From positions 1 to 64,000 of the IMG/VR virus record IMGVR_UViG_3300014204_000003: a stretch of DNA of 64,000 bases, one strand, 5' to 3'. The notes beneath the pieces are model-generated. The model did no database searches. It was not told where the DNA came from and was given only the letters and a program-made list of their open reading frames with translations. Source of the DNA: a virus (Duplodnaviria > Heunggongvirae > Uroviricota > Caudoviricetes). The translations under genes and the position numbers were made by a program. Positions 1-64,000 of this stretch are shown here, in pieces (position 1 is the first letter of the stretch; the number at the start of each line of letters is the position of its first letter).

Positions 1-842
1 GTCTCTGTGCCGCAATAGCCCCGAGACCACGCCCCGGAGGGGCAGCTTGTGGCGTCCCTTGCTGACTCGTTATCGACGGGTCCGGCATGGGAGGCATATC
101 CAACCCTGGCGCTGGCATAGTTACTCGACCTTGCCTTTCTTCCCCGATTCACTCTTTTGATTTACGGAATTCGGATCCGTGGACAAAGGGACAAACGTAC
201 CAGGTGATTGAATCCCGGCCGGCTGCGTATTGTCGCCATGACCTTCAAAAGCTTCTTTCTTTTCTTCTGCCATGATTTTTTCTCCTTTTTTAATACTGGC
301 TACCTGCGGTTCGTACCCCGCATACTCTTTCGGCCCTTTGCCTTCCGATATCCGGAAAGCTCTTTGGCCTGATCCGCGGCCTCCTCCTTCAACTTCTTTC
401 GGGAACCAGTCCTGAGCGTTTTAACCAGATGCTCATGCTCTTGGACCATTTCCTTTTTGGGAGTGCAGATTTTTGCTTCCATTACTTTCTGCCGGCGCCA
501 CGTCCAGCTTTCCGGGTTTTCCCGCGCTTGGACTTTCTCCACGCTGCCTCTTCGATATTTTCTTTCTCTGGAGATTCAGCCTTTTCATGGGCTTTCATTT
601 GCGCTTCTCTGCTTTGCTTTGCCATTATCGTCTTCCCCCTCGAGCGCCTTTTCGGCTCGCTTTTCTCTTCTTCGATTGTCCCGATTCACTCAGTGCGATT
701 GCGATCGCCTGTTTTTGATTCGTTACTACAGGACCTCTTTTCGATCCGGAGTGAAGTCTGCCCGATTTCCATTTATCCATTTCTTCCTTAACCCGTTCCT
801 TCTTTTCGGATTTGGAAGCACTTGGAGGAAGCTTGGGCATAA

Positions 843-1118
843 TTACCTTCTAGCCCCACGTCGTCCATTTCTGGACCCGAGTCTCCGGGATTTACGCGGC
901 AAAGCTTCTTTCCGCGTAGATAACTCATTAAGGCCTTCAACTTGGCTTCGCATATGACCAATAGCTCGCTCATGCCGGCCGGGATCTTTTTTGAGATCAA
1001 GATAACTGCGGACTGTACGGCTATCATCCTCGAGTTGATATTTTTTATCTTCTGAGGGTGCAGGGTTAAAGCTTGGAGCTGTTTGGTTGAATTTTGGGCC
1101 TTTACTCTTTTTTGCCAT
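843..1118 (-). CDS. hypothetical small basic (K/R-rich) protein
   Basis: ORF-track ORF of 91 aa with a very basic C-terminus. It is one of several short basic minus-strand ORFs at 0.3-1.6 kb. No recognisable motif. Confidence 0.3.
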   Translation of the reverse strand: MAKKSKGPKFNQTAPSFNPAPSEDKKYQLEDDSRTVRSYLDLKKDPGRHERAIGHMRSQVEGLNELSTRKEALPRKSRRLGSRNGRRGARR

Positions 1119-1227
1119 TTTAATCTCCGAGGTTAGCCGGCCATCGCGGGTAGATGATGCGACGACCGACCAACCAACTTCGGGATTGCCGTCAGAAATA
1201 TCTTCTCATAATGCTGTCAAGCCCCCC

Positions 1228-1593
1228 CTATCGGCGGGCTGTAGAGCGTCCTGATTTTCTTGCTTTTCTGGTCTTGGAAATGACCTCTTCACCCTTATGC
1301 AGCTTGGCTGGGCCGTCCTTCCTCATCGTTCCGCCCTTCCTATATCCGGCAGATCGTTTGGCTAATTCGCCCGCCTTTTCTTTACGCAAAAGTTCCATTC
1401 CCATCTTCCGGGCTTCGAGTTCTTTTTGAGAAAGTACTTTTGAATAGTCATCTCCCAAAACATTGGGATGTTTAATCTGCCCAAGTAGATTGGTTTCGCT
1501 GTGATAGTCCCTGAACTTCTTCAGTTTTTTATCGGCGTAATCAAGCCAATCCTTTGATTTTCCGGTCTTAGGTAATGTTTCCCCTTCTGGCAT
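1228..1593 (-). CDS. hypothetical lysine-rich protein
   Basis: 121-aa ORF on the same strand as its neighbours. Basic, no recognisable motif. Confidence 0.35.
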   Translation of the reverse strand: MPEGETLPKTGKSKDWLDYADKKLKKFRDYHSETNLLGQIKHPNVLGDDYSKVLSQKELEARKMGMELLRKEKAGELAKRSAGYRKGGTMRKDGPAKLHKGEEVISKTRKARKSGRSTARR

Positions 1594-1611
1594 AAGTATC
1601 TCCTTTTAGTT

Positions 1612-1989
1612 TCAAACTCCGATCGGCCTTCCATTTGGATCGAAGAGAGTCCCGGGCCTGATCTGTCCTTCAATCATCGGCTCTGGTATCTGAATATTTT
1701 GTATTGGCCGCTGTACCTCTATTTCTCGGTAGCAACCGTTGCATTTAAAAGAAAGACGACCATCCTTGGTTTGAGCTTTTGCTTCATATACCGGCCTTTT
1801 ATTTCGCTTGCCGCATCTGGGCGCCGGACACTTGAATACAACATAATCAGTACCCTTATTCATCACGATAGAGGTCATGTGAGAATGGTATGACCCCCCA
1901 GGAGTTTGATGCTTAAAGACCTTGGTAGGATACCCCCCACCGCGGTTTACAATTTTAATAGCATTCGTTTGAAGGACGATCCCGGACAT
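1612..1989 (-). CDS. hypothetical protein with Cys-rich (zinc-ribbon-like) segment
   Basis: 125-aa ORF containing CPAPRCGKRN...CNGC cysteine pairs. Collinear with the portal gene. Confidence 0.4.
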   Translation of the reverse strand: MSGIVLQTNAIKIVNRGGGYPTKVFKHQTPGGSYHSHMTSIVMNKGTDYVVFKCPAPRCGKRNKRPVYEAKAQTKDGRLSFKCNGCYREIEVQRPIQNIQIPEPMIEGQIRPGTLFDPNGRPIGV

Positions 1990-2236
1990 TCTTTACTCCT
2001 AACTTTGAATTGCGCTGATAATGACAGAAGCTCCAATCTCATCGAAATCGATGAAAACTTCTGCCATATTTATTCCATTTGGTTCATTGGATATACTGCC
2101 TCCCCAGTGTAAATTCCCCCACCCAGTAAATTTGCGGAAGAAGTATTCAGAGTACTTACCTTAATATTCTGAGTGATTGGTATCGGCCCGGGAAATCCAC
2201 CACCGGAAACTCCCATTTCTGGCATTTTGGCCTACC

Positions 2237-4117
2237 TTATATCGCCGCCGCATTCGCTTGGGTAGCGTTGCTAACTTTGTCTAAAGCACCAGGCAGCATT
2301 CCGCCGCCGCCCCCACTCGCTCCCTGTTTCGATCTTATGGCCTGAATGAGGATATTGGCACCTTCCTCTTCGAGGTTCTTTTTAACGGATTCGAATAATC
2401 CGCCAAGATCAAGAGAGTCGAGCATATTTTTGAGGTCCATATCTCCCATACGACGGAGTTGCATCATAAGAGCCTGTTGAGGCATGCGGGCAGATTTGAG
2501 AAGGGATCCCGGGACCATCATAAAGGTAAATTTCTTCCAATGCTCTTCGGCTTTATCCCCGGCAGGAACCATAGTTCCAGGATCATAGTCGAAGTCTTCC
2601 CACGTAAGACCATCGCTTCCGAGCAACTGCATCCGGCGTTTAAGAGAGTAGTACTGGAAAGCATTAGGAACCCATTGCTGGCCAACCTGCTTCATAAAGT
2701 CCTCGATATATCGGACTTTCAACCGGACAAGGGTTTGCTGGCCTTCTTTCATGCTTTCTACTGTGTCGCTCGAGGGGACAATCCCCTTCCGGGACATGCT
2801 TCCCATATCCAAGAATCCGCTCTGGCTATCCAATTCCTGTTGAGCATAAAGCATTGTCTGGAATACAAACCCGGGAAGGATGGGAGTAGGCGCGTATGTC
2901 GGGGCAGCGATAGAACTCGGACTATAGAAAATCTTGGCATTCGGCATATTGGGGTCTAAGTTCTTCTTTACCGCGGCCCCAAAAGCATTGTCCGGCGCCA
3001 GCATTTGAGGATTAACAGCCTTCTTCACTGCATCCAGAATGCCGGCTAGAACATTATTCATTACATCTTGGAGCGGGATTTGGTTCCTGAATTCCGAGAT
3101 CCCCGGCCATTGCCACGGAACCCTATTGAGCCGGAGGCAGGCGAATGGGAATTGCCCGTGGAAGAAGGGGTTGGGTCCATCGAAAAGCACAACTGGTCCC
3201 CCCATGATAATAAGGCGTCCTCGAGGGTACAGTTTCCCGCCAGGAGGTACCATATATCCATATTCCCCACTTTGTTGCCCTCCATCACCAACCCACACGT
3301 CACGGTTGGACGTATTCCTCTGTGAGTCTCTTACCCAGAATTCCCGGTATAAAGCCATCGGTATGGCAGATTCCCGGATCTGGGTAGATGACTGTCCGAA
3401 CAGCCGTCGCATCTGCGGGGACATAATCTGCATTCCCCGGGTCCAAAGATTCTGATTCGGAGTGCTGGTATACTGGGAATATTCCTTGTCGACCGGAACC
3501 CGGAATCCTTTAAGAGGATATTTCTCTTTAAACCATGAGAGAGGTTTGGGACACCGGTAAATGACACCCATTGCCTTTTGAAGAGTATGAGACGGCCGTA
3601 TCGGGATAAGGTCCATGGCTCCGAGAGGAGTAAGCTCCATCTCTCCTTCGCCATTTCTCAGGTCAGGATTCCAGCAAAGTCGACCATACCCGATCGTCAA
3701 GGCCGCATGGATGATAATCATCGCAAGGCTCATGTCGATATCTTCGTTCGTGAACCATGCTCCGATCATCTTATTGAGAACTTTTGCGTGTTGATCGTAG
3801 AGCTTATTATTGCATTTGATCTCAAAAGAGGGCCGGATATCTGTGAGATAAGAAATCAACTGGACAAGATTCGTCCACAATCGGTTGGCAACCGGCGCGG
3901 CTTTATAGCTTGGCCGGCGCTCAACCCATTGTTTGCCCATGAGATAGTTAATTGAGCGATCGATTTGGACGATTTCATCGTTCCGTTCGAGGTCATCCTT
4001 AGCCTCCTCAAACACAGCTTCACACCATTTACTTATGATGACATCGTGTGCAGTCTGCTGAATCGGAAATTGCTGCCCACCGGGATCAAAACTGTACCAA
4101 CCAGGGAGATCAGACAT
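2237..4117 (-). CDS. putative portal protein
   Basis: 626-aa ORF in the packaging/head module, downstream of TerL with an HNH endonuclease gene between them. Size and position are typical for a portal. No sequence-level proof without a search. Confidence 0.5.
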   Translation of the reverse strand: MSDLPGWYSFDPGGQQFPIQQTAHDVIISKWCEAVFEEAKDDLERNDEIVQIDRSINYLMGKQWVERRPSYKAAPVANRLWTNLVQLISYLTDIRPSFEIKCNNKLYDQHAKVLNKMIGAWFTNEDIDMSLAMIIIHAALTIGYGRLCWNPDLRNGEGEMELTPLGAMDLIPIRPSHTLQKAMGVIYRCPKPLSWFKEKYPLKGFRVPVDKEYSQYTSTPNQNLWTRGMQIMSPQMRRLFGQSSTQIRESAIPMALYREFWVRDSQRNTSNRDVWVGDGGQQSGEYGYMVPPGGKLYPRGRLIIMGGPVVLFDGPNPFFHGQFPFACLRLNRVPWQWPGISEFRNQIPLQDVMNNVLAGILDAVKKAVNPQMLAPDNAFGAAVKKNLDPNMPNAKIFYSPSSIAAPTYAPTPILPGFVFQTMLYAQQELDSQSGFLDMGSMSRKGIVPSSDTVESMKEGQQTLVRLKVRYIEDFMKQVGQQWVPNAFQYYSLKRRMQLLGSDGLTWEDFDYDPGTMVPAGDKAEEHWKKFTFMMVPGSLLKSARMPQQALMMQLRRMGDMDLKNMLDSLDLGGLFESVKKNLEEEGANILIQAIRSKQGASGGGGGMLPGALDKVSNATQANAAAI

Positions 4118-4164
4118 CTATATTCCTCTAGTTTTCATGATAATAGGCATGGTATGCTACTGAC

Positions 4165-4752
4165 ATGACGACTGATAATATTTTCGATCGTTTTTGGGCA
4201 AAAGTAGATACCAGCGGAGATTGCTGGATTTGGCAAGCTTATAGGAATGCTGGAGGATATGGAGTTCTTGCCAATGGAGAGGGCGGACAAATACTGGCCC
4301 ATGTTTTGAGCTATAATATCCACATTGGTCCGGTACCAGATGGAATGTTCGTACTCCATAAACGAGAATGCAATAATCCTTCTTGTGTACGTCCGGATCA
4401 TCTTTATGCTGGAACAAGGTCTGAAAATGCTATCGATGCAATTGCCACTAAAAATTTGACTGTTCTCTTTAAGCCTGGCGGGAATAATATCTCCGCGAAA
4501 CTCACCGAAGATAAAGTTCAAGAGATTAGAGAAATTATTAAATCTCTCAGATCGCAGGCGGAATTGGCAAAAATTCATAATTGTTCGCCACGCCTTATTT
4601 GGAAAATCCATAATGGATATATTCCTAAAAAACTAACAATCGACCAAGTTATAGATATCCGTCTTAGACTAAGAACCCAAAAAGATATTGCTGAAATGTA
4701 TGACTGCTCTCAACAACTTATTAGTGCCATACGATGCAATCAGGTCTGGTAG
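4165..4752 (+). CDS. HNH homing endonuclease (HNH_3-like) with C-terminal HTH
   Basis: CWIW...GYG...HVLSY...CNNPSCVRPDHL motif set typical of phage HNH endonucleases. It is the only plus-strand gene within the minus-strand packaging module, consistent with a mobile homing endonuclease. Confidence 0.8.
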   Translation: MTTDNIFDRFWAKVDTSGDCWIWQAYRNAGGYGVLANGEGGQILAHVLSYNIHIGPVPDGMFVLHKRECNNPSCVRPDHLYAGTRSENAIDAIATKNLTVLFKPGGNNISAKLTEDKVQEIREIIKSLRSQAELAKIHNCSPRLIWKIHNGYIPKKLTIDQVIDIRLRLRTQKDIAEMYDCSQQLISAIRCNQVW

Positions 4753-4788
4753 CCTTCATCTCCATCTTACTAAACTACTGTCAAGCCC

Positions 4789-5103
4789 CTAACCAATCTG
4801 AGGAATTTTGGTTTGCGGGGGATGGACATCCGTTGCCGGCACTACGCCGAATTCGTGACACGCACTTGTAAGGTCGCTGCGCCGGCCTATATGGATATTC
4901 TTACCTTCCGGATGGATATGACGTGTATCGAAAGAATCGAATATGCTCACCGCGGCTAGGGAATACAGTCGCTCCGTGGGACCATTGCAGGCCGGACACG
5001 CAATATCCTCATCGTGCATGCGCTGGTGAAAGACTTCGCTCTTTTTACCGCATCCTACGGTCATGCATTGAATTTCATAAATTGGCATTATTCTAATCTC
5101 CAT
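4789..5103 (-). CDS. hypothetical Cys-rich protein
   Basis: 104-aa ORF containing CMTVGCGKK...CPACNG. Confidence 0.35.
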   Translation of the reverse strand: MEIRIMPIYEIQCMTVGCGKKSEVFHQRMHDEDIACPACNGPTERLYSLAAVSIFDSFDTRHIHPEGKNIHIGRRSDLTSACHEFGVVPATDVHPPQTKIPQIG

Positions 5104-5618
5104 GACCGATAGGGGATGAGGCGCTTGCTCATTAGGACTCTATTCCATGAATCCACGGATAAATTCTTCACGCCACTGTCCCTTACGCCATCGATCATAT
5201 CCATGAGCTTTTTCTTGCTCTTTCTGGATTCAGCCTCTTTTTCTACCTCAGATGATGTTCTCCAGTTTATTGCCGCCTGACTCCCTTGAGGGCAGATGTC
5301 GAACTGGGACCCTTTTACATAGGCGCAATGAGCTCCGGGGACACTGGCGACCAAGTATGGGTATTTGACATCATTTCGGTATACTTTCTTCGGTCCGGGG
5401 AAAAGAGGATATCCAACCCATTGTCCAACTATCAGGTCTGAATTCTGGGAATGCTTCCATCCAGTGAAGAAAATTCGGTAATCCCGATAGATTTCCCCTC
5501 CGAAATCTTCCGAATACTGAGGAGTTCTATCCTCATATTCAGCCCTGGCAATTGCCAGGGCTGACACCGGTCCTAATCCTAAAAACCCAAGCATTGATCT
5601 TCGAGAAAGCATTTTCAT
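5088..5618 (-). CDS. hypothetical secreted protein (Tat/Sec-like signal)
   Basis: N-terminal MKMLSRRSMLGFLGLGPVSALA looks like a twin-arginine-type signal peptide. Confidence 0.4.
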   Translation of the reverse strand: MKMLSRRSMLGFLGLGPVSALAIARAEYEDRTPQYSEDFGGEIYRDYRIFFTGWKHSQNSDLIVGQWVGYPLFPGPKKVYRNDVKYPYLVASVPGAHCAYVKGSQFDICPQGSQAAINWRTSSEVEKEAESRKSKKKLMDMIDGVRDSGVKNLSVDSWNRVLMSKRLIPYRSWRLE

Positions 5619-5632
5619 GACGGTTCTCCTTG

Positions 5633-5893
5633 TTATTTCTTTTTCTTAGGGACAAATTTCATCTGAATTTTCTTAATCGGGAAAGGCTCTCCGGCTTTCT
5701 TTGCCTTTTTGATGAACTCACGTTCTTCATAATTAGGCCGACCGATAGTCACCACGAATGTCTTCGTGCGAGCTCTTGAGTCCTTTTTCCCATGGAATGT
5801 GACCTTGGCGACCTCTTTATCGCTGTGGTAATAGGTTGCCTTCTTGACTTCTGGTTGTGATGCTAACTTAACGATTTCATTGATTGGATACAT
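5633..5893 (-). CDS. hypothetical basic protein
   Basis: 86-aa ORF collinear with its neighbours. Confidence 0.35.
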   Translation of the reverse strand: MYPINEIVKLASQPEVKKATYYHSDKEVAKVTFHGKKDSRARTKTFVVTIGRPNYEEREFIKKAKKAGEPFPIKKIQMKFVPKKKK

Positions 5894-6171
5894 AGGTTAG
5901 TCCTTTGCTGTCCAAAAGACTAACCCATGAAATGAGGGCAATCTTTCGGGCGGTAATCGATTGTTTTTGCAGATTTTTTACTATTGCAGCGTTTACATAG
6001 CGGCTGTCGGTTCTCAACATTATTCGAACCATGCAATTTAACAGGAATGACATGATCCGCATGAAGGATGATATCTGGCTCTTGACGGCCACAGCATAAA
6101 CATCGGTTATCGTATTTGGCCTTTTGGTATATTATAAGCCATAACTATGTGATTACAAATAACATTGCCCA

Positions 6172-6747
6172 TTAACAATACCATAAATTATCGAGCCCTT
6201 CTTCAATCCGGGCTTGCATGTAGCGTTCGATTGACATCCCTCCAGATTCGGCAACATCTTTGATGCTTTCGACATGTCGTTCTGGAATATTAACGGTAAT
6301 GGGGAAATCGCCTCCGATCTTCCTCACCGTTCCTTGAACGAGTACCCGGGCCTCCGCCCTTTCAACCTTCTCTCGAAGGTCTTTTACGGTTTCGTTCATT
6401 GCAAATATCAACCCGAATAAGGAAGACGAATCATTGAATTCTGATCCGACGATTGATTTAATTCTCTCTTTATCAATTGGGTCGATCTTGATCCGGGTAT
6501 CCACTTGGACTTCAGGTTGGGCGGCCGGAATCTCCATTTGCTGAACTTCTGCCTTCTTCTTTTCCCGAAGCAGTGCGCTCATTTCCATGAGTTCGGACTG
6601 TAACTTTTCCCGATCATCCCATTGGTGCCCATTGACGCAATAGTGGGAATACTTTCCACCGGGTTTATAAGTTAAATCAGCCTCAATCCCGGCCTTGTAA
6701 CAGGCAGGACAGAGTTCTCGAGGTTTGGGTTTATTTGCGACGGCCAT
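6172..6747 (-). CDS. hypothetical protein (packaging-module)
   Basis: 191-aa ORF immediately downstream of TerL. Contains an N-terminal CPAC...C...H zinc motif and a coiled-coil centre. Confidence 0.4.
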   Translation of the reverse strand: MAVANKPKPRELCPACYKAGIEADLTYKPGGKYSHYCVNGHQWDDREKLQSELMEMSALLREKKKAEVQQMEIPAAQPEVQVDTRIKIDPIDKERIKSIVGSEFNDSSSLFGLIFAMNETVKDLREKVERAEARVLVQGTVRKIGGDFPITVNIPERHVESIKDVAESGGMSIERYMQARIEEGLDNLWYC

Positions 6748-6756
6748 AAGCTCCTC

Positions 6757-8649
6757 CTAGAGCATGTAAAAATCCGGAATCCCGGAGTCTGTATTCTGAC
6801 TATCCTTGTCGTACATGAGAGAATAGTCAGTGTTTTGAAAATCAACATCCTGTGAGGGTTTGTCTTCCTTCAAATCGCTATCCAAACGAGGACGGAGCTG
6901 GGTAGCGCAGTAATAGCAAATCATGATGGCCATAGTTGCGTCATCATGCGTCCCATTCTTGGCAGCAAAGGTCTCGCTTCCATCGTCAATTTCAACGAAA
7001 TCGAACATCTCGCTCATATCATCTTCTGATCTGATAATGACGGTCCATTCGTTGAGTGCCTGGCGGAATCTGCTAATGAGTTCGTTTTTATTGCGGAATG
7101 TAGTAAGCCATCCGATGAAGTTAGAGAAAGCGTTCTTGGCTTTGTCTTCGCGCATCCATCTATACCACTTGGGATACAATAGAACCTTAACCAAGTCGCT
7201 TGCCACGGTGGTTATGTTATTGCACTCCGGAGCTATCTCGGCAGTGTTGTACATATAACCAATCGCGGCGAGGATCCGGGCGAACTTACCGGGCCCTCTA
7301 TGACCATGCCACCGAGCGACCTGCCTTAATGGCAGATTTACATCCTCTGGAACGGCAAATATCTGAATGCAGCCCGGGTCCCCTCCTTCAATACCCATGG
7401 AAGGGTCGGCAGCAACGTAATAGGTCATGCTGGCTTTGGGAAATTCCCATACCCGGAAATTGCCGTCTGAAATCTTGGATAATCTAAAGGTGCGGTCGTC
7501 TTTATTGAGGTCTATGTCACCGCGCCAGATTTCCATTTTGCAGAAGAAGGTAATCATCTCCTGCATGCGTTTTTTTGAAAAGGCAGTCAATCCGGAAGCC
7601 ACAAAGGCCTCTACCGGATTTATGGGATATTCTTGGCGGAAAGTTTCTGAATCTCCGGACGTGGCTTCATATTCGCGCATCTTCTTACGGCGCCAACTTA
7701 ATTGCCCATCAGTCAGAGTAACTTTGGTTTTTGCTTTAACCTTCTTTAAAAGGGCTTCTTCTTCGGTTGTATGCTTGAAGTTTTCAGGGACCGCTATACT
7801 GTAACCTGGCTCCCGAAACCATTCGATGAAAAGAAATTCCCACGGCAATTCTCCGGATTCAGAGTTCTTGCATATCCGGTTCCAGAGATTCCCCCTGCCG
7901 CGGGCAGTGGACTCCATTATGCCAATTGTCCCGGGTATTTCCGCCAAGGACCCATATATACCTTCGGTAATAGCATCCTCATTCCTGAACCGGGCTACCT
8001 CTGCCAGATGGACTCCGAATAGTGATTTTGAATATGCGGCGCCGGAGGGTTGGTTCGCAGATTCGAAGTAAATCTGACTCTGCAAACCCTGACTCGAGGC
8101 TCTTTCATCAGCTTTCGCACGATCGAATCCGAGTCTCTTTCCAAAAGCGTCATACCGCTTCTCTGGTCTCATCCACCATGGAAGGTATTCATGCGCCATT
8201 CTAGCCATGGAAAAGTTTACGTTTGTGCGCTCCTCTTCGTCAGCCATGGTGAGGACATAGGCCATAGGGTGGAAGAACACAAGCCAAGTCATAAGGGAAA
8301 CGCTGAGGGTGGTTAATCCAAGCTGGCGGGCCTTAAGGACGACAATGCGGATAGTTCCTCCGGCCGCATGTTGCCTTTCGAAAATCTCAAGGAACTTCTC
8401 CTGAGAATCCCAGAACGGCCATATAGGTCGGAGTTCGAGGCGTTTGGTTTTAATGAAATGATAGTTTTCGAGGTAATACCGAGGGCTGGCGAGACACTTC
8501 TCCATCTCTCCTTGGACGAATTCCAAGTGTGTCGAAGTGAGTATTTCGAATGCTTTGGCGATATTCCCACCGGCTTCCTCTACAAGGATCCGGTCGAGTT
8601 CATCCATGGCATCGCCAAGGTCTGAATTCTTTCTACATAGACCTGCCAA
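6757..8649 (-). CDS. terL: terminase large subunit
   Basis: 630 aa. Walker-A-like segment VVLKARQLGLTTLSVS, an acidic catalytic stretch and a C-terminal nuclease-like region. Typical TerL size. Assigned by family knowledge, not by search. Confidence 0.8.
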   Translation of the reverse strand: MAGLCRKNSDLGDAMDELDRILVEEAGGNIAKAFEILTSTHLEFVQGEMEKCLASPRYYLENYHFIKTKRLELRPIWPFWDSQEKFLEIFERQHAAGGTIRIVVLKARQLGLTTLSVSLMTWLVFFHPMAYVLTMADEEERTNVNFSMARMAHEYLPWWMRPEKRYDAFGKRLGFDRAKADERASSQGLQSQIYFESANQPSGAAYSKSLFGVHLAEVARFRNEDAITEGIYGSLAEIPGTIGIMESTARGRGNLWNRICKNSESGELPWEFLFIEWFREPGYSIAVPENFKHTTEEEALLKKVKAKTKVTLTDGQLSWRRKKMREYEATSGDSETFRQEYPINPVEAFVASGLTAFSKKRMQEMITFFCKMEIWRGDIDLNKDDRTFRLSKISDGNFRVWEFPKASMTYYVAADPSMGIEGGDPGCIQIFAVPEDVNLPLRQVARWHGHRGPGKFARILAAIGYMYNTAEIAPECNNITTVASDLVKVLLYPKWYRWMREDKAKNAFSNFIGWLTTFRNKNELISRFRQALNEWTVIIRSEDDMSEMFDFVEIDDGSETFAAKNGTHDDATMAIMICYYCATQLRPRLDSDLKEDKPSQDVDFQNTDYSLMYDKDSQNTDSGIPDFYML

Positions 8650-8666
8650 TATAGGTTCGCATTCTT

Positions 8667-9023
8667 CTACCCTTTAAAAGTGACTCCACCTTGACGCATC
8701 TGCTTGACGAGTTCTATTTCATCTTCCGAGGACATCATCCCAGTTTCAGCCTTAATGCGGCGAATCTCTTCTGCATTAGCGAGTTCTTCGTCTGTATTAA
8801 AAACGAAATCCCCATCCGTTGGCTTCTGCTGGCCGGCAAAAATCTCAGGAGTATTTACCGAAGAATTGGTCCTGAAATTTACGTGAAGGGCTATCTCTTT
8901 GATCACGTTGAGATCGAGGCGAATAGCCAAAAGGATTTTAAAGGCCACAAAAAGAACGGCCCCCATAACCCCCAAGAACATTGTGCAAGCGAATACGAGC
9001 AGAGCAAGATATAGATAAATCAT
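8667..9023 (-). CDS. hypothetical membrane protein
   Basis: N-terminal hydrophobic helix MIYLYLALLVFACTMFLGVMGAVLFVAF. Confidence 0.4.
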   Translation of the reverse strand: MIYLYLALLVFACTMFLGVMGAVLFVAFKILLAIRLDLNVIKEIALHVNFRTNSSVNTPEIFAGQQKPTDGDFVFNTDEELANAEEIRRIKAETGMMSSEDEIELVKQMRQGGVTFKG

Positions 9024-9449
9024 CCCTAGTTCTTTCTCCTACCCGTTTTTAGGCAGTTTGACGGCTACCAGGAAGAATTATAGAACCATAACTTATTTAT
9101 TATCAATGGGAAATATTGTATGAACTGTCGTCTCGTCCGACCTCAAACCGGATACGGATTCCGGACACAGTTCCGATTATGGGATCAATATCCATCTGGA
9201 CGATACTTTCTTTCCCCATAAATCCATTGCCGGCACCTTGGCTAACCCGATGTTCATTATTGCCCGGGTCCAGATCGATGTATATTTCCTTCTTTTCTTT
9301 ATCTTCGGTGATTTTGTAAGGCATGTCATTCCTTTATTTCGAAAGGCCATCCTGCGTGGAAGGAAGGCATATATCTCCACATACTACCATTGGTCGCTTT
9401 AAAAATCACAAACTCATCAGTTTTCCACAAGGGCTTATCCACTACGAGA

Positions 9450-10190
9450 CTATTGAGAGTCAACCAATCCTTCATTGTCCCCGTTGGCCTTTTGAACGGT
9501 GGTGGAAATATCTCCATTCGGCTCCTTTGCCGGTTTAATTAATTCGAAATCCCTAGTCCCGAATCCCTGAGCTTTCATATCATCCAAGACCTGTTTGACT
9601 GATGTCTTTTTATTGAATTCCAGATTGATAATGTAGGGCTTTGAGGGCTTGGACAATCCGCCCCATCTTTCACGAATACTCAATTGGGCCCTATGCAGCG
9701 GTTCGGATGCATCAAAATCAAGGCCGGCAAAGATATGGTTATAATTATCCTCCTTGTGAACAGCTTTTAAAACTTTGCGATAAAAGATCCACTGTTCTCC
9801 TTCATATAAATCCCGGGATGAAAAGCCGCTAAGTTTTATAAAATCTTCATTGCCATAGTTGCAGAGAGCGTTTGAACCAATTGCGCGAAGGCACATACCA
9901 TAAGGGTCATTGGGAATCCCAACTTCATGAATAAAACTGACAATCCATGGATTTGTCTGCCATCCAACAGAAGTGCGGCACACAACCAAGTCACCTACCT
10001 CCAGGATCTTGGTTTTACTGAAATTGGTGTATTGAGCCCGCGGCCAATGCAACCCATCTTTATGGATATCAATCCCGCGCAATTCAAATAGGTTTTCAAC
10101 GTAAGCTAATCTTGAAGCCAATTGAGACGTAATATTCATCAATATCCGCTCTCGATCGGTCAAGGTCGGGGTATTGTCTTTCCTTCTCAA
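9450..10190 (-). CDS. hypothetical protein
   Basis: 246-aa ORF with no recognisable motif. Confidence 0.45.
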   Translation of the reverse strand: MRRKDNTPTLTDRERILMNITSQLASRLAYVENLFELRGIDIHKDGLHWPRAQYTNFSKTKILEVGDLVVCRTSVGWQTNPWIVSFIHEVGIPNDPYGMCLRAIGSNALCNYGNEDFIKLSGFSSRDLYEGEQWIFYRKVLKAVHKEDNYNHIFAGLDFDASEPLHRAQLSIRERWGGLSKPSKPYIINLEFNKKTSVKQVLDDMKAQGFGTRDFELIKPAKEPNGDISTTVQKANGDNEGLVDSQ

Positions 10191-10297
10191 GGTTTCTCCT
10201 TCTTAAAATCCGTTGAATATCCGTGTGCCGCCCGTCTAAGGACCGTCCGACGCCCATTCCTGCATATCAAAAATCCTGCAATCATAATCCCATTAAT

Positions 10298-10373
10298 TGG
10301 AGGGGCCAGTGGGATTCGAACCCACAATTCACGGAGCGAAAGTCCGTTGTCCTAACCGTTAGACGATGACCCC
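10298..10373 (-). tRNA. tRNA-Glu (anticodon UUC)
   Basis: Hand fold on the minus strand. T-arm GTGGG/TTCGAAT/CCCAC, a 7-bp acceptor with one G-U, anticodon loop CTTTCGC. CCA is encoded. Coordinates are ±2 nt. Confidence 0.7.
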
Positions 10374-10582
10374 TTTTGCTTGCATTCCCTGTCGGTTCTC
10401 CTGACAAGGCATTCGTATTCTACGATTGAATCATATCCTGATCCATGAGCAACTAAACTGGAAGCTCGCAGCCTCAACCAATCAGCCAATTCACATCGAC
10501 TTTCATGTGACATGGCCGCAGCGTCTTTGATCGTTAGAATAGCTCTAAACCCTTTTGCGCCCGGCATTAGATATTTAACCTC

Positions 10583-10658
10583 TGGCGGTTCCAACGGAAT
10601 TCGAATCCGTGTCTCCTGATCGACAGTCAGGAATCATGGGCCATTAGACGATGGAACC
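10583..10658 (-). tRNA. tRNA-Asp (anticodon GUC)
   Basis: Hand fold. T-arm ACGGA/TTCGAAT/TCCGT, acceptor GGTTCCA, anticodon loop CTGTCGA. CCA is encoded. Confidence 0.7.
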
Positions 10659-10668
10659 TTTATAGTCC

Positions 10669-10914
10669 TTAATCTTTTAAATCAAATTTTGCTGCAAATG
10701 CCTTCGCGGCAGTCTGAAACAGTGTCATAGATGTCTCTGCCAATACCGTCTCTCCAGATGGCAATTCAAAAACAAAGGCGATTGATGGCTTGCCACTCTC
10801 CATGCCTCCGGCTAAAGCCGCAACCGTTATTGGGGTTGTAAGGTGAATAACCTTTTCTGTTGGGACATCTTTTATGATTCCGGTTGCATCCATCACTATT
10901 TTAAGTACGGTCAT
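10669..10914 (-). CDS. hypothetical protein
   Basis: 81-aa ORF between tRNA genes. Confidence 0.35.
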   Translation of the reverse strand: MTVLKIVMDATGIIKDVPTEKVIHLTTPITVAALAGGMESGKPSIAFVFELPSGETVLAETSMTLFQTAAKAFAAKFDLKD

Positions 10915-17807: not shown

Positions 17808-17880
17808 CGTAAAAAGTTGGAATTGAACCAACTACCCATTGCTTTTCAGGCAATTGCTCTACCAGATGAGCTATTTTCAC
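17808..17880 (-). tRNA. tRNA-Phe (anticodon GAA)
   Basis: Hand fold in normal order. Acceptor GTGAAAA/TTTTTAC with one G-U, D-arm GCTC/ATCTGGTA/GAGC, anticodon arm with loop CTGAAAA, T-arm GTTGG/TTCAATT/CCAAC. Confidence 0.65.
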
Positions 17881-17910
17881 ATGTAAGCCGAACAGTATCA
17901 GGAAACTATA

Positions 17911-18444
17911 TTAATTTTGCTGGATCAAACACCACAGGCCTTTTTTCCGTTCAACTCTGGGAGATTTCCTCTTCGCCTCTTTATGAAGTGTACTATAAAG
18001 AGTCTGAATCGGATTCTTTCCATTAACCTTTTGCCCACTCTGCGTTAGCAGTTTGAGCAAATCGGGAGTTTTTACAGGCCCGTGCGTTTTTATAATTTCG
18101 GTGACAGCGCCTATGATCGATATTGGTTCCTCGATCTGTAAAGCGAAAGAAGTTGGCACCGGATAAGATTCGTCCGGGTGTTCTGAAAGGAATGAATCGA
18201 TTTCCGATAAAAGAGCAGTCAGTCGGTTCCGCTCTTTTATCAATTCATCCTTTAAGGACTCTGCCTTTTCCTTAATAATCTGTTTTCCGCTTTCAGCAAT
18301 CATAACCGTTGTCCTTTGAGCCCGACCAATGTAACCCTTGGCCATAACCCAAGTCAAGCTTTTTATGCTGTAATTTTTGTGTTGGTTATCTTTTCCGAAC
18401 GTGCATTGAGCTTGCAGATCAAAAGTCGGGCTTTTTCCCTGCAC
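17911..18444 (-). CDS. hypothetical protein
   Basis: 177-aa ORF with a possible winged-helix N-terminus and a basic C-terminus. Confidence 0.4.
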   Translation of the reverse strand: MQGKSPTFDLQAQCTFGKDNQHKNYSIKSLTWVMAKGYIGRAQRTTVMIAESGKQIIKEKAESLKDELIKERNRLTALLSEIDSFLSEHPDESYPVPTSFALQIEEPISIIGAVTEIIKTHGPVKTPDLLKLLTQSGQKVNGKNPIQTLYSTLHKEAKRKSPRVERKKGLWCLIQQN

Positions 18445-18802
18445 ACATTATACACTTCGTCCTTGCCGGCCGGTATATTCTCAGGGAAAGGCTCAACCCC
18501 TTGCTTGTACCAATCCGATGTGCCCGCAGGTTTCACAAATGCCTGTTTCGCACGTCCAGTCGCAACCGCTCTCGCCAGTTTCTTACAGAACTGGTATCCC
18601 CATTCACATCGAGCGATGCCCCAAGAAATCAGGTTATCTTTGACGCAGATTACGATAGTCGCAGACCTTGTGCTCCAATGGAGGACAACATCATTGGTAA
18701 GATCACCCTTTCTGGGTGGAATGTCATTCCGCAGATGAAACGTAAAACTATTCTGAGGGACGATGGCATGGAATGCTCTTTTCTTAATTCTCATACTTTC
18801 CT

Positions 18803-19015
18803 TTATTTGTGCTCTTCCCGCGGCCTGCCAGGCCTGCGAGGATGGAGCGGTTTTACTTTATCCCTGTAATATTTCAATGCTTTTTCCAAGTTGCATTTTC
18901 GGCAAGCTCGGTGTTTCCTGCCCTCTTTATCTAAAAACACGATCAAATTGGGCTTTTTGTAGGCATGCCCGTGAGGGCAGTGAGTCTTTTCCCGGTTGGC
19001 TGATTTTGATTTCAT
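18803..19015 (-). CDS. hypothetical zinc-finger protein
   Basis: CPHGHAYKK...CRKCNLEK motif. Confidence 0.4.
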   Translation of the reverse strand: MKSKSANREKTHCPHGHAYKKPNLIVFLDKEGRKHRACRKCNLEKALKYYRDKVKPLHPRRPGRPREEHK

Positions 19016-19465
19016 CCGATGTCCGGAAGATCGTTTAATTCTCCTCGGCGGGATTCGATAATCAAATCCTTATGAGTCCCCGGGGATATCTGAACTGTGC
19101 TCCCCTTGAGGGCTAATACATTCTCGAGATTGGCCTGATCGATATTATTGGACGGCTCGAGAATTATTTTAGACTTATTATCTTCGAATTGGAATATAAC
19201 CTTCATTGGTTCTCCTCCTCAGGTTATCTTTTATATAACCTAAAGAAGGATTTGTCAAACATCCTAGAGAACTCTTTTCATACCATCGATAGAAAAAACA
19301 TTCTTATCCCTATCGTCAACGTCCTGAGTCGTTCCGTAACCCATGAATCTATAAGCTTTTCCAGTAAACGACCCTTCGATGAAAAGATTCTTACACAATC
19401 CCCATTTTAACTTTGTATAGGAAGGAGTGGGGATTTTTGCTTGGTTCCTTCTCAAACCGCAGCAG

Positions 19466-19969
19466 TTAGGTAGTCGCAGCATTTTCACTCACTGGATCTT
19501 TATCAACCTTCGTTTCCACTGGAGGATCCTTAGATATAACCGCCGTGGGCGCCGGTGCCTCTTCTGGTTTTACGGGTTCATCGACTGGACGCATCTCACC
19601 ATCAATCAACTGGAACCGTTGGCCGGGAGCATAAGTCCCTCCTTTTATCGGAGCGGATACCAGCTTCCCCTCTGGGATCTCAAGCCCATCATCGTCTATG
19701 AAAAATACATAAGGTTGCTGCCGACCCATGTATTTATTGAGGGCTGGAATTAAAGAGAGCACCCCCTCTTGGACCTGCCACTCTCCCCAAGCATGCACCT
19801 GTCGCATTGGCGGGACTGTATCCGGTATAAATGTTGGCGGCTGAATCTCAACCCTGTGTGCTCCCGGGGCAACTGTTATCCGGACGAATAACCTCAGTTC
19901 TGATGCCCACTTCCACCCTTGCCTTGATGCCATCGCTATCTGCCCAAAATTCGGAATGGTCTTTGCCAT
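19466..19969 (-). CDS. hypothetical protein
   Basis: 167-aa ORF. Confidence 0.4.
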   Translation of the reverse strand: MAKTIPNFGQIAMASRQGWKWASELRLFVRITVAPGAHRVEIQPPTFIPDTVPPMRQVHAWGEWQVQEGVLSLIPALNKYMGRQQPYVFFIDDDGLEIPEGKLVSAPIKGGTYAPGQRFQLIDGEMRPVDEPVKPEEAPAPTAVISKDPPVETKVDKDPVSENAATT

Positions 19970-20342
19970 GATTTTCCTTCCTTGTAAATTTATCTATGAA
20001 TACTACGGCGCCAGAGAGCGCTAACCAATTCAACAGGATCTCTTTCCATGTCCGGCTGAATATAAAAGTCACTGGGATTGATAGCCAGATACTTAAGCAG
20101 AATGGACAATCCATCAGTTTCCCTAACCAACCGGATCCAGCTTTCTTCCTTATTTTAAGGATGAAGTCTCCGGGTCCATCTTCGAAAGCTATTAAGTGAC
20201 AAATCCTAAATACCGCCAGACTGCTCACTATTAACTGAGTCAGGTTCATGTTCACCCTCTTTTGGCTTATAAACCAGTTCTTGAATGTCCTCGAGAGCTT
20301 TCTTGGCCAGCGCCCCGATTTCCTTGATTCTTGCAGTTTCAT
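19848..20342 (-). CDS. hypothetical membrane protein
   Basis: Hydrophobic segments. The overlap with the downstream ORF means start ambiguity on one of the two. Confidence 0.35.
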   Translation of the reverse strand: MKLQESRKSGRWPRKLSRTFKNWFISQKRVNMNLTQLIVSSLAVFRICHLIAFEDGPGDFILKIRKKAGSGWLGKLMDCPFCLSIWLSIPVTFIFSRTWKEILLNWLALSGAVVFIDKFTRKENHGKDHSEFWADSDGIKARVEVGIRTEVIRPDNSCPGSTQG

Positions 20343-20528
20343 CTCCCCGGCGCCACACCAAGGTCATATTTCTAATCTTCCCCACCGTTGTGACTGCGAT
20401 AAGAAACGCCGATCGGGTCTGCGCTACTTCTCTCTCTATTCCCTGCCGGCACATATGTCCAGGAGTAAACTCCTGTAGGCAATCCGGGCATTGAGGATAT
20501 GGTGGGCTTGCTTCGGAAAGAGGAGGAT

Positions 20529-20903
20529 TTATTGAACTTGGAACTTCTCCATCCATACTCCCATCTCCTTGATAACTTGGGTCAATCCTTCATAAGTAAT
20601 TTTCGGCCCTTGAACAATAAGGACTCCATACGTCCCCTCTTCATTAGGAACCGCGACAAGCAATCCAAGTATCCGGAATTCAGGGCAATTTGCTTCAACA
20701 TCAGCTTGGAACTGCTTCGTGCATTCATTGAAAAGCTCTATATTCCTGGCCTTAACTCCCAATTTGACCGCCATGCGTTCTGCGTTTGGAGTTAAATTAC
20801 TCTGAGCTTCCTTCGGGTCCTCCGGATTTTGCGGGGACTGCTTGGTCGACAACTTTTCTGTCAGCGACATCTCGCGCAGCAACTTCTTGAGTAGATCGTT
20901 CAT
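20529..20903 (-). CDS. hypothetical protein
   Basis: 124-aa ORF. Confidence 0.4.
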   Translation of the reverse strand: MNDLLKKLLREMSLTEKLSTKQSPQNPEDPKEAQSNLTPNAERMAVKLGVKARNIELFNECTKQFQADVEANCPEFRILGLLVAVPNEEGTYGVLIVQGPKITYEGLTQVIKEMGVWMEKFQVQ

Positions 20904-21105
20904 ATTGGTATCCGCGTCTCAGTTGAAGGTTTACAAATTTTCCTTTTGATGGAGAGTGGAGTAACTGCTCCCAGACCTCCGGAGGGACATTGTGATAAAC
21001 GTAAGATTCTCCATTGGAGAATCTTACGAAGCAATCCCTGGATGGTTCATGATAGGCAATAGCCGATATAATAGACGATTCGTATACTGGCTGATAATCA
21101 GGCAT
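20797..21105 (-). CDS. KTSC-domain protein
   Basis: FVRFSNGESYVYHNVPPEVWEQLLHSPSKGKFVNLQLRRGYQYER matches the KTSC-domain pattern (F.NG..Y.Y..VP...Y..L..A.SKG.YFN). Confidence 0.55.
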   Translation of the reverse strand: MPDYQPVYESSIISAIAYHEPSRDCFVRFSNGESYVYHNVPPEVWEQLLHSPSKGKFVNLQLRRGYQYERSTQEVAARDVADRKVVDQAVPAKSGGPEGSSE

Positions 21106-21296
21106 CGGGACTCCCTTAGTTCACACGGTTATGGACCCAGATTTCAATACAATGCTTATCATCCTCTTCTCGTTCATCAAGTCGAGGGCTGCACCAACAC
21201 TTTGGATTGGTGTCGTGCTTCTGATCGTTGTGATCATCTGGGAATATATGGTATCGGATTAAACGCTTATCTATCGGTTCGCTCATGGCTCTCTCT

Positions 21297-21311
21297 GTAA
21301 ACCCGGTTTAC
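21297..21311. repeat. GTAAACCCGGTTTAC near-palindrome, copy 2
   Basis: Seen in the sequence, in an intergenic position. Confidence 0.8.
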
Positions 21312-21595
21312 TGCATCCGGCCTCGATTCCAAAGGGATTTATAAGGACTCGTGGCCTCTGATTCCAGATCGGGTTTAAAAACGATATCAACGTGATTTTG
21401 CTTTACGGCGCGGGCGATTACCGCTAATAGCAATAAGAATAAAATAGCCCCCATCGCCCCTATAGCCCATGCCGGACAATGATATCGATCCATATAGAGC
21501 CATATTAACGCTGCGAGATGGACCACCTTAAGAGGATGAGACGGAATTCTCTCCCATGGCAATACCCAATTTTCATGTTCATCTTTTGACGGCAT
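21308..21595 (-). CDS. hypothetical membrane protein
   Basis: Two hydrophobic helices. Confidence 0.35.
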   Translation of the reverse strand: MPSKDEHENWVLPWERIPSHPLKVVHLAALIWLYMDRYHCPAWAIGAMGAILFLLLLAVIARAVKQNHVDIVFKPDLESEATSPYKSLWNRGRMQ

Positions 21596-21596
21596 T

Positions 21597-21857
21597 CTAA
21601 CTACCTTTCTTCCCGAGGATGGATTCTTTCCCTTTCATTAGTATTCCGTAGGTAACTGGTTCGTACCTGCTAAGATTTTGAAGGTCAGATTCCGGCATGA
21701 CCTTCCAGTTTCCATCATTCTGGAAGACTATAATGAGACCGCACTTCTTACAGACAGCGATATCGTTCTCTTTCGGTTTCCCTTTGCCGGTTATATGGTT
21801 AGACGTATTTATCAGGTTGTGACAATTCGGGCATGAACCCATTGAAACCTTATCCAT
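21597..21857 (-). CDS. hypothetical zinc-ribbon protein
   Basis: CPNCHNL...CKKCG motif. Confidence 0.35.
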   Translation of the reverse strand: MDKVSMGSCPNCHNLINTSNHITGKGKPKENDIAVCKKCGLIIVFQNDGNWKVMPESDLQNLSRYEPVTYGILMKGKESILGKKGS

Positions 21858-21907
21858 TTATATTCCCTTTGCATCCTTTGCAATATTTCGACTTCCAATC
21901 AGCCGGA

Positions 21908-22402
21908 TTATTGCACCGCGGTCATGCCATTAATTTTTTCGACATTAGGGTCTTTCCCATCAAACATAAAATTCATTTGCACTACATCGGCAAAAGCACG
22001 AACATTGCTCATCCAGCACCCATGCCTCTGAATCACAGCGCAAAACTCCTCAATGTCATGATCCTTGAGATAGAATCCCTTCTCATCGATCGCTAAATGG
22101 CATAACTCATGATCGATCAGTGCTATCTGCTGATCGAGGGTGAGAACGTCCCAATAAACCTCGTCTACCTCGATTATGAAATCGAGTCCGGTGACAGCGG
22201 TCATAAGCGCGTTCAATGATCTTGCCTTCGCCATTGCTGGATGCTTTCCCATTCGCGTTGGCATCTTGGGACCGTCGCTCTCTTCCGGAGCCATTTTCAT
22301 CATATAAGCGATCTTTGCGTGAGCTACCTCCTGATGGTGCATGCTCAGTAGGGGTTCTGCCACCTGTTTGATTCTTTCTGATTTTTCGTATATGGCTGGC
22401 AT
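21908..22402 (-). CDS. putative HExxH zinc metallopeptidase (SprT-like motif)
   Basis: IDHELCHLAID carries an HExxH motif in the HELCH context seen in SprT/phage metallopeptidase families. Confidence 0.45.
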   Translation of the reverse strand: MPAIYEKSERIKQVAEPLLSMHHQEVAHAKIAYMMKMAPEESDGPKMPTRMGKHPAMAKARSLNALMTAVTGLDFIIEVDEVYWDVLTLDQQIALIDHELCHLAIDEKGFYLKDHDIEEFCAVIQRHGCWMSNVRAFADVVQMNFMFDGKDPNVEKINGMTAVQ

Positions 22403-22627
22403 CTGTTTTCTCCTTTTTACTTTGCTCGAATTTTAATGGCTTACAGTTTTTATCCGCACATCGATCGGAGTGTAGAGACATGGCCTTGGGCCCTATTTCA
22501 AATGTAGAAGCTTGGCTCACAAAAACCAACCCGCCGCATTTAAAGTGAACCAGCCATGGTCCAACATAATCCTTTTTACCACATTTGTCTCTATGGTTTT
22601 TCCCTGATGGTACCTTATTAGGCTTTT

Positions 22628-23905
22628 TCATCCGTTATTTTCCGCCAACATGCTCTTACCCACCCAAGTATTGCCAGTGGAAAGATACCTTACAGGAACT
22701 CCAGAAAGTTTCTCGACCTTGTTTATTATAGAATTGGTTGAGATAAGACTATAGGAATATTTTTTATCCCCGGACATCATATCTTGGGTGAGCTTTTTGG
22801 TAAAATTTCCCTTTTCGTCCAAATAACCATCGCAATAGACCCATTTATTTAAGAATTTCAATGCATCTATATGTGTTATTGCCAAGGCATCAACATTCCC
22901 TATGGCATTAAGTGCATATTTGAATGCCATAGCATCAAAATACCCGATTCTAAGTGATCCTTGCCATTCATTGTTGGTATTATGGTCATTCTTCCATGGA
23001 GTGATCCCCTTAATTGCCCCATTTGAGACCTCGGTAATAAAGGGGCCAGCACCATGCCTGGTGAAATATGATCGCACAACTCCGATTTTGGTTATTTCGA
23101 CGCCTGACCGAGCCCCATATTGGTTAATAATACTCAAAGCTCCGTTGAAAGTGCAATCCGACCACGTAATATGCTTTCCGAAGCCATGGATTTCATCCAG
23201 AAGCATGCCTTGGGCGCCCTCAAAGACAACGGCATTGGGATTTTCGATCGTAATATCATGCCACCCCCCCCAGCGAACGCTCTTGAACCATTCCTTGTAG
23301 TATTCCCAGACAGATGCGGGGCTTGTCATCTCCATCGATCGGTAAATCGAAATCGTTTCCTCGTTATTTACAAAATCACGGCACTGTTCGAGCTTGTAAT
23401 CCTTTATGTGAAATAGTTTATCCCGTCCATAGATGCTGGCAATGTCAGAGCCATCAAACCACAGTCCGGAAATCCTGTCTCCCCTGGTCTCTCCAATCCC
23501 CATTCCGCAGGACCCGTGACGGTTTGCTCCTCGGGACGCCTCCTTTAGGCGATTTGCCATAAAATGCCATGGGGTTATGATCGTACATTTAGGATTGATA
23601 AGGATACGCTTAAGACCATCATGAATGCCGACATAATAGAGATGATTATTTTCGTTGATCATCGCATAGGGTTCGATGAGCATATACTCAGAGAGGTAAG
23701 TCTGGCACCCGGGAATAAAGGTGCCGGACCCAAACTGTGCAAAGGTATGATGGCGGCCGTCAGGAAGCACGACATTATGTGCTGCCTGCGGACCGCCATT
23801 GTATCGGACTACCCATTTGGCATCATGCCATCGGCAAAGGTAATCAACCATCGTGCCTTTGCCTTCATCCCCGAATGCCAAACCTGCAACTATTAAACAC
23901 TTCAT
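22628..23905 (-). CDS. purA: adenylosuccinate synthetase (PurA family)
   Basis: 425 aa. The N-terminal GDEGKGT P-loop follows VVRYNGGPQAAHNV, matching the PurA pattern GDEGKGK...RYQGG.NAGH. Full-length PurA size. Confidence 0.85.
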   Translation of the reverse strand: MKCLIVAGLAFGDEGKGTMVDYLCRWHDAKWVVRYNGGPQAAHNVVLPDGRHHTFAQFGSGTFIPGCQTYLSEYMLIEPYAMINENNHLYYVGIHDGLKRILINPKCTIITPWHFMANRLKEASRGANRHGSCGMGIGETRGDRISGLWFDGSDIASIYGRDKLFHIKDYKLEQCRDFVNNEETISIYRSMEMTSPASVWEYYKEWFKSVRWGGWHDITIENPNAVVFEGAQGMLLDEIHGFGKHITWSDCTFNGALSIINQYGARSGVEITKIGVVRSYFTRHGAGPFITEVSNGAIKGITPWKNDHNTNNEWQGSLRIGYFDAMAFKYALNAIGNVDALAITHIDALKFLNKWVYCDGYLDEKGNFTKKLTQDMMSGDKKYSYSLISTNSIINKVEKLSGVPVRYLSTGNTWVGKSMLAENNG

Positions 23906-23928
23906 GCTTGGTTTCTCCTCTTTTGAAA

Positions 23929-24972
23929 TTACAGTCTGTCGACTCCCCCCGCAGCGCCGGCAACGGCAGGAAGATTCTCCGCGGAATACCGGCTTACTTC
24001 ACCAGTCGCCTTTGATAGTGGCACGAGCGCAGATGAAATACCGACATCGGCAATCCCATCGGAAACCAAGTCATCGATGCCGACATATTCCTCGCAAATT
24101 GCGACCGCGGATACGATGCATTCGCAAATCTTGGCCGGATTTTCCAGCTTGATGACGTTTTGCTGGCCGATAAGGTTGACCCAATACTTCTCCAAAGACT
24201 TATCCGAGTAATGAGAGGTCATATTGGGGATCACAAAAAAGACGTGATATCTCTCCTGAGCTTCCTTGAGGAGGGCAGGGAAGGCAATATCATCCTGGAT
24301 AACATCACCGATGACATCCTTCACCTTATGCTTGCCAAGAACATCATAGGCATGCTCATCGCCGATGATGAAGAGATATCCCTTGCGCCCTCTCTTCTCG
24401 AAATGATCATGAACAGTGTGCCGGGCCATGAAATATACGGCCAGTTCGTACTCTTCTTCATACGTTCCGCCGCCGTGATTGGTGAGCCAGAGATTTGACA
24501 GGTTATCGTCAATTTCAATCCCGGATTCAAACTGCCCGATCTGGAAGGACCCGTCAGGTTTCCCAAAGTATCTGCTCATGGCGTCGTAATCGTCCACGGC
24601 GCCTATCATTATTGCCGGATAACCCTCGCCGAGATATTTCTTTCCGGATGCTTTGTCGTCCAGAAAGTGTCCCATCAATTTGCTGAGTTCTTTTTGCAGC
24701 ATTTTGGGAACATCCATCATGGAACCGGTGGTGTCCGTTATGACTGCGATCGGAACCGATACCGGGTGGGCATCGGAGTCTCTTGATTCCCGGATTTTGA
24801 CGCCCTTGGGGCTGAGGGAATCGTGAACCTTTGCCTCTGCCGCGCCGGTTTTGATGTCATGAGAATGCTTGAATGTCGCATCATCCATGGAAATACCATG
24901 ACTGGTAGAAAACATGGACCTCATAGATGTCCTTGATTTGTAATCGTCCTTTGAATAATAACTTCCACCCAT
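23929..24972 (-). CDS. VWA-like domain protein
   Basis: PIAVITDTTGSMMD is a MIDAS-like DxTxS motif. Later IMIGAVDD and LFIIGDEHAYD strands fit a VWA fold. Confidence 0.45.
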   Translation of the reverse strand: MGGSYYSKDDYKSRTSMRSMFSTSHGISMDDATFKHSHDIKTGAAEAKVHDSLSPKGVKIRESRDSDAHPVSVPIAVITDTTGSMMDVPKMLQKELSKLMGHFLDDKASGKKYLGEGYPAIMIGAVDDYDAMSRYFGKPDGSFQIGQFESGIEIDDNLSNLWLTNHGGGTYEEEYELAVYFMARHTVHDHFEKRGRKGYLFIIGDEHAYDVLGKHKVKDVIGDVIQDDIAFPALLKEAQERYHVFFVIPNMTSHYSDKSLEKYWVNLIGQQNVIKLENPAKICECIVSAVAICEEYVGIDDLVSDGIADVGISSALVPLSKATGEVSRYSAENLPAVAGAAGGVDRL

Positions 24973-24985
24973 ATTAGAACTCCTT

Positions 24986-25987
24986 TCAGTTCTTTGGCAT
25001 CGTTAAGGTAAGGAATTTCGGTTCTCCGAATTCTTCCTTTGCTAGATTGACCCATCGGTCCTGAACCATCCATGCATCTGCCGGTCGAGAAGCTGGAGAT
25101 TCAGTTACACACCATTGAATAAGACCCCTGAAACGCTTTGGCACTTCTCCAGAGATAATTTCTATGGATTTCATGAGCATATAAATATCCGTCCATGGGC
25201 CGGCAAGTCTCTTCTTCTTAACCTCTGGAGGATAGTTATTCGAATAATCCCTGACTATTGCAGGGATGTTCTGACCATTGGTGCAGGAATAGCACCAATC
25301 GACAAGTTTTAACCCATGGCTTTTAGGGTCATAAAGAAGGTGACATGGGAGAATCGCTCCGTGGACAATACCGGACTGATGAGCAAACCCCAAAATACTT
25401 AGAGCTCGGTTTACCATCCAGACAATATGACGGAAGTCCAACTTGCCTGAATGAAGGTCTACAATCTCTCTTAGTGGAAGATATGTAAGCTCATTATGAA
25501 GTATGTTCACCCGGCGCCCTGAGGCCTTAACCCCTTGAATGAATTCCGGGAGATATTTCCGGAAATTTTCGGGCTTGGCCTTCCACAGGATTTCGAGAGC
25601 GGTTCTTTCCCTATCCATGAGATCATTATCTTTGGGACCGCGGACAATCTTAAGGATCACATTGGGATCCTTAGACGATTCTGCAATATAGAGATCGCAG
25701 ATATCGCCTTTGGTTAATGGCTCCGAAACCACGCATCCGGCAATTACCACAGGATTGTAAGCTTCCTTGCGAGTAAACCCGGTATACAGTTCATTTAGTT
25801 TCTTGAAAGCAGCCAGTGATCTTGCCTCCATCCCAATAGGAGCCACATCCGGGTGAACTATCCGGGCGAGCCTTTTGAATATCTTCGCTGGGTCGCAGTC
25901 CTTTGGGAATAAATCCCTCGGAGAAGTCGCACGGGTAATCTCCTCCAGACAGCTTTCCAACGGTTCCTGTTTGATTCTTGACGGCAT
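24986..25987 (-). CDS. J-domain (DnaJ-like HPD motif) fused to protein-kinase-like domain
   Basis: The N-terminus KIFKRLARIVHPDVAP...AFKKLNELY has the J-domain HPD signature. The C-terminal region has a VAIK-like ILKIVRGP, a catalytic-loop-like GIVHGAILPCHLLYD and a DFG-like KLVDW. Confidence 0.5.
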   Translation of the reverse strand: MPSRIKQEPLESCLEEITRATSPRDLFPKDCDPAKIFKRLARIVHPDVAPIGMEARSLAAFKKLNELYTGFTRKEAYNPVVIAGCVVSEPLTKGDICDLYIAESSKDPNVILKIVRGPKDNDLMDRERTALEILWKAKPENFRKYLPEFIQGVKASGRRVNILHNELTYLPLREIVDLHSGKLDFRHIVWMVNRALSILGFAHQSGIVHGAILPCHLLYDPKSHGLKLVDWCYSCTNGQNIPAIVRDYSNNYPPEVKKKRLAGPWTDIYMLMKSIEIISGEVPKRFRGLIQWCVTESPASRPADAWMVQDRWVNLAKEEFGEPKFLTLTMPKN

Positions 25988-26037
25988 TTACACCCCTTTT
26001 CTGTTGCTCGCATATGGCCTTAAATTCCATGATGAAT

Positions 26038-26313
26038 TTAAGCATTTTCCATTTTCCTCAATCTTCGCGCAATCCTCTCCGTTAGAAGGATAGTCTTGCG
26101 TGGAAGGCGAGACCTTTTAATGGCATTCACCTTCTTGATATTCTTGGCCAACATCTTCATCGTTTCGGACCATCCAAAAGGAAGTTCCCAATCTCCATTG
26201 TTCTTATTTTCCCAATGGACAACCGTCTCCCGGGTAACTCTAAGAGCTTCCGCTACTTCACTCTGCCTAAGACCAATTTGCTTTCTCAGTAACCTGAATT
26301 CACAGCCCTTCAT
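26038..26313 (-). CDS. HTH transcriptional regulator (XRE family)
   Basis: LRKQIGLRQSEVAEALRVTRETVVHWENK is a classic XRE helix-turn-helix. Confidence 0.65.
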   Translation of the reverse strand: MKGCEFRLLRKQIGLRQSEVAEALRVTRETVVHWENKNNGDWELPFGWSETMKMLAKNIKKVNAIKRSRLPRKTILLTERIARRLRKMENA

Positions 26314-26336
26314 GTAACATCCTTCCTGATCGGGGC

Positions 26337-26759
26337 TTATTCCTTATTTACCTTGCATGGTTTTCTCTTCTGCTTGGATTGAAGAGCATCCACGGTTTCA
26401 ATTAATGCCGGAAGTTTCTCCATAATTTTTGCTAAACCATCCTTCATTGAATTGACTTCACCCCGGAGTTCATTAAGCAAATATTCAACATTATTTACCT
26501 GAACGTCGAACCCGGTCTCACGCATGGGCACCCTGGACTTAAGAGTCTCCACAAGATTCTGTTGGGCGTTAATCCTTTGCTCCAGCCGGCATATATGCTT
26601 CCATGGATGCTGGAATCGGGACATCTCGGATTCATGGATTAATACCGGGACGTTCCCTTTTTTACAGAGAAGTTCTCCCTTTTCAATCATCTTCAGAACG
26701 ATTTCTTCACTGAATCCCATTAGATATGCGGCTTCAGTGATGGTTATATAGAAGCTCAT
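26337..26759 (-). CDS. hypothetical protein
   Basis: 140-aa ORF. Confidence 0.4.
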   Translation of the reverse strand: MSFYITITEAAYLMGFSEEIVLKMIEKGELLCKKGNVPVLIHESEMSRFQHPWKHICRLEQRINAQQNLVETLKSRVPMRETGFDVQVNNVEYLLNELRGEVNSMKDGLAKIMEKLPALIETVDALQSKQKRKPCKVNKE

Positions 26760-27109
26760 TTATTTTCCTCCGTGACCTTAATTGCAGACCCAATAATAGT
26801 TTTAGCTTTTTCCCCTATAATTTTCATAAGGGCGAATGCAGCCATAGGGTCCATGTTTTTACCAAAACTTAGGATGAGCGAGGATTCGTTTAATTTGATC
26901 TGTTGCTCGTCAAATAAAACGATGCATGCCACTCCGAATCCAGCGCGGCCGATAATATCATCAAAATCACCACACATGTTTGAGGCTAATATCTGCCGTT
27001 CGTCTGGTTTTTGTGAATGCATATGCGGCTTATTGTCATCAATCTCTTGATTGCAAATCCTGCAAATCATTGGACCCTCCTTTTGTACACTGCCGAATGG
27101 GGACAGCAA
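26756..27109 (-). CDS. hypothetical Cys-rich protein
   Basis: 117-aa ORF containing CRICNQ...H. Confidence 0.35.
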   Translation of the reverse strand: MLSPFGSVQKEGPMICRICNQEIDDNKPHMHSQKPDERQILASNMCGDFDDIIGRAGFGVACIVLFDEQQIKLNESSLILSFGKNMDPMAAFALMKIIGEKAKTIIGSAIKVTEENK

Positions 27110-27269
27110 CTACGGAACCGAATCATGTGATTAAATTCAATCATATAACCATCTTCAATACTAAAACTCGTCCCGGTTACAGTCATGCCAACCAAGGTTT
27201 TAGCGAATTCCTGTTCCTGTGCTTCCGTCCGGCATTCTTCTTTCGCTTTGGTTTCTTCCCGTACATCCA

Positions 27270-28163
27270 TTAAACATCCACCCCCTTTGGAAACTGCAAC
27301 CATTCTTTACCGTCCAGGAGATGGCCGGCTGCTTTCTTACCGACGCGGATCATGTACGCCTCTCCCGTGTCGGGATCAATTGGCCTTCCGTTCCATCCGG
27401 TAGTGCTTGGGAACCATTCTCCGTCCATAGCCAAAACTCCAAAATCCTTTGAATTAACGTATTCGGATTTGACCGCCCATTCCCCCCACTGCTTAAAGTG
27501 GAATGGCACACTTGCCGCTACGCACTGATCCCGTAGTGACCTTACCCAATCCGGATGCATTGGACGCGCTCCGGGGCCGGACTCGCCGCCAACAATAACC
27601 CACCAATTTCTCAGGTCTAATCCGATCCGATTGAATCCAGAGACTTTCCTAAAATCGATCGGTCCCAGAAGAGGTTCACAAGAAATAAACTTGATGGCTG
27701 CCGGAGTCTGGAGAAGCAGCGGGATCCGCTCATCGGCTGTGGCTTGGTCCTCGACGGAGACTCCGATCCAGACGTTGGGGAGCGGGGCGTATCCTTGGCG
27801 CTTAAACCACTCCAGCATTCGCAATGGCCGCTTTGTCAAAATCTGGTATGTGTGCTGCGGAGTGTCCCGCATTACATACCAAATTTCATAAATGAAATCG
27901 CTTAGTACCCTATCATGAAAAAGGTCGCCCATAAGCCCAACCGCAATCTTGCGCGGTTTCCACCAGTGAAGCGGCTGCTCCAAGCGTTCATAGAATAGCC
28001 GCACATGCCCATCCCACCCTTGGGGATACTCGTCGTGATAGTGCAGTCGGGCCTGCCTTTCCGCCCAGCAATGGGTGCAGCCATCGGAAATCTTACTGCA
28101 CCCTACGATTGGGTTGAACGTGATATCAGTCCAAGAAATACCATTTTTACTCTGTGTGGACAT
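27270..28163 (-). CDS. phage Gp37/Gp68-family protein (DUF5131-like)
   Basis: N-terminal ISWTDITFNPIVGCSKISDGCTHCWAE matches the family's conserved IxWTD...NP..GC...S.GC..CYA block. Confidence 0.6.
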   Translation of the reverse strand: MSTQSKNGISWTDITFNPIVGCSKISDGCTHCWAERQARLHYHDEYPQGWDGHVRLFYERLEQPLHWWKPRKIAVGLMGDLFHDRVLSDFIYEIWYVMRDTPQHTYQILTKRPLRMLEWFKRQGYAPLPNVWIGVSVEDQATADERIPLLLQTPAAIKFISCEPLLGPIDFRKVSGFNRIGLDLRNWWVIVGGESGPGARPMHPDWVRSLRDQCVAASVPFHFKQWGEWAVKSEYVNSKDFGVLAMDGEWFPSTTGWNGRPIDPDTGEAYMIRVGKKAAGHLLDGKEWLQFPKGVDV

Positions 28164-28581
28164 AATGACTCCTAAAATGGCAAGACATGCACAAAGGAAC
28201 TACGTCTAATTCATGCCCACGATATCCACGATGATGATGGTAGTGGGTTGATGGTTTTCCACAAGAACGGATGCAATCAGTCACTGGTTTAATTTGCCCA
28301 CGTTTTATCGCGTTCCGTATAGCATCATGAGCCTTTTGGACTGCGTGACGATCTTCTGTCGGAATTCTTTCCAATCTTGTTTTGACGCAGGCACAAGAAA
28401 TACATTTTCTTGCTATTCCGTCATGCCTTGATTTGTCACTATAGAATTCAATCATTAGTTTCCAGGTTTTGCATTTCCAGCACCAACTATATCCTGATTC
28501 CAGTTTCTCAAGATACTGGACTAGGGTTAGCCCCAACCTTTTTGCCTGTGCCTTCATTGCTCCTAGATGAGTCTGTGCCAC
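28147..28581 (-). CDS. hypothetical zinc-finger protein
   Basis: Multiple CxxC/HxxxH pairs (CWKCKTW, CISCAC, CMSCHFRSH). Confidence 0.4.
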   Translation of the reverse strand: MAQTHLGAMKAQAKRLGLTLVQYLEKLESGYSWCWKCKTWKLMIEFYSDKSRHDGIARKCISCACVKTRLERIPTEDRHAVQKAHDAIRNAIKRGQIKPVTDCIRSCGKPSTHYHHHRGYRGHELDVVPLCMSCHFRSHYVHTE

Positions 28582-28812
28582 TTACTTTCCCCACCTAATC
28601 GCTATATTTTGCCGACCCATCTCCTTCATCCTGCGCGGACCCTTTGACAACCCCAACCGGTGTCCCTTGAAAACCACCGACGAGACTTTGCGCCCGAGCT
28701 TTTCAGCGACCTCCGCATTGCTATGATTCCGATATAGTGATTTTAATGTCTTTACCTCTTCTTTCGTCCACCTGGGTCTAACGCCTTTTGGTTTGATTCC
28801 CATAATTGACAT
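28582..28812 (-). CDS. small DNA-binding (HTH/sigma-region-4-like) protein
   Basis: WTKEEVKTLKSLYRNHSNAEVAEKLGRK has a helix-turn-helix pattern. Confidence 0.4.
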   Translation of the reverse strand: MSIMGIKPKGVRPRWTKEEVKTLKSLYRNHSNAEVAEKLGRKVSSVVFKGHRLGLSKGPRRMKEMGRQNIAIRWGK

Positions 28813-28818
28813 CCTCCT

Positions 28819-29535
28819 TTAATTAATTACCTTGAATGAAATTACCCACACCATGGGGTTGCTCTTCCAAGGCGCACGTTTTGAATTTATAGCATCCCAA
28901 CTGATAGAGAATGATTTCCGGTATCCGTGAGGAGCAAAGTCGCTAACGTATGTGCCGTCAAGCGCCTCAACCCCTTCCGCCTGCGCATCAGCTTCCGTGA
29001 TTTCCTGCAACCGTTGCACCTTGACCTCAATAATCTCGAGAAGAATCCTTGAAGCCCAGCGATGCATAAAAATTGACGGCCGCTTTTTGGCCGGTCTATA
29101 TTCAGCAATATGAGGATTTGCCTTCTTCCAAAGACTGATCCCATCAGCCTCATACAGAACATTCACCCCAATCCTGTAATCGGAATCTACGAATCGATGG
29201 CATTCCTTGACCCATAGCCGACCTCCCACGGGTCCATACGGGAAATTGAAATAATTATTGTCGGAATCAATTACGCGATAACCATCAACTTTAATCCAGT
29301 GGAGCTTTCCACCATGCCGACGACTATCACGAGAAGTGGTATCCACCAGTCTGGATAGAGAATAATCAATATTCGGAGGTTGATACCTCATTATCCGCCT
29401 GGTTTGGGTTTTACGCCCTTCCCGGATTGCCCGGATCATGGGCGCCGAAAATAGTATCGGATATTCGCTAGGCTCTGACATTGAACGGCAATACCTTGGC
29501 TTTCCGCTTTCGCCTCTGACTTCCAGATACCACAT
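28819..29535 (-). CDS. hypothetical protein
   Basis: 238-aa ORF. Confidence 0.4.
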   Translation of the reverse strand: MWYLEVRGESGKPRYCRSMSEPSEYPILFSAPMIRAIREGRKTQTRRIMRYQPPNIDYSLSRLVDTTSRDSRRHGGKLHWIKVDGYRVIDSDNNYFNFPYGPVGGRLWVKECHRFVDSDYRIGVNVLYEADGISLWKKANPHIAEYRPAKKRPSIFMHRWASRILLEIIEVKVQRLQEITEADAQAEGVEALDGTYVSDFAPHGYRKSFSISWDAINSKRAPWKSNPMVWVISFKVIN

Positions 29536-29851
29536 ATGGGATATCTGGGTAGTTATCCTCGAAAAGCTTTTTCCTTATCGTAAAATCCCTGACAATCATC
29601 CCTTTGAATTCCCAAACCTCACGATGACCATCATTGAAGGTTACAACGAAATCGACTTTATGCCGGCCGACCACATGGCCATTAAGGCCTTTGAGTTTGA
29701 ATACCTCTTGCCGGCTGACTGACTTGACCTGACCGCACCGGATAAGAAGGTCAATATCACGGGCTAGGGAAGCTTCGCCTTTGGAATCATAAGTGATCCC
29801 TTCATATTCCGTTTTCTTGGCGTGATATTTGCTAAACCCCTTCCACGTCAC
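29468..29851 (-). CDS. hypothetical protein (possible small nuclease fold)
   Basis: 127 aa with the pattern ITYDSKGEASLARDIDLL...HKVDFVV...EVWEFKG. Tentative. Confidence 0.35.
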   Translation of the reverse strand: MTWKGFSKYHAKKTEYEGITYDSKGEASLARDIDLLIRCGQVKSVSRQEVFKLKGLNGHVVGRHKVDFVVTFNDGHREVWEFKGMIVRDFTIRKKLFEDNYPDIPYVVSGSQRRKRKAKVLPFNVRA

Positions 29852-30107
29852 TTTGAACCTCTTCTTCTACGCGCTTGCGAATTTTTTTTACTGTTGCCCG
29901 GTCGAAGGAATAAATACCGTATTCTTGGCCTTCTTCTATTTCGCCCTTCTCTGCAATTATCATGATTGAAGGATCGTCTTCATCTTGAATGACTCTAATC
30001 TTTTCTGGAAAAGGCATCCGGTCTCCTATTTTACTGCCCCAGGGACGGAAGTGTTAGACGATGAGCCAACTTCTAACACTTCCGGGCTCCCCCCCGAGAC
30101 ATTCTCG

Positions 30108-30941
30108 TTATCTGTTTACGTCATAAACCTTGGAAACATCGGAACCGACAATGAAGGTAGCGTTCTTGGCCGCAGCCTCTTTCAGCATTTTAATGTTCTC
30201 GAGTTGCAGGAATTGGCTTGGAGAAAGCTGCATCTTTTCCCTATAAGCATTATCGGCAGCCGCCCTGGATTCTTCCGCCATCTTTCTTTGATCTTCGGCG
30301 AGTTTTCGTTGCTGTTCTGTCATTTGACGCTGTTCTTGGGTAGCCGTCTCTATCCTCTGATGCTTAATGCTGTCAGGAGGGTTAGCTTTCCCGACAGTGA
30401 TATCCACGAGCCGCACAGGGAGATTGGCTTTCTTAATATAAACCTCCATCTGCTGAGACACTTCTGTATCGATCGCCTCTATGGCTATAGTTGAGATAGC
30501 GGTTTCGTTCATTCCGTGTTTTCTAACTGCCTGCCGGACCCGGTTGCGCATTTCTGCCAATACATTATTTTCGTACCATTGAGGACCGAATTCCTTAATC
30601 AGGCGGACTGAATCTATTATCTTAAGCCTAATAACCGCATCGAAATCCAGCGGGACGCCATCAGAAGACATCAAATCATCGAAATGCACAGTGAACTGAA
30701 TTGGTTGCATATTCACATAAATGTCTTGAGTTGTGAACGCCGCAAGCGTCAACCCGGTTGACACGGGTTTCGGATCAACCCCTCCATGGCCGAAGAATAG
30801 GGGCTTCTTAACCAAGACAGCCTCTTGGCCGGCATCTGGAGATACCACGGTGCATCCGGTGGCAAACAGAAGAAGCAGAAAGGCCATCATGAATAAAGCC
30901 AAAGCTTGCAAATATCTTGCACAAAAATAATTCGTTCTCAT
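30108..30941 (-). CDS. SPFH/band-7 (stomatin/prohibitin-like) membrane protein
   Basis: N-terminal transmembrane segment followed by an SPFH-like core and a long coiled-coil tail (QEQRQMTEQQRKLAEDQRKMAEESR). Confidence 0.6.
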   Translation of the reverse strand: MRTNYFCARYLQALALFMMAFLLLLFATGCTVVSPDAGQEAVLVKKPLFFGHGGVDPKPVSTGLTLAAFTTQDIYVNMQPIQFTVHFDDLMSSDGVPLDFDAVIRLKIIDSVRLIKEFGPQWYENNVLAEMRNRVRQAVRKHGMNETAISTIAIEAIDTEVSQQMEVYIKKANLPVRLVDITVGKANPPDSIKHQRIETATQEQRQMTEQQRKLAEDQRKMAEESRAAADNAYREKMQLSPSQFLQLENIKMLKEAAAKNATFIVGSDVSKVYDVNR

Positions 30942-30956
30942 AATCCTCCTTAAAGG

Positions 30957-31301
30957 TTATTTTCTTGATTTGGGGTCATTTTGATTTGCACGATAATACG
31001 CCGCGGTTTCTCCTTCTTTACGACAACTTTGCCTTATATCTTCTAGCCTCTTTTCGGCCGCCAAGCATTCCTCGCACCTGGCCGGACCATACATACCGTT
31101 TTTCAGATACTTGCCAATCAATAGACAGTAAGCCTGATTATTGGATGTCGTCGGGTTATCCTGCATGGGACAGATAGAGCAATATTTATTCCCTGACCCT
31201 ATTTCAACCACAATAAGATGGCGCGGGTTCCTATTACTAACTTTCGGACGGGAAACTGGGGTGCGCATTGGGTTCTCTCCATCCGTTAATGATGTTCGCA
31301 T
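30957..31301 (-). CDS. hypothetical Cys-rich protein
   Basis: CSICPMQ...CEEC motif. Confidence 0.35.
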   Translation of the reverse strand: MRTSLTDGENPMRTPVSRPKVSNRNPRHLIVVEIGSGNKYCSICPMQDNPTTSNNQAYCLLIGKYLKNGMYGPARCEECLAAEKRLEDIRQSCRKEGETAAYYRANQNDPKSRK

Positions 31302-33809
31302 AATGATCGGGTATGCGCTTCTTACCGGTCCGCCATTTAAACACCGTAGTTTGCCGGACCTGCAAGCTTTCCGCTACATCAGAATCTTCCATGCAATAAC
31401 GATTCATCATGGATTTTAATTCGTTGGCGTCCATACTCTCCTACATTGCTAAATTGGTCCCGAAGACAACCCACTCGATTTTCTCGCCGGACAAGGTAAC
31501 ATGATCGCTGCGGTCATCTTCCCCTAATTCGGCATCCTTTTTCATGAAATCGCACCTTCCGAAATGTTTCGCATGGAATCTCCAGATTCCGCCATCGTCA
31601 TAAGATGCCTCGAGAACAGTCCCATCTGAGAATGCAAGAAACCGGCGATCTCCGACATAGAGTCCGGCCGCGCAATAGCTGAACTCTTCGGAGATATCTC
31701 CTTCAATTTCGATCAAATCATCACTTGCTCCATTTATCTCGATCATAGGAACCTCCTAAAATTTGAGATTACTTACCATTCTTTCAGCAAGAATAAGCGA
31801 TGCTTGACGCTGAATTTCAACCGCAAGAACCTTTGGCTGGATGCTCGCAACGATTTCATTGTAATTCATTTCTACAAATCGTTCGGCCATGCCCCGGATA
31901 ACTTGATCGTAGAGGATCCTGCTAAGTTGCGAAGCCTGTTTATTAAGCACATCCTCCATTGGGCATTCGGCTATAACTTGAAGGGTCTGAGTATTATCCG
32001 GGTTCTGTTTTTTTTGAATGATATAGAAAACATCAATCCCCCTATTGCATCCAAAGCTTCGGATTTTTAAAATGGCGCATCAGAAAACGCTTCCAGAATA
32101 TCGGTCTATCAACCGATAACTTTATAACCGGGATATGGATACCAGAACATTCGCTCGGATACCTTGCAGATGTCCATAGAACATGATCTTGATTTTTAGC
32201 AGAGAACGCGTCCCCGACCTGCACTTCATCGGTGATTTCCACCCTTTCAAGAATAATACCCCAACGACAGAAATCTGGGCTTATGCATCTAACCCATACA
32301 CGTGATTTATAGAACTCAATCTCTGTTATGCAACCATATCTAGTCGACAATATATAACCCTCTTTCTATAAAAGCAAACAGATTTCGTATTATATAACCA
32401 TTATCTGTTTACATTGACCATGTTTTTTTCCATTCACCCCCGCAGTGGTTGCATAAAAACCAAGCTGAATTGCGTTTATCGTCGCTGGCTACCATTATGG
32501 ACCCAGACACTTTGCAATTCGGACACTGCGCGACACACGTATTAAAGATATCCAAGGTTATATTGAGCCCTACGGGTCCAAACTTTTTCTCTATCCGGTC
32601 CATGTCTTCCTTGGATATTTTTGACACGCCAATCTTTTGATACCTTCTACTCGTACCATGATTGCCCTCAAGTCCGGCAATGGCATTCCATAATCCACGA
32701 GCAACACGTTTTACGGCCGACAGGGCGAGTTTCAACATTGCCATTCTCCTTACATATAGGGCAGACTCTCATTTCGAGTTCTTGCCGCCAATCTCGATTA
32801 ACAGATGGATTTATTCTTTCTCTGGCTGTTTGAGTTTGCATGATGGCTCCTGCATCACGGTCTCTGCATTTTCCTTTTTATTTTCGGCATCTATCCCGCG
32901 GATCCCGATAAATTTGCAAATTCCCCACATATCAATATCCAATCCGGCTTTCTTATAACACTGATGCCATATTGTGGGAGTTACAAACTGCTCGTCTGGA
33001 ATAGGTCGGATTATTGGCAGGGAGGGCTCTGCGATCTCATACGGTCCGACATGTTCCCGCTCTCCGCATAATTGGCATTCGTAAACCAGGTTTACACTTA
33101 TCATTTTGACCTCCGGAAAGGATTAAGCTTACAAACCCGGTTCCAGAATATCCAATACCACGGCGCTGGAGTAGTTTCATAATCAACAGACACAGAGAAT
33201 AATTCCTGATCGTCGGCCATTATTGAAATATTGCGCTGGTACGAATTCCCATCTAAATGGATAGCGGGACCTGTTTTTGTATAAACATTGGCGCCGGCCA
33301 TCTTGGCAGTTTTAATTACAGGTTTAAATTGATCAGGTATCGGAATGGATACATATTGTCCTGGCATTAATCTTACAGTTTTTCCGGTATATCTCTTCAC
33401 CCAATCCTCCTAATGAACGGTAGTATTATTGTGGGGGCCCTTTTTACCTGCTTTTATCGCCATATCCTTCCAGAAGGAAGCAAGTAAACGATATACTACG
33501 GCTTGCGCTGAAGGTTCGAGATTTTCAACGAACCGTGGTTCAATGAAAGTTACCAACTTGGGGCTTCCTTTGCTGTCTATCCCCATAGATGTAAGGCATA
33601 AATAATTACCGAATTCTTTGGACATATTAAGATGCCAATCATGTCTAAGCTTATTCATATGCCCATTGACATTCTTATTAGACAATTCATGGAATTCATC
33701 ATCACAATTGCATCTCTCCCCGTATTCATTGGAATTGCAATCGCAATATTAGTTCAGTTTCACGTGAAACTTATCCATTAGGAATTTAAGCAGTTTCATT
33801 TTATTACCC

Positions 33810-34343
33810 TTACTCCTTTGCTGGTTTCGGTTTGGTGTCGGCCAATAGCATTGCAATGTATTGACCGGCCTTTTCATAGCTCCATGCATGAATGGAACGA
33901 CCACCCTTAGTCGTATCTTCACCTTTGAACATTTCCTCAGCAGTGGAATAGATGGTCGAGTCTTCCCAGTCGATCGATATCACTCTTTTCCGCCATCCGA
34001 TTTTGAATCTTCCCCGGGTGGTCGTGACAATAAACCATGGAAGATGCCGGCAGCAATAATCGGGGCAATATCCATTTGGGATCTCATCAACGTAAATCGG
34101 CTGGGGGAATAAGGCGAGAATCTGTCTTTTCTCATTCCGTGCCCTTTCTTGGGCATCAGGATCGTTCTTGATGGTATTGGCATCAATTTCCTTTTGGATA
34201 TCCTCTGCCTTTTTATCAATTATAAATGATTCTTTTTGGGTAAGTTCCCGACCGCAGGCGATCCAAATCTGGATCCCGAAATGCCTCATGCTGCCGAATA
34301 ATTCGCTTTTGTGGACCAGTTTGTAGTCTGTTTCCTTGATCAT
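33810..34343 (-). CDS. hypothetical protein
   Basis: 177-aa ORF. Confidence 0.4.
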   Translation of the reverse strand: MIKETDYKLVHKSELFGSMRHFGIQIWIACGRELTQKESFIIDKKAEDIQKEIDANTIKNDPDAQERARNEKRQILALFPQPIYVDEIPNGYCPDYCCRHLPWFIVTTTRGRFKIGWRKRVISIDWEDSTIYSTAEEMFKGEDTTKGGRSIHAWSYEKAGQYIAMLLADTKPKPAKE

Positions 34344-34864
34344 GCTTGGCCTTTCTGTATTTTTAGGAGTTTGTACTCTGCCTTTTTATAGGCTTCCTGG
34401 GCTTCTGTCTGTATCTGGTCGGAATTCTTGAGCTTTTCCAGCAGCAAATTAATTTGATTATTAATGTTTTCATAGTCTAACTTGGCGCTATTAATAGCCA
34501 TTGAGCAGGCGACCATCCGTTCTTTGCAATCGCTGATTTCCTGATTGCTCAGCTCCACGCTAGGGCATGAGTATCCGCCAGTATTCGAGACTTTTTTATC
34601 CGAAGGCGGAAAGTTCTCCTCCATAATCTTTTTGATTTCTTCGTCTGGCCATAGGCTCCCAACTGGAAGAAGAAACCTTTGAACATACTCGATAAGTTCC
34701 CGCCTTCGATTTCGGTTCTTATCGATTACCTCTTGATCTTCTTTGCAATCATTCAGAAGGGATGCCAGCCTTTCCGATTCGGAATTAATGCGCCGACTCA
34801 ATTTGATAATTTCATATTTTAGGATTTTGAATACCGTATCATTTCCTGATTCCATATTCCCCAA
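34340..34864 (-). CDS. hypothetical coiled-coil protein
   Basis: 174 aa. The start overlaps the downstream gene by 4 nt, a typical operon junction. Confidence 0.4.
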   Translation of the reverse strand: MGNMESGNDTVFKILKYEIIKLSRRINSESERLASLLNDCKEDQEVIDKNRNRRRELIEYVQRFLLPVGSLWPDEEIKKIMEENFPPSDKKVSNTGGYSCPSVELSNQEISDCKERMVACSMAINSAKLDYENINNQINLLLEKLKNSDQIQTEAQEAYKKAEYKLLKIQKGQA

Positions 34865-35144
34865 CCTCCGCCGTTTGAATACTGTGGTGCTCCGTATAAA
34901 CCATTTTGCCAGTCAAACGCTTGGTGTCCCAAGATGTTGTTCCCGAGTTTCCGCATTTAACTAAATACTTGGCTCCGTCGTCGTAGAATCTGTAGGCCCG
35001 GCATCCATCATAATCAAAAAGAACATCCACTTTTATCTCTGAATTGGTGGATTGCTCTCTTTTGACCGGATCACTGCTGCAAGCTGAAAGGATGAGCAAC
35101 ATAAAAAACGAGACGCATTTAAGTTTCATTCTCCATTCTCCCAT
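34839..35144 (-). CDS. putative lipoprotein
   Basis: MKLKCVSFFMLLILSACSS is a lipobox-like signal (LSAC). Confidence 0.45.
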   Translation of the reverse strand: MGEWRMKLKCVSFFMLLILSACSSDPVKREQSTNSEIKVDVLFDYDGCRAYRFYDDGAKYLVKCGNSGTTSWDTKRLTGKMVYTEHHSIQTAEVGEYGIRK

Positions 35145-35680
35145 CTATTCTGGAATACGGGAAACACACGTAATCCGTTTTGCCTCCACATGTCACAGAC
35201 ACTTGGCCTGTCGTCTATGCAGAACAGAATTTCATAACGGTCTTTGATCCTAATTAGAGACATTTCCTTGAGAAGCCTATCGTCTCTTTTGTCACCGTCG
35301 CACCTTGGCATCCATAGACCGTCATAATCGACCCCATGGAGCTTCAACCACTCAACCGTGTCTTTTTCTATGCTTAGTCTGCGGCCGGTTACGATCAATA
35401 TTTTTATGCCGGAATCTCTGATGGCTTTTACCCATTCGATAACGCCAGTATTGGGAATGTCATTTTTTACCTCACCATAAAATGAATCCCAATCCTTTTT
35501 TGGGCCTGTTATAAAGTGAAGACGAGAATCAAGATTTGTGAGAGTCCCATCAATATCTACAATGACGGCTGGATACTTCATTCCCTTCCGCCTCCTTCCT
35601 CCGGTTTTATGCAAACGATTGAACCCCATAAGCCGAAGAAGAATAATTCCACTCCAGCGGCAAATAAAATGATTCGCCAA
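35126..35680 (-). CDS. HAD-superfamily phosphatase (polynucleotide 3'-phosphatase-like)
   Basis: VIVDIDGTLT is HAD motif I (DxDGT). ILIVTGR and FCIDDR are downstream motifs. Resembles the phosphatase domain of phage Pnkp. Confidence 0.65.
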   Translation of the reverse strand: MANHFICRWSGIILLRLMGFNRLHKTGGRRRKGMKYPAVIVDIDGTLTNLDSRLHFITGPKKDWDSFYGEVKNDIPNTGVIEWVKAIRDSGIKILIVTGRRLSIEKDTVEWLKLHGVDYDGLWMPRCDGDKRDDRLLKEMSLIRIKDRYEILFCIDDRPSVCDMWRQNGLRVFPVFQNRWENGE

Positions 35681-35843
35681 TCAAACATCTGGAATAGCGC
35701 TACGTGGACCGCAAACCACCCAATGAGCATTATGGATACTGAGGTATATGCTGATTTTGGTTGATCCTTCATGCCTCTCCATTTTATTTGTGGGGGATCC
35801 TAATATCAAACTACTGGACCCCCCACATTGTAATTTAATTCAA

Positions 35844-36320
35844 CTACGGTTGACATGTTGCATCCACGGCACAGTGTCCGAGATATGTGATGTATTCCTG
35901 GATGCAACCAGGATGATTAACACAGTAAGCTGCAAGGGCTAAGAAGCCTGTATAGCCTAGTGAAAGTAAAACCGTAGTGCCATTGAGCTGCCACCAACTG
36001 CCGGGCACCTTTGCCGCGGCTTGGAGTTCAGGAGGCAGCCAGAATATAGGGCTTGCTTGCAGGGCAGCACAGCGATCTTTCATCATACTGATATAGGCCT
36101 GCTGCTGGGCAAGTTGCATACACACTCCGTTTGGGGCACGTACCTCTCCTGCAATGGAACACGGACCATAGGTTGAAAAGTCCGCGTTAGACAAGATGAG
36201 GTCACATTCAGAAAACGACTGAGATCTGGAAGTTGGAACCATCATGAGCATGAGTATGAGCGATAAGGCAACTGATGGTGCGGTTACTTTACGCATATAA
36301 TGCTCCTTGAAATGCACCAT
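35844..36320 (-). CDS. hypothetical secreted Cys-rich protein
   Basis: Signal-peptide-like N-terminus and more than 10 cysteines. Confidence 0.4.
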   Translation of the reverse strand: MVHFKEHYMRKVTAPSVALSLILMLMMVPTSRSQSFSECDLILSNADFSTYGPCSIAGEVRAPNGVCMQLAQQQAYISMMKDRCAALQASPIFWLPPELQAAAKVPGSWWQLNGTTVLLSLGYTGFLALAAYCVNHPGCIQEYITYLGHCAVDATCQP

Positions 36321-36563
36321 GAAATTATGATGCCGTATTTTATCCTCTTGAATGCTTTGCTTCTTTGAGGGAGATCATTTTAATCCTCCAAATCCTCTTC
36401 GATTTTCTTGATACCCTTGGACGTTTGCTCTAAAAGCCTATCGTCTCCGTCCATGATTTTTACCGGAGCTTTCGCAACATCCACAATGATTCGGACGGGC
36501 ATTTCCACCAGGTCGGCTAATACCTTAAAGATACTCATTTGCATCGCTCCATTTCCGCCAGGG

Positions 36564-37352
36564 TTATGAATAAAAATCCAGCAATCCCTGGCATTCGTGA
36601 TCTTTGGGAACGCTATCGTTTGATAACCACCACTGGTATAGTTCATTGGAATCATTAAAATACCTCTCTCCAAACCAAACTCTTCCGTCTCGCTGATTTG
36701 TGCCAGCGCGGTTACTCCAGATAATTTTAAAGAGTCTTTCCCATGCCCTATAAAAGTGGGGGTATCTCATTAACTCTGATTTTTTATTACTGCTCATCGG
36801 GCAGCCAACGCATCCAAGGCGCTTGAACCCTTGGTCGTAGAGGTCGCAATATGGGATATTCCTACCCTTAATAAATTGCCAAACCTCTGAATCTGTCCAA
36901 TTAACGATTGGGGAAACTACATATTGGCCGGTCTTGGTATGTGCCGTAATTTCCTTCCAAGTCTTCGCCCTTCGCGCGGATTCAGCGGCGCGAACGCCAA
37001 AAATCATTACTGATCCAATGGGAGATTTGCTTTCCTTGTATTCTTCGCAGCACCATCTTGCCCTGCGTGTTGGGAATCCTCGCGTTTCGGCCATCTTGAA
37101 AAATGGAATTTTGGGTGCATCCCAAATAGCATCAGGATGATGCTTTTTAATAAATCTGCACAACTCAGGCGGGTCGATAGTGGTGACGCTGTAATGCCAG
37201 ATGACGTTAATATTCCCAAGCCGCGCAATTTCCTTGATGACGCATGAATCCTTGCCGCCAGAAAAACATCCGTAATATGGGCGATCTTTGGGCTGGTACA
37301 TTCGCAGGAGTTCAATCGCTCGCTCAACTTTGTCGCCGAATAAGTCATTCAT
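36564..37352 (-). CDS. PAPS-reductase-family (PP-loop ATP pyrophosphatase) protein
   Basis: YGCFSGGKDSCV is the SGGKDS PP-loop motif. A C-terminal GCVGCP cysteine pair occurs as in CysH/DndC-like phage proteins. Confidence 0.7.
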   Translation of the reverse strand: MNDLFGDKVERAIELLRMYQPKDRPYYGCFSGGKDSCVIKEIARLGNINVIWHYSVTTIDPPELCRFIKKHHPDAIWDAPKIPFFKMAETRGFPTRRARWCCEEYKESKSPIGSVMIFGVRAAESARRAKTWKEITAHTKTGQYVVSPIVNWTDSEVWQFIKGRNIPYCDLYDQGFKRLGCVGCPMSSNKKSELMRYPHFYRAWERLFKIIWSNRAGTNQRDGRVWFGERYFNDSNELYQWWLSNDSVPKDHECQGLLDFYS

Positions 37353-37752
37353 GTTTTGCCATTTCCGCCAGGGTTTCGGAGGCGAGATTAGAAGCTTTTC
37401 TAGATCCCAAGATAACCCCTTTCGAAAATGACGCCACGGTTAGTAAGGTGCAATCAACATCTATCCGAACTTCAGGATTATCCCTAATCCCCTCCAACCC
37501 CTTCTTTGCCACCTCAAGCTGGCGGGTGAGGGATTCATAGCCAAACAGGAATGCATCCCATAATGAGCCGTCAACATGTTCAGGATACGCAGCCCACTTT
37601 TTAGAGTTCTGATATCGCTCGGACTTTTTGTATTGCTCCCAAGCGATAATTCTTGGATCATCTTTTGGTAAAGCGGTAGCGGTGCTCATCCCTTCACTTC
37701 CTTTCCTTATTGGGCAATGGTGACTTGAAAAGTAATCCCACAGTGGGGGCAT
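37345..37752 (-). CDS. hypothetical protein
   Basis: 135-aa ORF. Confidence 0.4.
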   Translation of the reverse strand: MPPLWDYFSSHHCPIRKGSEGMSTATALPKDDPRIIAWEQYKKSERYQNSKKWAAYPEHVDGSLWDAFLFGYESLTRQLEVAKKGLEGIRDNPEVRIDVDCTLLTVASFSKGVILGSRKASNLASETLAEMAKHE

Positions 37753-37866
37753 AAATACATGTCATAGCTCTCACCATCGGAATAGTCTCTAGACTCGATC
37801 ACTCGTGCATCAGGATGGAACCATTCATAAGGAGTTCCGTCACTGGGAGTTTCTTCGGTACAAAGT

Positions 37867-38784
37867 TTACGGTCGGGCATCCTTCACTTCCTTTCCGTAG
37901 GTGGCGTGGTAGGATTCGACGGCCCTTAAAACAAAATCAGCACACCCATAAATTGCTGGCGATATGCAATAATCATGGTTTAACTTGATACTGGTATTGT
38001 ATGTCTGTGCAATTTCAATCACCTTCTCCGCCGCCGCCAATTGGGCCTTAAGGGTGGCAATCTCATCAAGATACTCTTCAGTATCTCGTACATAGTCAGA
38101 GGCTTGATCCTTCAGGTTTGCCTTGAGGGTGGCAAGCTCCGCTCTCAGGTTGATAGCGTCTTGGCCGTATTTCTTGACCTGCACGTTAACCATGAAATCA
38201 TTTTCGGTTTTATAGGCAACAAATTCCTCATCCTTCGCCTTGAGGGCGGCAAGGAACTTCGGCATTTTCTCTTCGAGATGTGCCAACAGATCATCCCTGG
38301 TCTCAATCCCGTCCGGGATCGTCCCAATATGCACCGGTACCTTATTGCCATCGGAATCAAACACGAAATTATCTTCGAGGCGGGTGTGGAGCCTATCAAT
38401 TTCCGCTTGTGAGATATGCCAAGGAGTCCAGTATCCATCATCCATCCGGATTGCCATTGGGCTTGTAGGACCGTTCCAGCGCACTCCATAACGGGGCAAA
38501 GTTTCTCCTTCAGGAAGAGAGATGATTATTTGCAAAGGTTCCGGCTTCATTCCCTCAAGTTCACTCACTCTTGCAGTCAGGCGGGAGATTTCGGTTTGCT
38601 GCGGTGCCATCCAGTAGTTTTCACAGTCCACACATACCAATAGACCATCTATTTTAAAGAATTCCGATGGCTTGATATTCGTGGAGCCGCATTTGGGACA
38701 TTTGCCGTTGGACTCTGCCATTAGATTTCCTCTTTCCAGATTAAATTTACTTCTCGAATGAATTCCCCATTGTCGCTTTCGCAT
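37867..38784 (-). CDS. hypothetical zinc-ribbon/coiled-coil protein
   Basis: N-terminal CPKCGS...CVDC, then long coiled coils. Confidence 0.4.
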   Translation of the reverse strand: MRKRQWGIHSRSKFNLERGNLMAESNGKCPKCGSTNIKPSEFFKIDGLLVCVDCENYWMAPQQTEISRLTARVSELEGMKPEPLQIIISLPEGETLPRYGVRWNGPTSPMAIRMDDGYWTPWHISQAEIDRLHTRLEDNFVFDSDGNKVPVHIGTIPDGIETRDDLLAHLEEKMPKFLAALKAKDEEFVAYKTENDFMVNVQVKKYGQDAINLRAELATLKANLKDQASDYVRDTEEYLDEIATLKAQLAAAEKVIEIAQTYNTSIKLNHDYCISPAIYGCADFVLRAVESYHATYGKEVKDARP

Positions 38785-39886
38785 TCTTTGGCTGCTTCCG
38801 CCTCTAGGAGGAAGAGAAAAGGCGTTGGATATTTATCGGTATTAAACAGCAAATCACCATCGCTGGTAAACACTCCCCACATGGGATAGATTCTCCTGAC
38901 TTTGGAGTTATCCGGCGCCGATGATTTTCCTGATGGCATTGGTCGTAATCTTCTTCCCGGGATGTTCTGACTGCCATCCGCGGGTGACGTAGAAGCAGCG
39001 CCGGCACACAGGGGACCCGCACCATTCTCCCTGGTAGTCGTCTGGCATAATTTCATCCTCGTAAATGGGAATCCCAAACTTGTCCGAAGTTTCTTTATTG
39101 CAGATCGTACATTCACAGGTAATCTCCCAGAGGTTGATAACGAGAACTCTATTCCCGGGTGTCTTTGTATGGCCGGATAGCGGCATAATCCCACTCCCAA
39201 CAAGTTTCATCCCACTTAAATATAGAGGGACACCCTCTCCGATTAACGAATTCCAGCCACGCTTTGACTCTCCTAATGCGATCTCCATCCCTAACCGTAT
39301 CAATCACCACCGGGTGCCAGGCAAACCATTTATGCCATCCACTTAACCGTACAGTTTTAGACTCTTTCGTTTCTCCGTTACGCCACTTCATGGGTTTTCT
39401 CCATTTCATTTTGGCTTCTTCTTGATAACTCGGGTACGACTGGGGCTCTGAATAACCGTATCCATCAGGAGGTAGACACCAACTTTGGTCGGCGCCTTGA
39501 ATTTCGGATTCTCGTCTGCCATATAGAAATCACCATCGCCAAAGTCCTCAGTCCAAACCCGGATAGTCTTGGGAAGTGGCCTATTTATTGGCATCAATGA
39601 TAGCCTCGATAATTTCCTTCAACATAGAGTTAATGATATAGGCGCTGTATATGATGCCCTTGGGTTGCGCTATTATCTTTTTTATCAGCAACTCATGGGC
39701 TCTTAGAAGACATGATTCGCACAGGTCGACATCATAACTGACGCTGGACATGCCCCCGGCCGCATCCGCTTCCCTGTCATAGATAAAGCATCTTAGCTTT
39801 GCATCATGTTTCCTGCATGCATCGCATATTGTAATTTTCATGCAATCCTCTTTAGATTATTAGAATGCTTATCCACTGAATATAAA

Positions 39887-40741
39887 TCACATTCCCTGAA
39901 TGTCAAATACTTTATGTGAATTATCGTTACATTTATTATTATGCGCGGCATAGATTGCGGCCGGCCGGGCCCATTTCTTCTGGAAACGCATCCACTGGCG
40001 GTCACGTTTGCCATTTTTATCACGAAAGAGCATAGCCATGGGAAAGACTCCCAAATTCAGAACTGATTCCAGTCGTTTCTCTGCTCGTTCGATCGTATCG
40101 TTCTCATATCCGATTAAAACGAAGCACCTGAGATTTTGCCTGGTGAAGTCGGCTTCGATCATTTTTGCGGCGGCAATTACGAGAGGGTCCCAGTCTCCGG
40201 GAGTGTCATATGCAAAAAAAAGTTGATGGGGTTTAAGCTGGGCCAATAAATCCACATGCCAATCTTTAAGGATGGCAGCCTCGAGGCCTCCGGTGAATTC
40301 CGCCCGGGTTTGCTGTCGACTGAGCATGGAGAAGACTTCCCGGACATGGGAATCCGAGCAGGCGAGCAGATTGTCATCGAGGATATTGAATCCATCAGCG
40401 ACCGGATATTCCCGGACTATTCGGCCTTCGCGCTCCGGGACTGAACAGAACCAGCAGCGATTTGGGCAGCCGCGGCTGGTGATGACATAGCCGGACTTCA
40501 GATAGCGGCCGGGAATGAATTCCTCACCCCTCATGCCGGTAGCGGGGCCTCCGATCCTGACCGGTGCGACATGGCGCCATTCCCGGGCCAATCGTTCTGC
40601 TTCCGGAAGATCCCAAGTGAAAGTGACGCTGACATGAACTTCATCAACCTCTGGGGGGAATAATCCCGGGGCGCCGACAAAGGCGAGCTCATCGGAAGGC
40701 GTCGCTTTGGTTCTTCGCGGGAAAACCCGGGCAATCCTCAT
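39887..40741 (-). CDS. radical SAM domain protein
   Basis: TSRGCPNRCWFCSVPE contains a CxxxCxxC radical-SAM cluster motif. Confidence 0.55.
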   Translation of the reverse strand: MRIARVFPRRTKATPSDELAFVGAPGLFPPEVDEVHVSVTFTWDLPEAERLAREWRHVAPVRIGGPATGMRGEEFIPGRYLKSGYVITSRGCPNRCWFCSVPEREGRIVREYPVADGFNILDDNLLACSDSHVREVFSMLSRQQTRAEFTGGLEAAILKDWHVDLLAQLKPHQLFFAYDTPGDWDPLVIAAAKMIEADFTRQNLRCFVLIGYENDTIERAEKRLESVLNLGVFPMAMLFRDKNGKRDRQWMRFQKKWARPAAIYAAHNNKCNDNSHKVFDIQGM

Positions 40742-40989
40742 TCCATGGCCCCGCGGATTCTGGATTCCCGGGAAGTCATGTGGCGCCGGCGCCGGTTAGC
40801 TCTTACGGCAGCAACGCGTTCGGGATCCCGGACCAGTCTCAGGAAGGAGTCCTCGACCATTTTACTGATTACCGTGGAGCCGCGTTCCCACCGGCTGACG
40901 GTTTCGGCGCTGACACCGAGTTCTTTGGCGACCTCTTTACCGAGGAGGCCGACACCCTTTCTGAGGGATTGCATCCATACGCCTTCCAT
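40738..40989 (-). CDS. HTH transcriptional regulator (XRE family)
   Basis: LGKEVAKELGVSAETVSRWERG is an XRE helix-turn-helix. Confidence 0.6.
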   Translation of the reverse strand: MEGVWMQSLRKGVGLLGKEVAKELGVSAETVSRWERGSTVISKMVEDSFLRLVRDPERVAAVRANRRRRHMTSRESRIRGAME

Positions 40990-41282
40990 TATTTATCTCC
41001 TTCGAACCATTCTCCGCATTTGGAGCACACGAGTTTTGAGTTGACGCATGCGCTACAGGGCGGACTGATATGACAAGTGCATTCGCCGGCTTTTTCGTAA
41101 GCCAGGATACCGGGACAGCCGTCGATTCCACAGATATCGCCTTCCTCTTTATTCCCCATGTTTATCTTCTTCCTTTTCGAGGATTTCCAAGAGAGCGTCC
41201 GCACATTCGACAGCATGGTTGGCGATATACTTGGGATTATACATGGCGCTGGAAAGTAAGCCGGAGAGAGCGGCGCCGGCAT
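40989..41282 (-). CDS. hypothetical zinc-ribbon protein
   Basis: CGIDGCPG...CTCHISPPCSACVNSKLVCSKCGEW. Confidence 0.4.
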   Translation of the reverse strand: MPAPLSPAYFPAPCIIPSISPTMLSNVRTLSWKSSKRKKINMGNKEEGDICGIDGCPGILAYEKAGECTCHISPPCSACVNSKLVCSKCGEWFEGDK

Positions 41283-41360
41283 AATATTCCCGGAGAGTCA
41301 TTCCGGGAATAGCGAACATACTGGTTGCTACGGGGAAAGCCTGTTTTGAAGCCTTATCCA

Positions 41361-42845
41361 TCATTTTTCTCCTTTAGTTCGATAAAGCCGTGCCCGGCTG
41401 TAAGACGCATTTTTGAGCATGGGAATCTGGGTATCCACGAAATCAAACAGGATGGCGCGATCTTTCCCGGGAGCGGCGCGAGCGACGCGGCCGACCATTT
41501 GGATAGTCCGCGGGCCGCCGGCAACGGGAGAGGCGAGGAAGAGTAGGTCCCAGCCGGGAACGTCGATGCCTTCACCGAGAAGATGGAAAGTTGCGATGGT
41601 AAGATTTGCGCCGGAAATCACTCTGTCCATGGACAACTGCTTTTCGAGCTTTTTAAGTTCGCCGTGGAGGAGTGCTGGGTTCAAATCGGCCATAATTTCG
41701 CTCAAACGCTCTGCCTGTTCGATGCGATCGGTTAGGATGAGCACTTTTGAATCGGGATATTTAGCCATGATTTTGCGCACGTCCATGGATATGAACATAT
41801 TCCGTGGTTCATCGATGGCGAGATTGGTGATCATTGCGCCCCATCTGCTGGGGTCGTCCTGCATATCGAAGAAATAATTTGTGGGAATAATGCGGATCTG
41901 GGGCCACATAATTTTGCCGGCATCCTCGACTTCCTTGAAAGTCACATTAGCGACGATGGGCCCGATCATCCGCCAGATAAGGAACTCCATTTTGTCCTTG
42001 CGCCAGGCAGTGGCGGAGAACCCGTACTTCAGCTTACATGGAAGGCGCCGCATGAGGTCTGCCCACGTAGCTGCCGCGATATGGTGGCATTCATCGGTGA
42101 TCACGCAGCCGAACCGGTTGTACAGTTTATGATTCTTGTCGATTTTCATCCGCGTCAGAGTCGCAACCGTCGCAATCGTGATGTCCCGGACAACCTTATT
42201 TCCGCCCCCAAGCACCCCGGGTTCATACCCAAGCCACGCCCGGCACCGCTCTATCGTCTGTTTAAGCAGGAATTTCGTATGCACCACTATCAATGTCGGA
42301 ACCTGAACCCGCGCTGCCAACGAAAGCAGCATATTCGTCTTCCCACTCCCAGTCGGCGCCTGCACCACCCCATTATTCACCTTCATCACCGCATCAATCG
42401 CCGGTTCCTGGAAATCGTACATCTCCCCAGTCTCCACAATCACCTGCTCCATCGCCGGGACCTCCGGGAAACACTCCTCAACTCGGTACTCCATCCCCTC
42501 CGTAATTAGCTTGTCCTGCACAACGTCAAAATAACCCCGCGGCAACGCCAGCCACCCATCCTTCTCCCTCCACAAACTGACGAATTCCGGAATCTTCTTC
42601 AAATTCCACTCAATCCCACGCTTCTTTGCCCGAAATGCCGCCCTCTTACGAGCGTCCTCTATCATCTCCTCTTTACCGGGCTCCAAATACCCCTTGAACA
42701 TCCTCAAATACTGATCCCTCTTCGGATTCCTGAACGTGTTCTCCTTCTTAAACCACTCCTTCACTTCCTCACTCAGCCCGCAAATAAACACTTCCTCCCG
42801 GACAATGACCCTGATCGGCATGAATCCACTCCTTAAAATAGACAA
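41361..42845 (-). CDS. superfamily-2 DEAD/DEAH-box helicase (type III restriction-enzyme res-subunit-like)
   Basis: Walker A QAPTGSGKT and DEAH-box ITDECHH, followed by helicase C motifs. 494 aa. Confidence 0.8.
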   Translation of the reverse strand: MSILRSGFMPIRVIVREEVFICGLSEEVKEWFKKENTFRNPKRDQYLRMFKGYLEPGKEEMIEDARKRAAFRAKKRGIEWNLKKIPEFVSLWREKDGWLALPRGYFDVVQDKLITEGMEYRVEECFPEVPAMEQVIVETGEMYDFQEPAIDAVMKVNNGVVQAPTGSGKTNMLLSLAARVQVPTLIVVHTKFLLKQTIERCRAWLGYEPGVLGGGNKVVRDITIATVATLTRMKIDKNHKLYNRFGCVITDECHHIAAATWADLMRRLPCKLKYGFSATAWRKDKMEFLIWRMIGPIVANVTFKEVEDAGKIMWPQIRIIPTNYFFDMQDDPSRWGAMITNLAIDEPRNMFISMDVRKIMAKYPDSKVLILTDRIEQAERLSEIMADLNPALLHGELKKLEKQLSMDRVISGANLTIATFHLLGEGIDVPGWDLLFLASPVAGGPRTIQMVGRVARAAPGKDRAILFDFVDTQIPMLKNASYSRARLYRTKGEK

Positions 42846-42869
42846 TATGTTGATTATACTACGAGCGCA

Positions 42870-43017
42870 GACAACATAATGTCAAGAATAGAAAGACTCG
42901 TCACTATTAAACCACTAAATGGTGACTAAACCGGGAAGAGGAGGGACAAATCGTGTCCGTGGGGGGACAAAATGGTCGAAAACACCGGGTTGAGACAACA
43001 ATATGTCAAGAAAAGTA
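42870..43017. repeat. direct repeats ACAACA(T/A)AATGTCAAGAA(T/A)AG (x2) plus GGGACAAA (x2) in an 880-nt ORF-free region
   Basis: Repeats seen in the gene-free interval 42846-43724 between the helicase and HU-like genes. Confidence 0.6.
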
Positions 43018-43724
43018 GGGGGTAAAAAAAATCGGGCACGTACATATCGGGACTAGATACTATAGATCGACCCCGCCCCCGCCTGGCTCTCGCACCTACC
43101 CGGCCCCTCTCGCGTTCGTCTTGGGCGGCGTTTTGTGTCCTATTCGTTCTGCCTGGTTCCCATGCGTGGCGCTATGTCATTGAGCCATCTATACTTCCTG
43201 TTATTCCCATGTTCTTACGTTACATTCTGATGTTTTGTAACCTTGGCATTTTTGGCATGTACAGCTTCACTTTTTTGAGGGTTCGGGAGGCTTCATTCAT
43301 ACATGTCATGAAAAGGCTTTTCCGCCCTTCTGGGTCATTTGCCCCAGTTGCTCTTTTATGAACTGCTCTCGTCCATGGACAATGAGACATCCTTTTAGCC
43401 TGTCATCTGTCTATCATGATTTGATGATGTATGGCTATAGCTTTGGATATGCGATTAGTGGGATTGCGGGAAGCAGAGGCCTTTACATTATATATGTGAA
43501 ATGCATGTGCTTTGGGATCGCTGTGCTACTGCGGCGATCTACTTACATGAATTATGGCGGATTATTGGCGCTAACCTTTTATGTGATATGTAGTTGGGAT
43601 GATAGGGTCTTGACTATGGCAATACCCTGCAATGGACATCTTTGCATGCTTGGCTAATTTACCGGGTATAGAGGCATGTCCTTTAGTGGGATCGTGCCTC
43701 TATGCCTGTTATACGAGGGATTTA

Positions 43725-44471
43725 TCAGGGGAATTCAGGCTCATAGCGTGATATTGGCGGATTTAGGCCTTTATTGGCTTTTATCTGGTTTATGCGTTCT
43801 TGGATAGTTTGCGGTGTGTCATATGTCTGGATTGGATTAGCCTTGATAGGCTCCTTTGGTCTTTCTGGTCTCAGGGCCCTTTCGATGCTCATCGCCTCCT
43901 CTGGAAGATGTCGCATTTGAGAACTTATAGTGTGCTCGGGTTCTGGCGCCGGTTCCTCTGTCTTGGCTATTGGGATCATTTGCCCGGGTTGCATCGTATC
44001 CTTCAATTCGCTTATCACTGACTGTCTCAATTGTGGCATCCTCTCCCATGGTGGCGTTCCATCCTCTGGCTTGCGGATCTTGGTATATCTCTCTCTCGCC
44101 GGCCGATACTCTTTGAGATATGCCTCTTTGATCGGTGTGTTTACCCTTCGCACCGTTTCCCTTATTGCCAAGTTTGGCTTCCATGATAGCTGCATCATTT
44201 CCGGCCGCTGAGGCAATCCGTGCTTGTCCCTCCATGAGCTCCGCCTCCCTCTTCTGGCATATTTTACCGTCCATGCTCCGAATCCCTTTAGCAAGCACAC
44301 TCCTTGTGTCCCCGGAGGAATATCCCTGATCATTCCTTCCAGCCATGCATTGATTGCTATACCCGTTGCATTCAACGCGTTCTCCGCCTCCCTTCTGCTC
44401 ATGCCTGTCATGTCCACAATTTTATCTACCAGCTTGACCCGGCTTATCCTTGATATCGTTGGTACTGCCAT
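43725..44471 (-). CDS. HU/IHF-like DNA-binding protein with long Pro/Glu-rich C-terminal tail (start re-assigned)
   Basis: VKLVDKIVDMTGMSRREAENALNATGIAINAWL...LKGFGAWTV matches the HU/IHF fold signature. An internal ATG at 44471 is preceded by AAGGAGG. The upstream 116 aa of the track ORF is probably a spurious extension. Confidence 0.55.
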   Translation of the reverse strand: MAVPTISRISRVKLVDKIVDMTGMSRREAENALNATGIAINAWLEGMIRDIPPGTQGVCLLKGFGAWTVKYARRGRRSSWRDKHGLPQRPEMMQLSWKPNLAIRETVRRVNTPIKEAYLKEYRPARERYTKIRKPEDGTPPWERMPQLRQSVISELKDTMQPGQMIPIAKTEEPAPEPEHTISSQMRHLPEEAMSIERALRPERPKEPIKANPIQTYDTPQTIQERINQIKANKGLNPPISRYEPEFP

Positions 44472-44504
44472 TCTTTTGCCTCCTTGAATATGCGTGATTC
44501 CTGT

Positions 44505-44519
44505 GTAAACCCGGTTTAC
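44505..44519. repeat. GTAAACCCGGTTTAC near-palindrome, copy 3
   Basis: Seen about 35 nt upstream of the re-assigned HU-like start. Confidence 0.8.
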
Positions 44520-44597
44520 TCGCCTCTCTTTATATATGCGTTGTCCATGGACATCAAATCTATTTTGATTTACCTGTGATTTTCTTTCACTTTTTAT

Positions 44598-44627
44598 TTG
44601 ACAGGATATTTTATGTCGTGTTATAAA
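44598..44627 (+). promoter_or_regulatory. candidate sigma70-type promoter (TTGACA -18 nt- TATAAA) at the strand-switch into the plus-strand module
   Basis: Sequence match only. It lies at the divergent junction where the gene orientation flips. Confidence 0.3.
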
Positions 44628-45790
44628 AATATTATGTTTTTCGCTAATGTATCCGCAATCCATGCCGATATAACTCCCATGAGGCAAATCACTATGAGTT
44701 ACCTTGACCAAGCTATCGCCTTTGCCCGCGCCAATATTGGCGAATGTTTCGCTGGCGCCTTTCTGCTCTATTTTGCCCTCTGGGCAATCTGGGGCTATCG
44801 CGCTTCCTTGCGTATCCATAAGAGATAACTATGAATCCCGTTGCTATCCACTATTTGAATAATGCCGATCGGAGTTTTGCTTTTTACCGGCTCCGTCAGA
44901 AAGGCCTTTTATGCCCGCTCCAATCATTACCCATCAAATCGAGGATCTTGAGCTATTGCCGAACCTTGATGACCTCTGCGATTGCCCTATGTGTGAGGCT
45001 CATGGCCTTACCGTTGCGGATCATCTCTTTATTAACTCACTGGGCAGCGAGCCCTGCATCGCCCCTTGTATCGAATAAGGAGGAGTCTTTCCATGTATAA
45101 GCGTCGCTATATGGTGCAATGGTTCAACCTGAGAACCCATAAGCTGCATTGCGTTAAGGATTTTCCCGCGCAACAATTTGTCACTGCCTGTCTCTCTGCC
45201 CGCGAAGATCATCCAGAGTTCTTCGCAACCCTCTACGATTTCGAATTGCGAGCTTATCGGAATATCAACCCTCATGACCTTTTGCAGGATCACATTGACG
45301 TTATTGGAGAATCTAAATGTCAGCATTAGACAATTTTGCGCAAGCCATGGCACAGCATCCAGCCTTTGCCCGCGCCAATGATTTTATGAAAGCTCGGAAG
45401 GAGGAAGGGGACGAATTTACCCTCTTCATTCTTGAGCCTGTCTTACAGACTGCCAAGATGGCCCTGAAAAATGGCAATTTCGAGCAATTGCATTCTAATC
45501 TTGCTGCCATCGACATAATGATTGCCAACCATGCCGAGACCGGAAATATCTACGGAGACGATTAGAATGAACATGAAACGCATTCCCAGAACCAAGCTTA
45601 CGTCCGGACTGGCAACCCTAACTAGCGCCTACAATGGTCTCTACTACCGATATGAACATGCCAATGCTTTGGATAAGCCTAATCTAGGCAAAGCTTTGGA
45701 TATCATCCATGCGAAGCGTGTCGAAATTGCCACTAGCATTTACGGATGATTGGCGAGTTAGCCCTGCATTCCTTGGAATGTTGGGCTGAT

Positions 45791-45817
45791 CCGCTGATTG
45801 CGGGGAAAAGAGAGAAT
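45791..45817 (+). promoter_or_regulatory. conserved 5'-UTR hairpin + purine-rich RBS motif, copy 1
   Basis: CCGCTgattgCGGGGAAAAGAGAGAAT directly precedes the ATG. Confidence 0.6.
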
Positions 45818-46318
45818 ATGACCGAGCCTAAATATCCATTCACAGCCTTTCGAATCCGCGAAGTACAGGTTAGCTATCTCACAGGGATTGAACTCCCTGA
45901 GCCTATATTGATCCATAATAGCCGTGATATATATATCCGTTTCCGAGACCGGCTGTTATCGTCTCCCGTTGAAGTGTTCGAGGCAATCCTTTTGAATTCG
46001 AAGAATGCCATCATGGGAATTGATCGCATTTCAATTGGATCGCTTAATAGCTCTACCGTGCATCCTCGTGAGGTTTTCTCTAAAGCTGTAAAGCTGCATG
46101 CCGCAGCTATTATTCTTATGCATAATCACCCCAGCGGGGACCCGGCGCCCAGCCGCGAGGATCGCGCTTGCACCGAACGCCTATATCATGCAGGGCTGAT
46201 TCTGGGTATTCGGGTCTTGGATCATATCGTTTTTGGCGATACTGATTATTATTCCTTTGCGGATTCTGGCGCTATGACTGAATTCCCGAAGATCCCCGGA
46301 CTTTCCTATTTGTCTTAA
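45818..46318 (+). CDS. RadC-like JAB/MPN-domain protein (start re-assigned to Met 25 of track ORF)
   Basis: AAAIILMHNHPSGDPAPSREDRACTERL has the RadC/JAMM HNHPSG plus S.ED motif. The conserved UTR hairpin/RBS motif sits directly upstream of this ATG. Confidence 0.65.
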   Translation: MTEPKYPFTAFRIREVQVSYLTGIELPEPILIHNSRDIYIRFRDRLLSSPVEVFEAILLNSKNAIMGIDRISIGSLNSSTVHPREVFSKAVKLHAAAIILMHNHPSGDPAPSREDRACTERLYHAGLILGIRVLDHIVFGDTDYYSFADSGAMTEFPKIPGLSYLS

Positions 46319-46366
46319 GAAGGCTGACTATCGAGTTATCCCCTCATCCTCGGATGTCGGGATAAT

Positions 46367-46394
46367 CCGCTAATCAGCGGGGAAAAGAGAAACC
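46367..46394 (+). promoter_or_regulatory. conserved 5'-UTR hairpin + RBS motif, copy 2
   Basis: CCGCTaatcAGCGGGGAAAAGAGAAACC then ATG at 46395. Confidence 0.6.
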
Positions 46395-46796
46395 ATGGCT
46401 GTTAATAGAATCGATAAGGCCTTTGCCGCTCAATTTCAGAAAGAAATATCCGAGGCAATCCAAACAGTAACTTCCAAGCATGGCATGAAAGCACTCCCTA
46501 GCCGATGCACATTTATCCCTGAGGCCGACGAGATTAATATTAAGCTCCCATTTCGGCGAATACCTACCGATGGCAAAACTGTCGAGCAAGTAGAATTCGA
46601 AAGGCATGCCTCCTCATTTGGTCTCAATGCCGATCTATTCGGCAAAGAGATTATCCTCAAGGGTAAGACGTACCATATAAGCGGAATTAGACCGGCGTCA
46701 TGGAAACGGCCTATCATCATAAAAGATGAAACCCATCATGCTTATGTCGTCCCAGTCGAAACCATTAACCGATGCTTGGGTATACAAGAAAATTGA
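46395..46796 (+). CDS. hypothetical protein
   Basis: 133-aa ORF preceded by the conserved UTR motif. Confidence 0.5.
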   Translation: MAVNRIDKAFAAQFQKEISEAIQTVTSKHGMKALPSRCTFIPEADEINIKLPFRRIPTDGKTVEQVEFERHASSFGLNADLFGKEIILKGKTYHISGIRPASWKRPIIIKDETHHAYVVPVETINRCLGIQEN

Positions 46797-46808
46797 TTTT
46801 GGAGTTCT

Positions 46809-46829
46809 CGTGTAAACCCGGTTTACACG
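46809..46829. repeat. extended palindrome CGTGTAAACCCGGTTTACACG, copy 4
   Basis: Seen in the sequence. Intergenic. Confidence 0.8.
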
Positions 46830-46868
46830 AGGATCCTTGAATCAATCAAGGGGAAAGCAGAGAGAAAC

Positions 46869-47273
46869 ATGATGCATTTTATTGAGAAAGACAGAACCCG
46901 ATTGTCTTACCGTAGTCAACCAATTGATGGCCATTTCATTGAAGTGAGCCTCTATTACTCCAAGGGCAGAGGCATCTATCTTTCAATCATGCCGATAGAG
47001 CGCAAGTCTTCGGGCGGATTTGTCACTGAGAGCTATATTGTCTGTTCCGGCTCCGGTGCCGTTAAGCTTGTCGATTTAGCCCGATCAAACCCTAAATTCC
47101 TTCGCAGTGTAGCCGCTCAAATTAATGATGTCACGCCGATCATGACGGCTCATCTTGATCACAGTAAATCCTCCGATGAATTCACAGCGGCCGTCATGAG
47201 TATCCGCGAATACTACCTGAACTCTTTTGCAAAACCCGCTCCGGCCTTGGAGGTTGCGCATGTCCAAGCGTAA
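46869..47273 (+). CDS. hypothetical protein
   Basis: 134-aa ORF. Confidence 0.45.
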   Translation: MMHFIEKDRTRLSYRSQPIDGHFIEVSLYYSKGRGIYLSIMPIERKSSGGFVTESYIVCSGSGAVKLVDLARSNPKFLRSVAAQINDVTPIMTAHLDHSKSSDEFTAAVMSIREYYLNSFAKPAPALEVAHVQA

Positions 47274-47826
47274 GAAATTGAGACCTCAGTATTTCCTGAG
47301 CCTTACCATGCGCGAAGAACCCAGCATGAAAGATATGGGACATGGGGACCAATCCCTGCTAATTATTTCAATCATCAAGAATGATTTTGAAGGAGGAGGA
47401 ACCTTACTGAACCCGATATGGAAGAATTGCGGGAGTCTCTTCGGTAATCGGGAATATGATCATCTTGAGCTTCGCGCCTATCTGTCTCAAGACACCGATC
47501 TTGCTTACGGCTCCAAGATAGCCTATTGGGAATCATTGCAGATTGATTCCGAAAGAGCAGCGACAATGTGCCGGGTACTTCGCAGAATTGACAAGAAGCT
47601 GAAGTATTTCAATAACTTTGAGGGATCGGTAGATGACATTGGTACGTTAGCCTATCGTTTTTGCCGTGCTATAGGCGCTGAGGGAATCATTGAATGGACA
47701 AGCAACCATTCCAGCTATGCAGACGCCTCCAATAAAAGATGGGATGTTGGACAAATCAAGAGCGTAGTCAATACGCGCATTTACCAATGGCATTGCGGAC
47801 ACCCGAAAGAAGCGCAAATCGCATAA
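47227..47826 (+). CDS. hypothetical protein
   Basis: 199-aa ORF. GGAGG lies upstream of the ATG. Confidence 0.45.
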   Translation: MQNPLRPWRLRMSKRKKLRPQYFLSLTMREEPSMKDMGHGDQSLLIISIIKNDFEGGGTLLNPIWKNCGSLFGNREYDHLELRAYLSQDTDLAYGSKIAYWESLQIDSERAATMCRVLRRIDKKLKYFNNFEGSVDDIGTLAYRFCRAIGAEGIIEWTSNHSSYADASNKRWDVGQIKSVVNTRIYQWHCGHPKEAQIA

Positions 47827-48709
47827 TCCGAGCGCCGACATGGATTCCTATTCATGCCGGCGCTCTTTAGCCGTCTAATAAGGAATGGACAATCATGCCA
47901 AGATTATTTGAGATTGCTAATGATGTCGTTGGGAAAATGGAAAACCCAAGACCGCGACGAATGAACCATAATTGTCGACAGACTAAGCACAAGTACCCCT
48001 GTCCTGTCTGTCATAAACCGAATTGCTTATCCGCAGAAGAATACCGCGTCGGATTCCTTTGTCATAAATGCTCACGGGAGGTTTAACATGCCTATTTTAT
48101 GGGATGTGAATAATATTCCGAAGACCTTATGTCAGGTTGTCGCACACCACAAGGCGACTAAAGGTTGCACGGATACCTATACCAATGGGGCGGAAATTGT
48201 CTGCCCTACCTGCAAGCTTAAGGCTCATCCGCTTTGCAATTTCGGATTTCTCCGCCTTCATGACCTCAACTACGTTGTGAATGAAATTATCGGATTGGAG
48301 GATTTTTAAATGAACCAAGACTGGGACAGAGAACCCGGCATGGATGCACACCGGCATGTTAAATACGGGGACGGATATATTACCAAAAACCCTATCAATA
48401 TGACCAAGACAGACAGGGATAGCCTTTTCACTGAGCTTGATTCCCATTTGCAAAAACAGAAGCTTCCCACGTCATACGGATTGCATCGATTAGCCCATGC
48501 TGATGAATTCATGCTTATGCACATATCCGAAGATGGCACTATCGGCTTTAAGCATATTTGCAGCCGCAACTATGTTTTCTTGGTGCCTAAGTATCGTCAC
48601 GAAGGATGCTATGAACTCTCTGTGCCGATAAGTAATGAACCCTTTATGCGCGGACAATTTGACGAATAAGCGGCGATTTAGCAAGCCAACTGGGGATTGG
48701 CTTGCTATA

Positions 48710-48742
48710 CCGCTACTTACAGCGGGGAAAGAGAGAAATACT
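48710..48742 (+). promoter_or_regulatory. conserved 5'-UTR hairpin + RBS motif, copy 3 (followed by TTG start)
   Basis: CCGCTacttacAGCGGGGAAAGAGAGAAATACT then an in-frame TTG. Confidence 0.5.
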
Positions 48743-48974
48743 TTGAATGATCCTATTGTAAAGATTGATTCCACTAATAACAGGCTTGTCATTAGCCTCC
48801 CTTTGGATACGCCGACGCCTTCCGCTTCCGGGAAAACCCTTGTGGTAGCTTCTACCCATGGGAACGTGAAGACCGGCGTCATGGTTAATGGGAAAGAAAT
48901 AACCATTGGCGTCAATGCTTACATAAAGCCCTAATGAAGTGCGAGTTTGCCAGCCGTGCCTTTGGGCTGGCATA

Positions 48975-49007
48975 TCCGCTTTTACAGCGGGGAAAAGAGA
49001 GAAACCC
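48975..49007 (+). promoter_or_regulatory. conserved 5'-UTR hairpin + RBS motif, copy 4
   Basis: CCGCTtttacAGCGGGGAAAAGAGAGAAACCC then ATG at 49008. Confidence 0.6.
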
Positions 49008-49859
49008 ATGTTAGATGAAATGAAACATGAAATTATGAAAGGCCTTCGATCCCAAGAACCTGGCAAATCATGGCGTATGGTTGAAAAGCATAATCCGTAT
49101 TCCGGAGAAAGTCTTTTCAATATTGGGAATAACTCCAATGAAGAAATCATTATTGGAGGTAATTGGCGCGGAGATAAGCTGGTAATAGGCGTGGAATGGC
49201 CTACCACTGATGATGGTAAGGTATCGCTTGCACCCAGCAAACCATATGATCACAAGGGCCCATGGTTTTCCATACAGGTCTCAAAAACCAAAAGCCCGGA
49301 TACCATAGCATCGGATATTATCCGCAGACTTATGCCTGATTACCGAAAAGAACTTGCGGAAATATTACAGCGTAAAGAAAACCACAATGCCGAATATGCC
49401 AAACGGGATGATTTGGCCAATCGAATCAAAAATATCCTACCCTCATGTCGGGAATCAAAACCGCAGGATATAACCTCTGATCGCAAATTAGAGGCAGGTC
49501 GCTATAACAGTGAATGGCTTGGATTGTCTAAATGCAATATTCAAATTTCCAGTTATCCGGCTGGGAATGAGAAAAGAACTAGATGGGAGATTGACGTTGA
49601 AGACCATCAGTTATCACTCGAGCTTGCACGGCTGATTCAACGCCATATCGCCGACAAGACATATGAGCACGAAAAAGCAACGAAGCCGGACACACCCGAA
49701 GAAAGGTATCAGGCTAACGTCGATTTTGTCCTGAAAGAATGGGATGAGGAACATATGGGAGAAATGCCCGAGAGTGATAAGGATGCTCTCAGGGTCTTTG
49801 CCGAATATTATAAATCCAAAGGCGTCCCTGTGCCTTATAACGAGGAAGACTATGCCTAA
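49008..49859 (+). CDS. hypothetical protein (start re-assigned)
   Basis: 283 aa from MLDEMKHE..., directly after UTR motif copy 4. Confidence 0.5.
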   Translation: MLDEMKHEIMKGLRSQEPGKSWRMVEKHNPYSGESLFNIGNNSNEEIIIGGNWRGDKLVIGVEWPTTDDGKVSLAPSKPYDHKGPWFSIQVSKTKSPDTIASDIIRRLMPDYRKELAEILQRKENHNAEYAKRDDLANRIKNILPSCRESKPQDITSDRKLEAGRYNSEWLGLSKCNIQISSYPAGNEKRTRWEIDVEDHQLSLELARLIQRHIADKTYEHEKATKPDTPEERYQANVDFVLKEWDEEHMGEMPESDKDALRVFAEYYKSKGVPVPYNEEDYA

Positions 49860-50102
49860 ATACGGACCGCTTGATAGCAGAATGCTTAAAGCCGCTAATA
49901 TTAGAGCTCGCGGCCGAAACGGATACTTCACAATCCAAGATGTTTGCCTGTATCCCCATGAGCATGAATCGATATGCTCTATCGAATTCACAAGCAGAAG
50001 CCCGATGACCCGGCAGGCTCCGATGATTATTAATGGCAAAAACGAAGACCTTAAACAGCTTTTCCAAGCCATCCTTAAACGGCTGATATAGGAGAACCCA
50101 AT

Positions 50103-50495
50103 ATGTTATGTACCAAAACGCAAAAGCAAACACCCCCCGGAAAGGCTCTAAATAATTGTGCAGTGTGCGGTGCAATCATTTGTTTCCATTGCTCTACTAA
50201 CAGCCCTAAAGGGTTAGTATGCATCGATGGCGATTGCAGACAGAAAGCCTTTGAAACGGAGACAACCTTAAAACCGCCGACGCAAGCGGAAATTTGCATT
50301 GCTCATCTTTGGGATGTCCTGTCTGATATCCTCCAAGAACCTCAATCATCGCAAGCCCTGAACGCAAAGCAAAGGGAAATGGTGGAAAAGGCTATAGCTG
50401 AATGTTTCTACCTTAGCAATAGATTCCCTATCCTTCTGGATATAAACCGAATTATCCAAGATCAAAGGAAGGCAATGAATGAGCACTCCTGCTAA
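50103..50495 (+). CDS. hypothetical Cys-rich protein
   Basis: 130-aa ORF containing CAVCGAIICFHCS...CIDGDC. Confidence 0.4.
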   Translation: MLCTKTQKQTPPGKALNNCAVCGAIICFHCSTNSPKGLVCIDGDCRQKAFETETTLKPPTQAEICIAHLWDVLSDILQEPQSSQALNAKQREMVEKAIAECFYLSNRFPILLDINRIIQDQRKAMNEHSC

Positions 50496-51057
50496 AACAC
50501 CCAAGGAATTGGAAGAACAGGGGATGATTATTGGAACATGCGAATGGTGCCACGATGAAAATGTCCCTATCTATAAAGAAACGGATCGTTGCGAAACCTG
50601 CGAAGAGCACTTTATTTATTGCTCAGTCTGTAAAGAAGAGCAATTTGAGGATGATCCATGTAGGCATATCTTCTGGACAGATAGCGGGTGGAGCGGATCA
50701 GGAGGAGAATATTCGGAAACAGAAATACGCGCCTCTTTAATCGCTCTTATCCAACCAATGCCGCAAGGATTCGCGCAGGATCTAAAAGCGGCTATTCAAT
50801 CTGGGAAATTTCGCACGTTTACCATTGGATGCATGTTTGGGAGTGTAAGCATTATCGAACTACATGGCCTCAAATACGCGTCCCAGTATAGCCGTGAATT
50901 AATCGCTCTCGGGAAAAGCGACCTCGCCGAACAATCTTCCGATGGTTGGAACTGGCTTGTATCCCTTGAAGAGGACAAGACGACGGAAGCCAATGCCTTA
51001 ACGATTAAATGGATTGACGAATTCATTTCACAAGGAGAAACCAAGCATGAATCTTAG
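50479..51057 (+). CDS. hypothetical zinc-finger protein
   Basis: CEWCHDENVP...CETCEEHFIYCSVCKEE. Confidence 0.45.
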   Translation: MSTPAKTPKELEEQGMIIGTCEWCHDENVPIYKETDRCETCEEHFIYCSVCKEEQFEDDPCRHIFWTDSGWSGSGGEYSETEIRASLIALIQPMPQGFAQDLKAAIQSGKFRTFTIGCMFGSVSIIELHGLKYASQYSRELIALGKSDLAEQSSDGWNWLVSLEEDKTTEANALTIKWIDEFISQGETKHES

Positions 51058-51877
51058 AGAATGGATGCCCACAAGAATACCGATCAGTCACCAATTGCCA
51101 CCGATGGCCCATGATGGTTGTCTACAAATTCCCGAAGAAACCGAAGCCGGCTGGGAAGCAATGCCTAAGGTTGGCGATATGCAGCCCGTGAAGGCAACGC
51201 GCCCTATGCCGAAATGGCTGAAGGATTACTTCACAGGGAATGAAAAGACCGGCTATACCTGTCGCGCCCCGTGGATGAAATACTTTGAGCCTCTGAAAAC
51301 TCCGGCATGCCCCAAATGCCCGAAGGATAGACAGGTTGCAACCACAATTGCCCGGCTGACCAAGAATATTGTAGCTAATCCGGGCGCCCAAAAGTATATC
51401 GGATCGCGCATACATGATTGGGAATGCATCGGTACTGATGGGTATCGAGCTCTTCTGGTATTGAAGCCTGAAAAGAAAGGCATAGCCGCCAATAAATGGC
51501 CGATAAACGATGTCCCTTCGCTGAATGACCCAGTAATTACTCTCGATGACCCCAATATTTTCTTGGCAATCAAACGGCTTGCTACCCTCATAAGAGAAGA
51601 GAAAGACCAATGGGTTCAATTCGATTGGAATCATGAGACCGAGCAACTGATTTTAACTGCCAGAAATTCCTATAGGGAAGAGGGAGTAGAACGGTTCTCA
51701 TGCTCGGGGACATTTTCCGGCAAGGTTAAGCTTGATCCTCAATTCGTCACTCCGATGCTTGGAACATGGCCCCTAAACCTCTATCACCAAGATAATGATC
51801 CAAAACGGCCCGTTGTTTTTATGCCGAATACCAAAAAGCGGGAGTTCATGTATGTTTTAATGACCGTGAATATCTGA
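51014..51877 (+). CDS. hypothetical protein
   Basis: 287-aa ORF. Confidence 0.45.
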   Translation: MTNSFHKEKPSMNLREWMPTRIPISHQLPPMAHDGCLQIPEETEAGWEAMPKVGDMQPVKATRPMPKWLKDYFTGNEKTGYTCRAPWMKYFEPLKTPACPKCPKDRQVATTIARLTKNIVANPGAQKYIGSRIHDWECIGTDGYRALLVLKPEKKGIAANKWPINDVPSLNDPVITLDDPNIFLAIKRLATLIREEKDQWVQFDWNHETEQLILTARNSYREEGVERFSCSGTFSGKVKLDPQFVTPMLGTWPLNLYHQDNDPKRPVVFMPNTKKREFMYVLMTVNI

Positions 51878-51895
51878 CAATCGAGGTCTTGCCGT

Positions 51896-51910
51896 GTAAA
51901 CCAGGTTTAC
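51896..51910. repeat. GTAAACCAGGTTTAC palindrome variant, copy 5
   Basis: Seen in the sequence. Intergenic, immediately upstream of UTR-motif copy 5. Confidence 0.75.
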
Positions 51911-51921
51911 ATGGCTGGACT

Positions 51922-51952
51922 CCGCTTATCAGCGGGGAAAGAGAGAAGCCTC
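51922..51952 (+). promoter_or_regulatory. conserved 5'-UTR hairpin + RBS motif, copy 5
   Basis: CCGCTtatcAGCGGGGAAAGAGAGAAGCCTC then ATG at 51953. Confidence 0.6.
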
Positions 51953-52306
51953 ATGCCAAGATTTCTTGTACTCAGTTACGACAATGATGCGCAACAGACT
52001 CATTATGATTGGGTTTGTGCCCCTAATGAGGATGCAGCCACAGAGCAAATAGACACCTTGCGTCCTTATGCCCTTACTTCCTGCGCCATTCCTCCGGAAG
52101 AATTAAGAGCTATGGCTGAAAAACTGGAAAAGGCAACCGAAGCGGAAATTCAGGAAGCCCTCTATCTGGTTGCCGAAGAATCTCAATTGCTGGATCCCGA
52201 TGATCCTGCGCTTGCCATTGAAGCCGACGAATCCATTGAAAGTTGGCATCTCATTGGGAATGACCGCTTATGGTTCGGAAAGGTTGGAGGAAAAGAAAAT
52301 GCCTAA
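51953..52306 (+). CDS. hypothetical protein, paralog A (MPRFLVLSYDNDAQQ...)
   Basis: The N-terminus is clearly paralogous to the next gene (MPKFIVISYDKDEEQ...). Confidence 0.5.
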   Translation: MPRFLVLSYDNDAQQTHYDWVCAPNEDAATEQIDTLRPYALTSCAIPPEELRAMAEKLEKATEAEIQEALYLVAEESQLLDPDDPALAIEADESIESWHLIGNDRLWFGKVGGKENA

Positions 52307-52562
52307 ATTCATTGTCATAAGCTACGACAAGGACGAAGAGCAAACTTTCCGAGAGCCTGTCATTGCCAAGAATCATGAGAGCGCACGGAAATTGGTCAAA
52401 TTTGTGCACGGTAAAAATATCACAATTCTAATTATCTTAGACATTGAGGATATTTTGGAATATGCAGGGGTCCTCAGTGAGAGGATAAACCATTTGAATG
52501 GAGATTTATATATTACTCATTCCAATGCGAATGCCAAAAAAGCATTCTGGGCACAATCGTAA
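52299..52562 (+). CDS. hypothetical protein, paralog B
   Basis: MPKFIVISYDKDEEQTF..., a tandem paralog of the preceding gene. Preceded by GGAGGAAAAGAAA. Confidence 0.45.
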   Translation: MPKFIVISYDKDEEQTFREPVIAKNHESARKLVKFVHGKNITILIILDIEDILEYAGVLSERINHLNGDLYITHSNANAKKAFWAQS

Positions 52563-52680
52563 CCACGCAAGGAATGGAGGGATATGAAAGTAAAAACGAG
52601 TGACATGATTATTGCGGCAGTGATCTTATTGGCAGTTGCCGGGAAGCCGGCTTTTGCGCTTATCTCATTTGTCATCCGTA

Positions 52681-53358
52681 TTATGAATCAGGGTCAGGAA
52701 TAAAATCCTCTTCCTCTTCATCGATATCGATCATGCCATCAATAGGGGCGGCTTCTTCGCTGGGAGACGCCTCTATCACAACATCACTTGATTGGGGGAT
52801 TTGATTTTGAGAATTCGCGGCATTCATTTTATCCATAACAGCACGAAGGAGATCTTCAGAGCTCCTGATTCCGGTTTGCTGTCTAGCTTCGCCTCCACCG
52901 ATATTAAGACTTTGCTGATTGACGTTGACTTGAAAAGAACCTGGCTTTTCCGTCATTCCAACAGCTTCTCGGAATTCTTTCAATGTAGCGGTCGGATTTA
53001 TGCCTGCTGCAAGAAACTGTTTAGCTTCAATCGACAGGGATTCTCCCAAAAGGCGCCGGTACTGTTTCCCTTCTGTACGCTGGAGGAGGAGACGATTTCT
53101 GTCATTCTCATGAGCAATAAGAGCTCGGGTAGGATGAAGGCTCTTGATATGCTGGAGGTCACATTCAATATCCGTCAGGTCGCATTCCTCTCCGCTCCTA
53201 TTGAGGAAAACGACGATTTCTTCCTCAGTAAACCCGGAGATGTATTGGTTATAGACCATGACAGCCCTATCGTGAAAGGGATAGTCTTCTACAGCGCTAC
53301 GCTTGAGATTAAAAGGGACATCGCTTTTTACAATAGCCCAGCCGTTTCCCTGTTTCAT
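52681..53358 (-). CDS. hypothetical acidic-tailed protein
   Basis: 225 aa with a strongly acidic C-terminus (IDIDEEEEDFIPDPDS). It is the only minus-strand gene inside the plus module. Confidence 0.4.
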   Translation of the reverse strand: MKQGNGWAIVKSDVPFNLKRSAVEDYPFHDRAVMVYNQYISGFTEEEIVVFLNRSGEECDLTDIECDLQHIKSLHPTRALIAHENDRNRLLLQRTEGKQYRRLLGESLSIEAKQFLAAGINPTATLKEFREAVGMTEKPGSFQVNVNQQSLNIGGGEARQQTGIRSSEDLLRAVMDKMNAANSQNQIPQSSDVVIEASPSEEAAPIDGMIDIDEEEEDFIPDPDS

Positions 53359-53386
53359 GGCTCAATGATACAACAGGGGGTTATCT

Positions 53387-54031
53387 ATGGAAATTAAAAT
53401 CCACAAACCGATGGCTAAACTCAATGTTTTAGTCGCCTGCGAATTTTCCGGAGTTGTCCGGGATGCTTTTAGGGTGAAAGAGCACAATGCTTGGAGTTGT
53501 GATCTTCTCCCATGCGATCCCAGTCCATGGGAGTCCTATCATTTGCAAACCGACGTGCTCTCTGTCCTGAATGGTGCAACCTATCTTGATGGCCCCAAAT
53601 CATGGGATTTAATAATTGCCCATCCTCCCTGCACTCATTTATGCGTATCGGGAGCCCGGTGGTTTGCAACCAAGCAAGTGGAACAGCGGCAAGCAATCTG
53701 GTTTTTTATGGAACTCGCTAACTGCTCCGCTCCAAAACTGTGCATCGAGAATCCGGTGGGAATCATGTCTCGTTTGTGGCGAAAGCCGGATCAGATAATA
53801 CAGCCCTATGAGTATGGACATCCGGAAAGCAAAAAAACCTGCCTTTGGCTTAAAGGTCTGCCAATACTGCGGCCGACCAATATCCTACCCAAGCCTGAAT
53901 GCGGATATTGGAGCAATCAAACCCCAAGTGGCCAAAATAAACTAGGGCCATCTCCGGACCGCGCTAAGAACCGTGCGCGAACATATAAAGGAATTGCCGA
54001 AGCAATGGCAGATCAATGGGGGACTTTATGA
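53387..54031 (+). CDS. putative DNA (cytosine-5) methyltransferase-like protein (short)
   Basis: Motif I-like VACEFSGVV, motif IV-like IIAHPPCTHLCVSG (PC dipeptide) and motif VI-like CIENPVG (ENV). The 214-aa length is unusually short for a C5-MTase. Confidence 0.4.
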   Translation: MEIKIHKPMAKLNVLVACEFSGVVRDAFRVKEHNAWSCDLLPCDPSPWESYHLQTDVLSVLNGATYLDGPKSWDLIIAHPPCTHLCVSGARWFATKQVEQRQAIWFFMELANCSAPKLCIENPVGIMSRLWRKPDQIIQPYEYGHPESKKTCLWLKGLPILRPTNILPKPECGYWSNQTPSGQNKLGPSPDRAKNRARTYKGIAEAMADQWGTL

Positions 54032-54486
54032 CGCGAGTGAATCCAAATATAGTTGCCTTAACAGAATCAGTTGTAGGTGGCGCCCCGTTTAAAATCGGGG
54101 ATGTTGTCAAGCATCCGACTGGAAAGATGGTTAAAATCATCTCCGGACAATATTGGGGGAAATACGGTATTTCCAACTTCTGGTATTGGCGGGAAGTCAA
54201 AGAATCTGGAGGCCTTGGCAAGGAAGAATGCGGATATGGATGGAGGCAATTAGTGAGAGAACCAAAGTTTGTCATGGTTATGCTTGATGGTGAACCAACT
54301 ATTCACGCTACTTCGGTACATGGTAACTACGACGATACCCTTTGTGGAATAGATGCCAATGACAATGTAGGCCATGAAGGCATGTACCCAGCCGCCGAAG
54401 GAGCTAAAATAACGTGCATGGATTGCATCCGCTTGATTAAATATTGCCGAAAATATGGCAACGCCGATTTAAGGAGTGAGAAATGA
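54016..54486 (+). CDS. hypothetical protein
   Basis: 156-aa ORF. Confidence 0.4.
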   Translation: MGDFMTRVNPNIVALTESVVGGAPFKIGDVVKHPTGKMVKIISGQYWGKYGISNFWYWREVKESGGLGKEECGYGWRQLVREPKFVMVMLDGEPTIHATSVHGNYDDTLCGIDANDNVGHEGMYPAAEGAKITCMDCIRLIKYCRKYGNADLRSEK

Positions 54487-55067
54487 GCCATCTTTTTTTA
54501 GATGAATCCAAGATCCATATCCTTTTGGAATCCGCAAAGGGAAATCTCCGGGATTATGCTCTATTGCACATAGCAGCATCAACAGCCCTGCGTTCTTCTG
54601 ACATCCTGAGGATTAAACTGGAGGAGATAGTCAGCCGCGACGGAGACATCATCCATTTACTCAGGCTGAAGATGTTAAAAACCTCTCGGTGGATTGAACG
54701 GCCTCTCAGGGACGATTGCCGGCAAGCTATTTTCACTTGGATAAACAGCCGCAGGGACAAAAATCCATATCTCTTCTGTTCTTTGAGCCCGAATAGCAAA
54801 AATAGCAATTTCCCACTCCAGCGGAAGTCGTATCACGAAATCATGAAGAAATATCTGGGGATGCAATATAGCCCATCCGTGCTGCAAGGATGTTCCACTC
54901 ACACCCTAAGGCGATCGGTGGCAAAGGCTGTCTATAAAAAAACTGGAGAAATTGCGGCAGCCCAAATACTTTTGGGTCATTCCTCTCCGGTTGCGACATC
55001 TCTTTACATAGACCCTTTGGATATAAAAGAAAGAACCAATAAGATTGTGATGGACTTAAACTATTAA
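54483..55067 (+). CDS. tyrosine recombinase/integrase, catalytic domain only
   Basis: The C-terminal HTLRRSVAKAVYKKTGEIAAAQILLGHSSPVATSLYIDP has the integrase H-x-x-R...H...Y signature with the conserved Tyr. There is no N-terminal core-binding domain in this 194-aa ORF. Confidence 0.6.
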   Translation: MSHLFLDESKIHILLESAKGNLRDYALLHIAASTALRSSDILRIKLEEIVSRDGDIIHLLRLKMLKTSRWIERPLRDDCRQAIFTWINSRRDKNPYLFCSLSPNSKNSNFPLQRKSYHEIMKKYLGMQYSPSVLQGCSTHTLRRSVAKAVYKKTGEIAAAQILLGHSSPVATSLYIDPLDIKERTNKIVMDLNY

Positions 55068-55086
55068 GAATCTTATTCTATTTGCG

Positions 55087-55162
55087 GCGGGATACAGTAG
55101 GGGTTACTGGCTTGGCTCATAACCAAGACATAGGCGGAGTTCAAATCTCCGCTCCCGCTCCC
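55087..55162 (+). tRNA. tRNA-Met/fMet/Ile2 (anticodon CAU)
   Basis: Hand fold on the plus strand. Acceptor GCGGGAT/CTCCCGC, D-arm CAGT/AGGGGTT/ACTG, anticodon arm CTTGG-CTCATAA-CCAAG, T-arm CGGAG/TTCAAAT/CTCCG. It lies about 20 nt downstream of the recombinase stop. Confidence 0.6.
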
Positions 55163-55725
55163 AGATTTATACATCTTTCATTGACAGCCAGTTCGATCAT
55201 TGGATACAATCAATTTGCTTGGTTTCTCTCGGGGGGCTTGCCAGATCGGGGCGGGCTCCCCATTCCTTTTTATACCCCAACCAATTCCAGATAGACACGC
55301 AGCGCGTCATGTGCCAATGCCCAAGAACGCGCAGCTTCGGCGCCTTGGTGCCTGAGTATGTTAGTTATTTTTTTCTTTGGGTATGTTTGTGCGTAGTAGC
55401 GGGCAATCTGATTCTTTTTACGTCCGAGATGACGTACTTTTGCCGCGCCTTTTTTGGGTTTATTAAGGTCTCCCATGATTTTAGCTCCTTTTGAGTTTGC
55501 TAAAGTGTCATAAGAGACCTCCCATGGAGAATGCAGAACCTTGTATCGCACGCTTATTCTAATATTTTTATATATCCTGTCAATTATATTTTGTATAATC
55601 CGGTTGTTATCAGTGGTTATGTTTAGAAATTCAAATAACCGACGAATTACCAATAGCTGCATAAAAAAGGGGCCTCAGCTTGTGGTTGAGGCCCCTGAAA
55701 TATTTATACAAGGAGACCCAAGCTC

Positions 55726-56403
55726 ATGACACTCAAAGAACAGTTCGATTCTTATGGACAGTGGAAAACTCAATTTATCATTGAAGGCCAGAAGTATGGA
55801 GGGATGCATAGCTACAAAGGAGACCCGCGAATCCGGGATTTCTTTGCCTGGTGCGATAAACATGAAAGCATTTTGGAACTCGGTTCCTGCGAAGGCGGGC
55901 ATACTGCTTTATTATCCGAAAAAGCTCAATCGGTAATAGGGATTGAAGGTAAAGAGCATTTAATTAAACGCGCTCAATTTGCCATGCAAGCTCTAGGGAT
56001 TTCTAATTGTGAATTCCGTAAAGCCAATTTCGATGAATGCATCAGCATCTCTGGAATTTTGGAATCGCCCGTTGACGCCGTATTTTGCTCCGGGATTCTC
56101 TACCACCTGAAAAGCCCATGGAATCTAATCAAGGAAATTTCCAAAGTTACTGATCGTTTATACCTAGCAACCCATTATGCTACAGAGAAAGACGCCTTTT
56201 GCGTCGGATACTGTGGCAAGTTTATGGAAGATGGCAGTCCCGATGACTGGGCAGGAATTACTCCCTACGCTTTTTGGTTCACGCTCCCATCTCTCATGGA
56301 TTGCCTCGAGGATAATGGCTTCCACGTTGAACACATCATGGATTGGAAAAAATTCGGAACATCTCCCTACCCGATGGCAGGAATGTTTTGCAGGAGGAAA
56401 TAG
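55726..56403 (+). CDS. class I SAM-dependent methyltransferase
   Basis: ILELGSCEGGHTALLS is motif I (ExGxGxG-like). ILYHLKSP is the motif-II/III region. Confidence 0.65.
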   Translation: MTLKEQFDSYGQWKTQFIIEGQKYGGMHSYKGDPRIRDFFAWCDKHESILELGSCEGGHTALLSEKAQSVIGIEGKEHLIKRAQFAMQALGISNCEFRKANFDECISISGILESPVDAVFCSGILYHLKSPWNLIKEISKVTDRLYLATHYATEKDAFCVGYCGKFMEDGSPDDWAGITPYAFWFTLPSLMDCLEDNGFHVEHIMDWKKFGTSPYPMAGMFCRRK

Positions 56404-56406
56404 CCC

Positions 56407-58296
56407 ATGCACGACTCCGTAATGGATTTTTTGAGAAAGAACTGCAAGCGCGAAGAGTTCGAAGGGAAAAGGGTTCTCGAGATCGGAAGCATCTTCTGGG
56501 ATGTGAGTCCTCGAGATGTCATCATGCCCTTCAATCCTGGACTATATATCGGGATTGATGAACGCCCGGGCAAAGGAGTGGATACGGTAATGTCCGGCTG
56601 CAAGTTATCCAATCGATTTGAACCTGGCTGGATTGACGCGATCATTTGCACAGAAGTTCTCGAGCATGCAAAAGACTGGCGCCGTTTGATTGGGGAGATT
56701 AAACATGTCTTGGCTCCCGGAGGAGTCCTGTATCTGACTTGCCGCGGTGGGAATTATCCATATCACGAGGAACCTCACGATTATTGGAGGTTTTCTGTGG
56801 AAAATATGGAGAGGATCCTCAGCGACATGCTATTCACTGTCACGCCGGACCCTCAATTCCCCGGAGTATTCGCCAAAGCCTTTAAGCTTTCCTCCTCAGA
56901 TGGAGTTCCGGAAGCACATATTTCCTCGGTATATCCCAAGCCGGTATTCCCGCCGACTCATCACCTTTCCCATCAGGGACCTCCGAAAGACCAGTCTATA
57001 AAGTTCACGGTCATAACTCCGACGATCCTCAGGCCGTCATTAAAAACCGCCTGCCGGCGCCTTGAGACACAGACATACAAAAACTGGGAGCACATTGTCA
57101 TGATTGACACTCCCGGCGCCGAGATACCCGACTGGCTATATCATCCCCAAAGGAAAGTCCGGGTTTGCCGAACTCCTCACAATAACGTAGGAAATAGTTG
57201 CCGGTGTAATGCTTGGCCGCTCATAACCGGAGATTACATCCTCTATCTGGATGACGACAACTATTATCACAGCCGCAGTCTGGCTCTCCTTGCAGAAGCT
57301 ATTATGAGAATGGAACCTCGTCCAGAGTGGGGTGTATTCCCAATGGTGCGGCTGGGGCAGGTATTCTTTAATATCTCGCCCGGTAAAAACAGGACCGATA
57401 CCGGTCAATTCTTTCACAAACCTATCATTCACGGGAAAGAAATCAGATACCTGCCATTAAGTGAATACAACGCAGACGGCGAAATGGTCGACAGGCTTTC
57501 CCTGATATGCAAACCAGCTATTATTAATCCGGATATCCCTCTAATAAACATGCCCGTGAGGAGCTTCGGATTAAGAGCTGATGACTTCTCAGCGACAAAT
57601 GAAAGTAACTTTTCGGTTATTATCCCTAATCGGTTCGAGGATGTAATTCAACCTCTCATTCATTCGATCCGGATTCATGAACCTGAGCCTTTGCCAAATA
57701 TCCTGATTGTCGGTGATGGTCATGACCGTGACTATGGATTCTCCAACCTGAGACTGGATTATGAGCGGTTTATATTCTCCAGAAACGCAAATGCAGGAAT
57801 CAAATATGTGGATCCGGATGACGTTATTCTGGTAAACGATGACATCCGCCTCATAATGCCTACCTTCCAGGTTCTTCACCGAGTTATGAGCGAGAATCCC
57901 GATATCGGGATATTGACTCCTTTGGTCGACGGAGGAGTAGGCAATCCCAAACAGATCGCGGAAAATGCACTGACAGGAAAAACCTTCCCTCCTGATTTAA
58001 CCTATTCCGCTTGCACAAAAGACGACTACCTGACCTTCCCTATCGTATGCCTCAGACGAAAGCTCCTCGAGGAGATGCTTTTCAATGAAGATTTTGTGTC
58101 CTACGGGAGAGATGATGCTGACTTCTGTATCCGGGCCGGTCGTTTAGGATGGAAAGCGGCAGTGTGTAACCGGGTCGTGTGCCAGCATGGCATTGGAGGC
58201 CGGGAAAACCTTCGCGGGAAGAACTGGAATACCTCCTACATGAGACGGCAGGAACTTTTGGGCGGAGAAGATATTTTCACAAAGCTTCACGTGTAA
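56407..58296 (+). CDS. multidomain methyltransferase + family-2 glycosyltransferase fusion
   Basis: N-terminal SAM-MTase fold (VLEIGSIFWD...LAPGGVLYLT). Central GT-A module FTVITPTILRPS...LYLDDDNYY with a DxD motif. A second GT-A-like module (SVIIPNRFED...VNDDIRL). Confidence 0.6.
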   Translation: MHDSVMDFLRKNCKREEFEGKRVLEIGSIFWDVSPRDVIMPFNPGLYIGIDERPGKGVDTVMSGCKLSNRFEPGWIDAIICTEVLEHAKDWRRLIGEIKHVLAPGGVLYLTCRGGNYPYHEEPHDYWRFSVENMERILSDMLFTVTPDPQFPGVFAKAFKLSSSDGVPEAHISSVYPKPVFPPTHHLSHQGPPKDQSIKFTVITPTILRPSLKTACRRLETQTYKNWEHIVMIDTPGAEIPDWLYHPQRKVRVCRTPHNNVGNSCRCNAWPLITGDYILYLDDDNYYHSRSLALLAEAIMRMEPRPEWGVFPMVRLGQVFFNISPGKNRTDTGQFFHKPIIHGKEIRYLPLSEYNADGEMVDRLSLICKPAIINPDIPLINMPVRSFGLRADDFSATNESNFSVIIPNRFEDVIQPLIHSIRIHEPEPLPNILIVGDGHDRDYGFSNLRLDYERFIFSRNANAGIKYVDPDDVILVNDDIRLIMPTFQVLHRVMSENPDIGILTPLVDGGVGNPKQIAENALTGKTFPPDLTYSACTKDDYLTFPIVCLRRKLLEEMLFNEDFVSYGRDDADFCIRAGRLGWKAAVCNRVVCQHGIGGRENLRGKNWNTSYMRRQELLGGEDIFTKLHV

Positions 58297-58307
58297 ACCG
58301 GGTTTAC
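58293..58307. repeat. GTAAACCGGGTTTAC palindrome, copy 6 (contains the GT-gene stop codon)
   Basis: Seen in the sequence. The TAA stop of 56407..58296 lies inside the palindrome. Confidence 0.8.
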
Positions 58308-58462
58308 TCTAAAATCCATTTTTATTCCTCGTATAATGGCTCAGGACGAACGATCGGGGTAGGGGGCTATACAATGAGTCTCGTAAGATAGCTAAAACGT
58401 GACTCTGGCAGGTAGGCAAGCCGGATGCGGGGTTTTAATCTCCCCCGTATCCGGCTTTTTGC

Positions 58463-59818
58463 TTATTTATCGTACCAATTGTCCAAAGGAGCCTCTCCTG
58501 TTTCAGGATAAAGGGGGTCAAAACAGGAATAATCGCCATTAAATCTCATTTTTACAGACCCAGTAGGCCCATTCCTCTGTTTTCCAATAATTACATCTGA
58601 CAATCCCACGTCTTCGTCCTTTTCCTTGCCATTGCCTTCCCGGTATAAAAGAATTGCCAAATCGGCATCCTGCTCTATCTGTCCGGATTGTCTCAGATCG
58701 GACATTTGCGGCCGGTGGTCCTTCCGATCTTCGCTTTTTCTGGATAACTGAGCCGCAGACCCAACGCAGATATCGAGATTCTTGGCCATATTCTTCATGC
58801 CGGTGGAATTGTATGAGACTTTTTCCTGATCCGAACGGTTTGCAAGAAATTTAGGTACAGGCATAAGTTGGAGATAATCGAAAAGTACTAATTTCGCTCT
58901 ATCTCTTAGGCGCCGAATCCTAGACCGGGCATCGCTGATAGTGATATCCGTGGAATCATCGATGTAAATGGCTAAATCAGAAAGTATGCCGCATGCCCTA
59001 CCTATCTTGTCCCATTCTTCCCGATTAATAAATCCTGTTGCCATCTTGGATAATGAGACTCTTGCTTCTTCGGCAATCATTCTCAAAACCAACTGGTGAG
59101 AAGACATTTCGAGAGAGAAAATTAGAAGCACATGACCATTAAGCGCAATTTTCTTGGCAATATTCATCATCAGGCTGGATTTACCAGAACCGGGACGGCC
59201 GGCGATAATGAAAAACTCTTTGGTCTGAAGTCCCCGGGGGATCATTGCATCAAGATCAGGGTATCCCAGCCTAATTCCGTCCTTATTGTGATGACTGGCA
59301 ATCATTTCAATTTCACTGTAAGTGGTCCCGATTATATCAGCCAGTTTTTTGGGTCCAGAATTCCTCTCTACCCGGGCTATTTCAATATCCAGCCTGGCAA
59401 AGGCATCGTTCACGACATCCTTGAATTTTTGAGAGTCGTAACACTTACTCATGATTTCCATGCCTACTTGGACTCCGATCCTTAAGGCATGCTGTTCACG
59501 GATAATATCTTGATATTGGTCAGCGAGTCCTTCATGAAAGTTTGGGATTCCGTCTGATAGGGAAGCAAGGTAAGCCGCTCCTCCACAGTGTTCCAATTCA
59601 TTATTCCGCTGGAGCTCGTGAATAACAGATATCAAGTCTGGGCCTTTTCCGGATTGGGCCATTTCGGCCATACAACGCCAGATTTTTCTATGGCTGTCTA
59701 AATAAAAATCTTCGGTATCCAACTCGATATTGCATTGCCCGGACGTGAGGATATATCCAAGGATTATTTTCTCAACTTCGAGATTATGGGGTAAGGTTTT
59801 TTCCAGAGAGATATCCAT
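58463..59818 (-). CDS. dnaB: DnaB-family replicative helicase
   Basis: Walker A IIAGRPGSGKSSL, Walker B LVLFDYLQLM, and the DnaB N-terminal domain pattern (LPHNLEVEKIILG). Confidence 0.8.
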   Translation of the reverse strand: MDISLEKTLPHNLEVEKIILGYILTSGQCNIELDTEDFYLDSHRKIWRCMAEMAQSGKGPDLISVIHELQRNNELEHCGGAAYLASLSDGIPNFHEGLADQYQDIIREQHALRIGVQVGMEIMSKCYDSQKFKDVVNDAFARLDIEIARVERNSGPKKLADIIGTTYSEIEMIASHHNKDGIRLGYPDLDAMIPRGLQTKEFFIIAGRPGSGKSSLMMNIAKKIALNGHVLLIFSLEMSSHQLVLRMIAEEARVSLSKMATGFINREEWDKIGRACGILSDLAIYIDDSTDITISDARSRIRRLRDRAKLVLFDYLQLMPVPKFLANRSDQEKVSYNSTGMKNMAKNLDICVGSAAQLSRKSEDRKDHRPQMSDLRQSGQIEQDADLAILLYREGNGKEKDEDVGLSDVIIGKQRNGPTGSVKMRFNGDYSCFDPLYPETGEAPLDNWYDK

Positions 59819-60633
59819 TATTTGCCATCCCCAAACTTAATTGTGCAAGTGGATTCCTTTATTCTACGCAGCATTGCATCCCCATAAACATCCGAGAAAT
59901 CCTTCTCGTTATAATTCGTGGTGATATTCAGGACTACATTGGATGGATTTGAACAGCAGTAGTCGGCAATGCTAAATAGCTGATTATAAACATATTCACT
60001 CTCAGGAGCTTTTCCCCATTCGTCTATGAATAAGTGGAAGGGACCAAAGTAGCTTTTTTTTAAATCACTGACTGTTACCAAATTATGGTCTACGTCTCCA
60101 GAACGCCCGAGCTCATCTTTGCGGAGGCTATTTACGAGATCACGACAAGAGGTAAACTTTGCTTGGCGCCCGGCATATAGGGCTTCCTTGTACAGGGCCC
60201 ACATAAGATAACTCTTGCCGGTCCCGGACGGTCCCAAGAAGAAGAATGCATCCAGTGGGCTTTCCTTAATAAACTCAATAATTGCAACTTGACGAGATAA
60301 ATCGGAATAGAGTTTTTCGTAAGGCGTTATGTCTTTAAGCCTTGGAGCTTTCAGGAATATCTCCGGTACTGTTTTCCTGATTATCGATTCCGCTCTCCGG
60401 TTCAGGACACACTGGCACACTCGAACCGCCGTTCGTTCCTGATTCCATATTTCCCCCATGTCGTTGCAGCCAGCGCAAAGAGGGTTCGATTTTGACAGTA
60501 AGTTTGGGTTTTCCTCCCACGCCTTTTCCATTTTCTGTTGTATGTCCTTCAATACTTCCCCGATTACGCCGCTTACGGGATTCGGCTGCTTGGTCTCCAT
60601 TGTCCTTAAAATTCCTTTCATAGGTTCCACCAA
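59818..60633 (-). CDS. DnaC/IstB-like AAA+ helicase loader
   Basis: FFFLGPSGTGKSYLMWAL Walker A and LFIDEWG Walker B, with an N-terminal Cys cluster (CAGC...CQC). The start overlaps the upstream gene tail. Confidence 0.65.
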   Translation of the reverse strand: MVEPMKGILRTMETKQPNPVSGVIGEVLKDIQQKMEKAWEENPNLLSKSNPLCAGCNDMGEIWNQERTAVRVCQCVLNRRAESIIRKTVPEIFLKAPRLKDITPYEKLYSDLSRQVAIIEFIKESPLDAFFFLGPSGTGKSYLMWALYKEALYAGRQAKFTSCRDLVNSLRKDELGRSGDVDHNLVTVSDLKKSYFGPFHLFIDEWGKAPESEYVYNQLFSIADYCCSNPSNVVLNITTNYNEKDFSDVYGDAMLRRIKESTCTIKFGDGK

Positions 60634-61774
60634 GGACTTTATTTATTCGATCAATATCCTTGGCCAGCCAAGTCGGTGACATAAACCAATAATTTGTCGG
60701 ATGAGTCTTTGTGGCCATCCTCGTTACAAACTCACTCCACTTATCAAGTCCACCCATTTTATTGAAAACTTCACATAGCTTCTCCAGAAGATCTGGATTA
60801 AGGCCTACAACGACTTCTTGCAACGGTCCTCTTTTTTTATTCCATTCCTCAATTAAAAGTAAGGGAGATATAGAGGGTTTATACTGCTTCTGTTCCTGCT
60901 TCTGTTCCTGCTTCTGGATAGCTTGGTCATACCTGAAGACTTCCGGTAAGACTAACATGAAGCCTTGCGTTAAGCCTAAGGCGTAGTCTTTAACCTGTTG
61001 AATTAATTCATCTTTAAGGGTACACTCCGGGACTAACTCCAACGCTGACCCCCATGATTTAACCGCATTAGGAGACTCCGGTGGGTTGTATTTCTGGAAC
61101 TTGGGAAGCCATATAAAAGAAGCCTTTTCATCGTGCTTAACCATGTCCTTAGATAGGGCTTCATTGAAGGCATCACGGAAGGCTTCCGGTAGCCATCCAA
61201 GCTCTGCTGCCAGTCCGGGGATGGATCCTCTCATAGCCCCTAACATGGTTATAAATGGATGCGTGAGTAAAAACAGAAACACAAGCTTGCCCTCATTAGA
61301 CAGGCTCATAAATTTAGAATCATTCCATATTGTCGGGCTTATTTTACGATAACGGCTACCCATGGTTTCTCCTTCAACTTCCTGATCGGTTCCAATCGCA
61401 TGAGAATTTTGGGGAGAGGCTTCGTTATCCGCCTCTCCGTGTTTTTCGCTATACTCGTTTGCCATCTTTATTCGTGGGGATTGCGAGGATTTTACTGCGG
61501 ATTTTAATTCTTTATTATTATTCCTGACGGCCGATAAAAGATATTCAATATTAGACCGTTTTTTTATTGCCAAATTAAACGCTTCGATGACAATATCCGG
61601 ATTCTCTCCCGACAACTCCCATATTTGCATTGCCAGTTCTTTTAATGGAGCTTCCTCTTTTTTATTGTAAAAGAGGATCTTACCGTTGCCGGCTATCTTC
61701 TTTAGGACGCCATTAATGTCATTGGAGCAAGTCGGAATCCTATTCCTTGTCAGACTTTCCCAAGTTTCTCCCAT
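60335..61774 (-). CDS. putative replication initiation / replisome-organiser protein
   Basis: 479-aa ORF immediately upstream of the loader-helicase pair. The central Q/E/K-rich linker is encoded by the tandem repeat cttctgttcctg x3. Function inferred only from position. Confidence 0.35.
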   Translation of the reverse strand: MGETWESLTRNRIPTCSNDINGVLKKIAGNGKILFYNKKEEAPLKELAMQIWELSGENPDIVIEAFNLAIKKRSNIEYLLSAVRNNNKELKSAVKSSQSPRIKMANEYSEKHGEADNEASPQNSHAIGTDQEVEGETMGSRYRKISPTIWNDSKFMSLSNEGKLVFLFLLTHPFITMLGAMRGSIPGLAAELGWLPEAFRDAFNEALSKDMVKHDEKASFIWLPKFQKYNPPESPNAVKSWGSALELVPECTLKDELIQQVKDYALGLTQGFMLVLPEVFRYDQAIQKQEQKQEQKQYKPSISPLLLIEEWNKKRGPLQEVVVGLNPDLLEKLCEVFNKMGGLDKWSEFVTRMATKTHPTNYWFMSPTWLAKDIDRINKVLGGTYERNFKDNGDQAAESRKRRNRGSIEGHTTENGKGVGGKPKLTVKIEPSLRWLQRHGGNMESGTNGGSSVPVCPEPESGIDNQENSTGDIPESSKA

Positions 61775-62021
61775 ATCTACCTTTTATGCGATCGGCATAT
61801 TCATCGGCTCTTCTGTGGCATTCAGCGCATAATCCCGAAGCGTTACTTCTCTCATCTCCGCCAAGTTGCGACCTTTTGGTGATATGCTGCCTGGTAAGAG
61901 GCTTTATGTGCCCGCAGCCGGCGCAGTATCCATCCTGACCACAAAAAATATCTTCCCGCTGTTCCGAATAATCATGCTTCGATAGTTTGATCCGTTTTAT
62001 TTTCCAGTTTGGTTCTGGCAT
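61740..62021 (-). CDS. hypothetical HNH-like zinc-finger protein
   Basis: CGQDGYCAGCGH...H...CAECHRR. Confidence 0.35.
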   Translation of the reverse strand: MPEPNWKIKRIKLSKHDYSEQREDIFCGQDGYCAGCGHIKPLTRQHITKRSQLGGDERSNASGLCAECHRRADEYADRIKGRYGRNLGKSDKE

Positions 62022-62769
62022 CGCGTCCTTCTTCTACCCATGTTGCCAGTTGAGCTACCATCCGGTCATAGATGTAAGGCTGGTCCCTGTCTATCTGTTC
62101 ATAACATCTCTGGATTATTCCCATAAGGAAGGCATTTCTGTTTTGAACCCTCCCTTGCCCATCATCCCTGTACCCAGAGAGGAATTCCCGGAAGATCGTG
62201 CAGATAGCTTCGGTATTTTTTTCAATACCGGTTTCCATCTTTATGACTCTAAGGGCTTCCGTGTAATCAAAATACTGGCTTCCGACAAAAGAAAGTGTCT
62301 CGATGATAACTTCCTCTACCGGGCTCCGGGCAGCTACTTTACCTGCAATCGCATCCTTAACCCTTCGATGGAAGGTCTCACGATCCTCCTCGAGGGCATG
62401 AGAAAAATAATTCTGGGGAATGGCGCCGAAGTATTTGTGTATTTTTACAAGATCACGGCATTTAGTGGGACCAATCTCGCTCAGGATCTTATGGTCGCAG
62501 TAACCAAGAGTCTGCCCAATATTAATCAACTGATAATAATATTGCCTGCTGTGGGAGAAGGAAGCCTCGACATATTGGCTTTCATCATCGAATCCGCGGA
62601 CCTTCCAGTATTTATTTCTGTGAGTCTCGAGAAGATTCAAACAGAGGAGCATCATGTTCTTTTCAACCGCTTTTTCGGCCCTATCCTTCCAATCTATTAA
62701 GCGGTCAATTTCTTGCAGAACTTGGCTGGCCCGGACGGTATCCAGGGCGTATTCTTGGGTCTCTTCCAT
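61972..62769 (-). CDS. hypothetical protein
   Basis: 265-aa ORF. Confidence 0.4.
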   Translation of the reverse strand: MEETQEYALDTVRASQVLQEIDRLIDWKDRAEKAVEKNMMLLCLNLLETHRNKYWKVRGFDDESQYVEASFSHSRQYYYQLINIGQTLGYCDHKILSEIGPTKCRDLVKIHKYFGAIPQNYFSHALEEDRETFHRRVKDAIAGKVAARSPVEEVIIETLSFVGSQYFDYTEALRVIKMETGIEKNTEAICTIFREFLSGYRDDGQGRVQNRNAFLMGIIQRCYEQIDRDQPYIYDRMVAQLATWVEEGRDARTKLENKTDQTIEA

Positions 62770-63310
62770 CGCACGGTATCCCCTTGATTAATTCTTCTGT
62801 GTTGGGAAATGACAATTGCTGTTTTGTGACGTACCGTTCATATGCCTTGGCTTCTGCTAGGAAGCCGAATACCGGATCCCCAGTTTTGCCCTTACTTCGC
62901 CAACTTATGATATGTAGACGGGCAATTACGCAATCTATCCCGACATATCGGCATAGAGCCGGAAACCAAGCTTCGCCAAATAAAACCCTCTTGGCATCCC
63001 TTCTGAGCTTATCCGATATCCCCTTAGACAGGTAATCCTTTTCTGCCCGCCTGACTATATCAATCATAATTTTGACTCGCCGGGCGGCCGGCAGGTCTTG
63101 ATCAAACGGCCAATCAGAACGGGATATCTTCGTCGGTAATTGGTCGATTTTTGTAACTGTCGAATAATTCGTCTTTCTTGGTGGTGGTACTGCGCGGCCC
63201 ACCATCTGGACCAAACATTCCCGGAGTGCTGCCGGGCTTTTCGCTTTCTGGGGGATGGGCATCCTGTGCTGGCCTTGCTCCGCCTGGTGCGGTAATTTCC
63301 CTGACGACAA
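62705..63310 (-). CDS. hypothetical protein
   Basis: 201-aa ORF. Confidence 0.4.
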   Translation of the reverse strand: MSSGKLPHQAEQGQHRMPIPQKAKSPAALRECLVQMVGRAVPPPRKTNYSTVTKIDQLPTKISRSDWPFDQDLPAARRVKIMIDIVRRAEKDYLSKGISDKLRRDAKRVLFGEAWFPALCRYVGIDCVIARLHIISWRSKGKTGDPVFGFLAEAKAYERYVTKQQLSFPNTEELIKGIPCDGRDPRIRPGYRPGQPSSARN

Positions 63311-63611
63311 TTTCTGTGGCCGTTTTCTCTATGCTATCCCTGCCGGTGTATTTCCGGACCTGTATTTCTCCTTGGACAACAACAAACTGGCCCTTTTTAA
63401 GATACTGATAACAGAATTCCGCAATTCTGTCAAAGGCAACACAGTTGATCCAAGTAGCATTCTCTTTGGTTTCTCCCTCAGCATTGATGTAATTGCGATT
63501 TACCGCAATACTGAAGGTCGCTCTGGCCTTTTTACCCGGGCCCGCTACTGTCCCTTCCGGATCCCGGCCCAAGTGTCCCGTTCCAAACCACCTATTTTGA
63601 TCGTTTGCCAT
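63114..63611 (-). CDS. ssb: single-stranded DNA-binding protein
   Basis: OB-fold pattern (RWFGTGHLGRDPE...ATFSIAVNR...WINCVAFDRIAEF...KGQFVVVQGEIQVRKY) and the acidic C-terminal tail ending DEDIPF. Confidence 0.85.
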   Translation of the reverse strand: MANDQNRWFGTGHLGRDPEGTVAGPGKKARATFSIAVNRNYINAEGETKENATWINCVAFDRIAEFCYQYLKKGQFVVVQGEIQVRKYTGRDSIEKTATEIVVREITAPGGARPAQDAHPPESEKPGSTPGMFGPDGGPRSTTTKKDELFDSYKNRPITDEDIPF

Positions 63612-63661
63612 TATTAATTACTCCTTGGAGATCAACCGGCCGGATGTCACTCCGGCCGGAT

Positions 63662-64000
63662 TTATTATGTAACGGTCTTATCAATAAAAGCAATTAGGTC
63701 CCTGAATTCCTTAAGAGCACCGTATTTTTGCTTCCACGTAATAAGGTCCCGTTTTGCTTGCTTAAAAAGATACTCACAACTTTCAGGTTCCGACATCGCT
63801 GAAATTGTATCGGTATAGAACCTTTCTTCGCCGACAACGACATTTACATAAGCTCTGGTTACAATCGGATTTTTATTTACGCCACCATCGGTTACGTAAA
63901 CTATAATCCTTAATAATTTAGCTGCCTGAGCTATGCGATATTGCTCCCCTGCTACCTTATCATCCCACTCGAAATAACGATGAAGAGGATGGCTTGGGTC
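63662..64000 (-). CDS. hypothetical protein, C-terminal fragment (gene continues beyond window)
   Basis: The reverse frame is open from the window edge to TAA at 63662-63664 and is collinear with ssb. Not in the ORF track because the start lies outside the window. Confidence 0.4.

Follow-up and report, generated by a model that had tools for sequence, protein, structure and literature searches.

Gene organisation

Three genes lie next to each other on the minus strand of the 64-kb stretch of DNA which we analysed as a whole (the window). ORF calling gave gene 1, a fusion of a J-domain to a kinase-like domain (333 aa, 24986..25987), gene 2, a VWA-fold protein (347 aa, 23929..24972), and gene 3, a PurA-like protein (425 aa, 22628..23905) which we assign to a third branch of the PurA family. 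On the same strand, the 13 nt spacer between genes 1 and 2 (24973..24985) holds the AAGGAG Shine-Dalgarno sequence of gene 2, and the 23 nt spacer between genes 2 and 3 (23906..23928) holds the GAGGAG Shine-Dalgarno sequence of gene 3; gene 1 is preceded by GGGGTG, so that all three starts have such a site. The tight, co-directional arrangement given in the preliminary description of this DNA was therefore confirmed. A consensus scan for terminator-like sites between 21500 and 27500 found no excess (6 found vs 6.0 expected from shuffles), and the single minus-strand site was a weak stem within the VWA gene. Homologues fell into 77 clusters for gene 1 and > 5000 clusters each for genes 2 and 3, indicating that the three ORFs are real genes and not chance ORFs. 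No match to phage records was found by megablast for 20–30 kb of the window.

The J-domain and kinase-like protein

The J-domain occupies aa 1–72 of gene 1 (25772..25987, minus strand), with the HPD motif at aa 45–47 (codons 25847–25855). H45, P46 and D47 were invariant or nearly so in alignments of 28 and 40 sequences, and HPD was found in nearly all phage copies of the gene. The AF2 model has helices at residues 10–19, 33–44 and 54–72, the latter two of which flank HPD. The window protein itself scored 13.6 bits against PF00226 (DnaJ; E = 0.076, gathering score 27.8 bits), and 14 of the 40 aligned family members matched this model at E ≤ 0.01 (best E = 2.4e−19). The near-invariant motif with helices on both sides agrees with the HPD J-domain originally proposed.

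The kinase-like domain (aa 85–320; 25028..25735, minus strand) keeps K113, E127, D230, E255, D267 and R301. These retain the beta3 Lys, alphaC Glu, DFG Asp, APE Glu and alphaF Asp of a bilobal Hanks-type ePK fold, with DWC (D230) standing where DFG is expected. The catalytic loop, H209-G210-A211...P214-x-H216, reads H-G-A-I-L-P-C-H (HGA codons 25355–25363), and profile alignment to CK2alpha' placed HRDVKPHN opposite HGAvlPeH, so that Asp is replaced by Ala, Lys by Leu and Asn by His. The same was seen family-wide in the 28- and 40-sequence alignments, where HGA stands for HRD, Leu or Ile takes the place of the catalytic-loop Lys and His mostly that of the Asn. Degeneracy extends to the Gly-rich loop, with KGDICDLY in place of GxGxxG. 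Since HGA replaces HRD across the whole family, gene 1 most likely encodes a pseudokinase. Of the kinase-like catalytic core described before, the Hanks-type fold is present, whereas the catalytic Asp and Lys are gone.

The VWA protein

Gene 2 has a Rossmann-like VWA fold and a complete MIDAS, made up of D80-T-T82-G-S84 (24721–24735), T170 (in GGGT170) and D205; D80–S84 lies at the end of the strand formed by residues 72–80, and D205 follows the strand 198–203. DxTGSM was found in 118 of 133 cluster representatives (clustered at 50% identity). The protein had no Pfam family match at E ≤ 1, and by sequence it therefore represents a new VWA family; the fold and full motif nonetheless bear out its description as a VWA (MIDAS) protein. 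Apart from the mycobacteriophage homologue, a search of the BFVD fold library matched nothing but generic VWA proteins.

The protein is very strongly conserved and begins with MGG (24964–24972), within a family where Met-Gly-Gly/Ser is nearly invariant: an MG start was present in 124 of the 133 representatives, and the profile begins at residue 1 of the protein. At the other end, the C-terminal tail is flexible and has DRL as its last residues. An aliphatic C-terminal tail was found at all 29 loci where a J or Zn domain forms the N-terminus of the kinase-like protein vs 4 of 11 others, in a count which ignores phylogeny.

The PurA-like protein

Gene 3 is a full-length member of Pfam family Adenylsucc_synt (PF00709; E = 2.7e−59) and its best PDB match was a bacterial PurA (E = 1.8e−33), with no PurZ chain matched. 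However, its scores against the NCBIfam PurA equivalogs were below both cutoffs (154.8 bits vs 395.6 for TIGR00184 and 161.6 bits vs 402 for NF002223), as was its score against the PurZ model NF038379 (44 bits vs 300).

We read residue losses from an alignment to E. coli PurA, whose numbering is used here. Gene 3 keeps the residues for GTP binding and phosphoryl transfer, namely the P-loop (GDEGKG, aa 12–17 of gene 3; 23855–23872, minus strand), Asp13, Lys16, His41, Gln224, Asp333 and Ser414. These were kept in all 28 module-linked homologues of a first set, with single exceptions in a set of 40. Asp13, which in the PurZ/PurZ0 type is replaced by Ser (or Gly), was present in 39 of these 40 PurA-like proteins, vs Ser in both PurZ references.

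The ligands of L-aspartate, by contrast with those in canonical PurAs, are all replaced across the family: Thr300 by Trp, Thr301 by Gln and Arg305 by Phe, Leu or Val, while Arg303 is deleted. The alignment shows the aspartate loop rebuilt as W-Q-G-x-hydrophobic-R in place of TTGRxRR, and in gene 3 it reads W314-Q-G-S-L-R319 (22949–22966, minus strand). Among the ligands of the IMP 5′-phosphate, Asn38 is changed to Gln and Thr129 to Cys, and Arg143, contributed by the partner subunit, is either missing or varies between members, which leaves Thr239 as the sole ligand retained. His126, Trp240, His273 and His331 have been gained and are invariant or nearly so. The family's own residue signature was found in 40/40 module-linked proteins, 0/8 canonical PurAs and 0/2 PurZs. 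TTGRxRR was found in none of the 40 module-linked proteins and none of the best 120 database homologues, and among the eight canonical PurAs (S/T)TGRxRR was kept in all and the full ligand set in seven.

In a neighbour-joining (NJ) tree the module-linked proteins were monophyletic, on a branch separate from both PurA and PurZ. Judged by its residues, the gene 3 family has lost the aspartate and IMP-phosphate pockets and forms a third PurA-family branch. The loss of these two pockets indicates that gene 3 serves neither for ordinary purine supply nor as PurZ, the two alternatives put forward in the preliminary description, where it was called a canonical adenylosuccinate synthetase; it is indeed a full-length PurA family protein, but not a canonical one.

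Distribution and synteny

The trio was spread over about 45 independent loci and was the only gene set conserved across them. It was found in Bxz1-like mycobacteriophages, in Rhizobium and Vibrio phages, in uncultured phages of 33–416 kb and occasionally in bacterial chromosomes, including those of Planctomycetota and other MAGs. In 30 IMG/VR loci, collected through alignment of the VWA protein, the order kinase-VWA-PurA-like was found in the same orientation in 23, VWA-PurA-like-kinase in 2, and VWA-PurA-like with no kinase in reach in 5; the first of these orders was also seen in mycobacteriophage LRRHood. The PurA-like gene always directly followed the MIDAS-VWA gene, and the kinase-fold gene was usually present too, although some modules have no kinase-like gene or lack its J-domain. 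A locus search with a single PurA-like protein as query returned no viral loci. In cultured phages, VWA and PurA-like matches coincided in about 201–202 Mycobacterium, 10 Rhizobium and 6 Vibrio records.

On two bacterial contigs of 630 and 640 kb the trio forms an isolated island amid sugar, ABC-transporter and TonB genes, and a Zn-ribbon replaces the J-domain. As these bacterial copies show, the module is not by its nature a weapon of phages. HD_4, PNK, PhageMetallopep and HNH genes were considered as a fourth conserved member and rejected, as such neighbours were common to close relatives only. The window and the Bxz1-like phages also have many tRNA genes, as well as PNK-like genes. One VWA-PurA-like fusion was predicted (P0102), which may be a read-through and is weak evidence; a further ORF of this type (L047) was rejected as evidence of fusion because it resembles a frameshift or read-through in high-GC DNA.

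PADLOC-DB 2.0 gave no match for the VWA or PurA-like protein and only weak generic kinase matches for the kinase-like protein. We found no paper on the trio, and a survey of jumbo phages which names DnaJ and MoxR-vWA has no mention of it.

Interpretation of the module

The best explanation of the whole, to which we give somewhat better than an even chance on the sequence evidence, is that the trio forms one self-contained, horizontally mobile operon with an uncharacterised third PurA-family branch at its core. The PurA-like protein would be a GTP-driven ligase or aminase which activates a hypoxanthine-type carbonyl and joins it to some nucleophile that is not aspartate, with a substrate that is not free IMP; as Asp13 is kept, this substrate probably has no 2-amino group. 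From gene adjacency, one possible read-through fusion and the co-occurrence of VWA tail and kinase N-terminal domains, we infer that the VWA protein and the PurA-like enzyme form a physical complex, and that the R-L tail of the VWA protein may contact the pseudokinase. The J-domain would recruit host DnaK (Hsp70) as an ATP-driven remodelling motor, a layout which would then parallel that of AAA+/MoxR-VWA-target enzyme systems. The core chemistry must be able to proceed without DnaK recruitment, because some modules have no kinase-like gene or J-domain. The biological role may be phage-host conflict, either takeover or counter-defence, and not purine supply.

A more specific version of this scheme is speculative, and we think it unlikely as it stands. 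The nucleophile could be the free alpha-amine of the invariant VWA N-terminal Gly after removal of Met, to which a GTP-activated hypoxanthine nucleotide would be joined via N6 (“N-terminal purinylation”, about +330 Da with IMP), while the pseudokinase docks on the VWA R-L tail and its J-domain passes the conjugate or complex to DnaK. If true, phages and bacteria would have in common a protein-nucleotide conjugation system of a new class.

We give similarly limited credence to chaperone-assisted maturation, in which the VWA protein and J-recruited DnaK supply the PurA-like enzyme with a metal, or free it of an inhibitor, as NorQ/NorD, CbbQ/CbbO and BchI/BchD do for their targets; the matured enzyme would go on to produce a small-molecule nucleotide derivative. 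The intact MIDAS of gene 2 and the HPD of the J-domain are consistent with this, and a scheme of ATPase, vWA and target is a known general pattern (PMC7159879). The new, (near-)invariant His126, Cys129, His273 and His331 in the active-site region could form a metal site, provided that these His and Cys residues cluster. Maturation leaves the invariant VWA N-terminus unexplained, however, and modules without the kinase or J-domain exist.

VWA-plus-kinase modules are known, and an active kinase-VWA pair might switch the PurA-like enzyme by phospho-signalling, like TerY-P/YegI-YegL or ArnB with its kinases. vWA co-chaperone systems have also been described (PMC7159879). The retained residues of the Hanks-type fold favour such a pair, but the family-wide changes in the catalytic loop and the degenerate Gly-rich loop argue against activity, and no PP2C phosphatase or FHA partner was conserved across loci; we consider this reading improbable.

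Somewhat less probable still is a role in base modification, in which the enzyme would add a substituent at N6 of hypoxanthine, or of a similar 6-oxopurine, within DNA or RNA, or of (d)ITP. The loss of the 5′-phosphate ligands, including Arg143 from the other subunit, and the new Trp and His around the ribose-phosphate site would suit such a base modifier, as would the many tRNA genes, and the PNK-like genes, of the window and the Bxz1-like phages. However, the protein has no nucleic-acid-binding domain, neither PNK nor tRNA genes are conserved alongside the module, and the bacterial chromosomal copies sit amid metabolic genes.

That gene 3 makes adenylosuccinate as an active synthetase (IMP + Asp + GTP) and so raises AMP production in infected cells, with unrelated genes upstream, is very improbable. 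Its full-length Pfam match, the bacterial PurAs as nearest solved structures and the retained Asp13, His41, Gln224 and GTP-specific Asp333 would fit, but it scores 155–162 bits vs equivalog cutoffs of about 400, Thr300, Thr301, Arg303, Arg305, Asn38, Thr129 and Arg143 are replaced across the family, and purine supply leaves the strict VWA linkage at about 45 loci unexplained.

We can effectively dismiss PurZ/PurZ0, the enzyme which starts the synthesis of 2-aminoadenine (Z-base) DNA, despite the label “2-aminooxy adenylosuccinate synthetase” which PHROG and RefSeq give to the family, because Asp13 stands where all characterised phage PurZ/PurZ0 have Ser (PMC12884076), the PurZ model score is far under its cutoff, the aspartate ligands which PurZ also needs are gone, GTP-type Asp333 contrasts with Phe331/Asn333 of the two PurZ references, and tblastn of phiVC8 PurZ, DatZ, DpoZ and neighbouring genes against the 64-kb window gave nothing significant (PurZ E = 0.4), with none of the MazZ/DatZ/DpoZ-like partner genes of a Z-cluster found there.

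Phage PurA homologues are currently sorted either as a PurA-type metabolic gene or as PurZ/Z-DNA. The largest group of them in cultured phages fits neither class; it takes in thousands of metagenomic clusters as well as some 200 Bxz1-like mycobacteriophages. If the third-branch reading holds, it is misleading to annotate the group as “adenylosuccinate synthetase” or “2-aminooxy adenylosuccinate synthetase”, and a new GTP-dependent purine-ligase chemistry and a new phage route to Hsp70 are to be found. As the module is present in genetically tractable M. smegmatis phages, this is directly testable.

Comparison with known systems

The gene 3 family shares with PurA (EC 6.3.4.4) its fold, family (PF00709) and length, together with GDEGKG, Asp13, His41, Gln224, Thr239, Asp333 and Ser414, and the first half-reaction, the GTP-dependent phosphorylation of the 6-oxo group, is probably common to both. 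It differs in the W-Q-G-x-hydrophobic-R loop, Gln38, Cys129, the absence of Arg143 and the VWA gene with which it is always paired. PurZ/PurZ0 are likewise phage-borne, neofunctionalised PurA paralogues; however, PurZ has Ser13, keeps Asn38, Thr129, Arg305 and Arg306, uses aspartate, is about 340–370 aa long and is linked to DatZ/MazZ/DpoZ or DutZ/DmtZ, and the gene 3 clade shares none of these traits and is separate from it in the tree. In a survey of 481 phage PF00709 proteins, 147 were placed in PurZ/PurZ0; the E. coli PurA clade of that survey holds 251 sequences, of which at most 5 are non-prokaryotic, and the remaining phage PF00709 homologues were not discussed (PMC12884076).

The MoxR-vWA conflict systems (Kaur et al. 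2020), BchI/BchD/BchH, NorQ/NorD and CbbQ/CbbO resemble the trio in that a MIDAS-VWA adaptor adjoins an enzyme or effector and a supplier of chaperone-ATPase activity. The trio differs in having no AAA+ MoxR gene: none was conserved beside the VWA gene, and only the kinase-like, VWA and PurA-like families were common to the loci. Its motor would instead be host Hsp70, recruited in trans by the J-domain, its third component is a predicted pseudokinase, and its effector is a PurA-family enzyme, which is unreported in those systems.

VWA proteins also occur in triads with a Hanks kinase and a PP2C phosphatase, such as the TerY-P triad, YegI/YegK/YegL of E. coli and archaeal ArnA/ArnB with ArnC/D. 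As in these, the VWA gene of the trio lies beside a Hanks-type kinase fold, and the kinase in bacterial copies of the trio has a Zn-ribbon N-terminus; unlike these, the kinase of the trio lacks the catalytic Asp and Lys, there is no phosphatase or FHA protein, and the invariant partner is the PurA-like protein. Lastly, Rki of phage RB43 is also a phage J-domain protein with HPD and is predicted to engage host DnaK, but it is a small stand-alone J-protein which stabilises sigma32 (PMC3486835), whereas the J-domain of the trio is fused to a predicted pseudokinase within a three-gene enzyme module.

Organisation of the three-gene locus

The three minus-strand open reading frames and their tight spacing were confirmed at exactly the coordinates of the preliminary description: gene 1 (24986-25987, 333 aa), with a J-domain and a kinase fold; gene 2 (23929-24972, 347 aa), a VWA protein; and gene 3 (22628-23905, 425 aa), of the PurA family. 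The spacers are 13 nt between genes 1 and 2 and 23 nt between genes 2 and 3, and each ORF is preceded by a good Shine-Dalgarno sequence (GGGGTG, AAGGAG and GAGGAG, respectively). A consensus scan of 21500-27500 found terminator-like sites at or below the shuffled expectation, the sole minus-strand site being weak and located within the VWA gene. The window is phage DNA, encoding a portal, large terminase, HNH and endonuclease VII genes, helicases, DnaB, a DnaD-like loader, SSB, methyltransferases and 12 tRNA genes. No near-identical relative of it was found among deposited phages.

Gene 3 and the PurA family

Gene 3 encodes a full-length PF00709 protein (E = 2.7e−59), which had been described as a canonical PurA and read as either an auxiliary metabolic gene or PurZ, an enzyme of 2-aminoadenine (Z-base) DNA synthesis. 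Neither the description nor the reading was borne out. The protein scored 155–162 bits against the NCBIfam PurA equivalogs, which have cutoffs of about 400; with the PurZ model (cutoff 300) the score was 44 bits. The solved structures closest to it are bacterial PurAs (E = 1.8e−33), and no PurZ chain was among the solved structures matched.

We aligned 40 homologues encoded together with the VWA gene (module-linked PurA-like proteins) with 2 PurZs and 8 canonical PurAs, the latter being that of E. coli and others retrieved from the phage collection (residues in E. coli numbering). The module-linked proteins keep the P-loop, Asp13, Lys16, His41, Gln224, Thr239, Arg306, Asp333 and Ser414. The following changes were found in essentially all of them and in none of the reference PurAs or PurZs: Asn38 to Gln, Ile126 to His, Thr129 to Cys, loss of Arg143, Ser240 to Trp, Val273 to His, Thr300 to Trp, Thr301 to Gln, deletion of Arg303, Arg305 to Phe, Leu, Val or Ile, and Lys331 mostly to His. 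From the Honzatko and Fromm structures of PurA, we take Thr300, Thr301, Arg303 and Arg305 to be the L-aspartate ligands, Asn38, Thr129, Thr239 and Arg143 of the partner subunit to be the ligands of the IMP 5′-phosphate, and Asp13, His41 and Gln224 to act in phosphoryl transfer to O6. Given these roles, the first half-reaction looks preserved, and the halves of the pocket for ribose-phosphate and for aspartate look rebuilt. As judged from its sequence, gene 3 encodes a PurA-family enzyme in which the GTP and phosphoryl-transfer residues are intact and the ligands of aspartate and of the 5′-phosphate are absent.

A phylogeny against the PurA and PurZ clades had been proposed as a check, and gene 3 fell in neither: in a neighbour-joining tree the module-linked proteins were monophyletic and separate from both. 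The motif TTGRxRR was absent from all of the 120 best database matches. PurZ has Ser at position 13, both in our alignment and in published work (PMC12884076; bioRxiv 2025.10.22.683976), whereas the module-linked clade keeps Asp. Partner genes of a Z-cluster, also proposed as a check, were sought in the 64-kb window by tblastn with phiVC8 PurZ, DatZ, DpoZ and the products of neighbouring genes, which gave no significant match. A 2026 phage survey reported 481 PF00709 proteins, 147 of which were assigned to PurZ or PurZ0; its E. coli PurA clade contains 251 sequences, 246 of them prokaryotic, so at most 5 phage proteins can belong there, and the rest of its phage homologues serve only as an outgroup (PMC12884076). 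The module-linked clade accounts for most of these remaining phage homologues, and gene 3 is, on its predicted active site, a third functional branch of the PurA family.

Gene 2, a new family of VWA proteins

No Pfam match to gene 2 was found at E ≤ 1, and yet the VWA (MIDAS) assignment made earlier was right; the MIDAS residues are complete and lie in the loops where they would be expected (D80-x-T82-x-S84, GGGT170 and D205). Homologues at 55–80% identity form > 5000 90%-identity clusters, and an exhaustive profile search returned 1974 50%-identity clusters, of which 599 had E ≤ 1e−30. DxTGSM is present in 118 of 133 family representatives. Gene 2 is a new VWA family, having the fold and the MIDAS and matching no sequence model.

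The family is unusual in that the exact N-terminus is kept: 124 of the 133 full-length representatives start with MG, the motif is M-G-[GS]-[GST]-x-[WYF]-[SD]-x-x-x-Y-x-x-R, and the profile begins at protein residue 1 in nearly all matches. This N-terminus is kept even at loci without a kinase gene. A second unusual feature is a flexible C-terminal tail, usually ending R-[LIV]; an aliphatic tail was found at 29/29 loci whose kinase-like gene encodes a J or Zn domain at the N-terminus vs 4/11 others (Fisher: P = 1.8e−5, with loci counted without phylogeny correction).

Homing HNH genes were seen at several VWA genes. L002, a close relative, carries a homing HNH endonuclease gene (10068-10472) between the VWA and PurA-like genes, and in some mycobacteriophages (matches H33, H34 and H64; BFVD A0A3G3M5V4) such genes split or extend the VWA gene, giving a 595-aa protein in phage Sauce. 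Either an intein or a freestanding homing element, with this highly conserved gene as its target, may be responsible.

Gene 1, a J-domain and kinase-like protein

Alone, the gene 1 protein gave only sub-threshold Pfam matches (Pkinase, E = 9e−4; DnaJ, E = 0.076). The signal from the family is clear. Among its 77 homologues, alignments of 28 and 40 showed H45-P46-D47 to be invariant or nearly so, and Pfam matched DnaJ in 14/40 family members (best E = 2.4e−19) and Pkinase in 29/40. The family also conserves the beta3 Lys K113, alphaC Glu E127, DFG Asp D230 (motif DWC), APE Glu E255, alphaF Asp D267 and R301. The J-domain, on motif and family evidence, and the kinase-like fold had both been called correctly. 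The catalytic loop, however, reads H-G-A-I-L-P-C-H where kinases have HRDxKxxN; in a profile alignment with CK2alpha′ the catalytic Asp is Ala, the Lys is Leu and the Asn is His, and these substitutions hold family-wide. We conclude that gene 1, which departs in this loop from active protein kinases, is predicted to be a pseudokinase that binds nucleotide, or failing that a very unusual enzyme, rather than a conventional protein kinase.

Distribution of the module

Using the VWA protein we retrieved 30 IMG/VR loci on contigs of 33–416 kb. The order kinase-VWA-PurA-like, in the same orientation, was found at 23 of these, VWA-PurA-like-kinase at 2 and VWA-PurA-like alone at 5. When all ORFs were clustered, only these three families were common to the loci, any other cluster occurring in ≤ 4. 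In cultured phages the VWA and PurA-like genes occur in the same groups (about 201–202 Mycobacterium, 10 Rhizobium and 6 Vibrio records); mycobacteriophage LRRHood has, in order, a Ser/Thr kinase (gp253), a hypothetical protein (gp254, the VWA protein), a small protein (gp255) and a PurA-like protein (gp256). The pair or trio is also present on MAG chromosomes of Planctomycetota, Ilumatobacteraceae and Terriglobia. On 630- and 640-kb contigs the trio forms an isolated three-gene island at local GC content among sugar-metabolism, ABC-transporter and TonB-receptor genes, and there a CxxC...CxxC zinc ribbon replaces the J-domain of the kinase-like protein. A VWA-PurA-like fusion is apparent in a single database protein, P0102 (730 aa), and may result from read-through of a stop codon.

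The trio is a single, widespread module of three genes, in which the MIDAS-VWA protein is the obligate partner of the PurA-like protein and the J-domain pseudokinase its usual partner. We found no published description of it and no model for it in PADLOC. A 199-kb phage contig (L003, 8001-10533) encodes a distant J-domain pseudokinase, with 28% identity, after which come an acyl-carrier-like (PP-binding) gene and, of the VWA gene, just a truncated remnant. No PurA-like gene lies within 8 kb, and the locus may represent a module that has decayed or been rewired.

Other features of the window

The PurA-like gene is followed by one for a PhageMetallopep protein (21908-22402, minus strand; Pfam E = 3.5e−24), the longer overlapping ORF at 22107-22631 (minus) being probably spurious; L002 has the same metallopeptidase after the module. 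Upstream, all on the minus strand, are DUF5131 (phage Gp37/Gp68; 27270-28163; Pfam E = 2.7e−88, phrog_2045 E = 1.7e−101), four genes from the module, and SPFH/Band_7 (30108-30941), polynucleotide-kinase-like (35126-35680), PAPS-reductase-like (36564-37352) and radical-SAM-like (39887-40741) genes. Linkage of the latter four to the module is not conserved across loci; a polynucleotide kinase also lies three genes before the module in Bxz1-like phages.

A minus-strand cluster at 10298-17881 contains 11 tRNA genes (Glu, Asp, Tyr, Cys, Asn, Ser, Gln, Pro, Trp, His and Phe) and, among them, a 527-aa ORF (14510-16093, minus) with sub-threshold VWA_CoxE and VWA_2 matches at aa 334–430 and a match to phrog_850 (‘RNA-binding protein’). 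In size and layout it is similar to a Ro60/Rsr (TROVE + VWA) protein; an Rfam gathering scan found no Y-RNA. On the plus strand, tRNA-Met (55086-55163) directly follows a short integrase-like ORF (194 aa, 54483-55067), and a 629-aa protein (56407-58296) has a SAM-methyltransferase domain at its N-terminus as well as a family 2 glycosyltransferase domain. The genes change from the minus to the plus strand at about 45–46 kb, where the sign of the GC skew also changes, which suggests a divergent transcription or replication boundary at ~45.5 kb.

Possible role and comparison with known systems

The occurrence of the module in many unrelated phages and as lone bacterial islands points to a role in conflict or takeover, rather than purine supply. 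The PurA-like enzyme would act as a GTP-driven ligase or aminase on a hypoxanthine-type carbonyl, using a nucleophile other than aspartate. An amine supplied by the invariant N-terminal Gly of the VWA protein, taking the place of aspartate, would agree with the data and seems to us unlikely. The VWA protein would bind the enzyme through its N-terminal side and the pseudokinase through its C-terminal tail, and the J-domain would recruit host DnaK as a motor.

Gene 3 would work partly like PurA and partly like PurZ, but does not pass the tests that define either. The proposed DnaK-VWA-PurA-like arrangement resembles the ATPase-vWA-target layout of MoxR-vWA systems (PMC7159879), and likewise that of the chelatase, NorQD and CbbQO systems.

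Follow-up and report, generated by a model that had tools for sequence, protein, structure and literature searches.

An intercistronic cassette with two alternative RNA folds precedes six genes of an uncultured phage and recurs in four related phages

The early genes of phage T7 carry RNase III processing signals (R0.3, R0.5, R1, R1.1 and R1.3), reportedly set out by Dunn and Studier in 1983. Together with the start-associated sequences (SAS) of cluster K mycobacteriophages these are, by analogy, the nearest counterparts of the cassette analyzed here. Like the cassette, the T7 signals occur as several related copies between genes of a polycistronic early region and consist of upper and lower stems separated by a small internal loop. 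Both are placed so that a cut would leave a hairpin at the 3' end of the upstream message and release the next message a little 5' of its ribosome-binding site. The stems of the cassette, in contrast, total about 18-25 bp, which is short for such substrates; it has no sequence similarity to the T7 sites and no Rfam match, and we know of no T7 site that carries its conserved purine tract or refolds into a 5' hairpin. The SAS were described in 2011 (PMC3203893) and have been surveyed in 188 genomes (PMC12699233). They too are short asymmetric motifs a few nt before the starts of a subset of genes, found in a single orientation and only in the non-structural half of the genome, at the ribosome-binding position and conserved beyond what pairing with rRNA would need; an inverted repeat with a variable spacer often lies upstream, different gene families carry them in different relatives, and they are absent from host genomes. 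The two sequences are unrelated (GGGATAGGAGCCC vs GGGGAAAGAGAGAAAC), and SAS contain a canonical AGGAG core which the cassette tract lacks. Pope et al. (PMC3203893) saw no support for RNA pairing in the departures within the ESAS repeats and preferred a DNA-binding protein as the explanation, whereas pairing in the cassette is strongly backed by covariation. The cassette also adds a variable hairpin, an overlap with the upstream stop codon and a competing second fold.

The window, by which we mean the whole 64,000-nt stretch that was analyzed (positions 1 to 64,000 of IMG/VR record IMGVR_UViG_3300014204_000003), comes from an uncultured phage of 107 kb in which six genes each have a spacer cassette of about 75 nt upstream. 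The pattern CCGC-N3-9-GCGGGGAAA gave five exact matches in the window, at 45791, 46367, 48710, 48976 and 51922, all on the plus strand, while shuffled sequence predicted 0.01. These matches and the start codons which follow them (45818, 46395, 48743, which is a TTG, 49008 and 51953) were at the positions given in the initial annotation, which had proposed a conserved hairpin and purine-rich tract before five genes. That list was one short, as a sixth copy (W3) with its start codon at 46869 had been overlooked because its arms are CCTTG/CAAGG. Searching beyond these sites added 27 copies from four related IMG/VR phages, bringing the total to 33 in five related phages; all 33 are on the coding strand and every one is followed by ATG or TTG. 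No further copies were found elsewhere in the window, in 19 kb flanking it, or in structural regions of the relatives totalling 85 kb, and the cassette is confined to one phage clade and to one gene module, which is non-structural and probably early. Since the 33 copies are paralogues and orthologues within that clade they are non-independent, and the p-values given here therefore overstate support.

As read from the sequences, the design is common to the source phage and four diverged relatives. No Rfam family was matched in the region 45700-52000 at E <= 1, CRISPR direct-repeat families included, and the cassette is not a described RNA family. That it mimics a CRISPR repeat, as a solitary repeat unit or an RNA anti-CRISPR, is hardly credible: in addition to the Rfam result, the stem covaries freely (CCGCT, CCTTG, CCGCG), which would spoil imitation of one Cas6 or Cas5 site, and the copies keep closely to start codons, although CCGCTAATCAGCGGGGAAAAG superficially resembles CCCCGCGCCAGCGGGGATAAACC, which we take to be the type I-E repeat core, and the module also holds an Aca2/YdiL-like HTH gene and a RadC-like gene.

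Each cassette is made up of four parts, strand U, hairpin A, hairpin B and the tract GGAAAGAGAGAAAC, which occupy the whole gap from stop to start codon (66-83 nt in 30 of the 33 copies). Strand U overlaps the upstream stop codon, which lies in or beside U in nearly all copies and ends 4-20 nt 5' of hairpin A. All 33 copies contain hairpin A, a strong stem of 9-14 bp that differs in sequence from copy to copy and ends 0-6 nt before hairpin B; spacing between the conserved parts varies with its length. The start codon is found 0-10 nt 3' of the tract. Only hairpin B and the tract had been described previously, hairpin A and the full stop-to-start span being absent from that account, and the 5-bp stem CCGCT/AGCGG applies to four of the five sites, the stem at 45791 having only 4 bp (CCGC/GCGG).

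All six window copies and their downstream genes are on the plus strand. W1 (45747-45817, 16.7 bits) extends from a TGA stop to the base before ATG 45818 and comprises U (45747-45756), hairpin A (45757-45790), hairpin B (45791-45803, CCGC tgatt GCGG) and the tract GGAAAAGAGAGAAT (45804-45817); its lowest-energy fold is the long hairpin described below (z = -4.5), and it precedes a gene for a RadC-like JAB domain protein (45818-46318, 166 aa from the motif-based start; PF04002, E = 1.9e-41). W2 (46316-46394, 21.7 bits, TAA to ATG 46395; fold z = -3.3) has U at 46316-46334, hairpin A at 46335-46366, hairpin B at 46367-46380 (CCGCT aatc AGCGG) and the tract GGAAAAGAGAAACC at 46381-46394, and is followed by a gene of 133 aa (46395-46796) with no match in the family search. 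W3 (46794-46868, 33.6 bits, TGA to ATG 46869; z = -4.2) contains U (46794-46803), hairpin A (46804-46834), hairpin B (46835-46851, CCTTG aatcaat CAAGG) and the tract GGAAAGCAGAGAGAAAC (46852-46868). Its U pairing reaches about 46792, with an 8-bp pairing of ATTGATTT with GAATCAAT, and the downstream gene (46869-47273, 134 aa) likewise had no family match. In W4 (48667-48742, 32 bits, TAA to TTG 48743; z = -3.7) the parts are U 48667-48678, hairpin A 48679-48707, hairpin B 48710-48725 (CCGCT acttac AGCGG) and tract 48726-48742; the gene that follows encodes 63 aa from its TTG start (48743-48934), and its homologues in two of the relatives, phages A and B, also have a cassette upstream. W5 (48932-49007, 21.2 bits, TAA to ATG 49008; z = -2.5) is divided into U 48932-48947, hairpin A 48948-48972, hairpin B 48976-48990 (CCGCT tttac AGCGG) and tract 48991-49007, ahead of a 283-aa gene (49008-49859) without a family match. 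W6 (51875-51952, 27.3 bits, TGA to ATG 51953) has U at 51875-51890, hairpin A at 51891-51915, of the GTGTAAACC.GGTTTACA family also found in W3, hairpin B at 51922-51935 (CCGCT tatc AGCGG) and the tract at 51936-51952; hairpins A plus B are its lowest-energy fold (z = -3.4), and its downstream gene (51953-52306, 117 aa) was again without a family match. Among the start sites reassigned in the initial annotation, TTG 48743 is backed by a homologue with 73% identity, whose ATG falls opposite residue 1 in the alignment. The reassignments to 45818 and 49008, and the use of 51953 in preference to 51911, are plausible from the layout common to the 33 copies.

Pairing in both hairpins is supported by sequence change between copies. 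In hairpin B 97% of cells were compatible with pairing compared with 75.8% after shuffling and 35%-69% in sliding controls; three of its five pairs, the inner ones, covary with changes on both sides, whereas neither the two outermost C-G pairs nor GGAAAGAGAG ever change and the loop varies (3-10 nt). For hairpin A, nine compensatory and five wobble-compatible changes were counted between orthologous or paralogous copies. Strand U pairs with the 5' arm and loop of hairpin B, copy by copy (helix C, p < 0.0002), in a register that is consistent between copies. The mean U-with-B duplex energy was -9.2 kcal/mol for native and -5.6 kcal/mol for non-native combinations, with none of 5000 permutations reaching the native mean, and the native pairing was better in 170 of 192 within-phage comparisons (Wilcoxon p = 6.5e-7). 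A CGA box in U accompanies a CCGC arm in B 20 times and a GGA box a CCTT arm 10 times, with one exception (Fisher p = 2.5e-7). Because U is complementary to the 5' arm and loop of hairpin B, two mutually exclusive folds of similar energy result: a long interrupted hairpin of about 20-25 bp, with helix C beneath hairpin A, or hairpins A and B side by side. In 26 of the 33 copies the energies of the two lie within about 3 kcal/mol of each other. Folding of the complete stop-to-start RNA gave the long hairpin as the lowest-energy fold in five of six window copies (z = -2.5 to -4.5), so the 5-bp hairpin proposed earlier is not the preferred fold there and the region of the stop codon takes up its 5' arm instead. 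Rather than a 5-bp hairpin with a ribosome-binding site, the functional unit is a cassette of about 75 nt that has two alternative folds.

The sense strand outfolds the antisense strand (mean -2.9 kcal/mol, p = 0.006; 96 G-U pairs), and the cassette most likely acts in mRNA rather than as duplex DNA. The earlier idea of a shared leader acting on the mRNA of small plus-strand genes is in keeping with strand specificity, fixed position, hairpin covariation and recurrence in four relatives. It is very improbable that we are dealing mainly with a DNA-level feature whose RNA structure is incidental, be it a palindromic mobile element of small size or a conserved linker that promotes recombinational shuffling of gene cassettes, in the manner proposed for T4 PeSL elements. 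Such a feature would fit the mosaic gene content between cassettes across the five phages, the presence or absence of a cassette before orthologous genes and the RadC gene, whose upstream copy is of CCGC type in the window phage and of CCTT type in phages A and B, but not the strict strand bias (33/33), the fixed spacing to starts, the advantage that G-U pairs give the sense strand or the maintenance of stems by compensatory changes. Recombination is more probably a side effect of the repeats than what they are for.

T7 class III promoters have G-rich start sites, and the promoter hairpins of the N4 virion RNA polymerase have 3-nt loops. A promoter of either the duplex type (phage-directed RNA polymerase, GGGG start, T7-like GGGAGA) or the N4-like DNA hairpin type, with hairpin A as the upstream terminator, is improbable here, and the promoter-proximal role once suggested for the element was not supported. 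A conserved block of about 35 nt does recur before several genes, its G-rich start resembles that of T7 class III promoters and, as in N4, a 5-7-bp hairpin with conserved flanks stands before genes that are probably early; intergenic repeats carry promoters in some viruses, for instance in halovirus HF2 (PMC8707807). However, pair covariation and copy-specific complementarity of U with B are unexpected in a duplex promoter, the loops do not keep to 3 nt, hairpin A has no T-run, and the extra hairpin and alternative fold set the cassette apart from N4 promoters. Every copy lies inside an operon and never at the head of a transcription unit, an upstream same-strand ORF ending 66-107 nt before the start; the first four genes of the plus-strand unit have no cassette, internal spacing is variable, and neither sigma-70-like hexamers nor terminators were seen in the elements. 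No RNA polymerase (including one of the giant N4 type) or sigma factor family was found in the window and extra loci, which together covered all but about 15-25 kb of the genome; the largest window ORF has 630 aa.

Our preferred reading, to which we give a probability of roughly 0.4, is that of a cis-acting intercistronic mRNA cassette which combines processing and stabilisation with a standard ribosome-binding site. In the primary transcript the long hairpin would form, with upper stem, small internal loop and lower stem as in a T7 RNase III signal, and a double-strand-specific endonuclease of the RNase III type would cleave it near the internal loop or linker. Hairpin A would stay on the upstream mRNA as a protective 3' end, and the new 5' end of the downstream mRNA would refold into hairpin B, a protective 5'-terminal stem that displays the unpaired GGAAAG(A)GAG tract as a standardised ribosome-binding site. 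Each shuffled accessory gene would thus receive a context-independent, stabilised start region. Protection by 5'-terminal hairpins was reportedly described by Emory, Bouvet and Belasco in 1992, and ompA-leader-type stem-loops of E. coli and synthetic RBS insulators (RiboJ, Csy4-processed leaders) make expression independent of upstream context. In these, as in the cassette, a small hairpin lies directly 5' of an unstructured ribosome-binding stretch, but the cassette is natural, repeated and phage-borne, and its hairpin B would come to lie at a 5' end only through cleavage. Against the processing reading, every step beyond the existence of the two folds is inferred, and the long hairpin is about as small as RNase III substrates get.

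The same two folds could serve a ribosome-driven coupling switch without cleavage, which we regard as doubtful. A ribosome terminating upstream would cover U and melt helix C, hairpin B would snap shut and (re-)initiation would be favoured, while without upstream translation the long hairpin would form. The stop codon in or beside U in nearly all copies, the tightly constrained stop-to-start distance, the near-equal energies of exclusive folds with three-way covariation, and the placing of the stop codon beside the tract by the base of the long hairpin are all in keeping with this. On the other hand, re-initiation would have to span 70-80 nt that include a hairpin of 9-14 bp, which is far, and the predicted unpaired probability of the tract was unchanged by blocking the upstream region (0.64 vs 0.65, p = 0.25), which argues against gating of the ribosome-binding site by simple sequestration.

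By itself, processing leaves it unexplained that the tract and the two outer pairs in hairpin B are invariant in sequence, a pattern that could instead point to a sequence-specific protein. In phage translational operators the bound site usually takes in the start codon or the Shine-Dalgarno sequence, and the hairpin loop is the usual specificity determinant. It is unlikely, though conceivable, that the cassette is an operator at which a phage or host RNA-binding protein reads the CC/GG base of hairpin B and the purine tract and switches the gene set on or off jointly, as with T4 RegA or the MS2 coat-protein operator. Invariant outer pairs plus GGAAAGAGAG with variable inner pairs and loop form the pattern of a reader of stem base and 3' tail, and the element is restricted to one module and one clade; like the sites of RegA, the MS2/PP7 coat proteins and Mu Com/mom, it is a cis RNA at the initiation region, multi-gene or hairpin-defined. 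Its loop is variable, however, the bound protein is hypothetical, searches of the window turned up no family of RNA-binding proteins, no gene that strictly accompanies the element was identified, and helix C and the ever-present hairpin A would be left unexplained. An operator is compatible with processing and stabilisation rather than exclusive of it.

The tract itself is conserved, single-stranded and purine-rich and stands at the Shine-Dalgarno position, where other genes of the source phage have AAGGAGAAACC-N-ATG. With one A bulged it could pair over 9 bp with a 16S rRNA tail ending ...CUCCUUUCU-3'. Pairing of GGAAAGAGAG with the tail CACCUCCUUUCU, an assumed tail that may not be the host's, was predicted at -9.7 kcal/mol; with a short tail of the E. 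coli type it was -6.0 kcal/mol, weaker than the -7.7 kcal/mol of other genes. In copies C7 (GGAAGGAGAG) and D6b (GGAAAGGAGAC) the tract has been turned into a canonical AAGGAG.

An exact search for CCGC-N3-9-GCGGGGAAA matched the 64 kb window five times, at 45791, 46367, 48710, 48976 and 51922 (0.01 matches in shuffled sequence). All five matches were on the plus strand and each ended a few bases short of a start codon, as the initial annotation had described for its five small hairpins with a purine-rich ribosome-binding region. A covariance model built from related copies recovered these five and a sixth copy at 46831-46864 (W3; arms CCTTG/CAAGG, start codon at 46869), so the earlier count was real but incomplete; no copy beyond the six was found by this model on either strand of the window. 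A subset alignment was used as the seed of the model, as the first MAFFT alignments had misplaced loop gaps. The hairpin itself was likewise real and backed by covariation, but proved to be only one part of a more elaborate cassette of about 75 nt with two competing predicted folds. The analysis also corrected gene starts in the module, and the covariance model is now available for locating further copies.

The window belongs to the genome, approximately 107 kb long, of an uncultured phage, and contigs identical to this phage were found in ENA (ERZ27247350, 106,964 bp), in JGI (3300037067) and in one Logan assembly. Genes in the window include portal, 12 tRNA genes, DnaB, a helicase loader, SSB and a PurA-like enzyme. 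Among cultured phages there was no DNA match for the region and no close protein match, and since the capsid-like protein had no match and the portal matched only at 25-27% identity, the host could not be deduced. IMG/VR, searched by motif and with protein anchors, yielded four relatives of 102-110 kb, namely phage A (3300037067_015039, 6 copies), phage B (3300037067_017859, 5 copies), phage C (3300047586_000066, 7 copies) and phage D (3300027887_000007, 9 copies), whose module proteins are 35-73% and capsid-like proteins 73-79% identical to those of the window. Together with the six window copies this gave 33 copies, of which one in phage C (C7) was counted from the motif scan, the covariance model not having brought it to E ≤ 1.

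The window cassettes are located in a plus-strand module at about 44.8-58.3 kb, made up of small genes mostly without a family match, the first four of which lack the motif. At 44817-44834 only 12 nt separate the starts of two divergent genes (44819 on the minus strand, ATG at 44831 on the plus strand); as this gap has no space for divergent promoters, either one of the starts may be miscalled or the promoters may be within coding sequence. Every one of the 33 copies was on the coding strand and ahead of an ATG or TTG. The element was not found in 19 kb flanking the window, in 85 kb of the relatives' structural regions or in the more distant relatives L045-L047, L051 and L052, and a scan of metagenomes for g13, a conserved protein of the module, returned two short, distant loci only, both lacking the element. 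When 185,579 bacterial and archaeal genomes were scanned for the exact motif, there were 11 single matches in unrelated taxa with no common context. As roughly 8 were estimated by chance, the element is neither a host motif nor a detectable prophage.

Each copy occupies the entire gap between two genes of the same strand, with a stop-to-start distance of 66-83 nt in 30 of the 33; three phage D copies have an extra upstream hairpin. The 5' segment, strand U, is about 8-16 nt long, starts at or includes the upstream stop codon and has the box NCGA or TGGA at its 3' end. Hairpin A follows, with 9-14 bp and no two copies alike in sequence, and ends 0-6 nt 5' of hairpin B. Comparison of orthologous and paralogous copies revealed nine compensatory and five wobble-compatible changes in hairpin A, and one hairpin A family, GTAAACCNGGTTTAC, occurs in window copies W3 and W6, that is, with both of the box/arm types described below. 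For hairpin B, the hairpin reported initially, 97% of cells were paired on the model-based alignment, compared to 75.8% after shuffling and 35%-69% when the partner column was slid. Its outer two C-G pairs are invariant, the inner three pairs alternate (GC/UA, CG/UA and GC/UA/AU), and its loops of 3-10 nt have no consensus. The best-conserved stretch is the purine tract GGAAAGAGAGAAAC, which is predicted to be unpaired and ends 0-10 nt 5' of the start codon.

Within each copy strand U is complementary to the 5' arm and loop of hairpin B, a pairing termed helix C. The mean energy of helix C was -9.2 kcal/mol for native combinations vs -5.6 kcal/mol for all non-native combinations and -6.4 kcal/mol for non-native combinations of the same type, and none of 5000 permutations attained the native mean. 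In within-phage comparisons the native pairing was better in 170 of 192 (p = 6.5e-7) and the mean z-score against shuffled U was -1.9. The register of helix C was constant in nearly all copies. Double changes were observed as well: U contains ...TGAT... and the loop ...ATCA... in W3 vs ...TAAT... and ...ATTA... in copies A2 and B1 of phages A and B, and in phage C TAGGT is found with ACCTA (C2) vs TAGTT with AATTA (C1). A CGA box occurred with a CCGC arm 20 times and a GGA box with a CCTT arm 10 times, with one exception (p = 2.5e-7), and both types were present in all five phages. Position 3 of the 5' arm of hairpin B thus covaries both with the box and with the 3' arm, which implies that the two pairings exclude each other. 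The statistics throughout overstate independence, because the copies are paralogues and orthologues from one clade, but qualitatively the pattern is robust, with compensatory changes in three helices and in five diverged genomes.

Constrained energies of the two folds were no more than about 3 kcal/mol apart in 26 of 33 copies, and the long interrupted hairpin formed by helix C and hairpin A was the lowest-energy fold in five of the six full window elements, with z-scores from -2.5 to -4.5. Taken together, these comparisons show a strand-specific, clade-restricted element of about 75 nt with two conserved, competing predicted secondary structures. The gene behind the cassette differs between phages; the RadC cassette is of the CCGC type in the window and of the CCTT type in A and B, and the g5 homologue is preceded by the element in A and B but not in the window. 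One reading of the cassette is a purely DNA-level recombination linker. The sense strand outfolded the antisense strand (p = 0.006) and 96 of 746 pairs were G-U, which points to RNA, or at least to the sense strand, rather than to a symmetric site in duplex DNA, and we regard such a linker as improbable. Mimicry of a CRISPR repeat, as an RNA anti-CRISPR, is the least credible of the readings considered: the stem covaries freely rather than being fixed, and with the Rfam 15 covariance models only tRNAs exceeded the gathering threshold in the window, while 45700-52000 gave no match to any described RNA family at E ≤ 1.

The other genes of the window phage have canonical ribosome-binding sites, often AAGGAGAAACC-N-ATG, and the tract occupies the same position with GAGAG in place of GGAG. 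In two variant copies (C7 and D6b, from phages C and D) the tract has turned into AAGGAG. With a short E. coli-type 16S tail the predicted pairing of the tract genes was weaker than that of other genes (-6.0 vs -7.7 kcal/mol). When a tail ending ...CUCCUUUCU-3' was assumed, GGAAAG(A)GAG gave nine pairs with a single A bulged out (-9.7 kcal/mol) and the motif genes were level with the others (-7.9 vs -8.2). This bulged 9-bp pairing is an inference which presupposes a host with a 16S tail ending ...CCUCCUUUCU-3'. Sequestration of the ribosome-binding site in a simple occlusion switch was rejected, as the predicted accessibility of the tract was the same in both states (0.64 vs 0.65).

Our best model, to which we assign a probability of about 0.4, is T7 RNase III-type processing followed by refolding of hairpin B beside a standard ribosome-binding tract. 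The long interrupted hairpin would be the processing signal, and a cut near its internal loop would leave hairpin A on the upstream message, while the new 5' end of the downstream message would refold as hairpin B adjoining the tract. Both folds would be employed in succession, and this would explain the absence of simple tract sequestration. A ribosome-driven coupling switch between the same folds, operating without cleavage, is rather unlikely in our judgement. We put an operator for a putative RNA-binding protein, reading the invariant stem base and the tract, on the same unlikely footing, and it would be compatible with the processing model. The approximately 100 window ORFs and the extra loci contained no member of an RNA polymerase, sigma factor, RNase or RNA-binding family, a search which left about 15-25 kb of the genome outside.

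The initial annotation had also offered a promoter-proximal element, and we consider a promoter quite improbable. No cassette contained a sigma-70-like promoter (-35/-10 hexamers with 16-18-nt spacing) or a terminator-like site, the copies are never first in a transcription unit, and the variable length of hairpin A rules out a fixed promoter spacing. In the scanned 43.5-56 kb the only near-consensus sigma-70 sites were TTGACA-18-TACAAT at 55181-55210 (+) and TTGACA-16-TAGAAT at 55583-55556 (-). A 130-aa gene on the minus strand lies between these two sites, and there is a terminator-like hairpin at 55231-55261. The hairpin promoters of phage N4 have a 5-7-bp stem and a 3-nt loop, and the N4 virion RNA polymerase gene encodes about 3500 aa. 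An N4-like promoter was rejected on the loop lengths of 3-10 nt; the largest ORFs were 630 aa in the window, 726 aa in L065 and 769 aa in the relative L069, with about 15-25 kb of genome outside view. An intrinsic (Rho-independent) terminator was also rejected, since no cassette has a GC-rich hairpin with a T/U run and the bases after hairpin A are GATACC or ATCC. Lambda nut and HK022 put sites were set aside because these are two copies just after promoters and are not found ahead of six genes. RNase P punctuation by a tRNA-like structure (NCC after hairpin A) was set aside as speculative, and bypassing of the T4 gene 60 type and plasmid ssDNA promoters were considered and set aside.

The closest described phenomenon is the SAS/ESAS of cluster K mycobacteriophages, repeated motifs directly upstream of starts which have been known since 2011 with their mechanism unexplained (PMC3203893, PMC12699233). 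SAS and cassette share a position a few bp before starts, a single orientation, a restriction to non-structural genes, an association with varied gene families and an unexplained function; here all 33 copies were on the coding strand with the tract 0-10 nt from the start, and none was in a structural region. Unlike SAS, the tract (GGGGAAAGAGAGAAAC) has no canonical AGGAG core, and it does not match the 13-bp SAS consensus GGGATAGGAGCCC within 2 mismatches. ESAS are inverted repeats of 17 bp, imperfect and with a separate consensus for each subcluster, in which deviations from the consensus fail to maintain pairing, and Pope et al. found RNA pairing to lack support and rejected an RNA-structure explanation (PMC3203893). 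In contrast, hairpin A has no sequence consensus, hairpin B has 5 bp with compensatory changes, and RNA pairing is supported. In its workings the cassette would come nearest to the T7 early RNase III sites plus a 5' stabilising hairpin. In the predicted folds, helix C and hairpin A together make a hairpin between genes that, as in a T7-type signal, spans about two helical turns and is interrupted by an internal loop (about 18-25 bp, internal loop of 1-3 nt).

The cassette belongs with start-associated intercistronic leader elements, as a new variant for which the structure has support and the mechanism is a model. It provides an independent start-associated case, unrelated in sequence to the cluster K motifs and from an uncultured phage clade, in which RNA structure has clear backing from base-pair covariation, with indications of two competing folds that link up with the stop codon before them and the ribosome-binding site after them. 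Precise predictions follow for cut sites, compensatory mutants and 16S rRNA tail pairing. More tentatively, and with some doubt, the cassette might represent a bistable phage mRNA element of a class not described before. A terminating upstream ribosome, or a dedicated nuclease or RNA-binding protein, would flip the RNA between the long stop-codon-containing hairpin and the start-proximal hairpin, setting processing, stability and initiation of the next gene via non-canonical, tail-directed Shine-Dalgarno pairing. If true, this would offer a structural explanation for start-associated sequences unexplained since 2011 and a natural 'plug-and-play' expression insulator for accessory genes shuffled between phages; should it act as an insulator, it would supply a compact natural part for standardised operon expression.

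Several further features were seen in the relatives. Phage C has one tract-like sequence in reverse orientation at L050 10603-10624 (-), equivalent to about 1338-1350 (+) of L002 (plus strand TTCTCTTCCCCGC), at a gene end and adjoining a GC-rich hairpin, which could be what is left of a former copy or could act as an antisense partner. A search of the window for an antisense partner of the tract found none within 2-3 mismatches. In phage D a separate 14-nt palindrome, GTCCAATATCGGAC or GTCCGATATTGGAC, lies directly upstream of four cassettes (L064, about 925-940, 1955-1970, 4120-4135 and 7285-7300) and may be an operator for a DNA-binding protein. The distant, GC-rich relative L045 has its own start-associated repeat, CCGCTCCCCTCACACYCTGGAGACTCCGCT-ATG, unrelated to the cassette and present three times (7032-7079, 7408-7455 and 7846-7893); modules of this kind may recurrently have start-associated leaders. 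At L052 6346-6510 AT-rich repeats of about 34 nt (TGTAACTTATAAG...) are clustered in a manner reminiscent of iterons or a replication origin.

Elsewhere in the window, eleven tRNA genes occupy 10298-17881 (-), and inside this array a 118-aa protein with an RF-1 domain and GGQ motif, similar to a peptidyl-tRNA hydrolase or release factor, is encoded at 13502-13855 (-). A lone tRNA-Met (55086-55163, +) directly follows a short tyrosine recombinase of 194 aa (54483-55067). The replication module on the minus strand (63117-63611, 59821-60633 and 60338-61774) encodes SSB, an IstB-like ATPase, a DnaD-like helicase loader and DnaB, and Pfam matches elsewhere in the 33.8-63.6 kb scan set included a PNKP-type phosphatase, an Aca2/YdiL-like HTH protein and a PhoH-like protein. 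The PurA-like adenylosuccinate synthetase at 22631-23905 (-) is 35-37% identical to mycobacteriophage proteins annotated as 'PurA-like / 2-aminooxy adenylosuccinate synthetase', and from this similarity it could point to a modified purine metabolism of the PurZ type.
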